From the NCBI GenBank assembly GCA_963806515.1, contig CAWDYO010000009.1:20179-84178 (forward strand): a stretch of DNA of 64,000 bases, in the 5' to 3' direction. Shown here in pieces: positions 1 through 64,000 of this stretch. The translations under genes were made by a program, and so were the position numbers. The notes under the pieces were generated by a model. It saw nothing but the letters and a program-made list of their open reading frames with translations. It ran no database searches and had not been told where the DNA came from. The stretch comes from an uncultured Actinomycetes bacterium (GTDB lineage: Bacteria; Actinomycetota; Thermoleophilia; Solirubrobacterales; Solirubrobacteraceae). Numbering within the stretch: the stretch's first letter is position 1; each line of letters starts with the position of its first letter.

Positions 1-1187
1 GCGTTCCACGCGTGGCTGTACACGATGTCCCGGCCGACGGCGTCGCAGCGCGACAGCCTCGCCGACTACGCCGCAAACGAGCTGCGCGTGGGGCTCGTGC
101 TGTTCTTCGTGCTGTCGGGCTTCCTGCTGTCGCGCCCGTGGTTCGCGGCAGCGCTCGAGGAGCGCCGCCCGCCCGACCTGCGCCGCTACCTGCGCTCGCG
201 CGTCGCGCGCATCGCGCCGGCGTACTACGTCGCGCTCGTCGGCTCGATCGGCCTGCTGTGGGGCCTCGCCGGGACGCCGGGCCTGCGCCTGCCCCCGGCC
301 AGCGACCTGCCGCTGTACTTCCTCTTCGCGCAGAACACGTCGCCGTCGAGCGTCATGAAGCTCAACCCGCCGATGTGGTCGCTGGCGGTCGAGGTGGGCT
401 TCTACGCGCTGCTGCCGGTCATCGGCCTGCTGGCGACCAAGCTCGCGCCGCGACGGCGCGCCCAGGCGCTCGTCCCGCTCGCGCTGCTCGCGCTCGGCGT
501 GGCCTGGAACGTGGCGCTCGCCGGCCGCGGCCTCGGGATGACGTACTCCAAGACGCTCGCCGCGATGCTCCCGTACTTCGCGATCGGGATGCTCGCGGCG
601 CTCGCGCTCTACCGCCGGACGCCGAGCGCCCGGGCGCGACGCACGATGATCGCGGCCGGCGTCCTGCTCGTCGTGTGCGACGCGGTCGCCAAGACCGCGG
701 TGCCGGCATCGGGCTCGTCGACTCGAACCTGCTCTTCTCCATCGTCCGCGACGGCCTGTCGGCCCTCGGCTTCGCGCTCGTCATCGCCGCGGCGGCTGCG
801 GCGCCCGACGGGCGGGTGCTCGGCAACCGGGTCCTCGCCGGCCTCGGCACGATCTCCTACGGCTTCTATCTCTGGCACGTCCCGGTGCTCGTGTTCCTGC
901 GCGGCCACGGCCTGTTGCCGCTGGACTTCGTGCTCGGCGTCGCCGTGGCGCTGCCGGTGGCGCTGGCCGTGTCGGCCCTGAGCTGGGTCGTCGTCGAGCG
1001 GCCGCTCATCGAGCGGGCGGCGCGGCGCAACGGGCGCTCGCGCGCCGCGCGCCGAGCCGCGTGCTGCGCGACCGCGCCCGGCGTCAAGCAGCGGCGGCAG
1101 CGGCGTCGACCGCCGCGCCGGCGGGCGCGAGGTCGGCGCAGTCCGCGCCTAGCCACCGCGAGCCATAGCGGCGCATGTCGTCGATGA
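1..1187 (+). pseudogene. Acyltransferase family 3 (membrane O-acyltransferase); 5' end outside window; apparent frameshift near 700-712
   Basis: The frame of ORF 25..981 gives 'ELRVGLVLFFVLSGFLLSRPW...NPPMWSLAVEVGFYALLPVI', a TM core typical of acyltransferase_3. The C-terminal third, 'ISYGFYLWHVPVLVFL...LSWVVVERPLIERAARR', continues only in the frame of ORF 12..1187. The reading frame is open to base 1. Confidence 0.6.
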
Positions 1188-1446
1188 TCGGCAGCAGCGC
1201 GCGACCCTTCTCCGTCAGCACGTACTCGACCCGCGGCGGCACCTCGGCATAGGTGTCGCGCTCGACGATCCCCTCCTCCTCCAGCGCACGCAGGCGCAAC
1301 GAGAGCGTGCGCGGGCTGATGCCCTGCAGGGAGCGCTCGAGCTCACAGAAGCGCGAGCGGCCCTCGGAGAGGTCGCGAATCAGCAGCAACGTCCACTTGC
1401 CGCAGACGATTTCGGCCGTCTTGCAGACCGGACATGTGTCGTCCAT
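1084..1446 (-). CDS. HxlR-family winged-helix transcriptional regulator
   Basis: 120 aa. 'CPVCKTAEIVCGKWTLLLIRDL..FCELERSLQGISPRTLSLRLRALEEEGIVER..YVLTEKG' is the HxlR signature. Confidence 0.85.
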   Translation of the reverse strand: MDDTCPVCKTAEIVCGKWTLLLIRDLSEGRSRFCELERSLQGISPRTLSLRLRALEEEGIVERDTYAEVPPRVEYVLTEKGRALLPIIDDMRRYGSRWLGADCADLAPAGAAVDAAAAAA

Positions 1447-1542
1447 AGGCCAACACTTTACAGACTGAAGCGAGCTACTCGGCAGGCCGGCGCCGAGCGG
1501 CCACGCGACGCGCGGCTTGGGGACCCGCTCGAGCGCGCGGCG

Positions 1543-2403
1543 TCAGCCGGCTGGCATGGCCGGCGGGGCGTACCCGTCGGCGTCGGTGCGCCCGCACGCG
1601 TCGCGCTGCGCCTCGATCTCGGCGAGGCGGCTCGCCATCGCCGGCTGGACCTGGCCGTAGGCGTCCGAGCCGAGGAGCAGCCGGCGGGGTGAGTCGTCGG
1701 ACTCGACGGCGGCGATCATCGCGTCGGCCACCTTCGCGGGATCGCCGACGAGCACCTCCTGCGCGATCGTCGGCAGCATCGTGCGCATGAAGCCCGCCGG
1801 GCCCTCGGCGTACTCGGGCATCGCGGCCGCCCAGGACGCCACCGCGAGGAACTCGTTGCGCACCGATCCGGGCTCGACGATCGTCGTCCGGATCCCGAAC
1901 GGCGCCACCTCCACCGCGAGCGTCTCGTAGAAGCCCTCCAGCGCCCACTTCGTCGTGCAGTAGATGCCCATCGCCGGAAACGCGGTCTGGCCGGCGGTGC
2001 TCGACAGCTGCACGAGGTGCCCGCCGCCCTGCGCTCGCAGCCACGGGAGAACGGCGCGCGCGAGCTGGATCGCCCCGACGAGGTTCGTCTGAAGCTGCCG
2101 TGAGATCTGCTCGTCGGAGAGCTCCTCGATCGCGCCGCACTCGGCGTACCCCGCGTTCGAGACGACCACGTCGATGCGATCGAACTGCGCGAACGCCTCC
2201 TCGACGACCTCCCTGATCCGGCCGACGTCGCAGACGTCCAGCTCACGGACCCAGATCGAGTCGCCGTAGCGCGCGGCGAGGTCGTCGAGCCGCGCAGGCT
2301 CACGCAGCGTTGCCGCCACGCGATCTCCGCGCTCGAGCAGGCGCTCGGTGAGCGCGCGGCCAAGGCCGCGGGAAGCCCCGGTGATGAGCCACGTGGTCGG
2401 CAC
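1543..2403 (-). CDS. Short-chain dehydrogenase/reductase (SDR) family oxidoreductase
   Basis: 286 aa. 'TGASRGLG' Rossmann motif, 'NAG', and the 'YCTTK' (YxxxK) catalytic motif. Confidence 0.85.
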   Translation of the reverse strand: MPTTWLITGASRGLGRALTERLLERGDRVAATLREPARLDDLAARYGDSIWVRELDVCDVGRIREVVEEAFAQFDRIDVVVSNAGYAECGAIEELSDEQISRQLQTNLVGAIQLARAVLPWLRAQGGGHLVQLSSTAGQTAFPAMGIYCTTKWALEGFYETLAVEVAPFGIRTTIVEPGSVRNEFLAVASWAAAMPEYAEGPAGFMRTMLPTIAQEVLVGDPAKVADAMIAAVESDDSPRRLLLGSDAYGQVQPAMASRLAEIEAQRDACGRTDADGYAPPAMPAG

Positions 2404-2458
2404 GGCGTGGAATTGAAGCGGGGCGGCGCAGCCCGGCGCACGGCTTGGCGCAGCGGCG

Positions 2459-3586
2459 CTACACGCCCACGCGCTGTGCTTCGGCTTGCTCGAGGTCGGC
2501 CATCGTCGTTCCCTTGCGCCCGTCGGAGGCGAGCAGGAGCTTGAAGTCGTGCGGGCTCGTCGCCGCCTTCATCGCCTCGGCGACGTCGACGCGCCCGGCC
2601 TTGACGTGGTGAAAGAGCGCCTGGTCGAAGGTCTGCATGCCGTAGTAGGCGCCCTCGCTGACGACCTCCGTGAGGCGGCCGGTCTGCGCCGGGTCCATGA
2701 TCATGTCGCGCACGCGGCCGGTCATCCGCAGGATCTCGCAGGTCGCGACGCGGCCACCGTCCGTCGAGCGCACGAGGCGCTGGGAGATGACGCCCTTCAG
2801 CGTGCCGGCGAGCATCGCGCGGACCTGCTGGTGCATGTGCGGCGGGAAGAAGTCGATGATGCGGTTGACGGTCTCGGCGGCGTCGACGGAGTGGACGGTC
2901 GACAGCACGAGGTGGCCGGTCTCCGCGGCGGCGAGCGCCGTGTGGACGGTCTCCTCGTCGCGCATCTCGCCGATGAGGATCACGTCCGGGTCCTGGCGCA
3001 GGACGCGCCGCAGCGCGCGCTTGAACGACAGGGTGTCCATGCCGATCTCGCGCTGGTTGATGATCGAGCGCTTGTCGACGTGCAGGAACTCGATCGGGTC
3101 CTCGATCGTCACCACGTGCTTGTAGTGGTTGACGTTCATGTGGTCGATCATCGCCGCGAGCGTCGTCGACTTGCCGGAGCCCGTCGTGCCGGTGAGCAGG
3201 ATGATCCCGCGCTCCTCGTCGGCCAGTTCGGAGATCACCGGGGGAAGGTTGAGCTCGGCGACGGTGCGGATCTTGTGCGGGATCGCGCGGGCGACGACGC
3301 TCAGCGTGCCGCGCTGGCGGAAGGCGTTGACGCGAAAGCGCGCGACGCCGGAGATCGAGTAGGAGAAGTCGACCTCGAACTCCTCGGCGAGCTCCGTGAG
3401 CTTGATCGGGTCCTTCAGCATCCAGCGGACCGCGGCCTCGGTGTCCTCGGGGGCCAGCACCGCGGTGTCCACGATCGGGCGCAGCTCGCCGTCGACGCGG
3501 GTCATCGGCTGGCGGTTGACTTTCAGATGCAGGTCGGAGCCGCCGTCGGCAACAAGCGTGCAGAGGGCGTTGTCGATGTCGAACAC
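2459..3586 (-). CDS. pilT: Type IV pilus twitching-motility ATPase PilT family
   Basis: Walker A 'GTTGSGKST', 'DPDVILIGEMRD', His-box 'TGHLVLSTVH'. The start is placed at GTG 3586 ('VFDIDNALCTLVADGGSDLHLKV') because the longer ORF to 3679 runs through the terminator hairpin of the upstream gene. The start is uncertain. Confidence 0.85.
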   Translation of the reverse strand: MFDIDNALCTLVADGGSDLHLKVNRQPMTRVDGELRPIVDTAVLAPEDTEAAVRWMLKDPIKLTELAEEFEVDFSYSISGVARFRVNAFRQRGTLSVVARAIPHKIRTVAELNLPPVISELADEERGIILLTGTTGSGKSTTLAAMIDHMNVNHYKHVVTIEDPIEFLHVDKRSIINQREIGMDTLSFKRALRRVLRQDPDVILIGEMRDEETVHTALAAAETGHLVLSTVHSVDAAETVNRIIDFFPPHMHQQVRAMLAGTLKGVISQRLVRSTDGGRVATCEILRMTGRVRDMIMDPAQTGRLTEVVSEGAYYGMQTFDQALFHHVKAGRVDVAEAMKAATSPHDFKLLLASDGRKGTTMADLEQAEAQRVGV

Positions 3587-3661
3587 GTGCGTCGCATCGG
3601 TCGCGACCTCCGCGGTCCTGAACCGTCTTCGGGGAACTGGACGAACGGCCGGTGACGACCT

Positions 3662-3689
3662 CCGGGCAGGGCGGGGCAACCCTGCCCGG
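3662..3689 (-). terminator. GC-rich hairpin downstream of the peroxidase gene (intrinsic-terminator-like, no U tract)
   Basis: Perfect 10-bp stem CCGGGCAGGG / CCCTGCCCGG with an 8-nt loop, 13 nt after the stop at 3702-3704. Confidence 0.5.
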
Positions 3690-3701
3690 AGGCTCGCCGG
3701 C

Positions 3702-5480
3702 TTACGCCGCGAGATCGGCGAACTGAAAGAAGTCCCGGATCGTGACGATCGGGCCTCCGCCGTTGGGGAGCTGGACGCCCTTGGAGGGATCCCAGGGCCC
3801 GTTCGGGGCGTTGAGGTACGAGCTCGAGTCGTTGCGCATGATCCCGATCTGCGTCTCGACGACGATGCGGCTGCCGAGCTCGCCGAGCGAGTTGCCGTCG
3901 GCGCGGGTCTCGGCCTCCTTGAGGATGTAGAACCACAGCGGCGTGTTGACGAGGAAGCCGCCGTTCTGCAGCGCCCGGTTCGTGTCGTCGGTGTTGTTCT
4001 TGCGCAGCTCCGCCTCGGTGAGCTTGTCGACGCCCATCGCGTCGGCAGCGGCCTGCCCGGTCGGGATGCTCAGCAGGTAGCCGCGCAGCAGGTTGCGCAC
4101 GGCGAGGCCGCGCAGCAGCTTGCGAACGGCGGTGCCGGCGTCGTCCTGGATCGCCGCGTCGGTGCCCTCGTTGACCATGTTCAGGATCGGCGGGGCGAGG
4201 CGCGTGTCGATCTTGCGAGCGAAGTGCGCCTCGTTGGGGTCGGACTTGTTCGTCATCCGGTCCCACTCGATGATCCAGTTGAACGGCAGCGTCGGCAGGC
4301 CGCGGAACGGATCGCGGACGCTCTTGGTGATGTCCGCCGCGAGCGCGTGGCCGTTGCCCGTGAAGCGGAACAGGTCGTCGAAGCTCGCGAAGCGCTGGAC
4401 CGGCGTCACGCTGGCCGGCACCGGAGCGCCGAAGTTGCGGTTGTGGTCATAGCCGCCGCGCACCATCGTGTGGCCGAAGCGGAACGCCGCGACCGAGTAC
4501 TCCAGCGGCGCGAACAGGTCGCCGTTGGGCAGTGGCTCGTACTCCTTCGTGCCGCCGACGAGGATCTTGTCGACGATGCCCGGCAGCGTCACGGTGGGCA
4601 GGTAGTCGTTGACGACCAGCCACTGGTAGTGGTAGCGCACGAGCCGCTGGACGACCGCGAACTTGTCCGCGTCGGAGGCGTCGGCCTCCAGGCCGAACGC
4701 GGTGAGGTTGTCCTCGACCTTGTCGGCGACCTTGTTGTGGAAGCGCAGCACCGCGAGGTGGAACTGGGCGACGATGAGGTTCTCGTCGTTGCGCAGGTCG
4801 CCGATGAACGGCCGGGTCTTGACCTCTTCGTCAGACAGGGGCTTCAGGCCGACGGGGATGTCGTCGAACGTGATGATGCCGTCGGCGACCATCGGTCCGA
4901 TGCGCGGCAGGTCGCGGCTGAGATCCTCGACCGGCGGGATCTTCACGCCCGGGATGCCAGGCCCGTCGGCGTTCTCGCCGACGCGCATCCGGATCCCGTC
5001 GTACATCGGGGTGTCGGGCCCGCCGACGTCGATGCAGGGGTAGTCGCGGCTCAGGCCGGGGCCGTTGCCGTAGACGCTGTCGAGATCGAACGTCGGGCGG
5101 CGAAGGTTCACGATGCCGCCCGGAACGTCCGTCGCCGGGATCGGCGTGATCGGGTTCTTCGTGATGTCGCCGATCGGCCGGCCGTCCTTGTCGGGGCGAT
5201 CGGTGTTGGCCGTCATGTCGTGATCGATGAACTGGCCCCAGTAGGTGTAGACCGCGGGGATCGTCGAGTTGACCTCGACGGCGTCCGGCGCGGTCGCCGG
5301 GGCGTTGTCGATGAGCGACTCGCCGAGCCGCGTCAGATCCCTCGTGACCTTGGTGGGATCACCGGGAAGATGGGCGTTCGCGTCGGTCTTGAGCTCCGGA
5401 AGCAGATACTCGAACGGCGACTGGATCGGCGGCTCCGTCCCGGTGACGTGGACGTGCTGGCCGTGCTTCATGACGAGCAT
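3702..5480 (-). CDS. Haem peroxidase of the peroxidase-cyclooxygenase (animal-type) superfamily
   Basis: 592 aa. Distal-His motif 'YWGQFIDHD', 'GDLRNDEN', 'AQFHLAVLRFHN', and proximal-His motif 'AAFRFGHTMV'. Confidence 0.8.
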   Translation of the reverse strand: MLVMKHGQHVHVTGTEPPIQSPFEYLLPELKTDANAHLPGDPTKVTRDLTRLGESLIDNAPATAPDAVEVNSTIPAVYTYWGQFIDHDMTANTDRPDKDGRPIGDITKNPITPIPATDVPGGIVNLRRPTFDLDSVYGNGPGLSRDYPCIDVGGPDTPMYDGIRMRVGENADGPGIPGVKIPPVEDLSRDLPRIGPMVADGIITFDDIPVGLKPLSDEEVKTRPFIGDLRNDENLIVAQFHLAVLRFHNKVADKVEDNLTAFGLEADASDADKFAVVQRLVRYHYQWLVVNDYLPTVTLPGIVDKILVGGTKEYEPLPNGDLFAPLEYSVAAFRFGHTMVRGGYDHNRNFGAPVPASVTPVQRFASFDDLFRFTGNGHALAADITKSVRDPFRGLPTLPFNWIIEWDRMTNKSDPNEAHFARKIDTRLAPPILNMVNEGTDAAIQDDAGTAVRKLLRGLAVRNLLRGYLLSIPTGQAAADAMGVDKLTEAELRKNNTDDTNRALQNGGFLVNTPLWFYILKEAETRADGNSLGELGSRIVVETQIGIMRNDSSSYLNAPNGPWDPSKGVQLPNGGGPIVTIRDFFQFADLAA

Positions 5481-5606
5481 GTAGCTCTCCTTGTGGATGG
5501 TACGCCTGTCCTGCGCGCAGACGTCCTGGTCTTTGGCTTTGGGGGGAAGTGCCGGCGGCTCGACCTCACCTGAACGAGAGATCGAGCCTTCGGCGACTAG
5601 AGGGCG

Positions 5607-6236
5607 TCAAGCAGCGCGTAGATACGTGGCCGGTGTGATGTCCGTCACATCCGCGACGGGCTCGGCCTCGTCGCGCTCTGCGCCGAGACGGGCGCCCCCG
5701 ACGGTCGCGGCGAGCACGAGCGCCGCGCCGACGATGATGACGTCCTTGATGACGTACTGCCCGACGAGCGTCGGCGCGCCGTGCGGGCCGCCGAACAGCT
5801 GCCCCGGCAGCAAGACGATCGGCGACATGATCCCGACGAGCTGGATCGCCAGCAGGTAGACCGCGCCGCGCATCGCGCGACCGCTGATGAGCCACAGCCC
5901 GAGCACCGTCTCGAGCAGCGCGACCGCGACGAGCGCGACGCCACCGGGGACGATGCCGAACGTGAGGATGGCCATCGTCTGCTCGACGAGGTCCTGTGCG
6001 GGGCTGACGCCGGGGAAGAACTTCAGCACGCCGAAGGCGAGCAGGACGGCGCCGATGCTCACGCGGAGGATGGCGATGCTGTGCAGGATGAGCCAGCGCT
6101 GACAGGCCGCCTCGGCAGCGCGCAGGCGCGCATCCACGCCGACGAGGCTGGGCGTCGCGTCGATGCGCGACCGCACAGGCTGTGCAACAGCCGTGGCGTA
6201 GCGGACGAGCAGATCGGGGATGGGGAAGGCGGACAT
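5607..6236 (-). CDS. DoxX-superfamily membrane protein, YkgB/RclC-like (DUF417-like)
   Basis: The start is taken at internal ATG 6236 ('MSAFPIPDLL'), preceded by AAGGA. 'ILRVSIGAVLLAFGVLKFFPG' and 'GQYVIKDVIIVGAALVL' resemble the conserved N- and C-terminal helices of E. coli YkgB. Four predicted TM helices. Confidence 0.6.
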   Translation of the reverse strand: MSAFPIPDLLVRYATAVAQPVRSRIDATPSLVGVDARLRAAEAACQRWLILHSIAILRVSIGAVLLAFGVLKFFPGVSPAQDLVEQTMAILTFGIVPGGVALVAVALLETVLGLWLISGRAMRGAVYLLAIQLVGIMSPIVLLPGQLFGGPHGAPTLVGQYVIKDVIIVGAALVLAATVGGARLGAERDEAEPVADVTDITPATYLRAA

Positions 6237-6438
6237 TCGGACGTCCTTTCGGCAGTGGTTGGCGTGACCGTCGCCAGCACTGTCGGGGAGGGTCACTGCC
6301 GCTTCACTGGCGCCGGATTGGCGCGCGCCGTGCGAAATGCTGGGGTCCGGACGTTCGGCCACGCGATGTATCTGGAGGGCCTGTTGCGCGCTCTCACGCG
6401 TACGAGTCACGCTCCGAGCGTTGATTCGCGACCCCCTT

Positions 6439-9400
6439 GTGCGCGTGCTCTCCGAACCCCCTCACGACAACCTTGGCTTTGGGTTGGCCAGCGGCGCAGG
6501 CGATTCCGCGACGTCCGCGCCGCCCCTGTCGCTCGCGCTGTTCGGCGGACTGCGGATTCGCTGCGGCGGCCGCGACCTCGCCGAGCAGCTCCCCGGTCGC
6601 CAGGGACGCGCCCTCGTCGCCTACCTCGTCCTGCATCGCGACCGCCCCGTCAGCCGCGACGAGCTGCTCGACGTGCTGTGGCCGTCGAACCCGCCGGCCG
6701 CGCCGGAGGCGGCGCTGACGAGCGTCCTCGCGAAGGTCCGCCGCGCGCTCGAACCGGGGCTCATCAGCGGCCGCCAGGCGCTGACGCTCGAGCTCCCGCC
6801 GGCCTCGCAGATCGACGTCGAGGTCGTGCAGGCGCAGGTCGCGCTTGCCGAGCGCGCGCTCGCCGATCGCAGCTCGGCTGCCGCGCTCGACATGGCGCGC
6901 GGCGTGCTCGACGTGCTCGGGCGCCCGCTGCTGCCCGATCTCACCGGCGACTGGATCGATGCGTGGCGCCAGCGCCTGGACGACCTCGCGCCGCGAGCGC
7001 TCGAGGTCGGCGCCAAGGCGGGCGTCGCGCTCGGCGACGGCTACCTGCCCGCGGCGGAGCGATTCGCGAGCGCGCTCGTCGCCCGCGAGCCGTTTCGCGA
7101 GGCCGGCTACGCCCTGCTCATGCAGGCGCAGGCGCGGCAGGGCAACGTCGCGGAGGCGCTGCTGACGTTCGAGCAGGTGCGCGTCTTCCTGCGCGACGAG
7201 CTCGGCGCGACGCCGTCGCCGTCGCTCGTCGCGCTGCACGAGCGCATGCTGCGAGAGGACCGCGAGCCGGCCCCGGCGCCGCTCGCGCCCGCCGCCGGCG
7301 CCGCGGTCATGCCCTCCGTGACGTCGCAGCTCATCGACGGCGCGTTCGTCGGGCGCGACGAGCTGTCCGCGAGGCTGCGCGCGCGCTGGGAGGAGAGCCG
7401 CAACGGTCCGACGCGCCTCGTGCTGCTCGTCGGCGAGGCCGGCGTCGGGAAGTCCCGCCTCGCGGCCGAGTTCGCCGAGGAGGTCCACGCGGCCGGCGCG
7501 ATCGTGCTCTACGGCCGCGCCGACGAGGATGCCCTGCTGCCCCACCAGCCGTTCGTCGAGGCACTGCGCCACCTCATCGCCCACGGCGATGCGGCGCTCG
7601 TCGCGGCGCGCCGAGCAGGACCGCGAGATCCTCTGCCGGCTGCTCCCCGACCTCGCGCCGCCCGGCGGCGCGCCCGCGGCCACCTCCGGCAACGACGACA
7701 CGCTGCGCTACCGGCTGTTCGAAGCGGTCGCGTCGCTGCTGCGCGCGGCGAGCGACCGGTCGCCGCTGCTGCTCGTCCTCGACGACCTGCACTGGTCCGA
7801 CAAGCCGACGTTGCTCTTGCTGCGCCACCTCCTGCGCCACCAGCAGCTCACGAACACGCTGATCGTCGGGACGTTTCGGCCCGTCGAGGTCGGTCGCGAC
7901 CACCCGTTGCTGTCACTCCTCGGCGACCTGCACCGCGAGCGCCGCTACGACCGCCTGATCGTGCCCGGCCTCGACGACGCCGCGACGCGCGCGCTCGTCG
8001 CCGATCGCCTCGGACGGCCGGTCACGGCGAAGTTCATCCGGCGCCTGCGCCAGCAGACCGAAGGCAACGCGTTCTTCATCGAGGAGACGATCCGCGCGCT
8101 CGTCGAGAGCGGGCTCTCGGCCGACGAGGCCATCTCCGACGGCGAGCTCGAGCGCGTCGGCGTGCCGGAGGGCGTCGCGGAGATCGTCGGCCGGCGCGTG
8201 AGCAACCTCTCCGAGCTCGCGGCCGAGACGCTGACCGCCGCATCGGTCGCGGGCCGCACCTTCCGCCTGGCGATCGTGGCCGAGATCGTCGGCGAGACGC
8301 CCGTGCGCGTCATGGGCGCGCTCGAGGAGAGCATGGAGGCCGGGCTCGTCCGCGAGGACCCTGAGCGCATCGACGTGTTCGCCTTCACGCAGGCCCTGGT
8401 ACGCGAGGTGCTCTACGACCGCATCAGCCTCAGCCGCCGCGTGCGGCTGCATCGCAGCGTCGCGGAGGCGCTCGAGATCCTCGCCCGCGCAGGCGCGGTC
8501 AACCCGGCGGAGCTCGCGCATCACTTCCTCGCGGCGCGGCAGGTCACCGGCCCCGATCCCGCGCGGCGCTACGCGATCGCGGCGGGCGACCGCGCCACCG
8601 AGCTGCTCGCCTACGAGGAGGCCGTCGAGCACTATCGCCAGGCGGCGACGCTGTGTCGCGACGACGACGAGCCGGCGCGCTGCGACGTGCTGCTCTCGCT
8701 CGGACGAGCGCAGTGGCGGGCGGGCAGCGACGACGCCCGCGGCACGTTTCGCTCCGCGGCCGCGAGCGCGGCGCGGCGCGGCGACGCGGACCAGCTCGTC
8801 CGCGCGGCGCTCGGCCACGGCGCCCGCTACCACGAGTCCGGCTACGCGGGCGCCCGCCACGAGCTGCTCGAACAGGCGCTGGCGGCCGTCGGAAGCGGCG
8901 ACAGCGCGCACCGTGTCCTGCTGCTCAGCCGGCTCGCCGGGAACGCGGCGTTCGCGGCGGGACAGCGCGAGCGCGCCGAGGACGCGAGCGCCGAGGCGCT
9001 CGCGATCGCCCGGCGACTGGGCGACGAGAGCCTGCTGCTCGCGGGCCTGCGAGCACGCCACTCGACCCTGCTGCACGTCCGCCACCTCGACGAGCGGCTG
9101 CGGCTCAGCGCGGAGCTCATGGAGCTCGACGTCGAGTCTCGCGAGTCGCTGGCCGAGCGCCGGCACTGGCGCCTGTACGACCTGCTCGAGAGTGCGGACA
9201 TCGATGCCGCGCACGACGAGCATCGCGCGCTCGGAGAGCTGGCCACGCAGCTGCGCCAGCCGCAGTGGAACAGCATCGCCGCGGGCTGGCGCGGCGTCCT
9301 GGCGGAGCTCGCCGGCGACCTCGAGCTCGCCGAGCGCTGCGCCGACGAGTGCCTTGCGCTCGGCCGGCGCGCGCACATGCGCGACGCGACCGGCACGTGG

Positions 9401-9889
9401 ACGGCGAAGCTGCTCATGCTGCGCGGCCGCCAGGGCCGGCTGCACGAGCTCGCGCCGATGGTCGCGCAGCTCGTCACCAAGGACCAGGTGCGCAAGACCG
9501 GCTGGCGCAGCACCTACGGCCTGATGCTCGCCGGGCAGGGCGACACCGCGGGTGCCGGCGCGATCTACCGCGAGGAGCTGCGCACGTACGAGTCGGCGCT
9601 GCCGGCGTTCTGGCTGACGAGCGTCGCGATGCTGACCGAGCTGTGCGCCGCGCTGCAGGATGTCGACGGGGCGCAGACGCTGTACGGCGCGCTGTCGCCG
9701 TATGCGGGGCGCGCGATCGTCGTCTCCTACTCGTCGTGCTGGGGTCCCGTCGATCGGCCGCTCGCGCTGCTGGCCGGGGTGCTCGGCGACGACGAGGCGC
9801 GCCGGCGACACGCGTCCGCTGCCCTCGCGCAGGCGCACCGGATGCATGCGCCGCTGCTGGCGGCCGAGCTGGACGACCTGCTGCGCTGA
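6439..9889 (+). pseudogene. SARP (AfsR/DnrI-type) regulator: OmpR-type wHTH + BTAD + P-loop ATPase + TPR; apparent frameshift at about 7600-7612
   Basis: ORF 6337..8364 carries 'LFGGLRIRCGGRDL..GRQGRALVAYLVLH..SRDELLDVLWP', BTAD 'EAGYALLMQAQARQGNVAEALLTFEQVRVFLRDELG' and Walker A 'GEAGVGKS'. Walker B 'LLLVLDDLHWSD' and the TPR-like C-terminus continue in the frame of ORF 7529..9889. The start (GTG 6439, TTG 6421 or GTG 6445) is uncertain. Confidence 0.75.
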
Positions 9890-9899
9890 CGGCGCCGCG

Positions 9900-10517
9900 C
9901 TACGCGGCGTCCCAGGCGGGCCCGAACGACGGGTCGACCGTGCGCATGCCGCGCTCGAGCTCTGAGATCGCGGCGCGCTGGCCGTCGGAGAGCTCGAAGT
10001 CGAAGACGTCGAGGTTCGCGGTAGGGGTGGTACTCGACCTGGTCGCAGACGAGCGGCGCGTGCTCGAGCGCCTCGCGCAGCATCGCTCTCGGGAAGTTGG
10101 CGACGCCGAGGTGCTTGGCGCGGCCGGCCTCGCGGACCTCGTTCATCGCGCCGAGCGTCTCGGCGAGCGGGACGGCGGCGTTGGGCCAGTGGATGAGCAG
10201 GAGGTCGACGTACTCGGTGCGCAGTCGTGGCAGCGACTCCTCGAGTGCCTGGCTGACGCTCGTCGCATCGAGCTCCTCGCGCCAGAGCTTCGTCGTGATG
10301 AAGACCGCGGTTGAGGCCGGAGTCGTGCAGGCCCTGGCCGACCTCGGCTTCGTTGCCGTACATCCGCGCGGTGTCGATGTGGCGGTAGCCGAGCTCGAGC
10401 GCGTCGCGAACGGCGATCTCGCAGTCGACCGGTGATCTGCCAGGTGCCGAAGCCGAGCTTCGGGATCTCGGCGCCTTGGACGGTGAGGGTCTCGGTCTGC
10501 GCGGCTTCGCGTGGCAT
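9900..10517 (-). pseudogene. Aldo/keto reductase remnant (multiple frameshifts plus internal deletion)
   Basis: AKR segments lie in three different minus frames: '[13 protein letters not shown]'; '[27 protein letters not shown]'; 'VFITTKLW...[10 protein letters not shown]...AKHLGVANF...CDQVEYHPY'. 'EYHPY' abuts the extreme C-terminus '[21 protein letters not shown]', so roughly 70 aa are missing. The total span is 618 nt against about 830-990 nt for an intact AKR. Confidence 0.8.
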
Positions 10518-10604
10518 GCGTTCGACGGTGCCCGGCTCGGCGTCGCCCGAAACGACAACGAGGCCCCCGGGGGCCCCGTTCTCGAGTGCTCGGGCGCGGT
10601 CGCG

Positions 10605-11705
10605 CTAGGCGACGTCTCGAAGCTTCTGAGCCTCGGCCAACGACTGCAGCTTCTTCAAGGACTGGTTCTCGATCTGGCGGATGCGCTCGCGCGTGACGTT
10701 GAACGTGCGGCCCACCTCGTCGAGCGTGCGGGGGTGCTCGCCGCCGAGGCCGTAACGCAGCTCGAGCACGCGGCGCTCGCGGTAGGAGAGGTTCTCGAGT
10801 GCCTCGCGCAGCGCCTCCTTCGTGAGGATCTCCGCGGCGCGCTCGTAGGGAGACTCGGCACGCTCGTCGGCGATGAACTGGCCGAACTCGGACTCCTCCT
10901 CGTCGCCGACCGGCTTCTCGAGCGAGACCGGGGCCTGCGCGGAGCGCTTGATCGAGTCGACTTCCTCGGGGTCGATGCCGGTGACCTCGGCGATCTCCTC
11001 CGGGGTGGGCTCGCGACCGAGCTCGGTGACGAGCTTGCGCTCGGCACGGCCGATCTTGTTGAGCTTCTCGACGACGTGGACCGGGATGCGGATCGTGCGC
11101 GCCTTGTCGGCGAGCGCGCGGGCGATGGCCTGACGGATCCACCACGTCGCGTAGGTCGAGAACTTGAAGCCCTTGCGGTAGTCGAACTTCTCCGCGGCGC
11201 GCACCAGGCCGAGCGTGCCCTCCTGGATGAGGTCGAGGAACGGCAGGCCCTGGTTGCGGTAGTTCTTGGCGATCGAGACGACGAGGCGCAGGTTGGACTC
11301 GACCATCTTCTGCTTGGCGTCGAGGTCGCCGCGCTCGATGCGCTTGGCGAGGTCGACCTCCTCCTGTGCGGTGAGCAGCCGGACCTTGCCGATGTCCTTC
11401 AAGAACAGCTGAAGGGAGTCGGTCGTCATGTCCGGCTTGAGGTCGATCGTCGTCTTCTTGCGGGCGCGGCGCTTGTCCGGGGCGCGCTCGACGGCGTTGG
11501 CGGCCGCGGCGGCGGGATCGATCTCCTCGACGAGCTCGATCTCGGACTTCTCCAGGTAGCCGTGGAGCTCTTCGATGTCAGCCTCGTCGAGATCGATCTC
11601 CGCGACGGCGCCAGCGATCTCGGCGTACGTCAGCACGCCGGTCAGCTGGCCCTTCGTCAGAAGGCCCTTGATCTCTTCGAGTTCTTGCAGTTCGACTACG
11701 GACAT
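10605..11705 (-). CDS. rpoD: Primary (group 1) RNA polymerase sigma factor
   Basis: 366 aa. '[29 protein letters not shown]', '[16 protein letters not shown]', 'RTIRIPVH', '[20 protein letters not shown]'. Confidence 0.95.
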
Positions 11706-11938
11706 TCGCGTTCGCTTTCACGTCGTGCGCCGGCTCCGGTCCGCCCGCGCACTCAAGGATGAGGGCGTGGACGAGGGACTTCCTGGGGCAGTACCTCGCC
11801 CAACCTAGACCGCAAACTCTAGCGTGCCAGCCTAGGCACTTTACTTTTTGAAGTCAACGACGTCTTCGCAGGAAGCTACGGGGCGGCGGGCGGTTTGTTT
11901 CACGTATGGCACCGTGATGGCGCAAAGCGCGTGCCATC

Positions 11939-12690
11939 ATGCGGATTGTGCCCGACCGAGACGATTCTGAGCGCGAGGTCATGACGAGCCTCCCCCGCAC
12001 CCGCCCGGTGCGGCGCAGCTCCAAGCGCGCCGAGCGTGCCTCGACTAGCGCCACCACGGCGTCCAACGGCGCCACCCGCACCGCGACGGCCACGGCCCGC
12101 AAGAAGCCGAAGGCCGCCGGCGCGGCGAGCGCGACGACCACCGCGAAGGCGACCGCCTCCGCGAAGAAGTCCAAGGGCGCCAAGCCGAAGGCCGCGGGCA
12201 AGGCCGGCGCGAAGGGCAAGGGCAAGTCGAAGGCGAAGGCGACCTCGACGAAGCCGGCCACGAACGGGACGGGGTCGCGCGCGCCGCGCACGACCCCGCG
12301 GCCACGGCCCGCCGCCGTGCAGGCCGCCCAACCGCCGGCCGAGGAGGCGCGCAGCGCCGCGGCCCAGGCCCCGCCGGCGCAGGAGGCGCACAGCGCTGCG
12401 GCCGCGGCCCAGGCACCGCCGGGGACGCCGTCGCGCAGCGCCGCCGCCGCTGCGGCCGAGCCGCCCGAGCCCCCCGGATCTCCCACGCCGACGAGCCGCC
12501 CGCGACGCCCAAGCGCAAGGTGCCGGCGGCGGGCTACGCGGCGCCAGCGTCGGGCGCCGACGAGCACGAGTCCGCCGTCGCCGACCTCGTGACGACGACG
12601 CTCCAGGCGGCGCAGGAGCTCGCGCAGATCGGCATGGACGTCGGGCGCGCCGCCGTGCGGTCGATGCTCGACCGCCTGCCGCGAGCCTGA
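11939..12690 (+). CDS. Lys/Ala/Pro-rich basic low-complexity protein (histone H1-like tail); apparent frameshift at a C-run near 12470-12476
   Basis: AAG-rich 'KKPKAAGAASATTTAKATASAKKSKGAKPKAAGKAGAKGKGKSKAKA' in a high-GC background argues for real coding. A plausible C-terminus, 'PKRKVPAAGYAAPASGADEHESAVADLVTTTLQAAQELAQIGMDVGRAAVRSMLDRLPRA*', is in a different frame and ends at 12690. The alternative start is ATG 11981. Confidence 0.5.
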
Positions 12691-12721
12691 GCGCCGCCGA
12701 GCCAGGCTCGACCACACCGCT

Positions 12722-12949
12722 CGCGGCCGTGCGGGCGCGGCCGTGCGGGCGCGGCCGTGCGGACGCGGCCGTGCGGACGCGGCCCTGCGGACGCGGCCCT
12801 GCGGGCACGGCCCCTGCGGGCGCGGCCTGCGGGCGCGGCCCTGCGGGCGCGGCCGTGCGGGCGCGGCCTGCGGGCGCGGCCCTGCGGACGCGGCCCTGCG
12901 GGCGCGGCCCTGCGGGCGCGGCCCTGCGGGCGCGGCCCTGCGGGCGCGG
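12722..12949. repeat. Tandem array, 14-bp unit GTGCGGGCGCGGCC (variants CTGCGG[G/A]CGCGGCC), about 16 copies
   Basis: Read directly from the sequence. The period of 14 (occasionally 13 or 15) is not a multiple of 3. The array starts 32 nt after the stop at 12688-12690. Confidence 0.9.
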
Positions 12950-13167
12950 CGCCGCCAAGCCTGGCTCGACCACGCCGCTCGCGACGCGGCGCGATACGCT
13001 GGCGCCGTCTGCCGCGTCCCTTCACCACAGGGAGCGGACGCCGAGCCCGGCGGAGTCCGGCTCGAACGGGGAAGCGGCCACCAGGCCGTAGCGCACGGGA
13101 TGGATGCGCGAGCCAACCGCGGGCCTCAGGCCGGGTGGCGCCCTGCGCCCGTAGGCGGTCCATCCAC

Positions 13168-13884
13168 ATGCCCCCGTCTCGACGCGATCGCGCCCCGCTC
13201 GCCGCCCTCCTCTGCGCGGGCTTGTGGTGCGGCGCCTGCGCGGTCGCCTACGCGGTGCCGGGCACTGGCGGCGCGGAGATGCCAAAGCTGATCCCGCAGA
13301 GCACGGGCGCCGGCGGATACGGGACGCCGGGCCAGCGCTCGGTTCTCGTGGCGCCGACGGCGCTCGTCGGCGAGATCGTCCGGGTGCGCGGGACGATGCC
13401 CGGCGGATCGCGCCGGCGCGCCATCCTGCAGCGCCTCGACGCGCGTCAGGGATGGCGCAACGTCGCCCGCACGCGCGTCCGCAGCACTGAGCGCTTCGTC
13501 GTGCGCTGGCGCGCGGATGGCAGCGGGCGCACCAGCCTGCGCGTCGTCATCGCACGCCGCGCGGGCGCGGCGGCCGGCGCGCCCGTGGCGAACGTCAACG
13601 TCTACCGGCCCGCGCTCGCGACGTACTTCGGACCGGGCCTGTACGGGAACAAGACCTTCTGCGGCCAGGTCCTGACGCCCGAGCTGCTCGGCGTCGCGCA
13701 TCGCAAGCTGCCGTGCGGCACGCAGGTCGCGCTGCTGTACGACCGTCGCGAGATCATCGTCCCGGTCGTCGATCGCGGTCCGTTCAACGAGCCCTACGAC
13801 TGGGACCTCACGCAGGCCACCGCCGACGCGCTCGGCTTCACCGCGTCGGGCTCGATCGGGTACGTGCGCCTGAAGCCGGCGTAG
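13168..13884 (+). CDS. RlpA-like lytic transglycosylase / DPBB-domain secreted protein
   Basis: Signal-like 'APLAALLCAGLWCGACAVAYA'. C-terminal DPBB 'ATYFGPGLYGNKTFCGQVL..GVAHRKLPCGTQVALLYDRREIIVPVVDRGPF..WDLTQATADALG'. The start is at ATG 13168, downstream of the repeat array. Confidence 0.75.
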   Translation: MPPSRRDRAPLAALLCAGLWCGACAVAYAVPGTGGAEMPKLIPQSTGAGGYGTPGQRSVLVAPTALVGEIVRVRGTMPGGSRRRAILQRLDARQGWRNVARTRVRSTERFVVRWRADGSGRTSLRVVIARRAGAAAGAPVANVNVYRPALATYFGPGLYGNKTFCGQVLTPELLGVAHRKLPCGTQVALLYDRREIIVPVVDRGPFNEPYDWDLTQATADALGFTASGSIGYVRLKPA

Positions 13885-13928
13885 CCCGGCTGGGCGAGGC
13901 CGCACGCGCCGGCGGGTACCGTGTGCCG

Positions 13929-14657
13929 ATGGCCGTGATCGTCGCCGTGATGGCCGCCGTCGCGGCGGTCGCGCTCGCCTGGTTCGCCGGGGTCCGGCGG
14001 ATACTCAACCGCTCCAAGCGCGTTGCGCGGGCGGTCATCGTCGATCCCGAGGAGCACACGACGATGGACGCGCGGGGCGCGGTGCGCTCGGTCCAGGCCG
14101 CCGACCTCACGCTGCCGGCCGCCGCGCTCGACGCGATCTGGACGCCGATGCACCTCGAGCGCCTCGCGCGGACCTACTGGCGCTTCCTCTCGCGCTGCAC
14201 GCTCGGCGTCATCCGCGTGCGCTACGACGAGGACGGCCGGACCGTCGTCGCGGTCGCGCGGCCGTTCGCGCTGCTGCGCTTCAAGGCGCCGGAGTACGAG
14301 CTGGACGCCGGGCGCGGGATCGTGCGCTGGCGCATCGAACGCGGCGTGCTCGTGTCGCGCGCGGCGCACGGCGGCGACGGCTACCTCCAGATCGACGTGC
14401 GCCGCTGCGAGAACGTCGACGACGCCACCGGGCGCGTGCACATCGAGGTCGAGGTCGCGAACTTCTATCCGGCGCTCGCGAGCGGGATCGCGCGCTGGTT
14501 CTACTCGGCGACCCAGTCGCGCATCCACGTCATCGTCACGCACGGCTTCCTGCGCTCGCTCGCCCGCCTGGACCTCGCCGAGTCCGTCGTCGGGCGCTAC
14601 GCCACGCCCGGCGCCGGGCCCGACCCGCCGCCGTCGCGGGAGCACACGCCCGCGTGA
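13929..14657 (+). CDS. Hypothetical protein with N-terminal TM anchor
   Basis: Internal ATG 13929 gives 'MAVIVAVMAAVAAVALAWFAG'. Diverse composition; no motif recognised. Confidence 0.55.
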   Translation: MAVIVAVMAAVAAVALAWFAGVRRILNRSKRVARAVIVDPEEHTTMDARGAVRSVQAADLTLPAAALDAIWTPMHLERLARTYWRFLSRCTLGVIRVRYDEDGRTVVAVARPFALLRFKAPEYELDAGRGIVRWRIERGVLVSRAAHGGDGYLQIDVRRCENVDDATGRVHIEVEVANFYPALASGIARWFYSATQSRIHVIVTHGFLRSLARLDLAESVVGRYATPGAGPDPPPSREHTPA

Positions 14658-15151
14658 TCGAAGGCGCCGTCGTCCGCCTGGAGCCCATCCCCCGCGAGGT
14701 CGCGGCGGCGCTGCTCGACAGCCGCGCCCCGGAGGGCATCGCCTTCGCGGACGGCTACCCGTCGGAGTTCTCGCTCGAGGTCATGGACCTCCTCGCCGGT
14801 CCGCGCGCCTCGACCTCCGACGGCACGGGATTTCGGCCGAGCTTCGTCGTGCGCAAGTCCGACGGCGTCGTCGTCGGCGAGATCGGCTACAGCCTCGTCG
14901 AGTCGGTCGCGCGACTCGGCTACTCGATCGTCGAGCCGTGTCAGGGTCGCGGCTACGCCACCGACGCGCTGCGGGCGCTGATCGCGCGGCTGCGCGAGGA
15001 CCCGCGCGTGCGGCGGATCACGGCGGAGACGCTCGTGGGCCACGTCGCGAGCCGGCGCGTCATGGAGAAGGCGGGGATGCGGCTGTACGGCGAGCGCCTC
15101 GGCGAGGTCGACGGCGAGCTCGCGGAGCTCGTCGTCTACGACTGCTCGTAG
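14654..15151 (+). CDS. GNAT-family N-acetyltransferase (RimJ/RimL-like)
   Basis: 165 aa. 'LGYSIVEPCQGRGYATDALRALIARL...ETLVGHVASRRVMEKAGM'. The GTG start overlaps the upstream stop by 4 nt. Confidence 0.8.
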   Translation: MIEGAVVRLEPIPREVAAALLDSRAPEGIAFADGYPSEFSLEVMDLLAGPRASTSDGTGFRPSFVVRKSDGVVVGEIGYSLVESVARLGYSIVEPCQGRGYATDALRALIARLREDPRVRRITAETLVGHVASRRVMEKAGMRLYGERLGEVDGELAELVVYDCS

Positions 15152-15187
15152 GCGGCGCGCAGCTCGGCGATTCGCCACCCACCAGAA

Positions 15188-15229
15188 TGTCGGATTGACC
15201 CCGGATATCGGGGTGAAAACGACACGCGC
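15188..15229. repeat. REP-like palindromic element, copy 1 (TGTCGGATTGACCCCGGATATCGGGGTGAAAACGACACGCGC)
   Basis: Palindrome ACCCCGGATATCGGGGT at 15198-15214. The same consensus recurs at 33242-33361 (two copies) and 56155-56195. It lies 37 nt after the GNAT stop. Confidence 0.75.
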
Positions 15230-15258
15230 CCGGCCGTGGCCGAGCGCGCGTGTGACGG

Positions 15259-15495
15259 CTATGCCCCGTGCGGACGCGTGTCGCGCCCGGGGAGGTGCAT
15301 GCCTTCCAACAGGCGCGGCGTGAGCATGAGCGCCGCGATGCCGACCAGCACGTAGATCGCGTCCGTGACGGTGCCGGTTCCGAAGATCTCGGACACGACG
15401 TTCGTGTCGAACAACGCGAGGACAGCCCAGTTCAGGCCGCCAATGATGAGCAGGGCGATCCAGACAGGATCGAGCCGCTTGAGGAGTTCCATCAC
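15259..15495 (-). CDS. DUF378-family small membrane protein
   Basis: 78 aa. 'LDPVWIALLIIGGLNWAVLALFDTNVVSEIFG....AIYVLVGIAAL' matches the DUF378 pattern. Confidence 0.8.
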   Translation of the reverse strand: MMELLKRLDPVWIALLIIGGLNWAVLALFDTNVVSEIFGTGTVTDAIYVLVGIAALMLTPRLLEGMHLPGRDTRPHGA

Positions 15496-15562
15496 GCCTC
15501 CTTGATTGACGCGACGGTTGTGGATGGGACGCTGCTACATACCCCACGGTTTGCGGGAGGTT

Positions 15563-16051
15563 TCACTGCGCCGGCAGGATCGGCTCCGCGCGTTGTTCGG
15601 CCGTCGCCCCGGGTCCCGGGCGGACCTTGAGATCGCGCGGTCGCGCGGGCTCGCCGCAGTGCGCGCAGTGCAGTCGCGGGTCGGCGTCGTGGCCGCACGC
15701 CGTGTGCACGAGCACGCGCGGCGGACCACCCTCGGGGGTCGCGTGACGATCGCCCCACTGCAGCAGCGCGACGAGCACGGGGTTGGCGTCCACGCCCTTG
15801 CGCGTCGGCGCGTACTCGTGCGCGTCGGGCTCGCCGTCGATCGGCCGCCGCTCCAGCAGCCCGTGCTCGACGAGCGTCTGCAGGCGGTCGGAGAGGATGT
15901 TCGGCGCGACGCCGACGTGGCTGCGGATGTCGCCGAAGCGCCGCCGTCCGAGCAACACCTCGCGCATGACGAGCAGCGTCCAGCGCTCGCCAAGGATCTC
16001 GAGCGCGGCGGCGATCGAGCAGTGCTGCTCGGGAAACGGGCGGTAGGGCAT
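15563..16051 (-). CDS. HxlR-family transcriptional regulator with C-terminal Cys/His extension
   Basis: These are the last 162 codons of the long ORF 15563..17800. 'CSIAAALEILGERWTLLVMREVLLGRRRFGDI..VAPNILSDRLQTLVEHGLLERR'. C-terminal 'HTACGHDADPRLHCAHCG'. Confidence 0.8.
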   Translation of the reverse strand: MPYRPFPEQHCSIAAALEILGERWTLLVMREVLLGRRRFGDIRSHVGVAPNILSDRLQTLVEHGLLERRPIDGEPDAHEYAPTRKGVDANPVLVALLQWGDRHATPEGGPPRVLVHTACGHDADPRLHCAHCGEPARPRDLKVRPGPGATAEQRAEPILPAQ

Positions 16052-16073
16052 GGCGTCGACTGTAGCGCCGGGT

Positions 16074-16124
16074 AGTTGCATTTTGCAAGCGCCTGGTCTA
16101 CGGTGCTGCTTGCAAAATGCAACT
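16074..16124. promoter_or_regulatory. Paired palindromic operator between the divergent HxlR and MFS genes
   Basis: AGTTGCATTTTGCAAGC (16074-16090) and its exact reverse complement GCTTGCAAAATGCAACT (16108-16124), with a 17-bp spacer. Each arm contains TTGCA-N3-TGCAA. Confidence 0.65.
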
Positions 16125-16210
16125 GTCGCCTGCCGCGCGACAGCGCCGAGCCGAACGGGCTCCGCAGCGCGCCGCTGGCGGGTGACCAACCAACGACGGG
16201 AGCGCGCGTG

Positions 16211-17587
16211 ATGGAACGCCGGTGGCAGGTCCTGACGGTCGTCTCGGTCGCCGTCTTCATGGTGAGCCTCGACCTGTTCATCGTGAACCTCGCGTTCCCG
16301 CACATCGCCGCTGACTTCGAGGGGGCGAGCCCTGCGGCGGTCTCGTGGGTCCTCAACGCCTACGCGATCGTCATCGCGGCCCTGATGGTCCCCGCCGGAC
16401 GGCTGGCCGATCGTGCCGGCCGCAAGCGCGCGTTCCTCGGCGGGCTGGTGCTGTTCGCGGCGGGCTCGGCACTGTGCGGCGTCGCGCCGTCGATCGAGAC
16501 GCTCGTCGCTGCGCGCGTCGTGCAGGCCGCGGGCGCCGCGCTGCTCGTGCCGACGTCGCTCGCCCTCCTGCTCCCGGAGTTCTCCGCCGCCGAGCGCCCC
16601 GCCGCGATCGGGATCTGGGCCGCGGTCGGCGGCATCGCCGCGGCCGCGGGCCCGCCGCTCGGCGGTTTGCTCGTCGAGGCGAGCTGGCGCCTCGTGTTCC
16701 TCGTCAACGTCCCGGTCGCGCTCGCGGCCGTGTGGTTCGGAGCACGCCTGTTGCGCGAGAGCCGCGACGAGGCGCCCGGCCGCCCCGACCTCATCGGCTC
16801 GGCGATCTTCGCGGGGGCCGTCGGCGTGCTCGCGCTGACGCTCGTCGAAGCACCGGAGCGGGGCTGGGGCAGCCTGACCACGATCGCCGGCGGCGCGGCC
16901 GCGGCGGCGGGGCTCGCCGCGTTCTGGCGTCGCTGCCTCGTCCACCCGTCGCCGGTGGTCGAGCCGGCGATGCTGCGGGTCCGGTCGTTCGCGCTGGCGA
17001 CCGCGGCCTCGCTGCTGTTCTCTGCGGCGTTCGCGGCGATGCTGCTCGGCGTCGTCCTCTTCATGACGGGCGTCTGGGGCGACTCGGCGCTGCGTGCCGG
17101 CCTCGCGCTGTCGCCGGGGCCGCTCATGGCGGCGACCTTCGCCGCCGCGTCGGGGCGCTTCTCCAACCGCTTCGGCCAGCGCCGGCTCGCGACCACCGGG
17201 CTCGCGCTGTTCGCGCTCGGCTGCGCGTGGTGGAGCCTGCGCCTGGGCACCGAGCACGCCTACGCCGCCGAGATGCTGCCGGGGCTGCTCGTCAGCGGGA
17301 CCGGCGTCGGCCTGACGCTGCCGTCGCTCGCAAGCGCGGCCGCCGCGTCGCTGCCGCCGGCGCGCTTCGCCACAGGCTCGGCGGTGTTCACGATGTCGCG
17401 CCAGCTCGGCTACGTCCTCGGCGTCGCGATCCTCGTGGCGCTGCTGGGCGGCGGCGCGTCGTTCGACGGCGCCTGGGTCTTCATGGCCGTCACCGCGGCG
17501 CTCGGGGCGGCGGTCGCGTTCGCCATCGGCGCCGTGCGCCCGTACGCGGCGCCGGCCCCGCTGCAGCCCGCCGGCGAGGCCGTCTAG
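16211..17587 (+). CDS. MFS transporter, DHA2/EmrB-like (14-TMS type) drug:H+ antiporter
   Basis: 'LDLFIVNLAFPHI', 'MVPAGRLADRAGRKRAFLGGL'. About 14 hydrophobic segments. Start at ATG 16211 (GTG 16208 is also possible). Confidence 0.85.
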   Translation: MERRWQVLTVVSVAVFMVSLDLFIVNLAFPHIAADFEGASPAAVSWVLNAYAIVIAALMVPAGRLADRAGRKRAFLGGLVLFAAGSALCGVAPSIETLVAARVVQAAGAALLVPTSLALLLPEFSAAERPAAIGIWAAVGGIAAAAGPPLGGLLVEASWRLVFLVNVPVALAAVWFGARLLRESRDEAPGRPDLIGSAIFAGAVGVLALTLVEAPERGWGSLTTIAGGAAAAAGLAAFWRRCLVHPSPVVEPAMLRVRSFALATAASLLFSAAFAAMLLGVVLFMTGVWGDSALRAGLALSPGPLMAATFAAASGRFSNRFGQRRLATTGLALFALGCAWWSLRLGTEHAYAAEMLPGLLVSGTGVGLTLPSLASAAAASLPPARFATGSAVFTMSRQLGYVLGVAILVALLGGGASFDGAWVFMAVTAALGAAVAFAIGAVRPYAAPAPLQPAGEAV

Positions 17588-18036
17588 AGGGTGCCGGGCG
17601 GCTTGCGGCGGCGCTCGGCCTCCCCCGTGCGGCGCGCCGCTCCGACGAGCATGAGCACGCAGCCGGCGAGCGCGACGTACCAGCCCGCCGCAAGCTCGAT
17701 CTGGCCGGGCGGCTCGCCCGGGCGGTCGACGACGCCGACGTAGAGGACGAGCCCGAGCGCGGTGATCGCGAGCACGCCGGTGAGCTCGCCGCGCACCCAC
17801 GACAGCTCGTGGTCGCGGAGCACGATGTAGGCGAGCACGAACGGCGCGAGGGCCATGACGAGCAGCGGCCAGCGCAGCACGTCGTGCACGTCCCAGCCGC
17901 TGTGCGACCCGAGCCCGGCGACGCCCCCGATCGACGCCAGCCGGCTGACCGAGTCATACCACGGCCCGAACACGCCACCGGCGAGCAGCAGGCCGCCGAG
18001 CATCCCGACGAGCTCGTTGCGGGTCAGGCGCCCCAT
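17584..18036 (-). CDS. Hypothetical integral membrane protein (4 TM)
   Basis: Internal ATG 18036 gives 'MGRLTRNELVGMLGGLLLAGGVFGPW...'. Convergent 4-nt overlap with the MFS gene stop. Confidence 0.55.
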   Translation of the reverse strand: MGRLTRNELVGMLGGLLLAGGVFGPWYDSVSRLASIGGVAGLGSHSGWDVHDVLRWPLLVMALAPFVLAYIVLRDHELSWVRGELTGVLAITALGLVLYVGVVDRPGEPPGQIELAAGWYVALAGCVLMLVGAARRTGEAERRRKPPGTL

Positions 18037-18440
18037 CAGCGCGTCGAGTCCGCCACGGCCACGAGCTGCGCGAGCGTCCACGGTCCCTGGCCGGTGAGCC
18101 GCAGGTGCAGGCCGTCCTGCTCCCACGCGAGCTCGTGGACCGGGCGCAGCTCGGGCTCGGCCTCGTCCAGCGGCGCGGTGCGGTGCGCGTAGCGCTCGTG
18201 GGCCTCGGGCGCCGGCAGCCCGCGCTCCGGCGGTGCCTCGAGGCCCACGTAGAGCGTCAGCCGGCCCGGCGTGCCCGGCCGGGTCGCGTCGAGGTTCCAC
18301 TCGACCTGGACCGCTGCGGGCCCGCTCGCGATCACCTCCACCCAGCGCGCGAGCGGCAGCACGATGGCGGGCAGCGGAACGAGGCGCCCGAGGTGCGCGT
18401 CAGCGGCACCGATCCCGTCGAGCGGGTCGCGCTGTTCCAT
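18036..18440 (-). CDS. Hypothetical protein
   Basis: Internal ATG 18440 gives 'MEQRDPLDGIGAADAHLGRLVPLP...'. Its stop overlaps the downstream start by 1 nt. No motif recognised. Confidence 0.45.
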   Translation of the reverse strand: MEQRDPLDGIGAADAHLGRLVPLPAIVLPLARWVEVIASGPAAVQVEWNLDATRPGTPGRLTLYVGLEAPPERGLPAPEAHERYAHRTAPLDEAEPELRPVHELAWEQDGLHLRLTGQGPWTLAQLVAVADSTR

Positions 18441-18444
18441 GTCC

Positions 18445-18593
18445 GGCGATCGTACGCCCGCGGGCCGGCCCCCTGCACGGAACGTGGCGCGAGCGGGCAA
18501 GGCGAGCGCGATCGCTCGCGGCGATCGTACGCCCGCGGGCCGGCCCCCGCACGGAACGTGGCGCGAGCGGGCAAGGCGAGCGCGATCGCTCCC
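18445..18593. repeat. Direct tandem duplication, 2 x about 75 bp, intergenic
   Basis: GGCGATCGTACGCCCGCGGGCCGGCCCC(C/T..)GCACGGAACGTGGCGCGAGCGGGCAAGGCGAGCGCGATCGCTC occurs at 18445 and 18520. The copies differ by a 1-nt indel and one substitution. Confidence 0.9.
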
Positions 18594-18600
18594 GGCGCCG

Positions 18601-19371
18601 TCAGCCGCCGATCGCGTACCGCGCGAAGAGCTCGCCGTCGCACTCCAGCAGCGAGCGCAGCCGCGCCTCCACAAGCTCGTCCACCGGGGCGCTGCCGATG
18701 ATCGACAGCGCACCGGCTCCGCCGGCGAGCTTGCCGACCGTCGTGAGGAACAGCTCGTCGACGAGCCCGGCCGCGAGCAGCGCGGCGTTGAGACTCGGGC
18801 CGCCCTCGCAGAGGATCGAGCGGATGCCGTGCTCGTCGCGCAGACGCGCGAGCGCCCCCGCGAGGTCGACCGGGGACGAGCGCAGGTACTCGACCTGCGC
18901 GACGCAGCCGTCCAGCGATCCGTCGGCGGCGGTGACGACGACCACGCGCGACGACGCGTCGGCGAGCAGCGGCAGGTCGCAGGACAGGTCGAGCCGGCCG
19001 CTCACGACGATCGCGAGCGGGTCGGCTTGCAGGCCCGCGGCGACGCGCTGCTCGCGCCGGTGCGGATCGCGTACGAGCCGGCCGTAGCGCTCGGTGCGCA
19101 GCGTCCCCGCGCCCACCATGACCGCGTCCACGCACGTACGCAGGGCGTGGAACAGCTGGCGGTCGGCGACGCTCGAGAGCGGTGCCGTCCGGCCCGCGAC
19201 GCTCGCGCGCCCGTCGACGGTCGCGACCATGTTCAGCGCGACGTGCGGCCGCGACGGCGGTGCGGCGTCCGCGAAGCGAAGCGACGTCGCGAACGCGTCG
19301 GCCGTCAGCTCGCCGGGCTCGGGCAGCAGCCGGCGCAGCACCACCGGCGGCTCGTTGCGGGCGGCCGTCAC
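18601..19371 (-). CDS. RibD C-terminal-domain / dihydrofolate-reductase-family protein
   Basis: 'NMVATVDGRA...DRQLFHALRTCVDAVMVGAGTLRTE...ILCEGGPSLNAALLAAGLVDELFLT'. GTG 19371 overlaps the upstream stop (GTGA). Confidence 0.75.
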   Translation of the reverse strand: MTAARNEPPVVLRRLLPEPGELTADAFATSLRFADAAPPSRPHVALNMVATVDGRASVAGRTAPLSSVADRQLFHALRTCVDAVMVGAGTLRTERYGRLVRDPHRREQRVAAGLQADPLAIVVSGRLDLSCDLPLLADASSRVVVVTAADGSLDGCVAQVEYLRSSPVDLAGALARLRDEHGIRSILCEGGPSLNAALLAAGLVDELFLTTVGKLAGGAGALSIIGSAPVDELVEARLRSLLECDGELFARYAIGG

Positions 19372-19862
19372 GCCGGGTGGCCGGGCTCGATGTCCTTCAC
19401 GTCTTCGAAGTACAACAGCTCTCCGGACCCGTGGCCGGCCGCGACCGGCGCGAGCAGGTAGCCCTCGTGGTCGCCGAGGTCGTGGCGCGAGCGGATCTCG
19501 CCGGCGAACCAGCTCGGGCAGCCCTCGAGGATCGGAAGCTCGTACGGGCCGGCGAACCACGCGCAGCGCGCGAACTTGTCGACCTCGTCGCCCGTCTCGC
19601 CGCCGAACAGCTCGACGAGGTCGCGCCGCTCGCGCGGCACGGCGTGGACGGCGAGGGCGGTCGCGTCACGCGCGATGCGGTACGTGCGGTTGGCGCGCGA
19701 CAGGCACGCAAGGAACCGACCGGGATCGATGCTCGTCTGCATCGCGAAGCCGACGACGCAGCCGTCGCGCTCCCCGGCCGCGATGGTGGTCACGATGAAG
19801 ACGGGATAGTTCAGGTCGCCCATCAATCGGGCGAACGCTCTTGACGTCTCGTCCACGTGCAT
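19368..19862 (-). CDS. Flavin reductase-like (FMN-binding split barrel) protein
   Basis: 164 aa. 'YPVFIVTTIAAGERDGCVVGFAMQTSIDPGRFLACLS'. Confidence 0.7.
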   Translation of the reverse strand: MHVDETSRAFARLMGDLNYPVFIVTTIAAGERDGCVVGFAMQTSIDPGRFLACLSRANRTYRIARDATALAVHAVPRERRDLVELFGGETGDEVDKFARCAWFAGPYELPILEGCPSWFAGEIRSRHDLGDHEGYLLAPVAAGHGSGELLYFEDVKDIEPGHPA

Positions 19863-19914
19863 CGCCTACCCGGTGTGGCATGCTCGGAGGCAATGAGTAG
19901 TCGAGGGATCTTCG

Positions 19915-20832
19915 ATGAGCGAGCGGCTGATCGGCGTGGACGTGGGCGGCACGAAGGTCTCGGTCGCCGTCCTCGACGGCTCGACCCTGCACGAGCCGCG
20001 CGTCCGCAAGACCGACACGACCGACGCGGCGCACCTGCTCGACCAGCTCGTCGAGGCGATTCGCGAGGCGGGGCCGGCGCGCGCGGTCGGCGTCGCGGTG
20101 CCGTCGGTCGTCGACTTCGCAACGGGACGGGTGCGGGCGTCGGTCAACGTCCCGCTCGCCGACGTCCCGCTGCGCGACGTCCTGTACGAGCGCCTCGGGA
20201 TGCCGGTCGTCGTCGACAACGACGCGACGTGCGCCGCGCTCGCGGAGGCCTACGACGACGAGGGTGGGCTCGTCGCCCGTCACCTCGTGATGTTCACGAT
20301 CGGCACCGGCGTCGGCGGCGGGATCGTCATCGACGGCCGCGTCTATCGCGGGGCGACCGGCGCCGCCGCGGAGCTGGGCCACACGATCGTCGGCGCGGAC
20401 CTGCGGCGGGCGCCGGTCGCCCACGCTGACGACTTCCCGCGGCCCGGCTCGCTCGAGTCGCTCGCGGCGGGGACGGCGCTCTCAGAGCTCGGAGCCGATC
20501 ACGGGATCCCGGCCGGGACCGCCATCGACGCCGCCCGCGCCGGCGACCCCGCCGCGCTCGCCGCCATCGAGCTGCTCGGGCGGCGGCTCGGCGTCGGGAT
20601 CGCGAACGCGATCAACACGTTCGATCCCCACCTCGTCGTCGTCGGCGGCGGCGTCAGCGCGGCGGGCGAGATGCTGCTCGGTCCCGCGCGCGAGGAGGCC
20701 GCGCGCTTCGTCCTGCACGGCGTCGGCACGAGCACGCGGATCGTCCAGGCGCGCTACGGCAACCGCGCCGGCGTGCGCGGGGCCGCGCTGCTCGCCGGCC
20801 AGGAAGCGACGCACGAGGCGGGCGTCGCATGA
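19915..20832 (+). CDS. ROK-family glucokinase
   Basis: 'IGVDVGGTKVSVAV', 'VVVDNDATCAALAE', 'GTGVGGGIVIDGRVYRGATGAAAELGH'. Confidence 0.85.
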   Translation: MSERLIGVDVGGTKVSVAVLDGSTLHEPRVRKTDTTDAAHLLDQLVEAIREAGPARAVGVAVPSVVDFATGRVRASVNVPLADVPLRDVLYERLGMPVVVDNDATCAALAEAYDDEGGLVARHLVMFTIGTGVGGGIVIDGRVYRGATGAAAELGHTIVGADLRRAPVAHADDFPRPGSLESLAAGTALSELGADHGIPAGTAIDAARAGDPAALAAIELLGRRLGVGIANAINTFDPHLVVVGGGVSAAGEMLLGPAREEAARFVLHGVGTSTRIVQARYGNRAGVRGAALLAGQEATHEAGVA

Positions 20833-21278
20833 GGATCGCCCTCGCCGTCGACCACGCCGGGGTGCCGCTGCACGGTGCCGTCTGCGACGCGCTGGCCACC
20901 GACGGCCACGAGGTCGTCGATCTCGGCGAGCACGACGACTACCCCAACGTCGCGCTGACGCTGGGGCTCGCGATCGCGAGCGGGGAGGTGGGGCGCGGGA
21001 TCCTCGTCTGCGGTTCCGGCGCGGGCGTCTCCGTCGCGGCATCCAAGCTGCCCGGCATCCGCGCGGCCGTCTGCCACGACCACTACACCGCCGCGCAGTG
21101 CGTGAGCCACGACGACTGCAACGTGCTCTGTCTCGGCGCGCGCGTCATCGGGCCCGCGGTCGCGGCCGAGCTTGCGCAAGCGTTCGCCGGGGCAAGCTTC
21201 AGCGGCGAGGAGCGCCACGTGCGACGGCTCGGCAAGATCCTGCTCATGGAACGCCAAGGACTGGAGGCCACGCTGTGA
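20829..21278 (+). CDS. rpiB: Ribose-5-phosphate isomerase B
   Basis: 149 aa. 'RGILVCGSGAGVSVAASKLPGIRAAVCHD..AAQCVSHDDCNVLCLGARVIG'. 4-nt overlap with the glucokinase stop. Confidence 0.9.
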   Translation: MRIALAVDHAGVPLHGAVCDALATDGHEVVDLGEHDDYPNVALTLGLAIASGEVGRGILVCGSGAGVSVAASKLPGIRAAVCHDHYTAAQCVSHDDCNVLCLGARVIGPAVAAELAQAFAGASFSGEERHVRRLGKILLMERQGLEATL

Positions 21279-24025
21279 CCAGCGTCATGAACGTCAACGA
21301 GCGGCTGGCCGCGCTGACCGAGGCCGGCACGGCCGTCTGGCTGGATCAGATCCGCCGATCACTGACCCAGGGCGGCGAGCTGCGACGCCTCGTCGAGGAG
21401 GACTCGCTGCGCGGCGTCACGTCGAACCCGGCGATCTTCGAGAAGGCGATCCTCGGGTCGCCGGACTACGACGAGCAGATCGAGCGGCTCGCGCGGGAGG
21501 GCCTCAACACGCGCGCCGTCTACCAGGACATCGTCATCCAGGACGTCCAGGAGGCGGCCGACGTCCTGCGCACGGTCTACGACGAGCTCGGCGGCGCGGA
21601 CGGCTTCGTCTCGCTCGAGGTCGACCCGGACCTCGCCTTCGACACCGATCGCACGATCGCGCAGGCGCGCGAGTACTGGGGCCGCGTGGACCGGCCCAAC
21701 GTCATGATCAAGATCCCCGGCACGACCGAGTGCCTGCCCGCGATCGAGCAGGCGATCTTCGAGGGGATCAACATCAACGTCACGCTGCTGTTCAGCGTCG
21801 AGGCGTACGTGAGCGTCGCGGAGGCGTACATCCGCGGGCTCGAACGCCGCAAGGCCGACTCGCAATCGCTGGACGTCCAGTCCGTCGCGTCGTTCTTCGT
21901 CTCGCGCGTCGACTCGGAGGTCGACAAGCGCCTCGAGAAGCTCGGGCGCTCCGAGCTCGCCGGCCAGGCCGCGATCGCCAACGCGCGCGCCGCGTACCGC
22001 GCCTTCGAGGACCTCTTCGGCGGCGAGCGCTTCGCCGCCCTGCGCGCGGCCGGCGCGCCGGTCCAGCGCCCGCTGTGGGCGTCGACGGGCGTGAAGAACC
22101 CCGCCTACGCCGACACGATGTACGTCGCCGAGCTCGTCGGCCCCGACACCGTCAACACGATGCCGATGCCGACGCTCATGGCCTGCGCCGAGCGGTTGGA
22201 GGTGCGCGGCGCGACGGTCCGCGAGGACCCCGAGGCGGTGCTGACCGCGCTCGAAGAGGCCGGCATCGACATGGGCGAGGTCACCGCCAAGCTCCTGCGC
22301 GACGGCATCGACGCGTTCGTCACGCCGATGGAGAAGCTGCTCGCCGGCATCGAGGCCAAGCGCGAGGCGATCTTCACCGGGCGCCCGGAGACGATCGACG
22401 CCTCGCTGCCGTTCGAGCTCGAGAAGCCGGTCGCGGAGATGGTGCGCCGCGCGGTGGTCGAGGAGGTCGCGCGCCGGATCTGGAAGAAGGACCCGACGCT
22501 GTGGGGTCCGCGCGACCAGCCGGAGGTCGCCAACCGCCTGGGCTGGCTGCAGGCGCCGGAGATCTATGCCGAGCACATCGACGACCTCGAAGGCTTCGCG
22601 GCGGAGCTCGCCGGCGAGGGGTACACCGACGCCGTGCTGCTCGGGATGGGCGGTTCGTCGCTCGCGCCGGAGGTGCTGCGGCTGAGCTTCGGCGACCGCA
22701 TGCACGGGCGGCTGCGCCTGCAGGTGCTCGACTCGACGGACCCCGCCGCGGTGCTCGCGGTGCAGCGGTCGGTCACCCTCGACCACACGATCTTCGTCGT
22801 CTCGACGAAGTCCGGCGGGACGATCGAGACGATGTCGCTGTACGAGCACTTCTGGTCGCTTCAGCCGAACGGCGAGCAGTACGTCGCGATCACCGACCCG
22901 GGCTCGTCGCTGTCGATGCTCGCCGCCGACCGCGGCTTCCGGCGCACGTTCCTGAACGACCCCGACGTCGGAGGGCGCTACAGCGCACTGACGTTCTTCG
23001 GGCTCGTGCCGGCGGCGCTGATGGGCGTCGACCTGCAGCGGCTGCTGGACGGCGCGGGCGTCGCCGCGGAGTCGTGCGCGGGCTACCACGCCCCTGAGCG
23101 CAACAGCGGGCTGTGGCTCGGCGCCGCGATGGGCGCCCTGGCGCAGGACGGCCGCGACAAGCTGACGTTCGTCGTCGACGACCCGATCGCGTCGTTCGGC
23201 ATCTGGGCTGAGCAGCTCGTCGCCGAGTCGACCGGCAAGCAGGGCAAGGGCGTGCTGCCGGTGGCCGACGAGCCGGTGGGATCGCCGGGCAGCTACGGCG
23301 CGGACCGGATCTTCGCCTACCTGCGCGACACCGAGGCGCCCAGCGCCGAGCTCGACGAGCAGGTCAAGGCGCTCGCCGCCGCGGACGAGCCGACGGTGAC
23401 GCTGTCGGCGGGCGGGCCGGAGGACCTCGGGCGGATCTTCTTCTTCGCCGAGTTCGCGACGGCGGTCGCGGGGTGGGCGCTGCAGATCAACCCGTTCGAC
23501 CAACCCAACGTCCAGGAGGCCAAGGACGCGACGGCGCGAGTGCTCGAGTCGATCGGCGAGGGCGGTTCGCTGGCCGAGCCCGACGACGCGTCCGACGAGG
23601 AGCTGCGCGCGCTGCTCGCGTGCGACCCTCCGGCCTACGTCGCGGTCCTCGGCTACATCGCGCCGTGCGTGCGCGTCGACCGGGCGGTCGCGGAGCTGCG
23701 CACGGCGATCCGCGCGGCGACGAATGCGACGACGACGTTCGGCTATGGCCCGCGCTACCTGCACTCGACCGGCCAGTTCCACAAGGGCGGCCCGAAGGAG
23801 GGCCGCTTCCTCGTACTGGTCCACGACGGGCCCGACGACGTGCCGATCCCGAGCCGGCCGTTCGGCTTCAAGACCCTGAAGAACGCGCAGGCCTTCGGCG
23901 ACCTCGCGACGCTCCGCGCCCACGACCTCCCCGCCGAGAAGCTGCGCCTGGACGGCTCGCAGCACCCGGCCGACGCGATCGACGCGCTGACCGCGCGGGT
24001 GCGCGGCTTGCTCGCCGCGGACTGA
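21275..24025 (+). CDS. Bifunctional transaldolase / glucose-6-phosphate isomerase
   Basis: N-terminal transaldolase 'GVTSNPAIFEKAI..NVMIKIPGT..INVTLLFS'. C-terminal PGI 'LLGMGGSSLAPEV', 'FVVSTKSGGTIET', 'GGRYSALT'. GTG 21275 overlaps the rpiB stop (ATG 21287 is an alternative start). Confidence 0.9.
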   Translation: MTSVMNVNERLAALTEAGTAVWLDQIRRSLTQGGELRRLVEEDSLRGVTSNPAIFEKAILGSPDYDEQIERLAREGLNTRAVYQDIVIQDVQEAADVLRTVYDELGGADGFVSLEVDPDLAFDTDRTIAQAREYWGRVDRPNVMIKIPGTTECLPAIEQAIFEGININVTLLFSVEAYVSVAEAYIRGLERRKADSQSLDVQSVASFFVSRVDSEVDKRLEKLGRSELAGQAAIANARAAYRAFEDLFGGERFAALRAAGAPVQRPLWASTGVKNPAYADTMYVAELVGPDTVNTMPMPTLMACAERLEVRGATVREDPEAVLTALEEAGIDMGEVTAKLLRDGIDAFVTPMEKLLAGIEAKREAIFTGRPETIDASLPFELEKPVAEMVRRAVVEEVARRIWKKDPTLWGPRDQPEVANRLGWLQAPEIYAEHIDDLEGFAAELAGEGYTDAVLLGMGGSSLAPEVLRLSFGDRMHGRLRLQVLDSTDPAAVLAVQRSVTLDHTIFVVSTKSGGTIETMSLYEHFWSLQPNGEQYVAITDPGSSLSMLAADRGFRRTFLNDPDVGGRYSALTFFGLVPAALMGVDLQRLLDGAGVAAESCAGYHAPERNSGLWLGAAMGALAQDGRDKLTFVVDDPIASFGIWAEQLVAESTGKQGKGVLPVADEPVGSPGSYGADRIFAYLRDTEAPSAELDEQVKALAAADEPTVTLSAGGPEDLGRIFFFAEFATAVAGWALQINPFDQPNVQEAKDATARVLESIGEGGSLAEPDDASDEELRALLACDPPAYVAVLGYIAPCVRVDRAVAELRTAIRAATNATTTFGYGPRYLHSTGQFHKGGPKEGRFLVLVHDGPDDVPIPSRPFGFKTLKNAQAFGDLATLRAHDLPAEKLRLDGSQHPADAIDALTARVRGLLAAD

Positions 24026-24042
24026 GACCGACCTCACACTGC

Positions 24043-24062
24043 GTCGCGGGGTGACCCGCGAC
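24043..24062 (+). terminator. Hairpin after tal-pgi
   Basis: GTCGCGGG-GTGA-CCCGCGAC, an 8-bp stem 18 nt after the stop; no U tract. Confidence 0.4.
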
Positions 24063-24136
24063 CCTGGACTGGACGGGCGCCGTGGGCAGGACGACCCGTC
24101 CAGAGGCGGCGCCGAACCACGAACAAGGCAGGGTGC

Positions 24137-25903
24137 ATGAGCACATTCACTCCGCGAGGTGGGCGTCTGCCTGCCCTCGCGACACTGGCAACCGCCGTGC
24201 TGCTGGCCGCGGCGCCCGCGGCGGCGGCAGACACGACGAACGGCAACCTGCCGGGCGGTACGTCGATCACCGCCGGCATCTCCGCGCCCGCCGACGGCGC
24301 GCTCATCGCGTCGCCTCCCGGCAACGTGAGCCTCACGGGCACGGCGTCGATCGGGCAGGGCGTGCCGGTCGCCAACACGACGCTCATCTACGTCGTCGAC
24401 ACGTCGGGCAGCACGTCCGGCGCCGGCGGTTGCGGGGGCGACCAGAACAGCGACGGCAACTCGGACCGGATCCTCGATTGCGAGATCGCCGCCGCTCGGA
24501 CGCTCAACCAGCAGGCGATCGCCGCAGGGACCGTCGGCCAAGTCGGCACGGTCTTCTTCCAGAGCACCGCGTCGATCGAGGACGTCGGCCCGACGGCGCC
24601 CGGAACGCAGGGCCTCACCGGCCCGGCGACGGATGCGAGCGGCAACGGGACGCCCGACGTCGAGGACCGCCTGCGCACGGCGTCGTCCTTGGGCAACACG
24701 AACTTCGAAGCGGCGGTCCAGGCCGCGTGCAACCTCGTCCAGCAGAGCTCGAACCCCAACAACATCGTCGTCTTCCTCTCCGACGGCGTCGCGACGACGG
24801 GTGGCAACGCGCTCGACGACATCCCCTGCGCGCCGACGACGGCGGCGTTCCAGACGTTCGCGGTCGGGAGCGGATCGAGCTGCACGGACACGGGCGGCGG
24901 GCGCGGCAGCCTCGCGCAGATCGCCGCCGACACGGGCGGTGAGTGCACGCCGGTCACGGACGTCGCGACGCTGCCGGACGTCGTCCCCGGGCTCATCAGC
25001 TCGAAGCTCACGAAGCTCGAGCTGCGCGTCGACGGCGGTGCGCCGACGGACATCTCCGGAACGGCTTCGCCGGGCCTGCCGCAGACCGGCCCGGCGTCGG
25101 TGAGCTTCGCCACGATGGTCAACGGCCTCGCGCCGGGCAACCACACGCTGTGCGTCAGGGCGATCGGATCCGACGGCGGCGGGGAGGGGTCGGTCGAGCA
25201 CTGCCACCCGATCGTCGTCGCGACGATCTCGCTGGCGCCGGAGACCGAGACCAACGAGCTCGGCACGCCCGGCCAGACGCACACGGTGACCGCCACCGTC
25301 GCCGCGGGGGCGGACGGCGGGGTCGCGAACGTCCAGGTGGGCTTCGAGATCGGGTCCGGGCCGAACGCCGGCCAGACCGCGACGGCAGCGACGAACGCAG
25401 CCGGCGAGGCGACGTTCACGTACGCCGCCACGCAGGGGCCCGCGGGCCTCGGGACGGACGCGATCGAGGGCTGCTTCACCGACAGTCAGGGCACCGAGGC
25501 ATGCGACACGGCGACGAAGCACTGGGTCGACACGACGCCGCCGCAGCTCGCCTGCACGCCGACGACGAACCCGTCGGGCGGCAACGTGCCGCCGGCCGGC
25601 AACAACCCGAAGAGCGGCCAGAACCCGGACGGCTTCTACGTGCTGACCGCGACGGATGCCGTCGATCCGAACCCGACGCTCACGCTGGCGGACACGGCAA
25701 GCTCCGCGACGTTCGGGCCGTTCGCGAGCGGCACGCGGATCAAGCTCACGCAGGCCCCCGGCGCGACGCCGGGCCAGAAGCCGGGTCCGGGCGTGATCGA
25801 CTGGCACATCACCCTGAAGGGCGACGGTTCGCTGACGGCGACGGATGCGTCGGGCAACGTCTCGGCACCGGTCTCCTGCAGGGTCGCACCGAAGCCGAAG
25901 TAA
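24137..25903 (+). CDS. Secreted von Willebrand factor A domain protein with Ig-like C-terminal domains
   Basis: Signal peptide 'LATLATAVLLAAAPAAAA'. MIDAS 'YVVDTSGSTSG'. 'NIVVFLSDGVATTG'. Later Big-like 'GTPGQTHTVTATV..ANVQVGFEI'. Confidence 0.8.
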   Translation: MSTFTPRGGRLPALATLATAVLLAAAPAAAADTTNGNLPGGTSITAGISAPADGALIASPPGNVSLTGTASIGQGVPVANTTLIYVVDTSGSTSGAGGCGGDQNSDGNSDRILDCEIAAARTLNQQAIAAGTVGQVGTVFFQSTASIEDVGPTAPGTQGLTGPATDASGNGTPDVEDRLRTASSLGNTNFEAAVQAACNLVQQSSNPNNIVVFLSDGVATTGGNALDDIPCAPTTAAFQTFAVGSGSSCTDTGGGRGSLAQIAADTGGECTPVTDVATLPDVVPGLISSKLTKLELRVDGGAPTDISGTASPGLPQTGPASVSFATMVNGLAPGNHTLCVRAIGSDGGGEGSVEHCHPIVVATISLAPETETNELGTPGQTHTVTATVAAGADGGVANVQVGFEIGSGPNAGQTATAATNAAGEATFTYAATQGPAGLGTDAIEGCFTDSQGTEACDTATKHWVDTTPPQLACTPTTNPSGGNVPPAGNNPKSGQNPDGFYVLTATDAVDPNPTLTLADTASSATFGPFASGTRIKLTQAPGATPGQKPGPGVIDWHITLKGDGSLTATDASGNVSAPVSCRVAPKPK

Positions 25904-25917
25904 CGGTCCGCGATGGT

Positions 25918-25945
25918 GGCGAGGGACCCGCCCGGGTCCCTCGCC
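25918..25945. terminator. Bidirectional hairpin between convergent genes
   Basis: GGCGAGGGACCC-GCCC-GGGTCCCTCGCC, a perfect 12-bp stem between the stops at 25903 (+) and 25976 (-). Confidence 0.55.
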
Positions 25946-25975
25946 GCTGCCGCGCGCCCGCCGCGGGCGACACGC

Positions 25976-26725
25976 TCAGCGGGCGCGGATCTCGACGTCG
26001 CCGGAGTCGGTCTTGGCGTCGATCGACCGCGGCGCGCCGTCGTTGCGGCTGATCGCGTCGTCGACGTCGACGTCGCCGGAGTCCGTCTCGGCGTTGATGG
26101 CGTACTCGCCGGGCGCGACGGCGACCTCGACCTCGCCGGAGTCGGTGTGAGCAACGATGCGGCTGGGCGTCCCGGCGGCGTCGACGGTGACGTCGCCGGA
26201 GTCGGTCTCGGCGTCGACCGCCTGCGCGTCGGCCGCGGCGACGTCCACGGAGCCCGAGTCGGTGTGCGCCCAGACTTGCTCCTGGCGGCCGGTGAGCTCG
26301 AGCGAGACGTCGCCCGAATCGGTCTCGACGTGCGTGTCCGCGACGGCGACGCGGCGGCCCTCGACATCGCCCGAGTCGGCGTCGACCGTGATCTTCACGC
26401 CCGCGGGAACCGTGATCCGCAGGTCCGTGGAGCAGTTGAAGGCAAGCCCTTCGCAGTCGGTCTTGAGCGTCAGGACGCCGCCGTCGAGGCTGCGCGCGAG
26501 CGTCGGCTTCTCGAAGACGTAGTGCATCGTCTCGCGGACGACGATGCGCCCGTCCGCCGGGACGAGATCCACGTCGCCGCTGTGGGACGTCACGACGATC
26601 TCGCGCACGGAGCCGCTGATCGTGTGGGTCCGGACGGATCGGCTGTCGAACGCGAAGTTCGCGAGGCCGAGCGCGCCGACGGCGGCCAGGAACAGCGCGG
26701 CGAGCATCGCCAGCAAGATCTTCAT
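25976..26725 (-). CDS. DUF4097-like 'putative adhesin' beta-helical repeat protein, N-terminal anchor
   Basis: Internal ATG 26725 gives 'MKILLAMLAALFLAAVGALG'. Eight or more 'DSG[DES]V' repeats ('ETDSGDVSLE', 'HTDSGSVDV', 'KTDSGDVEI'). Confidence 0.75.
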   Translation of the reverse strand: MKILLAMLAALFLAAVGALGLANFAFDSRSVRTHTISGSVREIVVTSHSGDVDLVPADGRIVVRETMHYVFEKPTLARSLDGGVLTLKTDCEGLAFNCSTDLRITVPAGVKITVDADSGDVEGRRVAVADTHVETDSGDVSLELTGRQEQVWAHTDSGSVDVAAADAQAVDAETDSGDVTVDAAGTPSRIVAHTDSGEVEVAVAPGEYAINAETDSGDVDVDDAISRNDGAPRSIDAKTDSGDVEIRAR

Positions 26726-26873
26726 GGGGTCCAGCCTTCCGGTCGCATGCCAGGCAGTCTGCTGACGTGGCGACGCCGTCGCCATGGGGCTCTCAGGCGT
26801 GTTGGGGTGCGGATTGCCCCCGACCCGTGGCGGCGGCCAGCGTCCGGAGCTAGGGTGCGAGCAGGGTGAGCCC

Positions 26874-27686
26874 GTGACCCGGACGCTGCTGAACACGTTC
26901 CCGACCTGGCTGCTCGCGATCGTCACCGTCGGCGGCGCGGTCGCGCTCGCCGTCGGTGGGCTCGCGCTCGTTCGCCGCCGCTTCCCGGGCCTTGAGCAGC
27001 ATGGTGTCAACGACGTCGTCGGCGTCGTCGTCGGCGTGCTCGCCGCGGTGCTCGGGATCCTGCTCGGCTTCGTGACCGTCTCGCTGTACGAGAACTTCAC
27101 CGAGGCCGAGAAGACCGTGCAGCGCGAGGCGACAGAGGTCATCCAGCTCTACGACGACTCGCGCGCGTTCGCACCGCCGGCCGACGCCGCGGTGGAGCGT
27201 GAGATCAAGTCCTACGTCGCGGCCGTGCGGTTCGTGGAGTGGGAGAAGATGCGCGAGGGAGGCGACGACACGCAGGTCGGAGACGACCACATCGCCGACC
27301 TCTATCGCGTCCTGCGCGAGTACGAGCCGAAGACGGCCGCGCAGTCTGCGTTCTACACGGACGCGGTCGGGCGGCTCAACGACGTCGTCGACGCTCGCCG
27401 CGCGCGGCTGAGCGAAGCCTCCGAGGAGATGCCGGGCGCGTTTCGCATCATGCTCGTGCTCGGCGCCGCGCTGCTCATCGCGTCGCTGTACCTCCTCGGC
27501 ACGGCGAATCGGCGGCTGCACACGATCCTCGTCGTCAGCGTGGCGGTCATCACGAGCTTCAACCTGCTCATCGTCGCCGCGCTCGACCACCCGTTCTCCG
27601 GCGACATCTCGGTCTCCAACGAGCCGTTCAACCAGCAGCGGCTGAAGCTCCTGCACGTGACCCCGGCGGACGTGAACGACCCGTAG
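26874..27686 (+). CDS. Membrane protein, DUF4239-like (tentative)
   Basis: GTG 26874. Two N-terminal and two C-terminal TM helices flank a soluble helical region. The family assignment is from memory only. Confidence 0.55.
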   Translation: MTRTLLNTFPTWLLAIVTVGGAVALAVGGLALVRRRFPGLEQHGVNDVVGVVVGVLAAVLGILLGFVTVSLYENFTEAEKTVQREATEVIQLYDDSRAFAPPADAAVEREIKSYVAAVRFVEWEKMREGGDDTQVGDDHIADLYRVLREYEPKTAAQSAFYTDAVGRLNDVVDARRARLSEASEEMPGAFRIMLVLGAALLIASLYLLGTANRRLHTILVVSVAVITSFNLLIVAALDHPFSGDISVSNEPFNQQRLKLLHVTPADVNDP

Positions 27687-27723
27687 CGCCGCGGGAGACG
27701 GCCGCCGAGCCTCACACCGGCGC

Positions 27724-28002
27724 TCAGCGTGCGGCGTCGACGGCGGCCGCGAATGCGCGCGCCGCGTCTTCTTCCTCGGCGGGCACCCAGATCGCGGTGG
27801 CGACGCCGCCGAAGCGCACGCGGATGCGCTCCTCGCCGCCCCTGCCGAAGCGCTTCTTCGTGTCGTCGCGCACCACCTCGGTCGGGCCGAGGTCCGACAC
27901 GCGGAAGCGGTGCTGGCTGTCGCCGTGTCGCATGCAGTCCAGCCAGCCGTCGTCGAAGACGAGCGAGCGGTCGTGCAGGCCGTCGAGGCGGTGCACGGTC
28001 AC
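27724..28002 (-). CDS. Hypothetical small protein
   Basis: 92 aa with diverse composition. 4-nt overlap with the upstream gene stop. Confidence 0.45.
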   Translation of the reverse strand: MTVHRLDGLHDRSLVFDDGWLDCMRHGDSQHRFRVSDLGPTEVVRDDTKKRFGRGGEERIRVRFGGVATAIWVPAEEEDAARAFAAAVDAAR

Positions 28003-28475
28003 GCCCCCGGCTTCCCCGTCATCAGGAAGATCGCGACCACGACGAGCAGCAGCGCGACCGAGCCGACGAGGTCGGCCCGCCGCGACAGCGCGACGTACTC
28101 GGCGCTCGGCCCGGAGCCGGACTTCAGGTCGCTCTCGGCGAGCTCGACGAGGCGCTTGTCGGCCGGCACGAGGATGGCGCCCGTGAGGCCGAACAGGACG
28201 ATGAGGATCGCGAACGTCGCGCTGATCCAGGGGTCGCCGAGGCTGAAGCGGTCAAGCGCGAGGTACAGGCCGGCGAGCAGCACGACGGTCATCGCGGGCT
28301 GCACGAGCCGCGTCGCGAGCACGAGGTGCAGCCGGTGCAGGTTGGGCAGCGCCGCCGGCCCCGCTCGCTTCATCTGCGAGTCGATGATCGGGTACGCGAA
28401 CACGACGCCGAACGCGAGCACGACGGCGAGGATGTGGATCGTCAGGACGACGTCGTAGAACATGAAGGCGGTCAT
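27999..28475 (-). CDS. Integral membrane protein, DUF2269-like (tentative)
   Basis: Start taken at ATG 28475 ('MTAFMFYDVVLTIHILAVVLAFG'). Four TM helices. Confidence 0.55.
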   Translation of the reverse strand: MTAFMFYDVVLTIHILAVVLAFGVVFAYPIIDSQMKRAGPAALPNLHRLHLVLATRLVQPAMTVVLLAGLYLALDRFSLGDPWISATFAILIVLFGLTGAILVPADKRLVELAESDLKSGSGPSAEYVALSRRADLVGSVALLLVVVAIFLMTGKPGA

Positions 28476-28517
28476 GTCGCGAAGCGTCCCGGGCGCGGCG
28501 GCGGATCCCAAGCCCGG

Positions 28518-29345
28518 CTACGCGCTTGCGGCGTGCCGCTTGGCACGGGCTATCGCCGCATCCAGGTCGTTCGCCACCTCGGCGCGCAGGACGTAGGTCT
28601 CGAGCAGGACGTCCCCGAGTTCGAGCCACAGGCGATCCGCGTCCTTGGTTGATTGCGCGGCGTCGCCCGCCGCTGTCGCGGCGCCGTCTTCCAACCCGGC
28701 CTTCTCCGAGCTCACCCAGGTGAACGGGGTGTAGCCCGACCACTCCGCGAAGATGTGGGCCAAGGCCAGTACCGGAACGACGATCACGAGTGCTGTCAGC
28801 GCCCGCTCGGGCGTGTCCGCGTAGCAGACCCCTAGCCCCGCCGCGATCAGCCCGATGACGACGGCGAAGGCGAGGACGATCGATCGCCAGCCCGACTCTG
28901 CCGACTTGCGTGTGAGCCGCTCCGGCACCTGCCCCAAGCATCGATCGGGTGCCACGCGCGGCTCGCTCGCTGGCCGCAGCTCGGCCAGGAGCCCCGACGC
29001 CGCCGCGTACTCGCTGTGTAGTTGTGCCAGCTCCCGCCGCTGGAAGAGACCGGCGATCACGCACGTGATCGCCATCGCCGTCAAGCCGCGGCTCAAGGCT
29101 TCCTCGCTCGGAACCACCTGCTCGTCCGGAGCCATCGGATCGTGCTTCAAGACAAGGCCGTAGATCGCCGCCGCCGCGCCGACCGCCGCGCCATAGGCCA
29201 CGCGGATCGCGGTCGTCGTTCGTACGAAGTACCACTCGTAGATGCGGTCGAGCCGGGCGTGCGCGTCCACGGCCCGCGCGAGGTTGAGCAGGTCCCTGAA
29301 CGCGAACGAGCTCCGCGCTTGGAGAATGCGCCAGATCCGCGTCAC
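28518..29345 (-). CDS. Hypothetical membrane protein
   Basis: 275 aa with non-biased composition and about 4 TM segments. No motif recognised. Confidence 0.5.
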   Translation of the reverse strand: MTRIWRILQARSSFAFRDLLNLARAVDAHARLDRIYEWYFVRTTTAIRVAYGAAVGAAAAIYGLVLKHDPMAPDEQVVPSEEALSRGLTAMAITCVIAGLFQRRELAQLHSEYAAASGLLAELRPASEPRVAPDRCLGQVPERLTRKSAESGWRSIVLAFAVVIGLIAAGLGVCYADTPERALTALVIVVPVLALAHIFAEWSGYTPFTWVSSEKAGLEDGAATAAGDAAQSTKDADRLWLELGDVLLETYVLRAEVANDLDAAIARAKRHAASA

Positions 29346-29579
29346 GGTGCCGGGACCGGTGCTGGGAGATGCTCACCCAGCTGCTGATCGATGACGCGGA
29401 TGCGATCGTCGCGCGTGTGTCGGAGCCGTTCCACGCCAAGCAGGCTAATGGCACGGCGGCGCGCCGGCACGTGCGGCCAAGACGACGATGCCGGGTATGT
29501 CCCGCCTGGACAGTGTGCCGGGTGGGTGTCCCGGCCTATGCTCCGAAACTCGGGACCTCACGACACGCTGGGAGCGGCT

Positions 29580-30530
29580 GTGGCACAGATCGGCTTCGTC
29601 GGGCTCGGCCGCATGGGCGGCAACATGGTCACGCGCATCAAGCGCGACTCCGATCACGACGTCGTCGCGTTCGATCGCGACAAGGATGTCGTCAAGAAGA
29701 TCGCGGAGGCGACGGGCGCGCGCGGCGCGAACACGCTGAAGGCGCTCGTGAAGAAGCTCGACGCGCCGCGGATGGTGTGGATCATGGTCCCCGCCGGCGC
29801 GCCGACGCAAAGCACCGTGGACGCCCTCGCGAAGCTGCTCGACAAGGGCGACATGATCATCGACGGCGGCAACTCGAAGTGGACCGACGACAAGGCGCGC
29901 GCAGCCGTCCTGAAGAAGGCCGGCATCGACTACCTCGACGTCGGCACGAGCGGCGGCGTCTGGGGCCTGGACGTCGGCTACTGCATGATGGTCGGCGGGC
30001 CGAAGCCGGCCGTGAAGAGGCTCGCGCCGATCCTCGACGTCCTCGCGCCCGAGACCAACGAGCTCAGCGCCGCAGCCATTGGGCCCCGCGGGTGGGGCCA
30101 CTTCGGCCCTTCCGGCGCGGGCCACTACGTGAAGATGGTCCACAACGGCATCGAGTACGGGCTCATGCAGGCCTACGCCGAGGGCTTCGACCTCTTCGAC
30201 AAGTGCGAGTACGAGCTCGACAACGCGAAGATCGCGCACCTGTGGAACCAGGGGTCGGTCGTGCGCTCGTGGCTGTGTGAGCTCGCCGCCCGCGCGTTCG
30301 AGCTCGAGGGCGACGCCCTCACGCACCTCAGCGGCTACACCGCCGACTCCGGCGAGGGCCGCTGGACGATCGAGGACGCGATGGACAAGGACGTCCCGAC
30401 GCCCGTCATCACCGCGTCGTTGCACGCGCGCTTCTACAGCCGCGGCAACGGCGACTTCACGCATCGCATGCTCGCGGCGCTGCGCGCGCAGTTCGGCGGC
30501 CACGCCACGAAGAAGTCGGCCGACGGATGA
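29580..30530 (+). CDS. gnd: 6-phosphogluconate dehydrogenase (decarboxylating), short Gnd/YqeC type
   Basis: GTG 29580 is preceded by GGAG. 'IGFVGLGRMGGNM', 'IDGGNS', 'GTSGGVWG', 'GAGHYVKMVHNGIEYG'. Confidence 0.9.
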   Translation: MAQIGFVGLGRMGGNMVTRIKRDSDHDVVAFDRDKDVVKKIAEATGARGANTLKALVKKLDAPRMVWIMVPAGAPTQSTVDALAKLLDKGDMIIDGGNSKWTDDKARAAVLKKAGIDYLDVGTSGGVWGLDVGYCMMVGGPKPAVKRLAPILDVLAPETNELSAAAIGPRGWGHFGPSGAGHYVKMVHNGIEYGLMQAYAEGFDLFDKCEYELDNAKIAHLWNQGSVVRSWLCELAARAFELEGDALTHLSGYTADSGEGRWTIEDAMDKDVPTPVITASLHARFYSRGNGDFTHRMLAALRAQFGGHATKKSADG

Positions 30531-32092
30531 CGTCGCCGTCCCGCGCGGGAACGAAGCCGAGCGAGACCGGGCGCGACGCCGGACCCAACCCGCTCGCGGT
30601 CGCGCTCGAGCGCCTGCCGGTCCACGCCACGACGCTCGTCATCTTCGGCGCGACCGGCGACCTCGCCCGGCGCAAGCTCCTCCCCGCGCTCTACAACCTC
30701 GCCCACGAAGGGGCGCTGCCCGAGCACTTCGCGCTCGTCGGCAGCTCGCGCGGGGCTCTGTCCGACGAGGAGTTCCGCGAGCTGGCGGCGAGCGCCGTGG
30801 GCGAGTTCTCCCGCCGCCCGCCGGACGAGAAGGTGCTCGCGAACCTCTTCGAGACCGCGCGCTACGTCGCGGGGTCCTTCGACGACGACACGGTCTACGA
30901 GCGCCTGGCGACCGTCCTGCCGGAGATCGACGAGCAGGCGGGCGTGCCGATGAACCGCTGCTTCTACCTGTCGACCGCGCCGGAGTTCTTCCCGGTGATC
31001 GTCAAGCAGCTCGGCAGCCACGACCTCGACGACCACGACCACGCCGAGGTCCGCGTGATCATCGAGAAGCCGTTCGGCACGCGCCTCGCCGAGGCGCGCG
31101 AGCTCAACGAGATCGTCCTGTCGGTCTTCGAGGAGCGCCAGGTCTTCCGCATCGACCACTACCTCGGCAAGGAGACCGTCCAGAACGTCCTGGCGCTGCG
31201 CTTCGCCAACGGGATGTTCGAGCCGCTGTGGAACCGCAACTACATCGACCACGTGCAGATCACGGCGTCAGAGGACATCGGCATCGGCACGCGCGCGGGC
31301 TACTACGACCACGCCGGCGCGCTGCGCGACCTCGTCCAGAACCACATGCTCCAGCTGCTCACGCTGCTGTGCATGGAGCCGCCCGTCGACTTCTCCGCCG
31401 ACGAGGTCCGCGACGAGAAGGTCAAGGTCCTGCGTGCGATCCACGCCCCGAAGCCGGAGGAGGTGCCGGGCATGGCGGTGCGCGCGCAGTACGCGAGCGG
31501 GAACGTCGCCGGCGTCGATGTCCCCGGCTACCTCGAGGAGGCCGGCGTGCCCGACGACTCGAACACGGAGACCTACGCTGCGCTGCGCCTGGAGGTCGAC
31601 AACTGGCGCTGGGCCGGGGTGCCGATGGTGCTGCGCACGGGCAAGCGCCTCGCGCGGAAGGTCACCGAGATCGCCGTGACGCTCAAGCCGGTGCCGCACC
31701 TCGCCTTCCACCACGAGGGGTCGATCGGCGTGCGGCCGAACGTCCTCGTGCTGACCGTCCAGCCCAACGAGGGCGTATCGCTGTCGATCGGGGCGAAGAT
31801 CCCCGGCACGCGGATGGCGATCCGCCCGGTGCAGATGGAGTTCCTCTACGGCTCGGCGTTCATGTCGCAGTCGCCGGAGGCCTACGAGCGGCTCATCCTC
31901 GACGCGATGCGCGGCGACGCGACGCTCTTCACCCGCAACGACGAGGTCGAGGCGCAGTGGAACATCTGCGACCCGATCGTCGCGACCTGGGAGCAGATGC
32001 CGGGTCCGCTGCCGCAGTACGAGGCCGGCTCACAGGGTCCGGCGGAGGCCGACGACCTGCTGGGCGGCGAGCGGTCGTGGAGGATGATCTAA
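30527..32092 (+). CDS. zwf: Glucose-6-phosphate dehydrogenase
   Basis: 'IFGATGDLARRKL', 'RIDHYLGKE' active-site motif, 'EKPFG'. 4-nt overlap with the gnd stop. Confidence 0.95.
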   Translation: MTSPSRAGTKPSETGRDAGPNPLAVALERLPVHATTLVIFGATGDLARRKLLPALYNLAHEGALPEHFALVGSSRGALSDEEFRELAASAVGEFSRRPPDEKVLANLFETARYVAGSFDDDTVYERLATVLPEIDEQAGVPMNRCFYLSTAPEFFPVIVKQLGSHDLDDHDHAEVRVIIEKPFGTRLAEARELNEIVLSVFEERQVFRIDHYLGKETVQNVLALRFANGMFEPLWNRNYIDHVQITASEDIGIGTRAGYYDHAGALRDLVQNHMLQLLTLLCMEPPVDFSADEVRDEKVKVLRAIHAPKPEEVPGMAVRAQYASGNVAGVDVPGYLEEAGVPDDSNTETYAALRLEVDNWRWAGVPMVLRTGKRLARKVTEIAVTLKPVPHLAFHHEGSIGVRPNVLVLTVQPNEGVSLSIGAKIPGTRMAIRPVQMEFLYGSAFMSQSPEAYERLILDAMRGDATLFTRNDEVEAQWNICDPIVATWEQMPGPLPQYEAGSQGPAEADDLLGGERSWRMI

Positions 32093-32138
32093 TGGCCCCG
32101 CCTGCAGATCCGCCCACGCTGACCTACAGGCGGAACCA

Positions 32139-33227
32139 TTGAGCCCGAGCGTCCTCGACTCCTACTGGAGCGCGCAGGACACGACGCCCGCGGCGATCGA
32201 GGCCGCGCTGCGCAACCTCGTCTCCGAGCGCCATCGCGAGAACGAGGGCTACGTCGCCGCGCGCGCGCTGAACATGGTCACGATCGTCGACGCGGACTAC
32301 AGCGGCGAGATCGCCAACCGCCTGCGGCGCGTCGGGCGCTACCACGCCTCGCGCACGGTCGTCTGCTCGGTCGAGCCGGGACGCACGACGATCGACGCGC
32401 GCGCGACGGTCGCCTCCGAGGCCGACCCGCGCCCGGGCGAGTTCTCGCTCATGCGCGAGACCGTCGTCATCTCCGTCGGCGAGAGGCACCTCCCCCACCT
32501 CGCGCGGATCGTCGACCCGCTCATCGTGACCGACCTCGCGACGATCGTCTGGTCGCCGCACGGCCACCGCGAGGCGATCGACGCGCTTGTCAGCCCCTCC
32601 GCCGGCGCGCGCCCCATCGCGCAGTGCGTCCTGACCGACTCCGCGCACGAGGCCGAAGAGCACGAGAAGCTCGACCGCTTGTGCGACCTCGCCGCGGTGG
32701 TCGACGTCGTCGACCTCGCGTGGCTGCGCATCACGCCGTGGCGGGAGCGGCTCGCCGCGCACTTCGACCCGCCGGACCGCCGGCCCGAGCTGCGCACGCT
32801 GTCGAAGATCTCCGTCCGCCATGGCAGGGACTCGCTGATCTCGGCGCTCCTGCTCGTCGGGTGGCTGTGCGAGCGCCTCGGCTGGCGCACCGAGTTGCTG
32901 ACCCGCCACGACGCGCTGCTGCGCGGGCGCGCGCGCGGACGCCGCGGCGAGGTCGAGCTGCGCCTGGAGCCCGTCGACGGGATGCGCGTCCCCGGGCTGG
33001 CCGGTCTCGAGATCCGCTCGGACCTCGGGACGACCTTCGCCCTGGCCCGCGGCGAGGGCGGCCTGCGCGCCCGCCGCGTCGAGCGCAAGGGCGAGGAGCG
33101 GGTCTGGACCGTGCTGGGGGCGTCGCGTGGCGAGCCCGGCATCCTCGGCGAGGGCATCCGCCACGCGCTCCTGCCCGACCCGACGTTCGCGCCGGCGCTT
33201 GCGGCGGCGCGGCGCATGCTCGGATGA
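32139..33227 (+). CDS. opcA: OpcA, glucose-6-phosphate dehydrogenase assembly protein
   Basis: 362 aa immediately after zwf. 'ARALNMVTIVDADYSGEIANRL..GRYHASRTVV..DLATIVWSP'. TTG start as given by the ORF track. Confidence 0.8.
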   Translation: MSPSVLDSYWSAQDTTPAAIEAALRNLVSERHRENEGYVAARALNMVTIVDADYSGEIANRLRRVGRYHASRTVVCSVEPGRTTIDARATVASEADPRPGEFSLMRETVVISVGERHLPHLARIVDPLIVTDLATIVWSPHGHREAIDALVSPSAGARPIAQCVLTDSAHEAEEHEKLDRLCDLAAVVDVVDLAWLRITPWRERLAAHFDPPDRRPELRTLSKISVRHGRDSLISALLLVGWLCERLGWRTELLTRHDALLRGRARGRRGEVELRLEPVDGMRVPGLAGLEIRSDLGTTFALARGEGGLRARRVERKGEERVWTVLGASRGEPGILGEGIRHALLPDPTFAPALAAARRMLG

Positions 33228-33241
33228 CCGGGAGGGTTGCG

Positions 33242-33361
33242 TGTCGAGTTGACCCCGGTATACGGGGTCAATCCGCCACTCGCGCACACCGGGAGATCGA
33301 CTGGCGAGTTGACCCCGATATCCGGGGTCGATCCGCCATTCGCGCGCGGCGGAGGGTTGCG
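33242..33361. repeat. REP-like palindromic element, two tandem 60-bp copies (copies 2 and 3)
   Basis: TGTCGAGTTGACCCCGGTATACGGGGTCAATCCGCCACTCGCGC... and TGGCGAGTTGACCCCGATATCCGGGGTCGATCCGCCATTCGCGC.... The pair is bounded by GGAGGGTTGCG at 33231-33241 and 33351-33361. Confidence 0.85.
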
Positions 33362-33363
33362 CC

Positions 33364-34059
33364 GTGACGCGGGTGCGGGTCTTCGACGACGCCGAGGCCG
33401 TGGCGGCGCACGCGGCCGGCGAGCTCGCCCGGCGAATCGGCGAGGCGCGCGACGAAGGGCGCGAGCTGCACGTCGCGCTCGCGGGCGGGTCGACGCCGAA
33501 GCGCGCGTACCTGCTGCTCGCGCAGATCGAGGGCTCGTGGAAGCACGTGCACCTGTGGCTCGGCGACGAGCGCTGCGTGCCCGACGGCGACCCGGAGTCC
33601 AACGCGCAGATGGTGCGCGAGTCGCTCCTGGCCGGCGCGCGTGCAGAGCCGCCGGTGCTGCACGCGGTGCGGTCGCCGCTCGTCCCCGAGGACGCGGCCT
33701 GGCTGTACGGGCTCGAGGTCGTCCGCGACGTGCCGGAGAGCGTCTTCGACGTCGTCCTGCTGGGCATGGGCCCCGACGGCCACACCTGCTCGCTGTTCCC
33801 CGGCCACCCGGTGCTTTCGGTCTCGGAGGCTCCCGTCGCGCCGGTGCGCGAATCGCCCAAGCCGCCGCCCGAGCGGGTGACGCTGACCCTGCCCGTGGTC
33901 GCCCGCGCGCGCTTCACCCAGCTGCTCGTGACGGGCGCCGACAAGCGCGAGGCGTTGACCCGCACGCTGGCCGGCGAGGCCGGTCTGCCGCTCGCGATGC
34001 TCGGCGACGGACTCGACGAGATCGCCTGTGATGCGGCGGCGCGCGGCGCGAAAGGCTGA
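33364..34059 (+). CDS. pgl: 6-phosphogluconolactonase
   Basis: 'ALAGGSTP', 'WLGDERCVP', 'DVVLLGMGPDGHTCSLFPGHP'. GTG start with GGAGGG 8 nt upstream. Confidence 0.9.
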   Translation: MTRVRVFDDAEAVAAHAAGELARRIGEARDEGRELHVALAGGSTPKRAYLLLAQIEGSWKHVHLWLGDERCVPDGDPESNAQMVRESLLAGARAEPPVLHAVRSPLVPEDAAWLYGLEVVRDVPESVFDVVLLGMGPDGHTCSLFPGHPVLSVSEAPVAPVRESPKPPPERVTLTLPVVARARFTQLLVTGADKREALTRTLAGEAGLPLAMLGDGLDEIACDAAARGAKG

Positions 34060-34124
34060 CCACCCGAGCAGGCCACGTCCAGAAACATCCTCGACACAGC
34101 CGCATCGACGTAGGGTTGCATCAC

Positions 34125-36269
34125 ATGAGGCGGATCGGAGGACGGCGCGGACGCTGGCGGGCTGCGGCGTGGCCCGCGCTCCTCATCGTGTCGGGCGCAC
34201 TGATCGCGTGGATCGTCGTTCGACGCGAGGGCGGCACGACGACCGACGTCGCGGCCGCGATAGCGGTCCTCGTCGCGCTCGCGGGAATCGCCGAGCGACA
34301 GCTCCAGAAGCACAGCGAAGCCGACGCACGGCCCGCTCCGCAAGGCCTCGACGCGGCGCAGCTCGACGCGTGGCGTGCGCGGTTGCGCACGGCGGTACGC
34401 GCGGCTCGCGTCGAGCAGGGCGGCCAACTCGATCAGATGATCCCCCACGGCGAGGCGATCTCGGTGAAGACCAAGGCGGTAGACGACGCGCGGCGACCGC
34501 GACTGCGCGTTGGGGGAAAGCTGCTGGATTGGAGCGAGATCACGTCTCAATGGGAGACCTCCCAAGACCGGCTGGTCATTCTCGGTGAGCCCGGCTATGG
34601 CAAGACCGTCGCGGCGCTGACGCTGATCTCGCATATCAACGCGCGCGACGAGGTCGGCGTCGCAGTAGCCGAGCTCTTCTCGCTCGCGCATTGGGACTTC
34701 TCCGAGGACGACGAGCGCGATACTCCGCTCGCCGAGTGGCTCGCCGAGCAGCTCACCGCGGCCTATCCGGCGGACCTGCCGCAGACCGTGTCGCGACAGC
34801 TGATCGATGAGGGCCTCGTGCTGCCCGTGCTCGACGGCCTTGACGAGATCCCCAGTCTCGAGCGGCGCCGCGCGTGCGTGGACGCGATTAACGCGTACAC
34901 GCGGCGCGCCCCGCCGCACCGGCCGTTCGTGCTGACGTGCCGGGTCCTCGAGTACACACAGCTCGCGCCCGAATGGGTTGGTGCCGACCAGATCGTCATG
35001 CTGGTCGGCCTGCAGTCCGACCAGGTCGAGGCGATCCTTGCCGAGCGCACTAAGGGACGCGCGGGCTGGAACGTGATCCGCGCCGAATATGCCTCGGGCA
35101 ATGCGACGCTCCACGACGTCTTCCGCAGTCCACTGCGCATCGCGATCGCGTTGCAGGCCTACCGCGACCGCGACCCCGTCGAGCTGATCGGCCTCACGGT
35201 CGCCGAGGCCCGCGGGCGCCTCTGGGAGCTGCTGCTCACGACGACGGCCGATGCGTACAAGAACGCAAGCTCCTCACAGGTCCGGACATGGCTCGAGTTC
35301 CTCGCATCGAGCATGCGCCGGACGGCGCGCCAGCGCTTGATGTTGCATGAGCTGTACCTCATCGTTCCTGATCCCAGCCGCGAACTGCAAGGGCAACGGC
35401 TGGTCGCCGTGCTCGTCGTGGCATCCGTCGGCGGTGCCGGCGCAACGTTCGCTGCGGGACTCGGACACGCCTGGGGGTTGGCGCTCGGGGTAGGCAGCGC
35501 AGCGCTGTTCGTGCCCTTCGGCGCGAGGGGTGTGGGTGCGGCGCCGACGACGGCTGTTCGCCTCGGCGTGAAGGCGCGTGCCCGCACCGCAGCCGTGAAC
35601 TTGCGCCTCAATCTGTTGGGCGGACTGGGCCTCGGCTTGGTGTTGGGACTCATTACCGGATCCGTCATCGCCCTCAGCTCAGGCGTCCGCGTGGGCGCCG
35701 CGGTGGCGGGCGTCTTGGCGCTGAGCGGCCTGGCTATGGGCATCGCGTCGCTCGTCGACAACATGGTCACGGCCAGCCACGAGGTCATCAGGAGCGAGCC
35801 TCCGTCGCGGTTCTTGCGAAAGGGCCCGGAGACCGTGCTCGCCGCCAGCCGCACCAATGGGCTGCGGCGGGGGCTCATCTTTGCGACGGGCGGCAGCGTC
35901 AGCTTTGCGATCGCCGGAGGCGTTGGCCTTGGATTGGTGGGCGAACAGGTCGATGCGCTCGGTGGAGCGCTCGCGTTCGGGCTGGTTGGCGGCATCATCT
36001 GCGGACTCGACGCCGGCCTCCTCGGCGGGCTCGACGCCTGGCTTTACCACTACTGGCTGCGTGTGCGGCTGCGCACGCGGCACCAGCTCCCATTGCAACT
36101 GCCCCGGTTCCTTCGCTGGTGTGCCGAGCCCCAGCGCGGGTTGCTGCGCATCACGAATGCCTACGAGTTTCGCCATCGCGAGCTGCTGGAGTACCTCGCG
36201 CCCGAGTCGCCGCCCGCGGCCGACGACATGCGCGCAGCGGAGGAGCCGGTCGGCCGACCGGAGGCGTAG
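34125..36269 (+). CDS. NACHT-family STAND NTPase with N-terminal and C-terminal transmembrane regions
   Basis: Walker A 'ILGEPGYGKT'. Walker B 'LVLPVLDGLDEI'. 'FVLTCR'. C-terminal about 270 aa of Gly/Ala/Leu-rich TM helices. Visibly more A/T-ending codons than the neighbours. TTG 34116 is an alternative start. Confidence 0.75.
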   Translation: MRRIGGRRGRWRAAAWPALLIVSGALIAWIVVRREGGTTTDVAAAIAVLVALAGIAERQLQKHSEADARPAPQGLDAAQLDAWRARLRTAVRAARVEQGGQLDQMIPHGEAISVKTKAVDDARRPRLRVGGKLLDWSEITSQWETSQDRLVILGEPGYGKTVAALTLISHINARDEVGVAVAELFSLAHWDFSEDDERDTPLAEWLAEQLTAAYPADLPQTVSRQLIDEGLVLPVLDGLDEIPSLERRRACVDAINAYTRRAPPHRPFVLTCRVLEYTQLAPEWVGADQIVMLVGLQSDQVEAILAERTKGRAGWNVIRAEYASGNATLHDVFRSPLRIAIALQAYRDRDPVELIGLTVAEARGRLWELLLTTTADAYKNASSSQVRTWLEFLASSMRRTARQRLMLHELYLIVPDPSRELQGQRLVAVLVVASVGGAGATFAAGLGHAWGLALGVGSAALFVPFGARGVGAAPTTAVRLGVKARARTAAVNLRLNLLGGLGLGLVLGLITGSVIALSSGVRVGAAVAGVLALSGLAMGIASLVDNMVTASHEVIRSEPPSRFLRKGPETVLAASRTNGLRRGLIFATGGSVSFAIAGGVGLGLVGEQVDALGGALAFGLVGGIICGLDAGLLGGLDAWLYHYWLRVRLRTRHQLPLQLPRFLRWCAEPQRGLLRITNAYEFRHRELLEYLAPESPPAADDMRAAEEPVGRPEA

Positions 36270-36277
36270 CCGACTGC

Positions 36278-37264
36278 TCAGTAGTAGCCGGGTACGACGA
36301 CCCGCACCGCGCGTGGGACGACCGTGATGGTCGCGGGGGTCGTGCCGATCGGATCGCCGTCGGCGTAGAAGTGAAACGGCCGGTCGGCGTCGACGTGCAG
36401 CTCGCGCGCGCGGAGGATCCGGACGGCGGGGTTGTGGACGTGCCTGCCCCTGAACACGCCGGGCAGCGCGACGAGGTAGCTGCGCTTGGGCATCTGCCCG
36501 ACGAGCACGACGTCGAGCAGGCCGTCGTCGAGCCGGGCGCCGGGGGCGAGGTGCATGCCGCCGCCGTAGTACGGCGCGTTGCAGGCCGCGACGGAGTAGC
36601 CGGCCAGGCTCAGGGGCTCGCCGTCGAGGCGCAGCTCGAAGCGCGCGGGGTCCCAGCCGGCGAGGGCGCGCAGGCCGCCATACACGTAGGCGAGGTTGCC
36701 GAGCCGCGCCGGCGCGCCGTTGGCGATCCGGTTGGCGTCGGAGTCAAAGCCCAGCGACGCGATCCCGACGAACGCGCGGCCGTCGACGTCGCCGATGTCG
36801 AGGTCGCGCTCGACGCCGGACGCGATGACGGCGCACGCCGCAGCGAGGTCCTTCGGGATCTGAAGCGAGCGGGCGAGGTCGTTGCCGCGGCCGCCGGGCA
36901 GGACCGCGAGCAGCGAACCGGGGTGGTCGCGCAGGACCCCGCCGACGCAGCCGACGAGCCCGTCGCCGCCCAACGTCACCGCGACGTCTCCGGCCTGCGC
37001 GGCACTCGCGGCGAGCGTGCGGGCGTGCTCGAGGTCGCGCGTGATCTCCGTGTGAAAGCGCAAGCCGAGCGCGCGCAGGGCATCCTCGACGCGCGGCAGG
37101 ACGCGGGCCGCACGGCCGCCACCGGCCGCCGGGTTGCAGATCAGGGCGAGGTGGCGGTCGATCGCGCGACGGTATCTCGTCGGCGCGCGGTGCGGGCGCC
37201 GCGGCGGTCGATCGCGCCGTGTCTCGCCGGCGGCCGACGCGGGCGCCGCGCCGAGCGGCGACAC
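36278..37264 (-). CDS. Diacylglycerol/lipid kinase family protein (DagK/YegS-like)
   Basis: 'ALICNPAAGGG', 'VTLGGDGLVGCV', 'LAVLPGGRGNDLARSL'. GTG 37264 is the only in-frame start upstream of the domain. Confidence 0.8.
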   Translation of the reverse strand: MSPLGAAPASAAGETRRDRPPRRPHRAPTRYRRAIDRHLALICNPAAGGGRAARVLPRVEDALRALGLRFHTEITRDLEHARTLAASAAQAGDVAVTLGGDGLVGCVGGVLRDHPGSLLAVLPGGRGNDLARSLQIPKDLAAACAVIASGVERDLDIGDVDGRAFVGIASLGFDSDANRIANGAPARLGNLAYVYGGLRALAGWDPARFELRLDGEPLSLAGYSVAACNAPYYGGGMHLAPGARLDDGLLDVVLVGQMPKRSYLVALPGVFRGRHVHNPAVRILRARELHVDADRPFHFYADGDPIGTTPATITVVPRAVRVVVPGYY

Positions 37265-37271
37265 TTGCGTG

Positions 37272-37781
37272 ATGGCTCACAACATCTCTCGCAGCGCGCT
37301 TGCCGCCGCGATCGTCCTGACCACCGTGATCGCCGGACAGGTCGCGGTCTCGTCCGCGAGCGCTCGCGTGGTCGCATCGAAGTCCACGAACATCAAGCGC
37401 AAGCCCGTGTTCGCGCGCCAGCACGGCAAGCCGCCGACGCGGCTCGTCAGCCAAGACATCATCACCGGCAAGGGGCGCGCGGCGCGCGCTGGCGACGACC
37501 TGCGCGTGAAGTACATCGGCAGGCTGTGGGGTGGCAAGCTCATCGACGACGGCTGGCGGCTCCCCGCGTTTCGCTTTCAGCTGGGCGTCGGCATCGTCAT
37601 CAAGGGCTGGGATCGCGGCATGCGCGGCATCCGCCCGGGCGGGCGGCGACAGCTGACGATCCCTCCGTGGCTGGCCTACGGCTCCAGAGGTCAGGGCCCC
37701 ATCCCGCCCAACGCGACGCTGGTCTTCATCGTCGATGCGGTCTCGGTCAGACCACATGACGACACGCCGGTGGCCCCCTAA
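37272..37781 (+). CDS. Secreted FKBP-type peptidyl-prolyl cis-trans isomerase
   Basis: ATG 37272 with signal-like 'ALAAAIVLTTVIAGQVAVSSA'. 'VKYIGRLW.G..ID......F.FQLGVGIVIKGWD.GM.G...GG.R.L.IPP.LAYG'. Confidence 0.8.
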   Translation: MAHNISRSALAAAIVLTTVIAGQVAVSSASARVVASKSTNIKRKPVFARQHGKPPTRLVSQDIITGKGRAARAGDDLRVKYIGRLWGGKLIDDGWRLPAFRFQLGVGIVIKGWDRGMRGIRPGGRRQLTIPPWLAYGSRGQGPIPPNATLVFIVDAVSVRPHDDTPVAP

Positions 37782-37861
37782 AGGGGAGGCGCCGGTGCGG
37801 CTAACCGAACGCCAGGACGCCAGCCTGCCCCAGTGACCTCGAGGCCCCCGCACGCGAAGGT

Positions 37862-38458
37862 GTGCGCATGCTCGACGCCACCGCGATCCGCCCGGCGCCG
37901 GCCGGCGTGCATTGGCAGGGATCGTGGACGCCGCTCGAGGCCGACGAACGCGCGCTCGTCGCGCTGCTGCCGGCGGCCCAGCGGCTGCTCCTCACGACCG
38001 ACGGCACGGTGACGCCCGCGCTCGCGACGATCGCGGGCGAGCCCGTCGCCGTGCGCACGCTCGCCCAGGACGTCGTCGCCCTCGACGAGGACGACGAGCG
38101 ACTCGCGCTGTGGAAGGGCGGCAAGGTGCTCGACCGGCGCGTGCTCCTATACGGCGCCGAGAGCGGGACGCCGCTGCTCTACGGCGCGTCGCAGATCGTC
38201 GCCCACCGCGTGCCCCGCCCGGCGCGCGATGCGCTCGTGCTCGGCACCACCGCGATCGGGCTCGTCCTGCGAGCGCACGAGATCGAGACGTTCCGCGTGC
38301 CGCTCAGCGTCGGCGTCGGGCCGGCGAGCGACGAGGCCGCGGTTCACCTCGGCCCGGGCCTCGTGTGCCAGCGCACCTACGCGATCCGCTCGCAGGGCCG
38401 CCCGCTGATGATCGTGCACGAGCAGTTCCCCGCGACCGGGTTCGGAGCGCAGCGCTGA
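37862..38458 (+). CDS. Chorismate pyruvate-lyase-like protein (DUF98 / Rv2949c-like)
   Basis: 'RLLLTTDGTVTPALATIAGEPVAV', 'HEIETFRV' and 'RTYAIRSQGRPLMIVHEQF' parallel the M. tuberculosis Rv2949c motifs as I recall them. Confidence 0.65.
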   Translation: MRMLDATAIRPAPAGVHWQGSWTPLEADERALVALLPAAQRLLLTTDGTVTPALATIAGEPVAVRTLAQDVVALDEDDERLALWKGGKVLDRRVLLYGAESGTPLLYGASQIVAHRVPRPARDALVLGTTAIGLVLRAHEIETFRVPLSVGVGPASDEAAVHLGPGLVCQRTYAIRSQGRPLMIVHEQFPATGFGAQR

Positions 38459-39723
38459 TGCGCGTGCTCGTCGCCGGCGGCGGGATCGGCGGCCTTGCGA
38501 CCGCGCTCAGCCTGCACCAGGCCGGCATCGACGTCGAGGTCGTCGAGTCGGCGCGCGCCATCCAGGCCTACGGCGCCGGCATCAACCTGCTCCCGCACGC
38601 GGTTCGCGAGCTCACCGAACTCGGCCTCGGCGAGGAGGTCGAGGCCGCCGGGATCGCGACGAAGGAGCTCGTCTACCACGACCGCTTCGGCAGCCGCATC
38701 CACGCCGAGGCCCGCGGGCGCGCCGCCGGCTACCGCTGGCCGCAGATCTCGATCCACCGCGGCGAGCTGCAGATGGCGCTGCTGCGCGCCGTCCACGAAC
38801 GGATCGGGCCGGACGTCGTGACGTGCGGCGCCGCCATCGAGCGCTTCGAGCAGCATGGCGAGGGCGTCCGCGCCGAGGTCCGCGACCGTGCGACGGGCGC
38901 GCTGAGAACGATCGCTGCCGACGTGCTCGTCGGCGCCGACGGCATCGACTCGGCGGTCCGCGCGCAGCTGCATCCCGACGAGGGTCCGGCGCGCTGGTCG
39001 GGCGTCGGCATGTGGCGCGGCGTCAGCGAGGCCGAGCCGTTCGGCAGCGGCCGGACGATGATCATGGCCGGCTCGAACCGCAGCGAGAAGTTCGTCGCCT
39101 ATCCCATCCGCGGGCGCGACGGCCGCCGGCTCGTCAACTGGGTCGCCGAGGTGCGGCTCGCGCCCGACGACGCCGCCGCCGGCGCGCACGACTGGACGCG
39201 GACGAGCGACCCCGCGGCCGTGATCGAGCACTTCGCGAGCTGGAGCTTCGACTGGCTCGACGTGCCCGCGCTCATCGCCGGCACGGCGTCGATCTTCGAG
39301 TACCCGATGATCGATCGCGACCCGCTCGCCTACTGGGGCGCGGGACGGGTCACGCTGCTCGGCGACGCCGCGCACCCGATGTACCCGATCGGCTCCAATG
39401 GCGCGTCGCAGGCGATCATCGACGCGCGCGTCCTCGCCCGCGAGCTCGCCGTCCACGACGATCCCGCCGCCGCGCTCGCCGCCTACGAGCGCGTCCGGCG
39501 CCCCGCGACGAGCGCGATCGTGCTCGCCAACCGCCGCCACGGCCCCGAGCAGGTCATGACCGTCGTCGAGCAGCGCGCCCCACACGGCTTCGCGCACATC
39601 GACGACGTCATCGCCCCCGACGAACTGCGCACGATCGTCGCGCGCTACAGCGCGACCGCCGGCTTCGACGTCGACGAGCTCAATGCGCGCCCGTCCCTCG
39701 GCCCGAGGGCGATCGCGCGTTAA
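38458..39723 (+). CDS. FAD-dependent aromatic-ring monooxygenase (salicylate / 3-hydroxybenzoate hydroxylase-like)
   Basis: 'VLVAGGGIGGLATAL' GxGxxG motif, 'LVGADGIDSAVR', 'VTLLGDAAHPMYPIGSNGASQAIID'. The ATG overlaps the upstream TGA. Confidence 0.85.
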   Translation: MRVLVAGGGIGGLATALSLHQAGIDVEVVESARAIQAYGAGINLLPHAVRELTELGLGEEVEAAGIATKELVYHDRFGSRIHAEARGRAAGYRWPQISIHRGELQMALLRAVHERIGPDVVTCGAAIERFEQHGEGVRAEVRDRATGALRTIAADVLVGADGIDSAVRAQLHPDEGPARWSGVGMWRGVSEAEPFGSGRTMIMAGSNRSEKFVAYPIRGRDGRRLVNWVAEVRLAPDDAAAGAHDWTRTSDPAAVIEHFASWSFDWLDVPALIAGTASIFEYPMIDRDPLAYWGAGRVTLLGDAAHPMYPIGSNGASQAIIDARVLARELAVHDDPAAALAAYERVRRPATSAIVLANRRHGPEQVMTVVEQRAPHGFAHIDDVIAPDELRTIVARYSATAGFDVDELNARPSLGPRAIAR

Positions 39724-39759
39724 CAGTTCTCCGGCCCCGGGTGGACTAGGCTGGTGGGC

Positions 39760-40029
39760 ATGGACGACGACGAGATCAAGGTGCTGGTCAAGCGGCTGGC
39801 GCGCAAGCATCCGTCCGGGGGCACGGTCATCGAGCGCGCGGCGATCATGGCCGAGGGCACCGGCTCGTCGGACGTCATGGCGTGGGTCATCGGCCACGGT
39901 GGCACGCCCGAGGCCGCCGTGAAGACGGCCGCCCCGCGCGGGATCCACGGCTGGCAGCTTGGCGGGACCAGCGCCCCCGACGCCCGCAAGGCCGCGCGCT
40001 TCGTGCTGCCCGCGGGCGCGCTCGACTGA
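39760..40029 (+). CDS. Hypothetical small protein
   Basis: ATG 39760 gives 'MDDDEIKVLVKRLARKHPSGG...'. No motif recognised. Confidence 0.4.
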   Translation: MDDDEIKVLVKRLARKHPSGGTVIERAAIMAEGTGSSDVMAWVIGHGGTPEAAVKTAAPRGIHGWQLGGTSAPDARKAARFVLPAGALD

Positions 40030-40085
40030 TCGCCGATCCGGCGCAGGCGCGGCCGGACCAAGCCTCGCACCCGGCGTAAGCTCGC

Positions 40086-40787
40086 TCAGCGGCGCGTGAC
40101 GTGGACCGGCGCGCCGGCCGGGACGTGCTCGGCGAGCCAGCCGACGTTCGAGTTGTTCACGCGGATGCAACCGTGCGAGCGCGCGCTCCCGAGCGGGTCG
40201 GCGAGGCTCGCGCCGGCGCGCCCGTGAATCGCGACCCGGCCGGCCCCGCCGCCGTAGTTGTCGAGCACGTCGGAGACCGCGGTGAGGTGCAGCGCCCAGG
40301 TCCCGAGGAACGCGCGCGGGTTGGGCTGGCGCACGCGCTCGTAGATGGCCGCGAGCCCGACCGGCGTCGGGGTCGAGCGGGCGCCGACGACCGCGCGGAA
40401 GCGGCGCACCTGGCGCCCGTCGGAGTACACCGTCACCCAGCGCGTCCGGCGCTGGACCTTCACCCAGTAGCCGGTGTGCGTGATCGTCGCCGCGTCGCGT
40501 CGGATCCACGCGGAGCGGTTGCTTCGCAGCGGCAGCCGGACGCGCAGCCAGCGCTCGCCGTCGCGGCGGCCGGTCTCGAGGATGAGCAGGCGCTGCGGCT
40601 GGTGCGCCCAGTTCGTCTCCGGCGGGATGCGCCACACGACGCGGCCCCGGCCCGGCTTCGTCCGCGCCGTCGTCGTCGCGGTGATGCGGGCGATCCACGC
40701 CCCTTCAGAGCGCGACGGCTCCCTGATCGCCGAGACGGCCGGCGGGGGTGGGGGTGGAGGAGCGAAGGCGAGCACGCGGCCGGCCAA
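40086..40787 (-). CDS. L,D-transpeptidase (YkuD domain); start uncertain
   Basis: C-terminal catalytic 'GRVAIHGRAG....GSARSHGCIRVNN'. No convincing signal peptide at any in-frame start (TTG 40787, GTG 40775, GTG 40856). The longer ORF would overlap the divergent MCO gene. Confidence 0.7.
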   Translation of the reverse strand: MAGRVLAFAPPPPPPPAVSAIREPSRSEGAWIARITATTTARTKPGRGRVVWRIPPETNWAHQPQRLLILETGRRDGERWLRVRLPLRSNRSAWIRRDAATITHTGYWVKVQRRTRWVTVYSDGRQVRRFRAVVGARSTPTPVGLAAIYERVRQPNPRAFLGTWALHLTAVSDVLDNYGGGAGRVAIHGRAGASLADPLGSARSHGCIRVNNSNVGWLAEHVPAGAPVHVTRR

Positions 40788-40944
40788 GTATCCGTCTTGG
40801 GGGCCGCGCGCGGGGCGATTCGCGCCTGGACGAGCGTCCAGTTGACCGCGGCCCACCAGGCGGCGTAGGTTGAACAGGCCACCGGTCGGCGCTCGGGGAC
40901 GAGAGCGACCAGCAGGCCCGGGTACGGCGAGGCGAGGACGAACG

Positions 40945-43900
40945 ATGGGCGTCGCGACGATGCAGCTGGTCCGCCGGAAGCCGCGAACGGCGGCCGTGCT
41001 CGCCGGGATCGCCCTGCTGGCGCTCGCAGCGCTCCTCATCACGAGCTCGACCGGCCGGGCCACCTCGAGCGACAACCCCTACACCCTGCCGTCCGTCGTC
41101 GACACGAACCCGGCGGCGGACATCGTCGAGACGACGATCGTCTCCAGCGAGGCCACCGTCGACCTCGGCAACGGGCTCACGGCGCACACGCAGGCCTACA
41201 ACGGCGCGATCCCCGGCCCGACGTTCCGCCTGAAGGTCGGCGACACCGTGATCGTCCACTACCGCAACGACCTCACGCACAACAGCGCCATCCACTGGCA
41301 CGGGATCGAGCTCTCCAACGCGATGGACGGCACGCCGTTCACGCAGAACCAGGTCCCGCCGGGCGAGGAGTTCCTCTACAAGTTCAAGGTCACGCGGCCC
41401 GGGGTCTACTGGTATCACCCGCACCACCACTCCTCGACGAACCAGGTCTACAAGGGCCTCTACGGGATGATCCTCGTCGAGGATCCCAACGAGGCGGCGC
41501 TCATCGCGGACGGCACGCTGCCGCCGGCCGCGCAGACGGTGCCGCTCGTGCTGAGCGACATCACCGTCTGCAAGACGCCGGGGTCCAACGACACGCAGAC
41601 GTTCCCGACCGGCGCAACGGTGCCGTGGTCGGGTCCCGGCGGCGCGCTGATGACCGTGCAGCCTGCGCCCCACCCCGTCACGATCTGCGAGACCTCGCCG
41701 ATCGACGAGGACGGCAGCCTGCGCGCCCCGTTCGCCGCCGGCGACGTGCCGAACACCCAGCAGCTCGGCCAGGGGCGCGTGAACGAAGGCCAGACCGTCC
41801 TGACGAACGGGATGAACGTCGGCGGGCGCGCAGGCTCGCCGGCCATTCCCGGCGCCCTGGATCCGGGAGCCCAGACGCTTGACGTGCAGGACGGCCAAGG
41901 CCTGCGGCTGCCGATCGTCAACTCCGCCACGACGCGCTACATGCGCCTGCGCCTGACGACGAGCACCGGCACGCAGGTCGACCTCGTGAAGGTCGGCAGC
42001 GAGGCCGGCCTGCTCGACGACGCCGTCATCGAGGGCGGCCTGCAGGGCGCGTTCGACACGCTGTACGCGCCCGGCGAGATCCTGCTGGCGCCCGGCACCC
42101 GGGCGGACGTCGTCGCGGCGATCCCGTCCGGAGCGACCGGCGTGCTGACCCTGTGGACGCAGGACTACCAGCGCGTGGGCCTGGGGACGTTCTTCTCGTT
42201 CATCCCGAGCGTGCCCGTCATGCACCTCAACGTCACCGGCCCGGCGCCGTCGACGTACACGATCGCGCCCGGAACGCCGCTGCGCTCCGCGACCGGCGAT
42301 CCGGTCGAGACGCTCGGCGCGCCGACGGACACGCTGCTTGACCCGGGGACGTTCGCGCCGGTCAAGCTCGGCATGCCGCTGCAGGACATCATCCTCGGCA
42401 TGGACGGCCTGCTGCTCGGCATCAACGGCATCTTCGGGACCCACGACGCTCCGGGCGACTACACGGTCCTGCCGCATCTCGGCTCGTCGCGCTACGCGGT
42501 CGTCGGCGACCTGCTCGAGCTCACGGTCACCAACAGCACCGCCGCGCACCACCCCTTCCACCTGCACGGCTTCTCGATCCAGCCCGTCTCGCTGACGCGG
42601 CCCGCCTTCCCGACGTACACCTGGCCCTTTAGCGAGTTCCGCGACAACGTCAACATCCCGGCGTTCTACACGCTCACGTACCGCATCCGGCTCGACGAGC
42701 GCGAGCTGCCCGACGGGACGACGACCGGCGGCGCCGCCGGCCGCTGGGTGTTTCACTGCCACATCTTCTTCCACGCGACGCTCGGGATGCTCGGCGAGCT
42801 CGTCGTCGTGCCGGCGGTCGACGGCAACGAGCGCCCGAACGTCAACAGCGACGCGACGAAGGTGGCGTCGACAGAGGGTGCGACCGCGGCGCTGACCGGC
42901 ACCTACCAGGACCCCGACGGCGATCCCGTCACGCTGGCCGCATCGCTGGGCACGGTGACCGACACGGGCGGCGGCACGTGGAGCTGGTCGCGCACCGCGA
43001 CCGCGGCCGACGTCAGCGAGGACTTCGTCTACATCACCGCGACGGACTCCGGCGGGCGCAAGAACCAGACCGTCTTCGCGTTCGACGTCACGGCGCTCCC
43101 GCCACCGCCGCCGCCCCCACCGGCGTCGCCACCGCCACCGCCTCCGCCGGGCGCCCCGACGCTCACGCTCACCCCGGCGACCGCATCCAACCCGGTCGGC
43201 GCGACCCACGCGGTCACCGCGACGCTCGCCGGCGTCTCACCCGCGAGCGGTCGCACGATCGCCTTCCGCGTCACCGGTGAGCACTCCGCGACCGGCTCGG
43301 CGACGACGTCCTCGGCGGGCACCGCGCCGTTCAGCTACGCCGGCACGGGCGTCGGCAGCGACACGATCACGGCCTGCTACGACTTCAGCGGCGACGGCGA
43401 CTGCGCCGACGCGAACGACCTCCGGGCCACCGCGAGGAAGACGTGGACGTTCGCGATCTCCGGCCTGGACCACTTCAAGTGCTACAGCGTCACGCCGACG
43501 GCGACGCGGTCTCGCGCGGTGACGCTCTCAGACCAGTTCGGACGCCGCAGCTCGGTGACCGGCGCGCGCCGGTCGCTGTGCAACCCGGTGTCGAAGAACG
43601 GCGGCCGGATCGTCAACCCGCGCGCGCACCTCACGTGCTACTCGACGCGCGACGCCACGGGCCGCTTCGCAGCGCGCCGGGTTCGCGTGAGCAACCAGTT
43701 CGGGACGCGCGAGCTGCGCGTCGTGCGGCCGGCCTCGCTGTGCCTGCCGTCGCTCAAACGGCTCGGCACCGCCCGCCCGGCAGGGGCGCTCCCGGAGCCG
43801 CAGCTCGACCACTTCCGCTGCTACGACGTCGTGGCGAGGGCCGTGAACCGCACCGTGCGGCTGCGCGACCAGTTCGGGACGAAGACGGCACGGGTCCTCC

Positions 43901-44109
43901 GCGTCACGACGCTCTGCAACCCCGTGCGCAAGGTGAAGGGCAACAGCATCTCGCGGGTCCGCCGCGCCCAAGCGCATCTCGTCTGCTACGCGATCCGCGA
44001 CACGACGGGGCGCCGGCGGGCGATCGTGCGCAACCAGTTCGAGACCGCACGCCTGCGTACCCGGCGTTCGCAGACGCTCTGCCTGCCGTCGCTCAAGAAG
44101 GCCCTGTAG
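40945..44109 (+). CDS. Multicopper oxidase with Pro-rich linker, Ig-like domain and two C-terminal Cys-containing repeats
   Basis: Cu motifs 'HWHGIE', 'YWYHPHHH', 'HPFHLHGF', 'HCHIFFHATLGM'. Signal/TM 'AAVLAGIALLALAALLI'. Poly-Pro 'PPPPPPPPASPPPPPPPG'. Two 'DHF[KR]CY...DQFG...LCNPV.K...AHL.CY..RD.TGR...V.NQF.T..L....LCLPSLK' units. Confidence 0.85.
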   Translation: MGVATMQLVRRKPRTAAVLAGIALLALAALLITSSTGRATSSDNPYTLPSVVDTNPAADIVETTIVSSEATVDLGNGLTAHTQAYNGAIPGPTFRLKVGDTVIVHYRNDLTHNSAIHWHGIELSNAMDGTPFTQNQVPPGEEFLYKFKVTRPGVYWYHPHHHSSTNQVYKGLYGMILVEDPNEAALIADGTLPPAAQTVPLVLSDITVCKTPGSNDTQTFPTGATVPWSGPGGALMTVQPAPHPVTICETSPIDEDGSLRAPFAAGDVPNTQQLGQGRVNEGQTVLTNGMNVGGRAGSPAIPGALDPGAQTLDVQDGQGLRLPIVNSATTRYMRLRLTTSTGTQVDLVKVGSEAGLLDDAVIEGGLQGAFDTLYAPGEILLAPGTRADVVAAIPSGATGVLTLWTQDYQRVGLGTFFSFIPSVPVMHLNVTGPAPSTYTIAPGTPLRSATGDPVETLGAPTDTLLDPGTFAPVKLGMPLQDIILGMDGLLLGINGIFGTHDAPGDYTVLPHLGSSRYAVVGDLLELTVTNSTAAHHPFHLHGFSIQPVSLTRPAFPTYTWPFSEFRDNVNIPAFYTLTYRIRLDERELPDGTTTGGAAGRWVFHCHIFFHATLGMLGELVVVPAVDGNERPNVNSDATKVASTEGATAALTGTYQDPDGDPVTLAASLGTVTDTGGGTWSWSRTATAADVSEDFVYITATDSGGRKNQTVFAFDVTALPPPPPPPPASPPPPPPPGAPTLTLTPATASNPVGATHAVTATLAGVSPASGRTIAFRVTGEHSATGSATTSSAGTAPFSYAGTGVGSDTITACYDFSGDGDCADANDLRATARKTWTFAISGLDHFKCYSVTPTATRSRAVTLSDQFGRRSSVTGARRSLCNPVSKNGGRIVNPRAHLTCYSTRDATGRFAARRVRVSNQFGTRELRVVRPASLCLPSLKRLGTARPAGALPEPQLDHFRCYDVVARAVNRTVRLRDQFGTKTARVLRVTTLCNPVRKVKGNSISRVRRAQAHLVCYAIRDTTGRRRAIVRNQFETARLRTRRSQTLCLPSLKKAL

Positions 44110-44131
44110 CAGGCCGATCACGCGGGGCGAG

Positions 44132-44199
44132 ACGATGTCCTTGACATCGTGCGTTCTGTGACGTTACCGTCGTGCCAGGAGGGAGACTGGTCAGTCTCC
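44132..44199 (+). promoter_or_regulatory. Candidate promoter with two palindromes upstream of the MetE-like/methyltransferase gene
   Basis: ACGATGTC-CTT-GACATCGT (44132-44150) embeds TTGACA (44141-44146). TACCGT lies 18 nt downstream (44165-44170). The second palindrome is GGAGACTG-GT-CAGTCTCC (44182-44199). Confidence 0.4.
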
Positions 44200-44225
44200 T
44201 GGGTGACGGCGAGCGAGAGGTCCCG

Positions 44226-46331
44226 ATGAACGAGCCCGACCCGGGCGCCCCCGTGGCGACCCTGGTGCACGACCACGACGCGACCGAGTCCAAGGAGTAC
44301 GTGCCGGTCGGCGTCCACCTGGTCGGCAGCGTGCCACTCGGCAGCGCAGACGAGGTCTTCCGCACCGTCGCGGGCGCCGTCGGCGACCGGCTGCGCCGCA
44401 TGCCCGATGGCGAGACGGGCCCGCGCTCAGACTGGATCCTGTGGCAGTACCCGGTCTTCAGCTCGCGGCCGCAGTTCGAGGTCGGGCCACCGAGCGAGGA
44501 CTCCTACCGCACGCTGCCGACGCTCCGCCTGCGCGGCGGCGACGCGGGGGCCGGCCTGCAGTTCGAGAACCTCGGCTTCCTCGACTCCGCGACCGCGTCC
44601 TACCGCCGCTTCGCCCAGCTCAAGCGCGACGGCGTCATCCCGCCGCGCATCCGCTTTCAGCTCTCGCTGCCGACCCCGCTCGCGCCGGTCAGCGCGTTCG
44701 TCGCGCCGGAGTACCGCGCCCTCGTCGAGCCCGCGTACGAGGCGCGGGTGCTGGAGGAGCTCGCGGCGATCCTGCGGGCGATCCCGGCCGACCAGCTCGC
44801 CGTGCAGTGGGACGCGCGCCTGGAGTTCGCGATGCTCGAAGGCATCACCGACTCGTGGTTCGGCGAGGTGCGCTCCGGCGTGCTCGAACGCCTGCTGCGC
44901 CTGAGCCGCCACATCCCGGCGGAGGTCGAGCTCGGCTTCCACCTCTGCTACGGCGACGAGACGCACGGCCACTTCATCGTGCCGCAGACGACGCGCAGGA
45001 TGGTCGACGTCGCGAACGCGCTGGCGTCGAGTCTCGGCCGGCCGCTGAACTGGCTGCACATGCCGGTTCCCGGCGACGCGGGCGACGACTACTTCGCGCC
45101 GCTCGCCGATCTGCGGCTCGGCGACGAGACCGAGCTGTATCTCGGCGTCCTGCACCTGGAGGACGGGGTCGAGGGCGCTCGCCGGCGGATCGCGACCGCC
45201 CGCGCGCACATCGACGAGTTCGGCGCGGCGAGCGACTGCGGCTGGGGCCGCGGCGGCTCGGCCGAGGTGGCGGACCTGCTCGAGCTGCATCGCGCGCTGT
45301 CGCGGCCCCTGCCGCACGACTCGGAGCTCGACGGGACCGACTTCGCGTGGCCGGAGGGCTTCGTCCGGGTCCCCGACGAGGAGTGGACGAAGGCCGACGT
45401 CCACGAGGCGGGCGTCGCGTACGACAACGTCGACGCCCACGGCTGGTACTCGAACCTCAACCGCCTCGTCGACTCGCTCGCCGCGCACCTGCGCGGTGGC
45501 GACCTGCTGATGGACTACTCCGGCGGCACGGGGATCCTGCTCGACCGCCTGCGGCTGCGGATCTTCGATCGCCGGGTCGGCGTGCTGATCGTCGACGCGG
45601 GCGCGAAGTTCCTGCGCGTCGCGCACCACAAGTACCAAGAGGACCCGCTCGTCGCGATGCGCCTCCTGCGCTTCATTCGCGAGGAGAAGCGGCTGCAGTC
45701 GCTCGACGAGGTGCTCGAGCCGGAGATCTACGAGCGCGGCGTCGACACGATCGCCGTCGCCAACGCGATCCACCTGTACCCGAACCTCGCCGAGGTCGCG
45801 GGGGTGTGGAACGACGTGCTGCGGCCCGGCGGGAAGGTGTTCGTGTGCTCGGGCAACCTGCGCAACCCGCGCGCGGCACCCGGCGAGTGGATCCTCGACG
45901 AGACCGTCTGGGTCATCAACGACATCGCCGAGGGGCTCGTCCGCAGCGACCCGAAGTACGCGAAGTACCGGCCCGTGCTCGACGACGGCGCACGCATGGC
46001 CGCCCATGCCAAGACGCGCGACCGGGTGTTCCTCAAGCCGCGCACGCTCGAGGAGTACACGCAGACGCTGACGGCGGCGGGGCTGCCCGTCACCGAGGTG
46101 AGCGAGGAGACGATCGTCGCCGACGTCACGGAGTGGTTCGAGTTCCTCGCCGCCTACCACGACGCCGTGCTGGGCTGGGTCGGCGGGACGCGCAAGCTCG
46201 ATGGCGCCGATCCGACGCCGGAGGCGGTGGAGGATCGCCTCGCGATCATGCGCGAGGCGATGGACGTCATCTTCGGCGGGCGCCGGACGTTCAACGCCTG
46301 CTGGACGTACCTCACCTGCACGAAGGGGTGA
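44226..46331 (+). CDS. Fusion protein: MetE-like (cobalamin-independent methionine-synthase-like) domain + class I SAM-dependent methyltransferase
   Basis: ATG 44226 follows GAGAGG. N-terminal half has 'FHLCYGDETHGH' (H-x-C as in the MetE zinc site). C-terminal half has 'LMDYSGGTGILLDRL' (motif I) and 'LRPGGKVFV'. Confidence 0.65.
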   Translation: MNEPDPGAPVATLVHDHDATESKEYVPVGVHLVGSVPLGSADEVFRTVAGAVGDRLRRMPDGETGPRSDWILWQYPVFSSRPQFEVGPPSEDSYRTLPTLRLRGGDAGAGLQFENLGFLDSATASYRRFAQLKRDGVIPPRIRFQLSLPTPLAPVSAFVAPEYRALVEPAYEARVLEELAAILRAIPADQLAVQWDARLEFAMLEGITDSWFGEVRSGVLERLLRLSRHIPAEVELGFHLCYGDETHGHFIVPQTTRRMVDVANALASSLGRPLNWLHMPVPGDAGDDYFAPLADLRLGDETELYLGVLHLEDGVEGARRRIATARAHIDEFGAASDCGWGRGGSAEVADLLELHRALSRPLPHDSELDGTDFAWPEGFVRVPDEEWTKADVHEAGVAYDNVDAHGWYSNLNRLVDSLAAHLRGGDLLMDYSGGTGILLDRLRLRIFDRRVGVLIVDAGAKFLRVAHHKYQEDPLVAMRLLRFIREEKRLQSLDEVLEPEIYERGVDTIAVANAIHLYPNLAEVAGVWNDVLRPGGKVFVCSGNLRNPRAAPGEWILDETVWVINDIAEGLVRSDPKYAKYRPVLDDGARMAAHAKTRDRVFLKPRTLEEYTQTLTAAGLPVTEVSEETIVADVTEWFEFLAAYHDAVLGWVGGTRKLDGADPTPEAVEDRLAIMREAMDVIFGGRRTFNACWTYLTCTKG

Positions 46332-46334
46332 CGT

Positions 46335-48728
46335 TCAGCGGGGTACGTCGAGCTCGAAGACCGCGCGCAGTCGCGTGCCCTGCGCGTCGCGCGCGACGAC
46401 GGCGATCGTGTTCTCGCCCTTTATGAGCCGGATCGGCGCGGTGAACTCGCCGCGCCCGCGCCGGCGGGTGGGGAGCCGTTGCGGTCGCGCGCGGCCGGCG
46501 GCGGCGACGACCACGATCTCGTCGATCGTCGCCGGGTCCTGGATCGGGGTGTATACGCCGACGGTCAGCGTGCTCGGGCCGGCGCGCTCGGGGCTCGGGG
46601 AGATCCGCACGAAGCCGACGCCGACGATCTGGGCTGTGTAGGCGGGCGGCTGGCCGGGGAAGCGCTCGAAGTTGACGAAGAGCTCGGGACCCGGGACCTC
46701 GAGCTCGAGCGGGACCTCGACGGCGTCGGCAGCGCGCTGGACGAGCGCGGTCGCGCGCCAGCGGCCGTCGAAGGCGAGGTTCGCGCCGGTCGCTTGGTAC
46801 GTGCCGTCTGCCGCGGGCTTGAGCGCGAGCGTCGTGGCGGCGACGCCGGGGTCGTCGAGCGGCTCGAAGCGCAGCCGGACGCGCGCGCCGCGGACGGGCT
46901 CGCCGGAGTCGTAGTCGACGACGCGCGCGCCGAAGCTGTTGGCGCCGGGCTCGGCCGAGGCGGTCGTGAGCGTGACGCGGGTCGTCGTCGCGAAGTCCGC
47001 GCCGGTCGCCCGCAGGCCTTGCGCTGCGACGTCGCCGCCGGCAGGCGGAGCGATCGTTCCGAGTACCGCCGCGAGCGCGATCGCGACTGCGGCGAGCAGC
47101 AGCTCGGCGCGCGACGTGCGCCGCAGCGGGTCGCGCTCCTCGGCCGCCCGCGAGCTGGGCGCAGCCGGCCCGTGATCCTCAGCCGCCCGCGAGGTGCGCG
47201 CAGCCGGCCCGCCATCTTCGACCGGCCGCGCGACGCCCGCCGCCGGCCCGCCATCTTCGACCGGCCGCGCGTCGCCCGCGGCCCGCTCGCGATCCGCCGC
47301 GGCCCAAGCTCGGCGCCTGCGCGCGGCGATCACGACGATGAGCGCTAGCAGCGCGGCTTTCGCGACGATCGCGCGGCCGTAGCCGGTGGCCCACAGGTCG
47401 CCGAACGCGCCGAGCTCGTCGATCGCGCGCAGGGTGCCGGCCACCGCGACGGCGACGATCGCCGCTAGCGCCACGGTCGCGAAGCGGCGCACCGCGACCG
47501 CCCTGGCGGGCGACGATGCGCCGCGCAGGCCAAGGACCAGCGAGGCCAGGCCTCCCGCCCAGACCCCCGCGGCGGCGAAGTGCAGCCACTGCGAGCCGAC
47601 CGCGATCGCTCCCGGCCAGGTGCCCGCGGCGGCGTGCCCGGCCGCGACGTGCGCCGCCATCGCCGCACCCGTCGCGGTCGCGACGGCGGCGAGCGCGAAC
47701 GCGACCCGGCGCGGGGGCCGAGCGTCCACGCGCCAGCGCCATGCGAGGGCGAGCGCGAGGCCCGCGGCGGCGACAGCGAGCGCCCGCTGGACGAGCGCTC
47801 GACCGACGTCGGAGTCCAGCAGCTCGCCGAGAGACGCGCCGGCGCTTCGCCGCTGGGCCTCGAGCAGCCCGGCGAGCCCGATCGCGGCGAGCACCCAGCC
47901 GGCGGCGGCGAGCCGCAGCTCGCCGCCCGCGGCGCCCGCGAAGCCCGCCACGCCGGCGACGGCCGCGCCCAGCAGGAGGACCAGACCCGCGATGAGCAGG
48001 AAGCGAGCGAGCATCTCGAACCCCGAGCCGCCCGGGCTCGTGCTCGTCGTGCGCGCCGCGGGGCCGGTCGGCGCCTCGCCGACGCCGAACGCGAAGGACC
48101 CCGACGTCGCGTGCCCGTCGACCGCCGACAGGCTGCGCCACGTCACGGTGTAGACGCCGCGCGGCAACGTGCGCAGCGCGACCTGCAACGCCGCCGGTTC
48201 ACCGGGGACGGCGCCCGGCGAGCCGTTCTGCTGCGCCGCGCCGCGGCGATCGAGCACGCGCACCTGAGACAGCGCCGGCTCGACGCGCTCGGAGAACGTC
48301 AGCCGGACGGCGGTCGGCGTCGCGCCCAGCGCCGCGCCGACAGCCGGGTCGGCGCGGATCAGCCCCGCGTGCCCGCTCGCCTCCCGCGCGAGCGGGCCGG
48401 CGAGCACCGCGGCCATCGCGAAGGCCGCCAGCGCCGCGCGGTGAACCCCTCGTCGCTCGCGCGCCGCGGCGATCCCGCCCGCTCCAGCCGCGCGACAGGC
48501 GGCTGCCGCACCGTGCACCGCGCGCGCCGCCGCGGACCAGTCCGCTCCAGCCGCGCGACAGGCGGCTGCCGCACCGTGCACCGCGCGCGCCGCCGCGGAC
48601 CAGTCCGCTCCAGCCGCGCGACAGGCGGCTGCCGCACCGTGCACCGCGCGCGCCGCCGCGGACCGGTCCGCTCCAGCCGCGCGGCTGGCCGCCGCCGTGC
48701 CGTCCACCGCCGCCGCCGGCGACCCCAT
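46335..48728 (-). CDS. CopC-CopD fusion copper-resistance membrane protein (YcnJ-like) with C-terminal Ig-like domains; N-terminus uncertain
   Basis: CopC 'HAGLIRADPAVGA..TPTAVRLTFSE....VRVLD..G.......LPRGVYTVTWRSLSAVDGHATSG.FAFGV'. This is followed by about 8 TM helices (CopD). ATG 48728 overlaps the upstream stop (ATGA). ATG 48416 is an alternative start. Confidence 0.75.
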   Translation of the reverse strand: MGSPAAAVDGTAAASRAAGADRSAAARAVHGAAAACRAAGADWSAAARAVHGAAAACRAAGADWSAAARAVHGAAAACRAAGAGGIAAARERRGVHRAALAAFAMAAVLAGPLAREASGHAGLIRADPAVGAALGATPTAVRLTFSERVEPALSQVRVLDRRGAAQQNGSPGAVPGEPAALQVALRTLPRGVYTVTWRSLSAVDGHATSGSFAFGVGEAPTGPAARTTSTSPGGSGFEMLARFLLIAGLVLLLGAAVAGVAGFAGAAGGELRLAAAGWVLAAIGLAGLLEAQRRSAGASLGELLDSDVGRALVQRALAVAAAGLALALAWRWRVDARPPRRVAFALAAVATATGAAMAAHVAAGHAAAGTWPGAIAVGSQWLHFAAAGVWAGGLASLVLGLRGASSPARAVAVRRFATVALAAIVAVAVAGTLRAIDELGAFGDLWATGYGRAIVAKAALLALIVVIAARRRRAWAAADRERAAGDARPVEDGGPAAGVARPVEDGGPAARTSRAAEDHGPAAPSSRAAEERDPLRRTSRAELLLAAVAIALAAVLGTIAPPAGGDVAAQGLRATGADFATTTRVTLTTASAEPGANSFGARVVDYDSGEPVRGARVRLRFEPLDDPGVAATTLALKPAADGTYQATGANLAFDGRWRATALVQRAADAVEVPLELEVPGPELFVNFERFPGQPPAYTAQIVGVGFVRISPSPERAGPSTLTVGVYTPIQDPATIDEIVVVAAAGRARPQRLPTRRRGRGEFTAPIRLIKGENTIAVVARDAQGTRLRAVFELDVPR
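48461..48725. repeat. 63-bp tandem repeat, 3 near-identical copies plus degenerate flanking copies
   Basis: GCTCCAGCCGCGCGACAGGCGGCTGCCGCACCGTGCACCGCGCGCGCCGCCGCGGACCAGTCC starts at 48481, 48544 and 48607. A degenerate copy starts at 48670. Confidence 0.9.
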
Positions 48729-49342
48729 CAGCCCTTGCGCGCGGCGCGCAGCGCGACGGCGACCGCAGCGACGATCGCGAGCGCCGCGGCGACGAGCGCG
48801 GCGATCGCGAGCTTCTGCGCGTCGTCGGCCGCGTCCTCGCTTCGGGCGGCGCGCGCCAGCGCCCGATCGAGCTTGGCGTCGAGCTCGCTGCCGGACGGCT
48901 CCACGAACGGAAACTGGATCGCGCCCGTCCCCTCGACGCAATCGAACGTGTCATCCGAGCACGTCGCGGCGACGTCGACGCTCCGGCCGCGCAGCGTCCC
49001 TGTCACGCGGAATGCGTAGATGCCGGGCCGGGTCGGCACGATCGTCGCGACATAGGCGCCGCGCTCGCCGGCGGGCTCGAGCGCCAGCTCGCGGCGGGCC
49101 TCGCCGAAGCTCACCTCCACCCGCAGCGACGCTCGCGAATCGTCGACGGGCTCACCCGCCGCGTCCCGCGCGCCGACCTCGACGGCGTTGCGCACGCCGC
49201 TGTAGGCGGGCTCGTCGGCCCAGCCGAGCTCGACGGTGTAGGGACCCGCGCTCTTGCGCACGTGGCCCGCGGCCGCCGGCGCGAGCGCCAGCGCCGCCAC
49301 GAGCCCGGCGACCAAGGCTCCGCTCCGGCCCCGCTGACGCAT
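48728..49342 (-). CDS. Secreted, C-terminally anchored protein with N-terminal His after the predicted signal cleavage (YcnI-like architecture, tentative)
   Basis: ATG 49342 is preceded by GGAG. 'MRQRGRSGALVAGLVAALALAPAAAG|HV..'. C-terminal TM 'LAIAALVAAALAIVAAVAVAL'. It lies upstream of and is coupled to the CopCD gene. Confidence 0.6.
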   Translation of the reverse strand: MRQRGRSGALVAGLVAALALAPAAAGHVRKSAGPYTVELGWADEPAYSGVRNAVEVGARDAAGEPVDDSRASLRVEVSFGEARRELALEPAGERGAYVATIVPTRPGIYAFRVTGTLRGRSVDVAATCSDDTFDCVEGTGAIQFPFVEPSGSELDAKLDRALARAARSEDAADDAQKLAIAALVAAALAIVAAVAVALRAARKG

Positions 49343-49542
49343 CTCACTCCTCGAGTCGCCCGGCTTCACATGACCCCCGCCCCGCCGCCGCGCCGCGAAT
49401 CTACCGCACGCCGCCGCGCCCGATCCGCGTATCAGCCCGGCGATCGGCCCTCTCTAGGTGGCGAAGGCGCGATCGGCGCCTTGGGCACCCGGCGGCCAAC
49501 CCCGCCGTCGCGCCCCCTGAAACCAGCAAGCGAGGACATGTC

Positions 49543-49758
49543 ATGAAGCAGTGTGGAGACATCTCGGTCAGCGACACCACGTCGTGCCCGTTCGCCAAGA
49601 ACGTGCGCGAGGCGTACTTCTCGGTCCCCGGCGACTCCGTGGAGGTCGAGGTCCACAGCCCGGTCACCGGCAAGGACTACGTGATGGCCTGCGTGAAGTC
49701 CGGCGACAGCGTGACATGCCGCGGCGGCAACGCGGCCGTGGTCAAGTTCGCCGCGTAG
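49543..49758 (+). CDS. Hypothetical small Cys-containing protein
   Basis: 71 aa, 'MKQCGDISVSDTTSCPFAKNVREAYF...ACVKSGDSVTCRGG' (4 Cys). GAGGA lies upstream. Confidence 0.45.
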   Translation: MKQCGDISVSDTTSCPFAKNVREAYFSVPGDSVEVEVHSPVTGKDYVMACVKSGDSVTCRGGNAAVVKFAA

Positions 49759-49810
49759 GCATACGGATGACGAAGACGGCCAGCTCCGGTGGCACGCGCC
49801 GGACTGGTCC

Positions 49811-50485
49811 TCAGCCGAGCGCGAGCGCAACGGCGAAGAGAAACGCGGCGAACGCCGGCAGCGCGGCGGCGAACCCGCGGAGCATCGAGACGGCCGCGGC
49901 GGGGCCGTCGTGGGCGAGCGCGAACGCGGCGACGACGCTCGTCGCGATCGGAAACGGCGTGAGCACGCCGCTCAGCGCCGGACCGAGGGCGTCCGCGGCT
50001 GTCGTGATCGTGAACACGAGCAGGGCCGTGGACGCGGCGCGCGCGTAGAGGTCCCAGGGCGGCGGCGGCGGTCGGTCCTCGCCGGGACCTTCGTGCGCGC
50101 CCAGCATCACCCGAGCCGCGACGATGGCGACGAGCGCGAGCGCGAGGCCGGCGAGCGGGTGCGCGTCCCACCGCGAGGCCGCGGCGGCGATCACGCCGTA
50201 GGCGAGCCAGCCGGCCACGAGCGCCGGGATCCAGCCCAGCCGGCGCACACGCGCGAACACCACGCAGAACGCGCTGAGGGCGACGAGACCGAGCAACGCT
50301 CCGCGCGCGGCATGAGCCCCGAATGCCGCCCCGTGCTCGAGCGCGATCACCAGCAGGATCGGACCCGCCACGACCGGCAGCGCGATGACGACGCCGCTCG
50401 CGCGGGAGCCCCATCGCCGCCCGGCGAGCGTCGCGCCGACGACGAGCGCGGGCGCCAGCCCCAGCTTCAAGAGCAGCATGCCCAC
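49811..50485 (-). CDS. Hypothetical polytopic membrane protein
   Basis: 224 aa with about 6 hydrophobic helices. No family recognised. Confidence 0.5.
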   Translation of the reverse strand: MGMLLLKLGLAPALVVGATLAGRRWGSRASGVVIALPVVAGPILLVIALEHGAAFGAHAARGALLGLVALSAFCVVFARVRRLGWIPALVAGWLAYGVIAAAASRWDAHPLAGLALALVAIVAARVMLGAHEGPGEDRPPPPPWDLYARAASTALLVFTITTAADALGPALSGVLTPFPIATSVVAAFALAHDGPAAAVSMLRGFAAALPAFAAFLFAVALALG

Positions 50486-50634
50486 CGCGCTGACGCTACA
50501 CCCGCGGTCCGCCGGCGGAGACGGCCAACGGACCGGACGCGGGCACCATCGGACGATGGTGGGCGGTCAGCCGCACCCCAAGACGCCTGCTGTCTTCACC
50601 GACGCCCGGGGCCCGCGCTGAGACGCTGGGCGAC

Positions 50635-51429
50635 ATGAGACTTCGACTTCCCGCAACCGCCCTGACGATCGCCGCCCTCGCCCTCCCCGCGAGCGCAGCC
50701 GCGACCACCGCGACCCAGCACCTGACCGATGGCCAGCAGCTCGTGACCAACCTCGCCCTCACCGCCTGGCCGGGGCAGAACGCGATCAACAAGTACGACT
50801 CCGACGGCGCGAACTCCGGCGTCATGTGGGGCACGGCCGGCGTCGCCGCCGGCTGGTCCAACGACACGCAGTGTGCGCGCTTCGCGCGCGAGCTCTTCGG
50901 GCGCGCCTACAGCTGGGCGACAAACGCCTGGTTCACCGCCGAGTTCGGCTCCACGTCGCCCGACACCGAGCAACTCGTCGCGAACCTGCCGAGCGCGGAC
51001 CACTTCAACCTCGTCAACACCGTCACCTCGCTCCAGGCCGGCGACCTCGTGATGTTCGACAAGACGGGCACGGGCGTCGACCACACCGTCGTCGTTCGCC
51101 AGGTGACGTCGCTGCCGGGCGGGATCACGCCGCAGGCCGGGACGGTCCAGTACGCCGTCCAGGTGATCGACAGCACGTCCAACCCGCACGGGTACCTCAT
51201 CAACGGCACGAACCACACGTACAAGCAGTGGGCCGATACCCGCCGCCTCGACGGCAGCGGCACGTCCGTGACCGAGTACAACGGGGCAGGCTACGGCTGG
51301 ATGGTGCTGTACGCCAACAGCTCCAACGGCTTGGTCTACGGCTGGCGGTGGGGCGTCAACGAGTCGGCGATCTCGAAGGTCTCCGACGGGCACACCGTGA
51401 TGTTCGCCCGCGCGACCGTCGAGGCCTGA
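50635..51429 (+). CDS. Secreted protein with CHAP/NlpC-P60-like papain-fold signature (tentative)
   Basis: Signal peptide 'ALTIAALALPASAAA'. Candidate nucleophile 'NDTQCARFAREL'. Candidate His 'AGDLVMFDKTGTGVDHTVVV'. Confidence 0.55.
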   Translation: MRLRLPATALTIAALALPASAAATTATQHLTDGQQLVTNLALTAWPGQNAINKYDSDGANSGVMWGTAGVAAGWSNDTQCARFARELFGRAYSWATNAWFTAEFGSTSPDTEQLVANLPSADHFNLVNTVTSLQAGDLVMFDKTGTGVDHTVVVRQVTSLPGGITPQAGTVQYAVQVIDSTSNPHGYLINGTNHTYKQWADTRRLDGSGTSVTEYNGAGYGWMVLYANSSNGLVYGWRWGVNESAISKVSDGHTVMFARATVEA

Positions 51430-51432
51430 CGG

Positions 51433-51480
51433 CCGATCCGGCGCTCGGCCTGCGGGGCGAGCGCCGAAGCGCCGGATCGG
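51433..51480 (+). terminator. Hairpin after the CHAP-like gene
   Basis: CCGATCCGGCGC ... GCGCCGGATCGG, perfect 12-bp arms with a 24-nt loop, starting 4 nt after the stop. Confidence 0.45.
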
Positions 51481-51561
51481 CGGGCCGCGCTCGCCCGGTT
51501 CCCGGAAACCCGCCCGATCGACCGGCCACGTCCCCGGCCGCGGGGAGTACCGTTTCGTTCG

Positions 51562-51909
51562 ATGCCGAGTCCGATCATCAACACGGCCGCCAAGATCATG
51601 TGCGCGCACGGCGGCCAGGTGACGCTGATCCCCAAGCAGATGAAGGTCCTCGTCGGTGGCATGCCGGCGATGTGCGTGGGCGATCTCGTCGGCTCGCCGA
51701 TCGTCGGCTGCGCCCAGCCGCCGACCCCCGCGACGGCACCGTGCCTCGTCGTCGCGAGCGAGATCCCGATCCCGATGGTGGGCATGAGCCCGAAGGTGCT
51801 CGTCGGCGGCAAGCCCGTGCTGCTCGCTGGCATCAACGGCGTCACGAGCGGCGTGCCGCCCTCGCCACTCATCGTCGCCTTCCCGGGTCAGACCAAAGTT
51901 CTGGCATAG
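51562..51909 (+). CDS. PAAR-like small beta-cone protein (DUF4280-like, tentative)
   Basis: 115 aa. 'IMCAHGGQVTL', 'KVLVGGMPA', 'APCLVV', 'KVLVGGKPVL' and C-terminal 'PGQTKVLA' resemble the DUF4280/PAAR-like pattern as I recall it. Four Cys. Confidence 0.5.
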   Translation: MPSPIINTAAKIMCAHGGQVTLIPKQMKVLVGGMPAMCVGDLVGSPIVGCAQPPTPATAPCLVVASEIPIPMVGMSPKVLVGGKPVLLAGINGVTSGVPPSPLIVAFPGQTKVLA

Positions 51910-51914
51910 CGCCC

Positions 51915-53918
51915 GTGTCGCTCGCGGACTACGACGTCATCCGGGAGCTGGGCCGCGGCGGCATGGCCGCCGTCCACCTCGCCCGCCAGCGCGAGATGCA
52001 GCGGCTCGTCGCGCTCAAGGAGCTCGGCGGCTTCCAGGCCCGCGACCCCACGTCGGTCGAGCGCTTCCTGCGCGAGTCGCGGTTGGCGGGCTCGCTGAAC
52101 CACCCGAACATCGTCACGGTGTACGAGTTCTTCGAGGACGCCGGGACGCCGTACATCGCGATGGAGCTCGTCGAGGGCGGCTCGCTGCGGCCGTTGATCG
52201 GCGAGCTGTCGCTGCCGCGCGTCGCACGCGTGCTCGAGGACGTGCTCGCCGCCGTCGGCCACGCCGGCAACGCCGGGATCGTGCACCGCGACATCAAGCC
52301 CGAGAACACCCTCATCACGAAGGACGGGCGCGTGAAGGTCGCCGACTTCGGGATCGCGAAGGGTGCCGCCGCGAGCGGCCAGCAGGGCCTGACGTCGGAG
52401 GGGATGACCGTCGGCACCCCCGAGTACATGTCCCCCGAGCAGGCGCTCGGCAAGAACGTCACGCCGCAGTCCGACCTCTACTCGATCGGCTGCATGACCT
52501 ACGAGATGCTCACCGGGCGGCTGCCGTTCTCAGGCGACACGCAGGGCGCACTGCTCGTCAAGCAGGTCTCCGAGCCGGTCCCCGACGTGCGCGAGGTCGA
52601 CCCGCACATCCCCGAGTCTGTCGCGCAGTGGGTCGCGACGATGACCGAGAAGGATCCCGACGACCGCTTCGAGGGCGCGGCCGCCGCGTGGGATGCGTTC
52701 GAGGAGGCCGTGCTCGAGTTCATCGGCCCGCTGTGGCGCCGCGACGCGACGCTCGAGCCCGGCTCGTCGATCGACGTCAGCGACGTCCCCGAGCAGACCG
52801 CCAAGCCGCTGCAGAAGACACCGTCGTCGGCGCCGATCGCCACGACCGGGTACCAGACCTACCAGGCGCCGGCCGCGCTGCACGAGCTGCTCGAGGGCGA
52901 CCCGGACGCGGCGCCCGCCGTCGTCACGCCGCCGCCGCGACCGGCCGCCAAGCCCGCGCCGCGCCGCGTCACGCCGCCGCCCGTCGCCGTGCCGCCTGGC
53001 GCCGGCGGGCCGCCCGCCAAGGACAAGCCGGCCGCCAAGGACGAGCCCGAGCCCAAGCCGCAGCGGCCGTTGCCGGTCGGGCTGATCAGCGCGGCGGCGC
53101 TCGTCGTCGCGATCGTGGCGTTCGTCCTCGGGATGTCGAGCAAGAAGTCCGACCCGCCTGCCACGGCGAACGGCGACGGCTTCGTCTTGAAGGCCCCGCC
53201 GGGCTGGGCGCCCGCGACGGCCGGCTCGTCCCCGGCGCTGGCCGCGTCCAGCGCCAAGCTCGCGCCGCCCGGCGCGCCCCCCGGCGAGGGCATCTCCGCC
53301 GCCCGGCTGCCGACCGCGCAGTACGCGGGGCTGGCAGCGCGCGGCAAGGCGACGCGCGTGAAGCTCGGCGCCGGCGAGGCGGTACGCATCGACGCCCCCG
53401 ACGCGACGCTCTTCGCCCTGCCGACCGACGCGGGACTCATCGTCGTCGCGTGCAGCAAGGCGCCGGTCGTGGTGGAGGTGTGCCCGGACGCTGCGGGATC
53501 GCTTGAGCTCACGCGCGGCAAGGCGTTGGAGCTCGGGCCGACCGAGGCGGGAGCGCGCTCGCTGAGCGGTGCGTTCACGCGCCTGAAGGACGGCGTCGAG
53601 AACCCGACCGAGGATCTCCAGGACGCAAGCTCCGCGAACTCGCAGTCCACGGCCGCGAGCGACCTGGCGCGCGCGTTCCGCACGGCCGCGGGCGCGGTGC
53701 GGCGCGCGCCCGTGGGCGCCCTCGCCACCCGCGCGCGCAACGCGCTCGCCGATGCGCTCGGCGCGGTCGCGGCGGCGTGGACGAAGTATTCGAATGCGGC
53801 GGACTCGGGCAGCTCGAGCGGGGTTTCCTCGGCGCGCCAGTCCGTCGACCGCGCGCGTGCGCGCGTGACCAAGGCCCGCGCCCAGCTGGCGTCGGCGGGA
53901 TATCCGGGAGGTGGTTGA
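51915..53918 (+). CDS. Hanks-type Ser/Thr protein kinase, single TM, extracytoplasmic domain of unknown type (no PASTA)
   Basis: 'LGRGGMAAV', 'VALKEL', 'HRDIKPEN', 'VADFGIA', 'GTPEYMSPE'. Pro-rich linker. TM 'VGLISAAALVVAIVAFVLG'. The GTG start is 6 nt after the PAAR-like stop. Confidence 0.9.
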   Translation: MSLADYDVIRELGRGGMAAVHLARQREMQRLVALKELGGFQARDPTSVERFLRESRLAGSLNHPNIVTVYEFFEDAGTPYIAMELVEGGSLRPLIGELSLPRVARVLEDVLAAVGHAGNAGIVHRDIKPENTLITKDGRVKVADFGIAKGAAASGQQGLTSEGMTVGTPEYMSPEQALGKNVTPQSDLYSIGCMTYEMLTGRLPFSGDTQGALLVKQVSEPVPDVREVDPHIPESVAQWVATMTEKDPDDRFEGAAAAWDAFEEAVLEFIGPLWRRDATLEPGSSIDVSDVPEQTAKPLQKTPSSAPIATTGYQTYQAPAALHELLEGDPDAAPAVVTPPPRPAAKPAPRRVTPPPVAVPPGAGGPPAKDKPAAKDEPEPKPQRPLPVGLISAAALVVAIVAFVLGMSSKKSDPPATANGDGFVLKAPPGWAPATAGSSPALAASSAKLAPPGAPPGEGISAARLPTAQYAGLAARGKATRVKLGAGEAVRIDAPDATLFALPTDAGLIVVACSKAPVVVEVCPDAAGSLELTRGKALELGPTEAGARSLSGAFTRLKDGVENPTEDLQDASSANSQSTAASDLARAFRTAAGAVRRAPVGALATRARNALADALGAVAAAWTKYSNAADSGSSSGVSSARQSVDRARARVTKARAQLASAGYPGGG

Positions 53919-53921
53919 GCA

Positions 53922-54326
53922 ATGCGAGCGTTGATCGTCGCGGTGGTCGTCGTCGGTGTCGTCGGGATCGCCGCGTTCCTGGCCGGTGGTGCACTCGGCG
54001 GAGACGACGGCGGCCTGTCCGGCTCGGCGGACGTCGTCAAGAGCTCGAGCAAGTCGGTCGGGACCCCGGCGTCGGGGCCGTCGGCACCGAGGATGAAGTC
54101 GGCGAGCTCTGGGTCGAGCGGCGGGTCGAGCTCGAGCAGCAGCAGCGGTGGCTCCGGCGGCAGCAGCGGCTCGAGCGGCGGCAGCAGCAGCGGCGGATCG
54201 AGCAGCGGTGGAAGCTCGAGCAGCGGCGGCAGCAGCTCGTCGACGACACCGCCCCCGCCCCCGCCACCACCACCGCCGCCCATCTCCTCCGGCGGCACCG
54301 GCGGCGAGGAGTCGATCGAGGAGTAG
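53922..54326 (+). CDS. Small membrane-anchored Ser/Gly/Pro-rich low-complexity protein
   Basis: 'MRALIVAVVVVGVVGIAAFLAGG', then (S/G)n, then 'PPPPPPPPPPP'. The ATG is 3 nt after the kinase stop. Confidence 0.5.
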   Translation: MRALIVAVVVVGVVGIAAFLAGGALGGDDGGLSGSADVVKSSSKSVGTPASGPSAPRMKSASSGSSGGSSSSSSSGGSGGSSGSSGGSSSGGSSSGGSSSSGGSSSSTTPPPPPPPPPPPISSGGTGGEESIEE

Positions 54327-54439
54327 TCGAGCGCCGGCGAGCGAAGCCGGCGACCAACTACGGCACTCGGCCGGTCGACCGGGGAAGTGCTGCAATCGTC
54401 GTCGAGAACGAGCGCTCTGGGAGCCGGCACCGAGCGACT

Positions 54440-54478
54440 GTGGTTCGAAACGCGCCTATGTCTCACGTTTCGAACCAC
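54440..54478. repeat. Perfect 13-bp inverted repeat (hairpin) in a 430-bp non-coding gap
   Basis: GTGGTTCGAAACG-(13 nt)-CGTTTCGAACCAC. Confidence 0.85.
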
Positions 54479-54756
54479 TGTCTCCGCGGCGCCGAGGATC
54501 AGTGTCGCTTCTCGCGCAGGGGGCGCTTTCGCCGGACACCTTGCTCGCTGCTCGTCTCGTCCGAGGCGACAGCGGAGGCAGCATTCGAAGTTGGGCCCGG
54601 CAGTGCCGGGTCGTGCGATCGTCGTCTCACCGGTGTCGCCGCTGGACAGGCGGCGATTCAACGGGGAGCTGCGAAGCTTGGGTTGAACCGACCGAAACGA
54701 TCGAGAGAAGCGAATTGCGACGAGTGAGCAGACCGGTCCTCTGTGGAGCCGTGGGG

Positions 54757-55207
54757 ACGATGACCATGGCGGTGGGGGTGCGGGCGTACTTTCGTGCGCG
54801 TACCGAAGAGCTCATCCCGACAACCGACGATCTGAAGGCTGCCTTGAGCCAGGCCGGTGTCGACGCCCGCGTCGACGAACGGACGGTCACGGGTGGGGCG
54901 CTGATCGGCTGGGTCGTCACGATCACGCTCGCGGCCCCGCTCGCCGCGTTCTTCACTGCGGTGGGCTCAGAGGCTGGGAAGGACGCCTATGCGGTCTTCC
55001 GCACTTGGTTTCGCGGGCAGAAGCTACGGACAGTCGACTCCCGGAGCCGTGATTCTCCAGGGTTCCGATGAGCTCAAGGTAGTCGTGGAACTGGAAGTCC
55101 CTGAGGAAGCGCTCGCAGCGCTCCAAGAGCTGGATTGGCCGCACATGCCGAGTGACTCGGTCGTTTGGGATCACGAAACTCGGCGGTGGCGAAGCGAGCC
55201 CCGTTAG
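54757..55207 (+). CDS. Hypothetical protein(s); either one frameshifted gene or two overlapping small ORFs
   Basis: 'MTMAVGVRAYFRARTEELIPTTDDLKAALSQAGVDARV...AVFRTWF' (frame ending 55071) and 'VILQGSDELKVVVELEVPEEALAALQELDW...' (frame ending 55207) both look protein-like. Confidence 0.3.
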
Positions 55208-55468
55208 GCCTGGTGCTTGCGTGATGGGCGACTCCGATGGGCTAGCCGCGCGGGGGGCCAGCTAGCGCTAGCGAGAGGTGGGGCGCGCGAAGGAGCCGCC
55301 GTAGACGTCGCCAACGTGCGCCCGCTGGGCCTATATGTGCGACTGAGCGGTGCGGCCGTGTTGTGCCGGCGTTTCGCTTCGCGTGATTGCGGCACTCGCC
55401 GCACGAGCGATCCTTGTCGTCGCAGGGCGAGTTCGGCGAGGTCCGTTGTCCGGTCGCATCCGCGCATG

Positions 55469-55494
55469 CCCACGATATCACGTGATATCGTGGG
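55469..55494. promoter_or_regulatory. Perfect 26-bp palindrome immediately upstream of vapB (candidate autoregulatory operator)
   Basis: CCCACGATATCAC|GTGATATCGTGGG ends 3 nt before ATG 55498. Confidence 0.6.
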
Positions 55495-55497
55495 CTC

Positions 55498-55722
55498 ATG
55501 CCCGACGTGCTGATCCGTGACGTCCCCGCCGAGGATCTCGCTCGTATTGACGCGCACGCGGCGCGACTGGGCTTGTCTCGGACGGAGTACCTTCGCCGCC
55601 GGCTGCATCAGGACGCCGCCGCGCGTCCCGCCTCCCCGGTCACGACCGCTGACCTCACGGCGTTCGCGTCCAGGTTTCGCGATCTCGACGAACCGGAGGT
55701 CACGCGCCGGGCGTGGTCGTGA
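55498..55722 (+). CDS. vapB: Ribbon-helix-helix antitoxin (VapB/CopG-like)
   Basis: 74 aa. 'VLIRDVPAEDLARIDAHAARLGLSRTEYLRRRL'. Overlaps the PIN gene by 10 nt. Confidence 0.75.
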   Translation: MPDVLIRDVPAEDLARIDAHAARLGLSRTEYLRRRLHQDAAARPASPVTTADLTAFASRFRDLDEPEVTRRAWS

Positions 55723-56141
55723 GCGACGCCTCGCCCAAGACGCAGTGGCTGATCGACAAGTCGGCGCTGACGCGTCTCGGCGCGAGCACCACGGCCGACG
55801 TCTGGGCCGAGCGCATCCAACGGGGCATGGTGCGCATCGCGACGGTGACGCTGCTCGAGATCGGCTACTCCGCCCGCAGCCCGGCTGACCTCCACGCCGG
55901 ACTCCACAGCCCCCCGGTGAGCTCGATGCCAATCGAGTACGCGACACCCGTCGGGGAAGATCGGGCCGTCCAGGTGCTGCGCCTCCTCGCTGACCGTGGG
56001 CACCACCGCGCACCCTCTGTCCCGGACCTGATCATCGCTGCGCTCGCCGAGAGCGCGGGCCTTGTCGTCCTGCACAACGACAAGGACTTCGATCTCATCG
56101 CCGAAGTCACCGGTCAGCCAGTCCAGCGCCTCGTCGACTGA
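55713..56141 (+). CDS. vapC: PIN-domain ribonuclease toxin (VapC)
   Basis: 142 aa. N-terminal 'WLIDKSAL', 'LLEIGYSA', 'PDLIIAALAE', 'LHNDKDFDLI'. Confidence 0.75.
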   Translation: MVVSDASPKTQWLIDKSALTRLGASTTADVWAERIQRGMVRIATVTLLEIGYSARSPADLHAGLHSPPVSSMPIEYATPVGEDRAVQVLRLLADRGHHRAPSVPDLIIAALAESAGLVVLHNDKDFDLIAEVTGQPVQRLVD

Positions 56142-56154
56142 GATCAGATACGGA

Positions 56155-56195
56155 TGGCGAATTGACCCCGTCGGGGTCAACACGCCAACGGCGAC
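56155..56195. repeat. REP-like palindromic element, copy 4
   Basis: TGGCGAATTGACCCCGTCGGGGTCAACACGCCAACGGCGAC. Palindrome TTGACCCCG-T-CGGGGTCAA at 56162-56180, 14 nt after the vapC stop. Confidence 0.75.
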
Positions 56196-56311
56196 GGACC
56201 GAGGCGGGGTCGGTCCGATCGAACCGCCGGCGCAAGCTTCGATCACGAGGTTGACTCGCGGTCCGTCTCGGTGGCACGATTGTCTGCAAGCGAGTTCGAA
56301 GGAGAAGAACC

Positions 56312-56536
56312 ATGGACAGGTGGATCGCTGACTGCCGTCGCTTCGAGAGCGACAGCAACTGCCAGCTGACGATCATCGGGCCGGAGGACGACGTGGTCGC
56401 CGCCGCAGCCCAGCACGCGGCCGCATCGCACGGGCACGAAGACACGCAGGAGTTGCGCGACGGGATACGCAGCCTGCTCGAGCCGGAGAGCGCGTACGTC
56501 ATCGGCGAGCGGACGCCGGAGCCGTTTCCCGCCTGA
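56312..56536 (+). CDS. DUF1059-family small protein
   Basis: 74 aa. 'CRRFESDSNCQLTIIGPEDDVVAAAAQHAAASHGHEDTQELRDGIRSLL' fits the DUF1059 pattern. Confidence 0.6.
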   Translation: MDRWIADCRRFESDSNCQLTIIGPEDDVVAAAAQHAAASHGHEDTQELRDGIRSLLEPESAYVIGERTPEPFPA

Positions 56537-56572
56537 ACCTGGTCATCCGCGCTGCCAGGCACCGATGGAGAT

Positions 56573-56998
56573 GTGAAACGGACGCAGAGCATCGAGATCG
56601 AGCGAGCGCCTGAGGAGGTGTTCGCGTTTCTCACGGACCCATCGAACCTGGCGACGTGGCAGGACGCCGAGGAGGTCACGCAGCTCACGCCGGGCCCGCC
56701 CGGCGTCGGGACCCGCTTTCAGGAGATCCACAAGGTGCTCGGCAGGCGGCGAGTGGAGATCACGGAGATCGTCGTCTACGAGCCCGGGCAGCGCTTCGAG
56801 ATCCGCATGGTCGACGGCCCGCCGCTCGACGGGCGCTGGGACTTCGAGCCCTCGCCTGCGGGCACGCGGCTGACCTTCACCCCGATCCCGCGGCTGACCG
56901 GCCGCCGCAAGCGCATCGAGCCGCTCATGATCCTCGGGACGCTCGTCGTGTTCCGGCCCTTTCACCGGCGCCTCAAGCGCGCCGTCGAAGCCCGCTGA
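56573..56998 (+). CDS. SRPBCC-superfamily (polyketide cyclase/dehydrase-like) protein
   Basis: 141 aa. 'IEIERAPEEVFAFLTDPSNLATWQ' is a typical SRPBCC N-terminus. Confidence 0.7.
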   Translation: MKRTQSIEIERAPEEVFAFLTDPSNLATWQDAEEVTQLTPGPPGVGTRFQEIHKVLGRRRVEITEIVVYEPGQRFEIRMVDGPPLDGRWDFEPSPAGTRLTFTPIPRLTGRRKRIEPLMILGTLVVFRPFHRRLKRAVEAR

Positions 56999-57045
56999 CG
57001 AGCCTCCCCCCGCGCTGAAGTGAGCGGTCTGAAAGGCCGGCGGCG

Positions 57046-57477
57046 CTACGCCAGGCCGAACGACGAGGCGAAGCTCTCGGCGTCGCGCTCGAACGTGTCG
57101 CCGGGCTCGGACACGCGCAACTCGCCAGTCATCGGCGCGCCGCGCTGCTGGTGGGCGTGGCGTACCTCGTGGAGCAGGAGCTCCTGGCCCATGGGGGTCT
57201 GAGGCGCGTACTCGCCCTCGGCGAAGTAGATGTCCGAGCCGGTCGTGAACGCGCGGGCCTCGACCGACCGTGCGAGCGCGCCGGCCAGCGGGTCGGTGTG
57301 GATGCGCACGTCGGAGAACGAGTCGCCGAGCGTCGCGGACAGCTGGTCTTGCAGGTCCGGCGCAAGCGGCGTACCGCGGCCGCGCTGGGACGCGATCTGC
57401 GCGGTCACCTGCGGATGCACGCGCCCGCCTTCGAGCAGGCCGCCGCCGTCGGAGAAGGGGGAATGTGAAGGTGTCAC
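57046..57477 (-). CDS. DUF4157 domain protein (HExxH-like, contractile-injection-system-associated family)
   Basis: 143 aa. 'FSDVRIHTDPLAGALARSVEARAFTTGSDIYFAEGEYAP......LLLHEVRHAHQQ'. Confidence 0.75.
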   Translation of the reverse strand: MTPSHSPFSDGGGLLEGGRVHPQVTAQIASQRGRGTPLAPDLQDQLSATLGDSFSDVRIHTDPLAGALARSVEARAFTTGSDIYFAEGEYAPQTPMGQELLLHEVRHAHQQRGAPMTGELRVSEPGDTFERDAESFASSFGLA

Positions 57478-57657
57478 GCTCGAAGGCTCCTAGATGGTTG
57501 ATTGCGCGGCCAGGGCCGTCAGATGTGCCCGTATCGTGGATGCAGGTCGCCGCGGGGCGAAGGAGGACAGTGCCAGCGGCACGGACTCCTTCGGTCCGTG
57601 GCGATCCTGCGCCGCGAGACGGGTGCAGATGGCGATGCTGGTCGTGGAATCAATCAT

Positions 57658-60600
57658 CTAGTACTCGTCATCACGATACGCCGGATTGCTCCCCTTGTCA
57701 GCCACCGGCGACGTCGCCTTGGGGGTCTCGCGCCGGAAGCGGATGAGCTTGCCCAGGTCCTGCGTGCAGGCGTCGTCCTTCTGCACGACGGTCACCTCGA
57801 GCCCGTCCGGCCGCCACGCGACGTCGCAGGCCTGCGTCCCGGTCGCGATCGGCTGGACGAGGCGCAGGTCCGTGAAGCCCGCGAAGACGACCTCGAAGCG
57901 GTCGGTGTCGAGGTTCGTGATCGCGGCGATGCGCCTGCCGTGCACCGAGTAGACGGCGAGCAGCACGCCCTTGCCGGGCTTGTTGATCGGCGTCGCGGTG
58001 CGCCCGGCCCACTTCAGGGGGTCGATCGTGAACGCCGTCTTCGTGCGGTACTGGCGCACGGCGAAGACCGACGGGTTGTCGCGCCGGCGCGCCTGGACGA
58101 GCACGGCCTTGCCGTCCGGACGCCACGAGACGCGCCCGTCGAGGTTCCAGCCGTCGTCGGGCAGGCACAGGCGGCCGAGGTCGGCGAACTCGAGGCGTCC
58201 GAAGCACAGATCGCCGTCGCCCTCCTCGCGGCGGATCATCGCCAGCGTGTTGCCGTCGGACGCGACCGTCGGGCGCACGAGCGTGTCCCCGCCCGCGTAG
58301 ACGGTGCGGTAGTCGGCGTCCTTGCCGTCGTCGGCGAGGATGATCCGCGAGCCCGAGCGGTAGACGACCTGGCTTCCGCCCGGCAGGTAGGACGGCTCCA
58401 TCGCCGAGCCCTGCGGCTGGGGCAGGCGGTAGAGCTCCTTGCCGCCGACGGGGTTGTAGACGTGGACGACCGGGCTCTCCTGGACCGCCACCGGCGCCGG
58501 CCCGCCGGACGCGTTCACCACCACGACGTCGCCCTCCTCTGCCTTCTCCCCCACGGCCGGCGAGACGCCGAGCACCGTGCCCGCGTCCGTCGTCGAGATC
58601 CGCAGCTGGATGTCCGGCTTGAGATCGAGCTTCTCGAGGTCAGCCTCGTACTCGTCAAGCGGCTTGTCCTTGAAGTCCGGGATGACGACGTCGTCGGCCT
58701 TCTCGGCCTTCGCCTTGGCGTCCGCGGCCGCCTCCTTCTTCGCCTCGGCCTTCTCCTTGGCCGTCGGCGGCGGCTTGCGCAGGAAGACCCGCACCGCGGT
58801 GCCGCGGTCGACCTCCAGGCCAGCGTCGGGGATCTGGCTGCGCACGACGTAGTTGTCGGGCGCGTCGGCGGGCTGCGTCTCGCCGAGCTCGAGGCCGTCG
58901 TCGCGCAATCGCTTGTCGGCCTCGACGCGCGTCTGACCCTTCAGCCGCGGGACCTCGACCTTCGTCGCGCCGGCGGCGACGACGATGCTCACCGTCGACT
59001 CCTTGTCGACCTTCGTTCCGGCGCTCGGCGTCTGCTCGACGACGCTGCCGGGCGTCGCGTCCGGGTCCTCGCGACGCTCGACGGGCTGGCTGAGCTTGAG
59101 GTCGCGCTCGCGCAGGAGCTTTTCGGCGGCGAACGCGTCCGACGCGCCGACGAGCGACGGAACGTTCGTCTTCTGCGGCCAGAGCAGGTAGATGAGGATC
59201 GCCGCGAGCGCGAGCAGCAGCATGAGGCCGATGAGCCACAGCGGGACGACGGGCTTCTGGCGGTAGACGACCTGCGTCCCCGTGATCGGCGCGCCCGGCG
59301 TCGTCCCGCCGCGCAGCTTCGACAGCAGCGCCGGATCGGGCCGCAGCTTCTGGCGAAGCTTCTGCATCGGGTTGAAGACCGGCAGCTTCGGCGGCCTGCC
59401 GGTCTTCAGCGGCGCCGCCGCCTGCTTGCCCTGCTGCTTGGCCTTCGCCGCGAGCTTCGCCTTCTGGGCGGCGAGCCCGCCCGGCTCGGCCTCCTCGACG
59501 ACCGGCTCCGTCGCGACGACGTCGACGCCGATGCGGTGCTCCGACGTGCGGCCGACGAACTTCGGGATGCGCGGCTTGACCGTCAGCGTGTCGGCGCCGA
59601 CCTCGCCGGCCTCGATCGTGAGCTTGCCCAGCGTGAAGCGTCGCTTCAGCTTGCCGCTGTCGTCCATCGCGGCCGGCCAGAGCATCTGCTCGGCGTTGCC
59701 GTCGTTGCGAACGGCGGTGCGGTAGCGCGCCTTGAAGCGCCCCGACTTGATCGCCGGCACGACCTCGATCGACCACGCCTGGAACGGCAGCACCTCGAAG
59801 TGGGCGATGGCCCGCGCCGCGAGCGTCCCGCCCGTGCGCGACAGCGCGACGAGCTCGAACGTCCAGATCCCGGCGGTCGAGCGGTAGTCGCGCGGCGGCG
59901 CGATGTCGATCCGCAGCTCGAGCTCGGAGTCGCCGCGACCCGAGCCGAGCGGGACGAGGAACGCGGCGGCCGGCGTGACGACCGCCCAGTTCTCGGGCAG
60001 GCCGAGCACGGCGAGGTCGTAGTTGTCGACGATCTGGCTCTCGTTGCGGACGGTCGCGCGGAACGTCAGCATCGAGCCGGCGTCGACCGCCGGCACGCCG
60101 GCCGCGCCGATGACGGGATCGACCGGCGCGAGGACGAGCGACGCGTCGCCGGTCGGCGGCGGGCTCTCGGGGATGCCGACGAGCTGCTCCGGGAAGTCCG
60201 CGCCCGGAGGCGGCGGCGGCGGTGCATCGATCACCTGCGCGCCCGCGGTCGGGCCGACTCCCTGCTCGGCGGGCGCGGTGCCGACGCCGGGCGCCGCGCC
60301 GACCGGCGGCGCCGACCCCGCGTCGGCGGACCCGGCTGCGGCGCCTGCATCGGCAGCCGCACGTGCCTCGGCCAGATCGCGCGCGTCGGCTGCCTCGCTG
60401 GCGTCGCGCGCCTCCGCCGCTCCGGGAGCGCCGGATGCGCCGCGCAGCCCGGGGCCGGCCTCACCGTCGCTCGGCGGTGGCGGCTCACCCATCCCGGCGC
60501 CACTCGTGGCGGAGCGCGCTACCTCCTGCTCGCCCTCACCCTCGATCGTCGTCGCGTCGTCGTCGTCGTCCGCGTCACCGGGGACCGCCGAAAGCATCGA

Positions 60601-60699
60601 CGTCGGCGCCCACGCCAGGTACTCGCCGCACTGCTCGCAGAAGTCGCGTCCGGGGTCGTTGCGCTTCCCGCAGCTGTGACAGACGATGCCCTCGCTCAC
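57658..60699 (-). CDS. Bitopic membrane protein: N-terminal zinc ribbon, acidic/Pro-rich region, two Ig-like modules | TM | 3 x PASTA, TolB-like beta-propeller
   Basis: CxxC-x10-CxxC 'CHSCGKRNDPGRDFCEQCG'. 'FRATVRNESQIVDNYDLAVLGLPENW' and 'YRTAVRNDGNAE'. TM 'VVPLWLIGLMLLLALAAILIYLLW' (aa 484-507). PASTA-like 'VPSLVG.S...A...L....L......R.D...PGSVVEQTPSAG..V....TVSIVV' three times (aa 511-730). C-terminal 'GG.QVVYRS..RI...D.....', 'SDGNTLAMIR', 'WRPDGKAVLV', 'WRPDGLEV'. The GTG start overlaps the upstream stop (GTGA). Confidence 0.8.
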   Translation of the reverse strand: MSEGIVCHSCGKRNDPGRDFCEQCGEYLAWAPTSMLSAVPGDADDDDDATTIEGEGEQEVARSATSGAGMGEPPPPSDGEAGPGLRGASGAPGAAEARDASEAADARDLAEARAAADAGAAAGSADAGSAPPVGAAPGVGTAPAEQGVGPTAGAQVIDAPPPPPPGADFPEQLVGIPESPPPTGDASLVLAPVDPVIGAAGVPAVDAGSMLTFRATVRNESQIVDNYDLAVLGLPENWAVVTPAAAFLVPLGSGRGDSELELRIDIAPPRDYRSTAGIWTFELVALSRTGGTLAARAIAHFEVLPFQAWSIEVVPAIKSGRFKARYRTAVRNDGNAEQMLWPAAMDDSGKLKRRFTLGKLTIEAGEVGADTLTVKPRIPKFVGRTSEHRIGVDVVATEPVVEEAEPGGLAAQKAKLAAKAKQQGKQAAAPLKTGRPPKLPVFNPMQKLRQKLRPDPALLSKLRGGTTPGAPITGTQVVYRQKPVVPLWLIGLMLLLALAAILIYLLWPQKTNVPSLVGASDAFAAEKLLRERDLKLSQPVERREDPDATPGSVVEQTPSAGTKVDKESTVSIVVAAGATKVEVPRLKGQTRVEADKRLRDDGLELGETQPADAPDNYVVRSQIPDAGLEVDRGTAVRVFLRKPPPTAKEKAEAKKEAAADAKAKAEKADDVVIPDFKDKPLDEYEADLEKLDLKPDIQLRISTTDAGTVLGVSPAVGEKAEEGDVVVVNASGGPAPVAVQESPVVHVYNPVGGKELYRLPQPQGSAMEPSYLPGGSQVVYRSGSRIILADDGKDADYRTVYAGGDTLVRPTVASDGNTLAMIRREEGDGDLCFGRLEFADLGRLCLPDDGWNLDGRVSWRPDGKAVLVQARRRDNPSVFAVRQYRTKTAFTIDPLKWAGRTATPINKPGKGVLLAVYSVHGRRIAAITNLDTDRFEVVFAGFTDLRLVQPIATGTQACDVAWRPDGLEVTVVQKDDACTQDLGKLIRFRRETPKATSPVADKGSNPAYRDDEY

Positions 60700-61442
60700 G
60701 GATCGTCTCCGCTGGGCGCCGGCGGCGGCTCGGGCGGATCGTCGAAGGGCGGTCGCAGCTCGCGCGGCGTGATGTCGCCCGTCGAGGCGGTCGGCACGTC
60801 GGGCATCGTCTTGACCTGCTTGCCCTTGCGCACGCGCAGCTTGTAGTGCGCGTGGACAGGCTTCCAGCTCTCGATGCAGCGCGCGACCGCCATCTGCGTC
60901 TCGGGCGGCAGCGACTGCTCGGCGACGACGTCGAAGGACGCCGTCGCGACCGGCGGCTGCTGCTCGTCGACGCTCTCGGAGACGACGACGCCGCCGTGGT
61001 CGTTGACGCGCATGACGACGTCCGGGAAGAAGAGGCTCAGCGCGAGCTCGAGGCCGGCGCGCGTCCCGCGCAGCCGCGCGAGCTCGCCGGCGCGGCGCAC
61101 GGCCTCGCGGCGCTGCTTGGCGGGCAGCGCCTCGACGTCGTCGACGCCGAGCCAGGTGGCCAGGCCGGCGAGGGCGTGCTCGGGTGCGAGGTCGACGTCG
61201 AGGTGGGCGGGCAGCGAGTCGAGCGTCGCGACGATCGGGTCGAGGACCTCCTCGAGCGCGTGCAGGAAGCGGATCGCGAACGGCGGCGGCTGGTCGTGGC
61301 GCGCGTTGAAGTCGCGCCGGTAGATGTCCGGGACGCCCTTGCGCAGGTGCTCGCGCGCGGACACCGTCGAGGGAGCCTCACGCGGAGGCCCCTCGGGTCG
61401 CGAACCGTTGACGGCGAGCTGGAACGTGGCCACGCGGCTCAC
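60696..61442 (-). CDS. Phage tail protein I-like baseplate component (P2 gpI / Afp12-like)
   Basis: 248 aa. 'LPDIYR-type' N-terminus 'GVPDIYRRDFNARHDQPPPFAIRFLHALEEVLDPIVATLDSLPAHLD...LATWLGV....LP..QRREAVRRAGELARLRGTRAGLELAL'. GTG 61442 overlaps the baseplate J stop. Confidence 0.7.
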   Translation of the reverse strand: MSRVATFQLAVNGSRPEGPPREAPSTVSAREHLRKGVPDIYRRDFNARHDQPPPFAIRFLHALEEVLDPIVATLDSLPAHLDVDLAPEHALAGLATWLGVDDVEALPAKQRREAVRRAGELARLRGTRAGLELALSLFFPDVVMRVNDHGGVVVSESVDEQQPPVATASFDVVAEQSLPPETQMAVARCIESWKPVHAHYKLRVRKGKQVKTMPDVPTASTGDITPRELRPPFDDPPEPPPAPSGDDP

Positions 61443-63445
61443 GTCCCGCGCATCGTCGCCTTGACGATGTGCACGCCGGAGGCGATCGTCTCGTCCGGCT
61501 CGAGCACGATGTGCGAGCCGGCCGGCTCGGGCGACTGCTTGCCGGTGACGAGATCCGCCCGGTACATCCGCAGCAGGCGCACGTACTCGACGCCCGCGAT
61601 CTGGTGCACGACGCCGTAGAGCTCGCCCTGGTTGAGCGTGCGGCCGAACTCCCAGCCCGACCCCAGGTCGCCCGGCGTCCCGCCGACGAGCGGGTTGAGG
61701 AAGCGGTAGAGCTCGCGCAGCGTCTCCTCGCGGATGCGGACGAGGTCCGCGAGCGGCTCGGTCTGCAGCTCGACGACGACGCTCACCCCGCGCAAGCGGA
61801 CCGGCGCGACGTGGACCGTGGCCCCGAGCAGGCGGCGCTCGTCGAGGTGGGTCGCGACCTCGTCGAGCAGCTCGCGCGTGGGCTGCAGCTCGTCGAAGTC
61901 CAGCCGGCGGTCGGCGGGGTGCAGGTAGGGCAGGATCCGGACGGACACCCCGTTGCCCTCGTCGGGCGGCACGCAGACGGCGCGCGCCACGCGCGGCGAC
62001 GCCTCGCCGGCGAGGTACTCGAAGTCCTCCGACGTGACCGCCCGGTGGCGTGAGCGCAGCTCCATCGCACCGCGCACGCGCACCTTGTCGAGACCCTCGG
62101 GATCGACGCCGCCGCGCGCGCCGGCCGGGTTGGTCACCGAGGCGATCCCCGGCGGCCCGGACTTCAGGACCGTCAGCGTTCCGGGCAGGACGTTGCCGCG
62201 CAGGCCGCCGCCGGTGCGATAGCGCGACATGCGCAGCGAGGCGCCCTTGGCCGGCACCGCGCCGTAGTAGCGCCAGTCGCCGTCGGCCTGGCGGACGGCG
62301 GGGCCGAGCTCGATCGTCCCGTGCGCCGGATCGGTGACGTAGACGCGGTCGTCGGGGCCGCACTCGTTGAACGCCTCCTGCGGACCCCAGCGCTCCCAGT
62401 CGCCGGTCTGCGGGTCGCGCACCTCGAGCCACTCGTCGTCGGATGGCGCGAGCATCGGCGGGCGCAGGACGGTGAACGACTGGCCGGGTGTGCCGTCGCT
62501 CTCGCCGAGGACCTCGTTGTCGACGTGCTCGGCGTGCTGGCAGGTGAGGATCGCGCCGACGGGCTCGCCGGTGATCGTGAAGACCTCGGGCGGGCGCTCG
62601 TATGCCGCGCCGCCGGCCTCCTCGGGCGTGGCGACCCGGCAGCGCAGCCAGTGCAGGCGGTGGCCGCCGAACGGGACGCGCTCGCTGTCGCCGACACACT
62701 CGAGCAAGAGGTCGCCCGAACCGAAGTTGAAGCCGCCGGTCGTGTCCTCGAGGACGGTGATCGGCTCCCAGACGAGGTCGCCGCCGGTCTGCTCGCCGGC
62801 GGACATCTCCCAGCGCAGCGGCGGGCGGCGCGGGTCGACACCGGCGCCGCGCGCGGGCTCGGCCTCGACGGTGATGCGCATGAGCAGGCGCGAGAGCGGC
62901 TCGTCGAAGCCGAGATGGATCGCGTCGCTGGGCACGGGGACCGCGGAGAACGCCGCGCGGTCGGCGCCGATCGGACGCGCGACGCCCGCGTCGACGGCGA
63001 TGTTGCGCCGCTCGCCGTCGCGGTCGACGACGTAGGCCGACGGCGCCAGCGGCTCGATCGTCCGGGTCTCGGCGACCTCGAAGACGACCGACTCCTCGTA
63101 GGCCGTGCGCACGGTCCCGACCTCGGTCTCGCCGGCCGCGAGCGTGATCGGCTCCTCGGGCGTCGCGGCGAGCATGAAGCGCACGCGCGTGCGGGCCGGG
63201 GTCGCCGGGCTCATCGGAACGCCGAGCAGCTCGAGCAGGCGGACGTAGATCTTGTCCGGGACCCGGTTGAGCCGGTACGTGGTCATCTCGGTCATCCACG
63301 CGAACAGCTCGATCAGCGTGATGCCGGGGTCGGACACGTTGTGCTCGGTCCACTCCGGGCAGCGGCGGGCGATGCGCGTCCGCGCCTCGGACACGAGCTC
63401 CTGGAAGCCGCGGTCGTCGAGGTTGATCTCCGGCAGCTTCACCAC
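61439..63445 (-). CDS. Baseplate J-like protein (gp6/Afp11-type 'putative baseplate assembly protein')
   Basis: 668 aa. 'INLDDRGFQELVSEARTRIARRCPEWTEHNVSDPGITLIELFAWMTEMTTYRLNRVPDKIYVRLLELLGV'. The start overlaps the gp25 stop by 7 nt. Confidence 0.8.
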   Translation of the reverse strand: MVKLPEINLDDRGFQELVSEARTRIARRCPEWTEHNVSDPGITLIELFAWMTEMTTYRLNRVPDKIYVRLLELLGVPMSPATPARTRVRFMLAATPEEPITLAAGETEVGTVRTAYEESVVFEVAETRTIEPLAPSAYVVDRDGERRNIAVDAGVARPIGADRAAFSAVPVPSDAIHLGFDEPLSRLLMRITVEAEPARGAGVDPRRPPLRWEMSAGEQTGGDLVWEPITVLEDTTGGFNFGSGDLLLECVGDSERVPFGGHRLHWLRCRVATPEEAGGAAYERPPEVFTITGEPVGAILTCQHAEHVDNEVLGESDGTPGQSFTVLRPPMLAPSDDEWLEVRDPQTGDWERWGPQEAFNECGPDDRVYVTDPAHGTIELGPAVRQADGDWRYYGAVPAKGASLRMSRYRTGGGLRGNVLPGTLTVLKSGPPGIASVTNPAGARGGVDPEGLDKVRVRGAMELRSRHRAVTSEDFEYLAGEASPRVARAVCVPPDEGNGVSVRILPYLHPADRRLDFDELQPTRELLDEVATHLDERRLLGATVHVAPVRLRGVSVVVELQTEPLADLVRIREETLRELYRFLNPLVGGTPGDLGSGWEFGRTLNQGELYGVVHQIAGVEYVRLLRMYRADLVTGKQSPEPAGSHIVLEPDETIASGVHIVKATMRGT

Positions 63446-63873
63446 GAGACGACCTCAGCGTCCAGGATCGTCTCGAGGCCCTCCTCCTCGGGAATGACGT
63501 AGAAGGGATGGACGAGGTTGCGCACGCCGGGGACCTCCGGGATCTCGTACGTCAGGACGATGTCCAGCCGCCCCTCGTGGCGCCCGCTCAGATCGAAGTC
63601 GACGGCGACGACCGATGCGCGCGGCTCCCAGCGCTCGATCGCCTCGCGCACGGCGCTCTCGATCGCGCCGAACGCGGACGCGTCGAGGACGTCGAAGATG
63701 TGGTCGTGCACGGCGCAACCGAACTCGGGGCGCATCGGGCGCTCGCCGGGGGCCGTCGCGAGGATGATCGAGATCGCCTGGGCGATGTCGGTCTCGCCCG
63801 AGACGAGCGTGATCGCGCCGCGCTGGTCGACGCTGAGGGGGAACGCGAGACCGGAACCGAGATTCGAGTTCAT
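63439..63873 (-). CDS. GPW/gp25-family baseplate wedge protein
   Basis: 144 aa. 'GSGLAFPLSVDQRGAI......DIAQAISIILAT.PGERPMRPEFGCAVHDHIFD'. Confidence 0.8.
   Translation of the reverse strand: MNSNLGSGLAFPLSVDQRGAITLVSGETDIAQAISIILATAPGERPMRPEFGCAVHDHIFDVLDASAFGAIESAVREAIERWEPRASVVAVDFDLSGRHEGRLDIVLTYEIPEVPGVRNLVHPFYVIPEEEGLETILDAEVVSW

Positions 63874-64000: not shown

Follow-up and report, generated by a model that had tools for sequence, protein, structure and literature searches.

A bitopic zinc-ribbon, PASTA and β-propeller protein encoded after the baseplate genes as a predicted CisA-type adaptor of contractile injection systems in Thermoleophilia

Introduction

Contractile injection systems (CIS) of Streptomyces act inside the producing cell, where the particles float free until firing (PMC12237407). 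[quoted passage not shown]

Here we analyse a 64,000-nucleotide stretch (the window) of contig CAWDYO010000009.1 (assembly GCA_963806515.1) from an uncultured member of the Solirubrobacteraceae, in which the gene after Tail_P2_I encodes a 1013-aa protein, hereafter the adaptor. The original prediction had read it as a bitopic protein that either tethers the CIS to the membrane or makes firing responsive to the condition of the wall, and this reading is supported by all computational tests. Literature searches returned no relevant paper on contractile injection systems with PASTA domains, no paper of the searchable library combining contractile injection with a zinc ribbon, none on eCIS in Thermoleophilia and, for Solirubrobacter together with contractile injection, ecology papers only.

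Results

Organization of the CIS locus

The adaptor gene starts with a GTG, which is as far upstream as a start codon can lie in its frame, and this start overlaps the stop of the Tail_P2_I gene as GTGA, which can be read in the sequence and bears out the proposed coupling of the ORF to the gpI-like gene (Table 1). The reverse strand carries, in order, the gp25-like, Baseplate_J, Tail_P2_I and adaptor genes, with Tail_P2_I likewise GTGA-coupled to Baseplate_J; a VgrG gene upstream of the gp25-like gene extends beyond the window edge. The Baseplate_J product is 38–41% identical to Cis11 homologues of Streptomycetaceae, whose CIS loci were taken from a plasmid collection, and the best 120 matches in a search for its homologues all belong to Thermoleophilia. 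The operon had been thought to end in the adaptor gene, which is not the case: an eCIS_core (DUF4157) gene continues on the same strand after 180 nt, and a terminator scan of the gap detected no terminator-like site. Elsewhere in the window, a PAAR-like gene and a gene for a bitopic receptor Ser/Thr kinase, the latter without PASTA domains, form a pair that recurs near CIS in the loci L001, L002 and many others, from which we infer that the pair is associated with the CIS.

Table 1. Features of the CIS locus and segments of the adaptor (positions are those of the window)
Feature	Position	Strand	Basis
Whole gene, 1013-aa bitopic CisA-like adaptor (predicted)	57658..60699	−	ORF call; ~60 full-length homologues
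N-terminal zinc ribbon, aa 4-33 (C7, C10, C21, C24)	60601..60690	−	Motif, family conservation
Acidic Ala/Pro/Gly-rich disordered linker, aa 34-183	60151..60600	−	Charge, pLDDT
Tandem Ig-like β-sandwich module, aa 186-304 and 309-395	59515..60144	−	AF2, fold matches
Juxtamembrane linker, basic (net +12) and partly helical, aa 401-483	59251..59499	−	Charge count, AF2
Single transmembrane helix, aa 484-507	59179..59250	−	Kyte-Doolittle, AF2
Three PASTA domains, ~aa 510-575, 578-641, 671-733	58501..59172	−	Pfam PF03793, NCBIfam, Foldseek
TolB-like β-propeller, aa 737-1008	57676..58491	−	AF2, Foldseek, TIGR02800
Tail_P2_I / Cis12-like baseplate wedge gene	60696..61442	−	Pfam 8.3e-12; GTGA overlap at each end
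Baseplate_J / Cis11-like gene	61439..63445	−	Pfam 1.5e-17
gp25-like baseplate gene	63442..63873	−	Pfam 2e-22; gene order also in L002
eCIS_core (DUF4157) gene	57046..57477	−	Pfam 1.3e-26; same position in L002, L003
PAAR-like gene (51562-51909) and bitopic Ser/Thr kinase gene (51915-53918)	51562..53918	+	Convergent to the CIS operon

Domain architecture and predicted topology of the adaptor

The architectural claims of the original prediction all fell within a few residues of the computed positions. The cytoplasmic part contains four cysteines in total, C7, C10, C21 and C24, which are the only N-terminal ones and all lie within the ribbon. Generic Pfam ribbon models remain below their thresholds here (3e-4); despite this score the cytoplasmic ribbon is upheld by the placement of its four cysteines and by a motif that is near-invariant across the homologues, with a mean identity of 74% within the family. 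The adaptor conforms to the CisA-type pattern M-x(2-5)-CxxCG-x(8-9)-FCxxCG-xx-L-x-W with a long, disordered linker behind it. The acidic Ala/Pro-rich spacer corresponds to aa 36-183; it has a net charge of −21, is modelled by AF2 with pLDDT <50, varies in length and retains 33% identity across the family. The two Ig-like modules are β-sandwiches in the AF2 model (pLDDT ~80–88) with Foldseek matches to tandem Ig proteins, and they form the best-conserved region of the adaptor (79% identity for the first and 68% for the second), with the motif RNxSxIVDNYDL ... PPR and 1491 representative relatives of the module. Conservation peaks in the cytoplasmic parts (ribbon and first Ig module above all), as fits a conserved intracellular partner.

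A single Kyte-Doolittle window exceeds 1.6, confirming the lone hydrophobic segment, and the corresponding helix spans aa 487-505 in the AF2 model. Charges flanking the helix amount to +8/−1 on the N side and +7/−8 on the C side, from which an N-in orientation is predicted. Flank charges and model thus predict a single-pass protein with its N-terminus in the cytoplasm and its C-terminus outside; the Cys4 ribbon lies on the N side of the helix, and the PASTA domains and conserved Cys pairs lie on the C side.

Three PASTA repeats (PF03793) were detected by Pfam at E 3.2e-27 (94.7 bits against a cut-off of 23.2 bits), the third preceded by a Lys/Ala linker, and their folds match PrkC/PknB structures (3py9, 3m9g, 5e12) at E 4e-11 in Foldseek. 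The NCBIfam model PknB_PASTA_kin (NF033483) aligns to aa 488-667 with 99 bits against a 450-bit cut-off, and no Pkinase or transpeptidase domain was found by Pfam on the adaptor. The propeller, modelled with pLDDT ~90, matches TolB in Foldseek (E 2.5e-11, TM-score ~0.5 on the target) and, over the propeller blades only, the NCBIfam TolB model TIGR02800 (5e-6; 25.6 bits against a 343-bit cut-off). Four cysteines in it (832, 845, 958 and 978) are invariant in the family alignment, and Pfam detected PD40 in 25 of 63 adaptor relatives. No Tol-Pal genes were seen in the window. In the viral fold library BFVD, a tail-fibre or baseplate-like match was not found for any adaptor domain; the PASTA and propeller domains also occur in phage proteins (BFVD matches at rank 1 and ranks 12–13).

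Conservation of the adaptor beside baseplate genes

Scanning genomes for the cytoplasmic module (12-sequence alignment) gave 167 confirmed places, from which 80 loci were kept, all of them in Thermoleophilia-type MAGs with module identities of 32–45%. Genes for P2_I and BaseJ lie upstream of the adaptor gene in 77 of these 80 distantly related genomes, so that the recurrence of a PASTA-containing gene at this position, which had been proposed as a check, is borne out; furthermore, the ribbon starts at most 150 nt from the P2_I match in 68/76 genomes, PASTA domains are present in every locus (80/80) and the propeller is present in 74/80. A gene combining a zinc ribbon, an FHA domain and Peptidase_M50 (site-2 protease) stands directly next in 77 of 83 related loci and is absent from the window, L002 and L003. 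In Conexibacter, a paralogous TM-PASTA-propeller protein is encoded outside the CIS operon. With the ribbon and Ig-module HMMs, no ribbon adaptor was found in one Deinococcus and one cyanobacterial CIS locus, and the ribbon-type adaptor is so far confined to Actinomycetota.

An apparent Tail_P2_I-PASTA gene fusion in P0011, shared by one member of the family alignment, was considered as evidence of interaction and rejected as an assembly artefact because frameshifted Arg-rich nonsense lies between and after the real parts; L003/P0059 is likewise interrupted by frameshifts.

Relation to Streptomyces CisA

The first 310 residues of CisA, taken from the AF3 file in eLife supplement 14 (PMC12237407), open with the same ribbon as the adaptor. 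An HMM built from the ribbon of the window's family only matched the post-Cis12 ORF in all six Streptomycetaceae loci as well as CisA itself, at E 1e-10 to 1e-22 (CisA, 2.2e-13) against 0.08 for the next best, with almost no further matches among 12,435 ORFs. Ten columns are invariant in the ribbon alignment that includes CisA and the Streptomycetaceae slot ORFs, and since PF13240-like zinc ribbons are common in general, the argument from the ribbon is one from a short motif. In BLASTP, the adaptor and the CisA-like slot protein of S. clavuligerus align over 22 ribbon residues and nothing else (E 1e-4); homology to CisA, assessed on that slot protein, does not extend over the full length, including the C-terminal domain (aa 310-468). 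CisA and its homologues possess a second, juxtamembrane zinc ribbon that is absent from the adaptor. In a Kitasatospora CIS locus, the Ig module is encoded by a gene of its own, immediately behind the cisA-like one (E 9.5e-29).

The two proteins share the slot after Cis12/Tail_P2_I, with no fibre gene there, a bitopic N-in/C-out plan (predicted for the adaptor), the motif and spacing of the N-terminal ribbon, a long disordered linker in the cytoplasm that is rich in Ala, Pro, Gly and Asp, and a C-terminal part of extracytoplasmic ligand-binding type, and their accompanying CIS genes are related (BaseJ ~40% identical). In contrast, the adaptor exceeds CisA more than twofold in length (1013 vs 468 aa) and carries a cytoplasmic tandem Ig module, and the folds of the C-terminal domains differ, a TolB-like propeller behind three PASTA domains standing in place of the ~160-aa solute-binding-like outer domain of CisA. 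The adaptor is not a reciprocal-best-hit orthologue. The suggestion of a functional analogue of the Streptomyces accessory protein is supported, and the common N-terminal ribbon makes the link closer than analogy. Likewise, its description as architecturally different is right for the Ig, PASTA and propeller domains, which are not in common, and wrong for the ribbon, the disordered linker and the transmembrane plan, which are. We read the adaptor as a relative of the firing factor CisA that is larger and has not been described before, and that is probably of CisA type.

Comparison with other known systems

Kinases of the PknB/PrkC/Stk1 type resemble the adaptor in that tandem PASTA domains come after a TM helix and lie on the outer side of the membrane, whereas the adaptor has the ribbon, linker and Ig module instead of a kinase domain and a propeller appended after the PASTA domains. 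With TolB it shares a PD40-type propeller fold; however, it lacks the TolB N-terminal domain, comes from an actinobacterial host and does not reach TolB equivalog status. The Afp13/Pvc13 tail fibres occupy the same slot after the gpI-like gene, and the attachment point at the baseplate periphery is presumably the same, but the adaptor is an integral membrane protein lacking a fibre-like fold and does not qualify as a soluble fibre; it would consequently bind the producer's own envelope from the inside rather than a target cell. The likeness to TssJLM of the type VI secretion system (T6SS) is conceptual, in that a contractile machine is anchored to the producer's membrane, and related loci encode Ser/Thr kinase and FHA components as in the PpkA/Fha1 threonine-phosphorylation pathway; no sequence or fold relationship to the T6SS was detected, and a single bitopic protein contrasts with a trans-envelope complex.

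Discussion

We favour, with a probability of about 0.65, the reading of this protein as the CisA-type membrane adaptor of a cytoplasmic, fibre-less CIS, equipped with a PASTA/propeller wall sensor, which probably links a CIS inside the cell to wall-binding domains outside. The zinc ribbon on its flexible acidic linker of ~150 aa, the conserved tandem Ig module or both would bind the baseplate wedge (Cis11/Cis12) at its periphery, and the TM helix would anchor the adaptor in the cytoplasmic membrane, its N-terminus facing inward. In the wall space, the three PASTA domains and a disulfide-stabilised propeller would bind peptidoglycan-derived ligands or wall-associated partners, and the ligand state or localisation of this outer part may decide whether and where free-floating CIS dock baseplate-first and fire. 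A cytoplasmic mode for Thermoleophilia CIS is suggested by the fibre-less slot and by similarity to the Streptomyces system. Several points count against the favoured reading: similarity to the S. clavuligerus CisA-like protein is limited to the ribbon of ~30 aa, CisA has another C-terminal fold and no Ig module, ribbons of this kind are common, and muropeptide binding is lacking in many PASTA domains.

The same bitopic plan, in which one face is turned to the baseplate and the other to the wall, would also suit a permanent, T6SS-like dock, a static anchor at sites of wall synthesis from which the CIS fires outward through the wall into neighbours and which involves no stress-gated self-killing. 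Septa and poles are known sites of localisation for the PASTA domains of PknB-type kinases, and the adaptor gene has genes for a PAAR protein and a DUF4157 effector-adaptor beside it, both of which speak for such a dock. We nevertheless consider it unlikely, given that the disordered linker of 150 aa suggests capture over rigid docking, that an outer trans-wall channel component was not seen and that the closest characterised system, CisA and its CIS, acts within the producer with particles free until firing (PMC12237407). Equally unlikely is a proteolysed signalling receptor whose ectodomain senses wall damage and whose intramembrane cleavage frees the ribbon and Ig module to regulate CIS assembly, expression or firing, gated by Ser/Thr phosphorylation and FHA recognition. 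The neighbouring FHA-M50 gene of most related loci, a topology (single-pass, N-in) of the sort that S2P substrates typically have, and the recurrence of a receptor Ser/Thr kinase nearby are what such a receptor would call for, but the absence of the FHA-M50 gene from the window and from two other loci, together with the lack of evidence for cleavage sites, counts against it. The roles of adaptor and of protease substrate are compatible and not mutually exclusive.

Two further readings appear very improbable. For a housekeeping wall protein lying beside the CIS by chance, one may point to the resemblance of the TM-PASTA part to PknB-type kinases and to the Conexibacter paralogue; the overlap of the adaptor start with the P2_I stop, the adjacency kept in 68/76 genomes even though the module is merely 32–45% identical, and the near-confinement of the CisA-type ribbon to slot proteins among the 12,435 ORFs argue against coincidence. 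A genuine tail fibre or receptor-binding protein, belonging to an extracellular CIS that is released and recognising the wall of a target bacterium through PASTA domains and propeller, would explain the position in the tail-fibre slot, and both kinds of domain are known among phage proteins in BFVD; it is scarcely reconcilable with a strongly hydrophobic mid-protein TM helix bearing positive-inside flanks, with an AF2 model devoid of a fibre-like fold and a BFVD search devoid of fibre matches, or with an N-terminal ribbon common to the membrane protein CisA.

Beyond the CisA-type adaptor itself, the neighbouring FHA-protease and Ser/Thr-kinase genes suggest control by phospho-signalling reminiscent of T6SS regulation. 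A tentative and rather doubtful extension is that Thermoleophilia CIS are wired to an envelope-signalling cascade, in which the adaptor would sense peptidoglycan damage or synthesis while the kinase and the FHA-site-2 protease would license docking and firing by phosphorylation-gated intramembrane proteolysis. If true, contractile machines would here be regulated by a logic that is new for them, and the signal that makes cytoplasmic CIS fire would gain a defined class of ligands.

The ribbon common to CisA and the adaptor points to the region through which CisA is most likely to dock onto its baseplate. In an entire actinobacterial class, moreover, the outer part of a CisA-related adaptor consists of domains with a known ligand class, peptidoglycan precursors and fragments, and the question of what makes a CIS fire therefore becomes a concrete one: whether muropeptides or wall-active antibiotics may act as triggers of recruitment and firing.

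Architecture and operon of the proposed membrane adaptor

The 1013-aa membrane protein (hereafter the adaptor) is encoded in DNA of ~72% G+C whose nearest protein relatives belong to Solirubrobacteraceae and other Thermoleophilia MAGs. Its GTG start, the most upstream start available in the reading frame, overlaps the stop codon of the gpI-like Tail_P2_I gene as GTGA, as had been predicted, and Baseplate_J is coupled through GTGA too; farther upstream lie gp25 and a gene cut by the window edge. In L002, a related locus whose adaptor is 82% identical to that of the window, VgrG is encoded at the corresponding position beyond gp25, and genes for a tube/LysM protein and a gp19-like tube protein come before it. 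The original prediction made the adaptor gene the last of the operon, which must be corrected because a same-strand eCIS_core (DUF4157) gene lies 180 nt downstream; no terminator-like site was found in the interval, and an eCIS_core gene also lies downstream of the adaptor in L002 and a further related locus, L003. The window eCIS_core protein has an HEVRH motif, lacks a toxin domain and is probably an effector-loading adaptor resembling Sle2 of S. lividans; both binding to spike proteins of a Streptomyces CIS and partnership with effectors have been demonstrated for DUF4157 proteins (PMC13277306). A promoter-like site was noted within the adaptor gene, and a copper-handling block in the window is unrelated to the CIS.

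Domain searches, a structure model (24 homologues as input, mean pLDDT 71) and topology prediction together bore out every element of the architecture originally proposed: a cytoplasmic CxxC zinc ribbon, an acidic Ala/Pro-rich spacer, two Ig-like modules, a single TM helix, three PASTA repeats and a TolB-like propeller. Foldseek comparisons with the PDB returned TolB propellers (E 2.5e-11), PASTA segments of PrkC and PknB (E 4e-11 to 7e-10) and, as a third class, tandem Ig proteins; an NCBIfam PknB model aligned the TM-plus-PASTA part, and an NCBIfam TolB model weakly aligned the propeller. The charges beside the TM helix (+8/-1 on the N side, +7/-8 on the C side) predict an N-in/C-out topology when combined with the Cys4 ribbon before the helix and the PASTA domains and four invariant propeller cysteines after it.

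Features of the window, the adaptor and related loci (identities are means relative to the window protein)
Feature	Position	Strand	Remarks
Copper-handling block	40846-48941
Multicopper oxidase	40846-44109	+	copper block; 1087 aa; Ig-like and DUF7450 repeats
CopC-CopD-YtkA fusion	46335-48941	-	copper block
PAAR-like gene	51562-51909	+	115 aa; convergent to CIS operon
Ser/Thr kinase gene	51915-53918	+	667 aa; convergent to CIS operon
eCIS_core/DUF4157 gene	57046-57477	-	143 aa; stand-alone; E 1.3e-26
Adaptor gene	57658-60699	-	ORF, 1013 aa
Promoter-like site	57701-57673		in 3' end of adaptor gene
Tail_P2_I gene	60696-61442		E 8e-12
Baseplate_J gene	61439-63445		E 1.5e-17
gp25 gene	63442-63873
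Zinc ribbon	C7/C10/C21/C24		generic ribbon models slightly under threshold; identity 74%
Acidic linker	aa 36-183		Ala/Pro/Gly-rich; net charge -21; pLDDT <50; identity 33%
Ig-like beta-sandwiches	aa 186-304, 309-395		pLDDT ~80-88; identity 79% (Ig1), 68% (Ig2)
Basic, partly helical stretch	aa 401-483
TM helix	aa 484-507		sole hydrophobic segment; helix 487-505 in model
Three PASTA domains	aa ~510-733		PF03793, E 3.2e-27, 94.7 bits (cut-off 23.2); identity 75% (PASTA2), 50% (PASTA3)
Beta-propeller	aa 737-1008		pLDDT ~90; identity 59%
cisA-like gene	L085:8491-10479		Kitasatospora plasmid
Tandem-Ig + TM + C-terminal-domain gene	L085:10531-11961		Kitasatospora plasmid
FHA + Peptidase_M50 genes	L076:12196-13836; L053:12547-14187		examples from related loci
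Annotated ABC substrate-binding protein	L088:10384-12813		Streptomyces sp. NBC_01426
Paralogue gene group	L001:16359-22077	-	Conexibacter sp. W3-3-2

A zinc ribbon shared with CisA

In S. coelicolor, contraction in situ and stress-induced death require CisA (SCO4242), which is absent from purified particles and whose contact with Cis11 is a prediction (Casu et al., PMC12237407). The window BaseJ is 38-41% identical to megaplasmid homologues of Streptomyces, Kitasatospora and Streptantibioticus, and in six such loci the ORF following Cis12 encodes a zinc ribbon, a disordered linker, a second ribbon, a TM helix and a ~160-aa C-terminal domain; PGAP names two of the six 'zinc ribbon domain-containing protein'. 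The CisA sequence (aa 1-310, taken from the AlphaFold3 file in the supplement of PMC12237407) begins MTTQNCAECGTPAEPGQSFCDACGAVLSW, and the window protein begins MSEGIVCHSCGKRNDPGRDFCEQCGEYLAW. An HMM built from 45 ribbons, exclusively of the window's family, matched CisA and one ORF per Streptomycetaceae locus, the post-Cis12 ORF, with E-values of 1e-10 to 1e-22 among 914 ORFs (next best 0.08); among 12,435 ORFs of 83 related loci, matches were limited to the adaptor and five weaker FHA-protein ribbons. Ten columns are invariant in a nine-sequence ribbon alignment (M1, C7, C10, G11, F20, C21, C24, G25, L28 and W30). Judged by sequence, the ribbons of the window protein and CisA are related; beyond the ribbon, similarity was not found between the S. 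clavuligerus slot protein and the window protein.

CisA and its homologues (loci L084 and L086-L089) carry two Cys4 ribbons, N-terminal and juxtamembrane, which in CisA span aa 1-31 and aa 223-240 (eLife supplement 14). The ribbon-bearing region is described in the CisA paper solely as largely unstructured, and the word 'zinc' is absent from the eLife text (PMC12237407); our literature search returned no paper pairing 'contractile injection' with 'zinc ribbon' and no relevant one pairing it with PASTA. The ribbon adaptor was not found in one Deinococcus and one cyanobacterial CIS locus. In Kitasatospora, the tandem Ig module belongs to a gene of its own (Ig-Ig-TM-C-terminal domain; HMM E 9.5e-29) immediately downstream of the cisA-like one, and thus the window protein unites in a single chain modules that Streptomycetaceae can encode separately.

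Conservation and synteny of the adaptor family

Full-length homologues number ~60, all from Solirubrobacterales-type sources, and that of Conexibacter sp. W3-3-2 (45% identity) again follows VgrG-gp25-J-P2_I; the cytoplasmic parts are the best conserved. An exhaustive search with aa 180-480 matched 1491 representative proteins, 290 of them at E<1e-10; in most, ~80-150 residues separate the module from the N-terminus and a TM helix lies ~200 residues further on. Among 63 diverse members, 51 have PASTA and 25 have PD40 repeats. Several metagenome-derived homologues (P0011, P0056-P0061 and L003) are broken or falsely fused because of frameshifts, which show up as runs of Arg-rich nonsense, and their odd lengths and domain lists are assembly artefacts.

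When the module alignment was scanned against a single genome from each species, 167 places were confirmed; the 80 loci kept (32-45% identity) all represent Solirubrobacterales, Conexibacteraceae, Gaiellaceae, Miltoncostaeaceae or unclassified Actinomycetota MAGs. When their six-frame ORFs were searched with the CIS proteins of the window and L002, P2_I and BaseJ were found upstream of the adaptor in 77/80 loci, confirming the expected synteny with baseplate genes; the ribbon was likewise found in 77, PASTA in all 80 and the propeller in 74. In 68 of 76 loci, the distance from the end of the P2_I match to the ribbon start is within 150 nt, mostly 0-10 nt. In L006-L010, L015, L018, L019 and ~20 more, the BaseJ, P2_I and adaptor genes are clustered, with a divergent eCIS_core gene ~0.7 kb upstream of BaseJ and no gp25/VgrG in the ~7 kb of upstream sequence fetched. 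A 3-6 kb insert splits P2_I from the adaptor gene in L034, L040, L043, L047, L054 and L055, and that of L047 includes a Big_3_5 Ig-like protein (6585-7895).

Kinase, PAAR and FHA-protease neighbours

The window kinase is bitopic, with a kinase domain (aa 6-253), a Pro-rich linker, a TM helix near aa 386-408 and ~260 aa outside, so that beside the CIS operon a PASTA-less receptor kinase neighbours a kinase-less PASTA protein. PAAR and kinase genes are paired again close to the CIS of Conexibacter, L002 and many further loci, and in related loci a receptor Ser/Thr kinase and a PAAR gene recur a few kb from the adaptor. In 77/83 related loci, the adaptor gene is immediately followed by one for a membrane protein that combines a zinc ribbon, an FHA domain and Peptidase_M50 (site-2 protease). 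Phospho-threonine is recognised by FHA domains, and site-2-protease substrates typically have the single-pass N-in topology predicted for the adaptor. The adaptor topology, the FHA domain and the recurring kinase suggest that the CIS may be controlled through phosphorylation and proteolysis, with the FHA-M50 neighbour pointing to phospho-threonine-gated intramembrane proteolysis.

Three further arrangements were observed. In L088, the cisA-like gene is immediately followed by one whose product carries an ABC substrate-binding protein annotation but matches the window kinase across ~500 residues (E 9e-35); the Deinococcus CIS locus L090 adjoins an FHA-domain Ser/Thr kinase; and in Conexibacter sp. 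W3-3-2, the region upstream of the PAAR-kinase pair encodes, on the other strand from the CIS operon, an 873-aa TM-PASTA-propeller paralogue, an M50-like protein and a 636-aa protein.

Discussion

The best-supported reading is an adaptor of the CisA type. The original comparison with the Streptomyces membrane accessory protein is supported by synteny, predicted topology and the ribbon common to CisA. In this mechanism, the baseplate wedge would be captured by the flexibly linked ribbon, the Ig module or both, the TM helix would anchor the protein, and the PASTA domains and propeller would report on peptidoglycan or localise there. The analysis establishes the domain architecture, predicted topology, gene coupling, synteny and common ribbon; baseplate binding, peptidoglycan binding and firing control are proposed by analogy with CisA and with the role of PASTA in PknB-type kinases.

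Two rival readings are less likely: the protein may be a static dock for outward firing, or a signalling receptor processed by proteolysis, which the frequent FHA-M50 neighbour favours, although that gene is missing from the window, L002 and L003, where an eCIS_core gene takes its place. A wall protein unrelated to the CIS and a true fibre are both strongly disfavoured by the GTGA coupling and synteny with baseplate genes, and by the TM helix and lack of fibre-like folds.

The finding is real, and its original interpretation is supported. The CisA concept dates from a 2025 publication, so the adaptor is not categorically new; it is an undescribed, widespread CisA variant of much larger size. 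This variant brings a putative sensor of a defined type and a candidate docking motif common with CisA, and through it the question of the CIS firing signal is now open to experiment.
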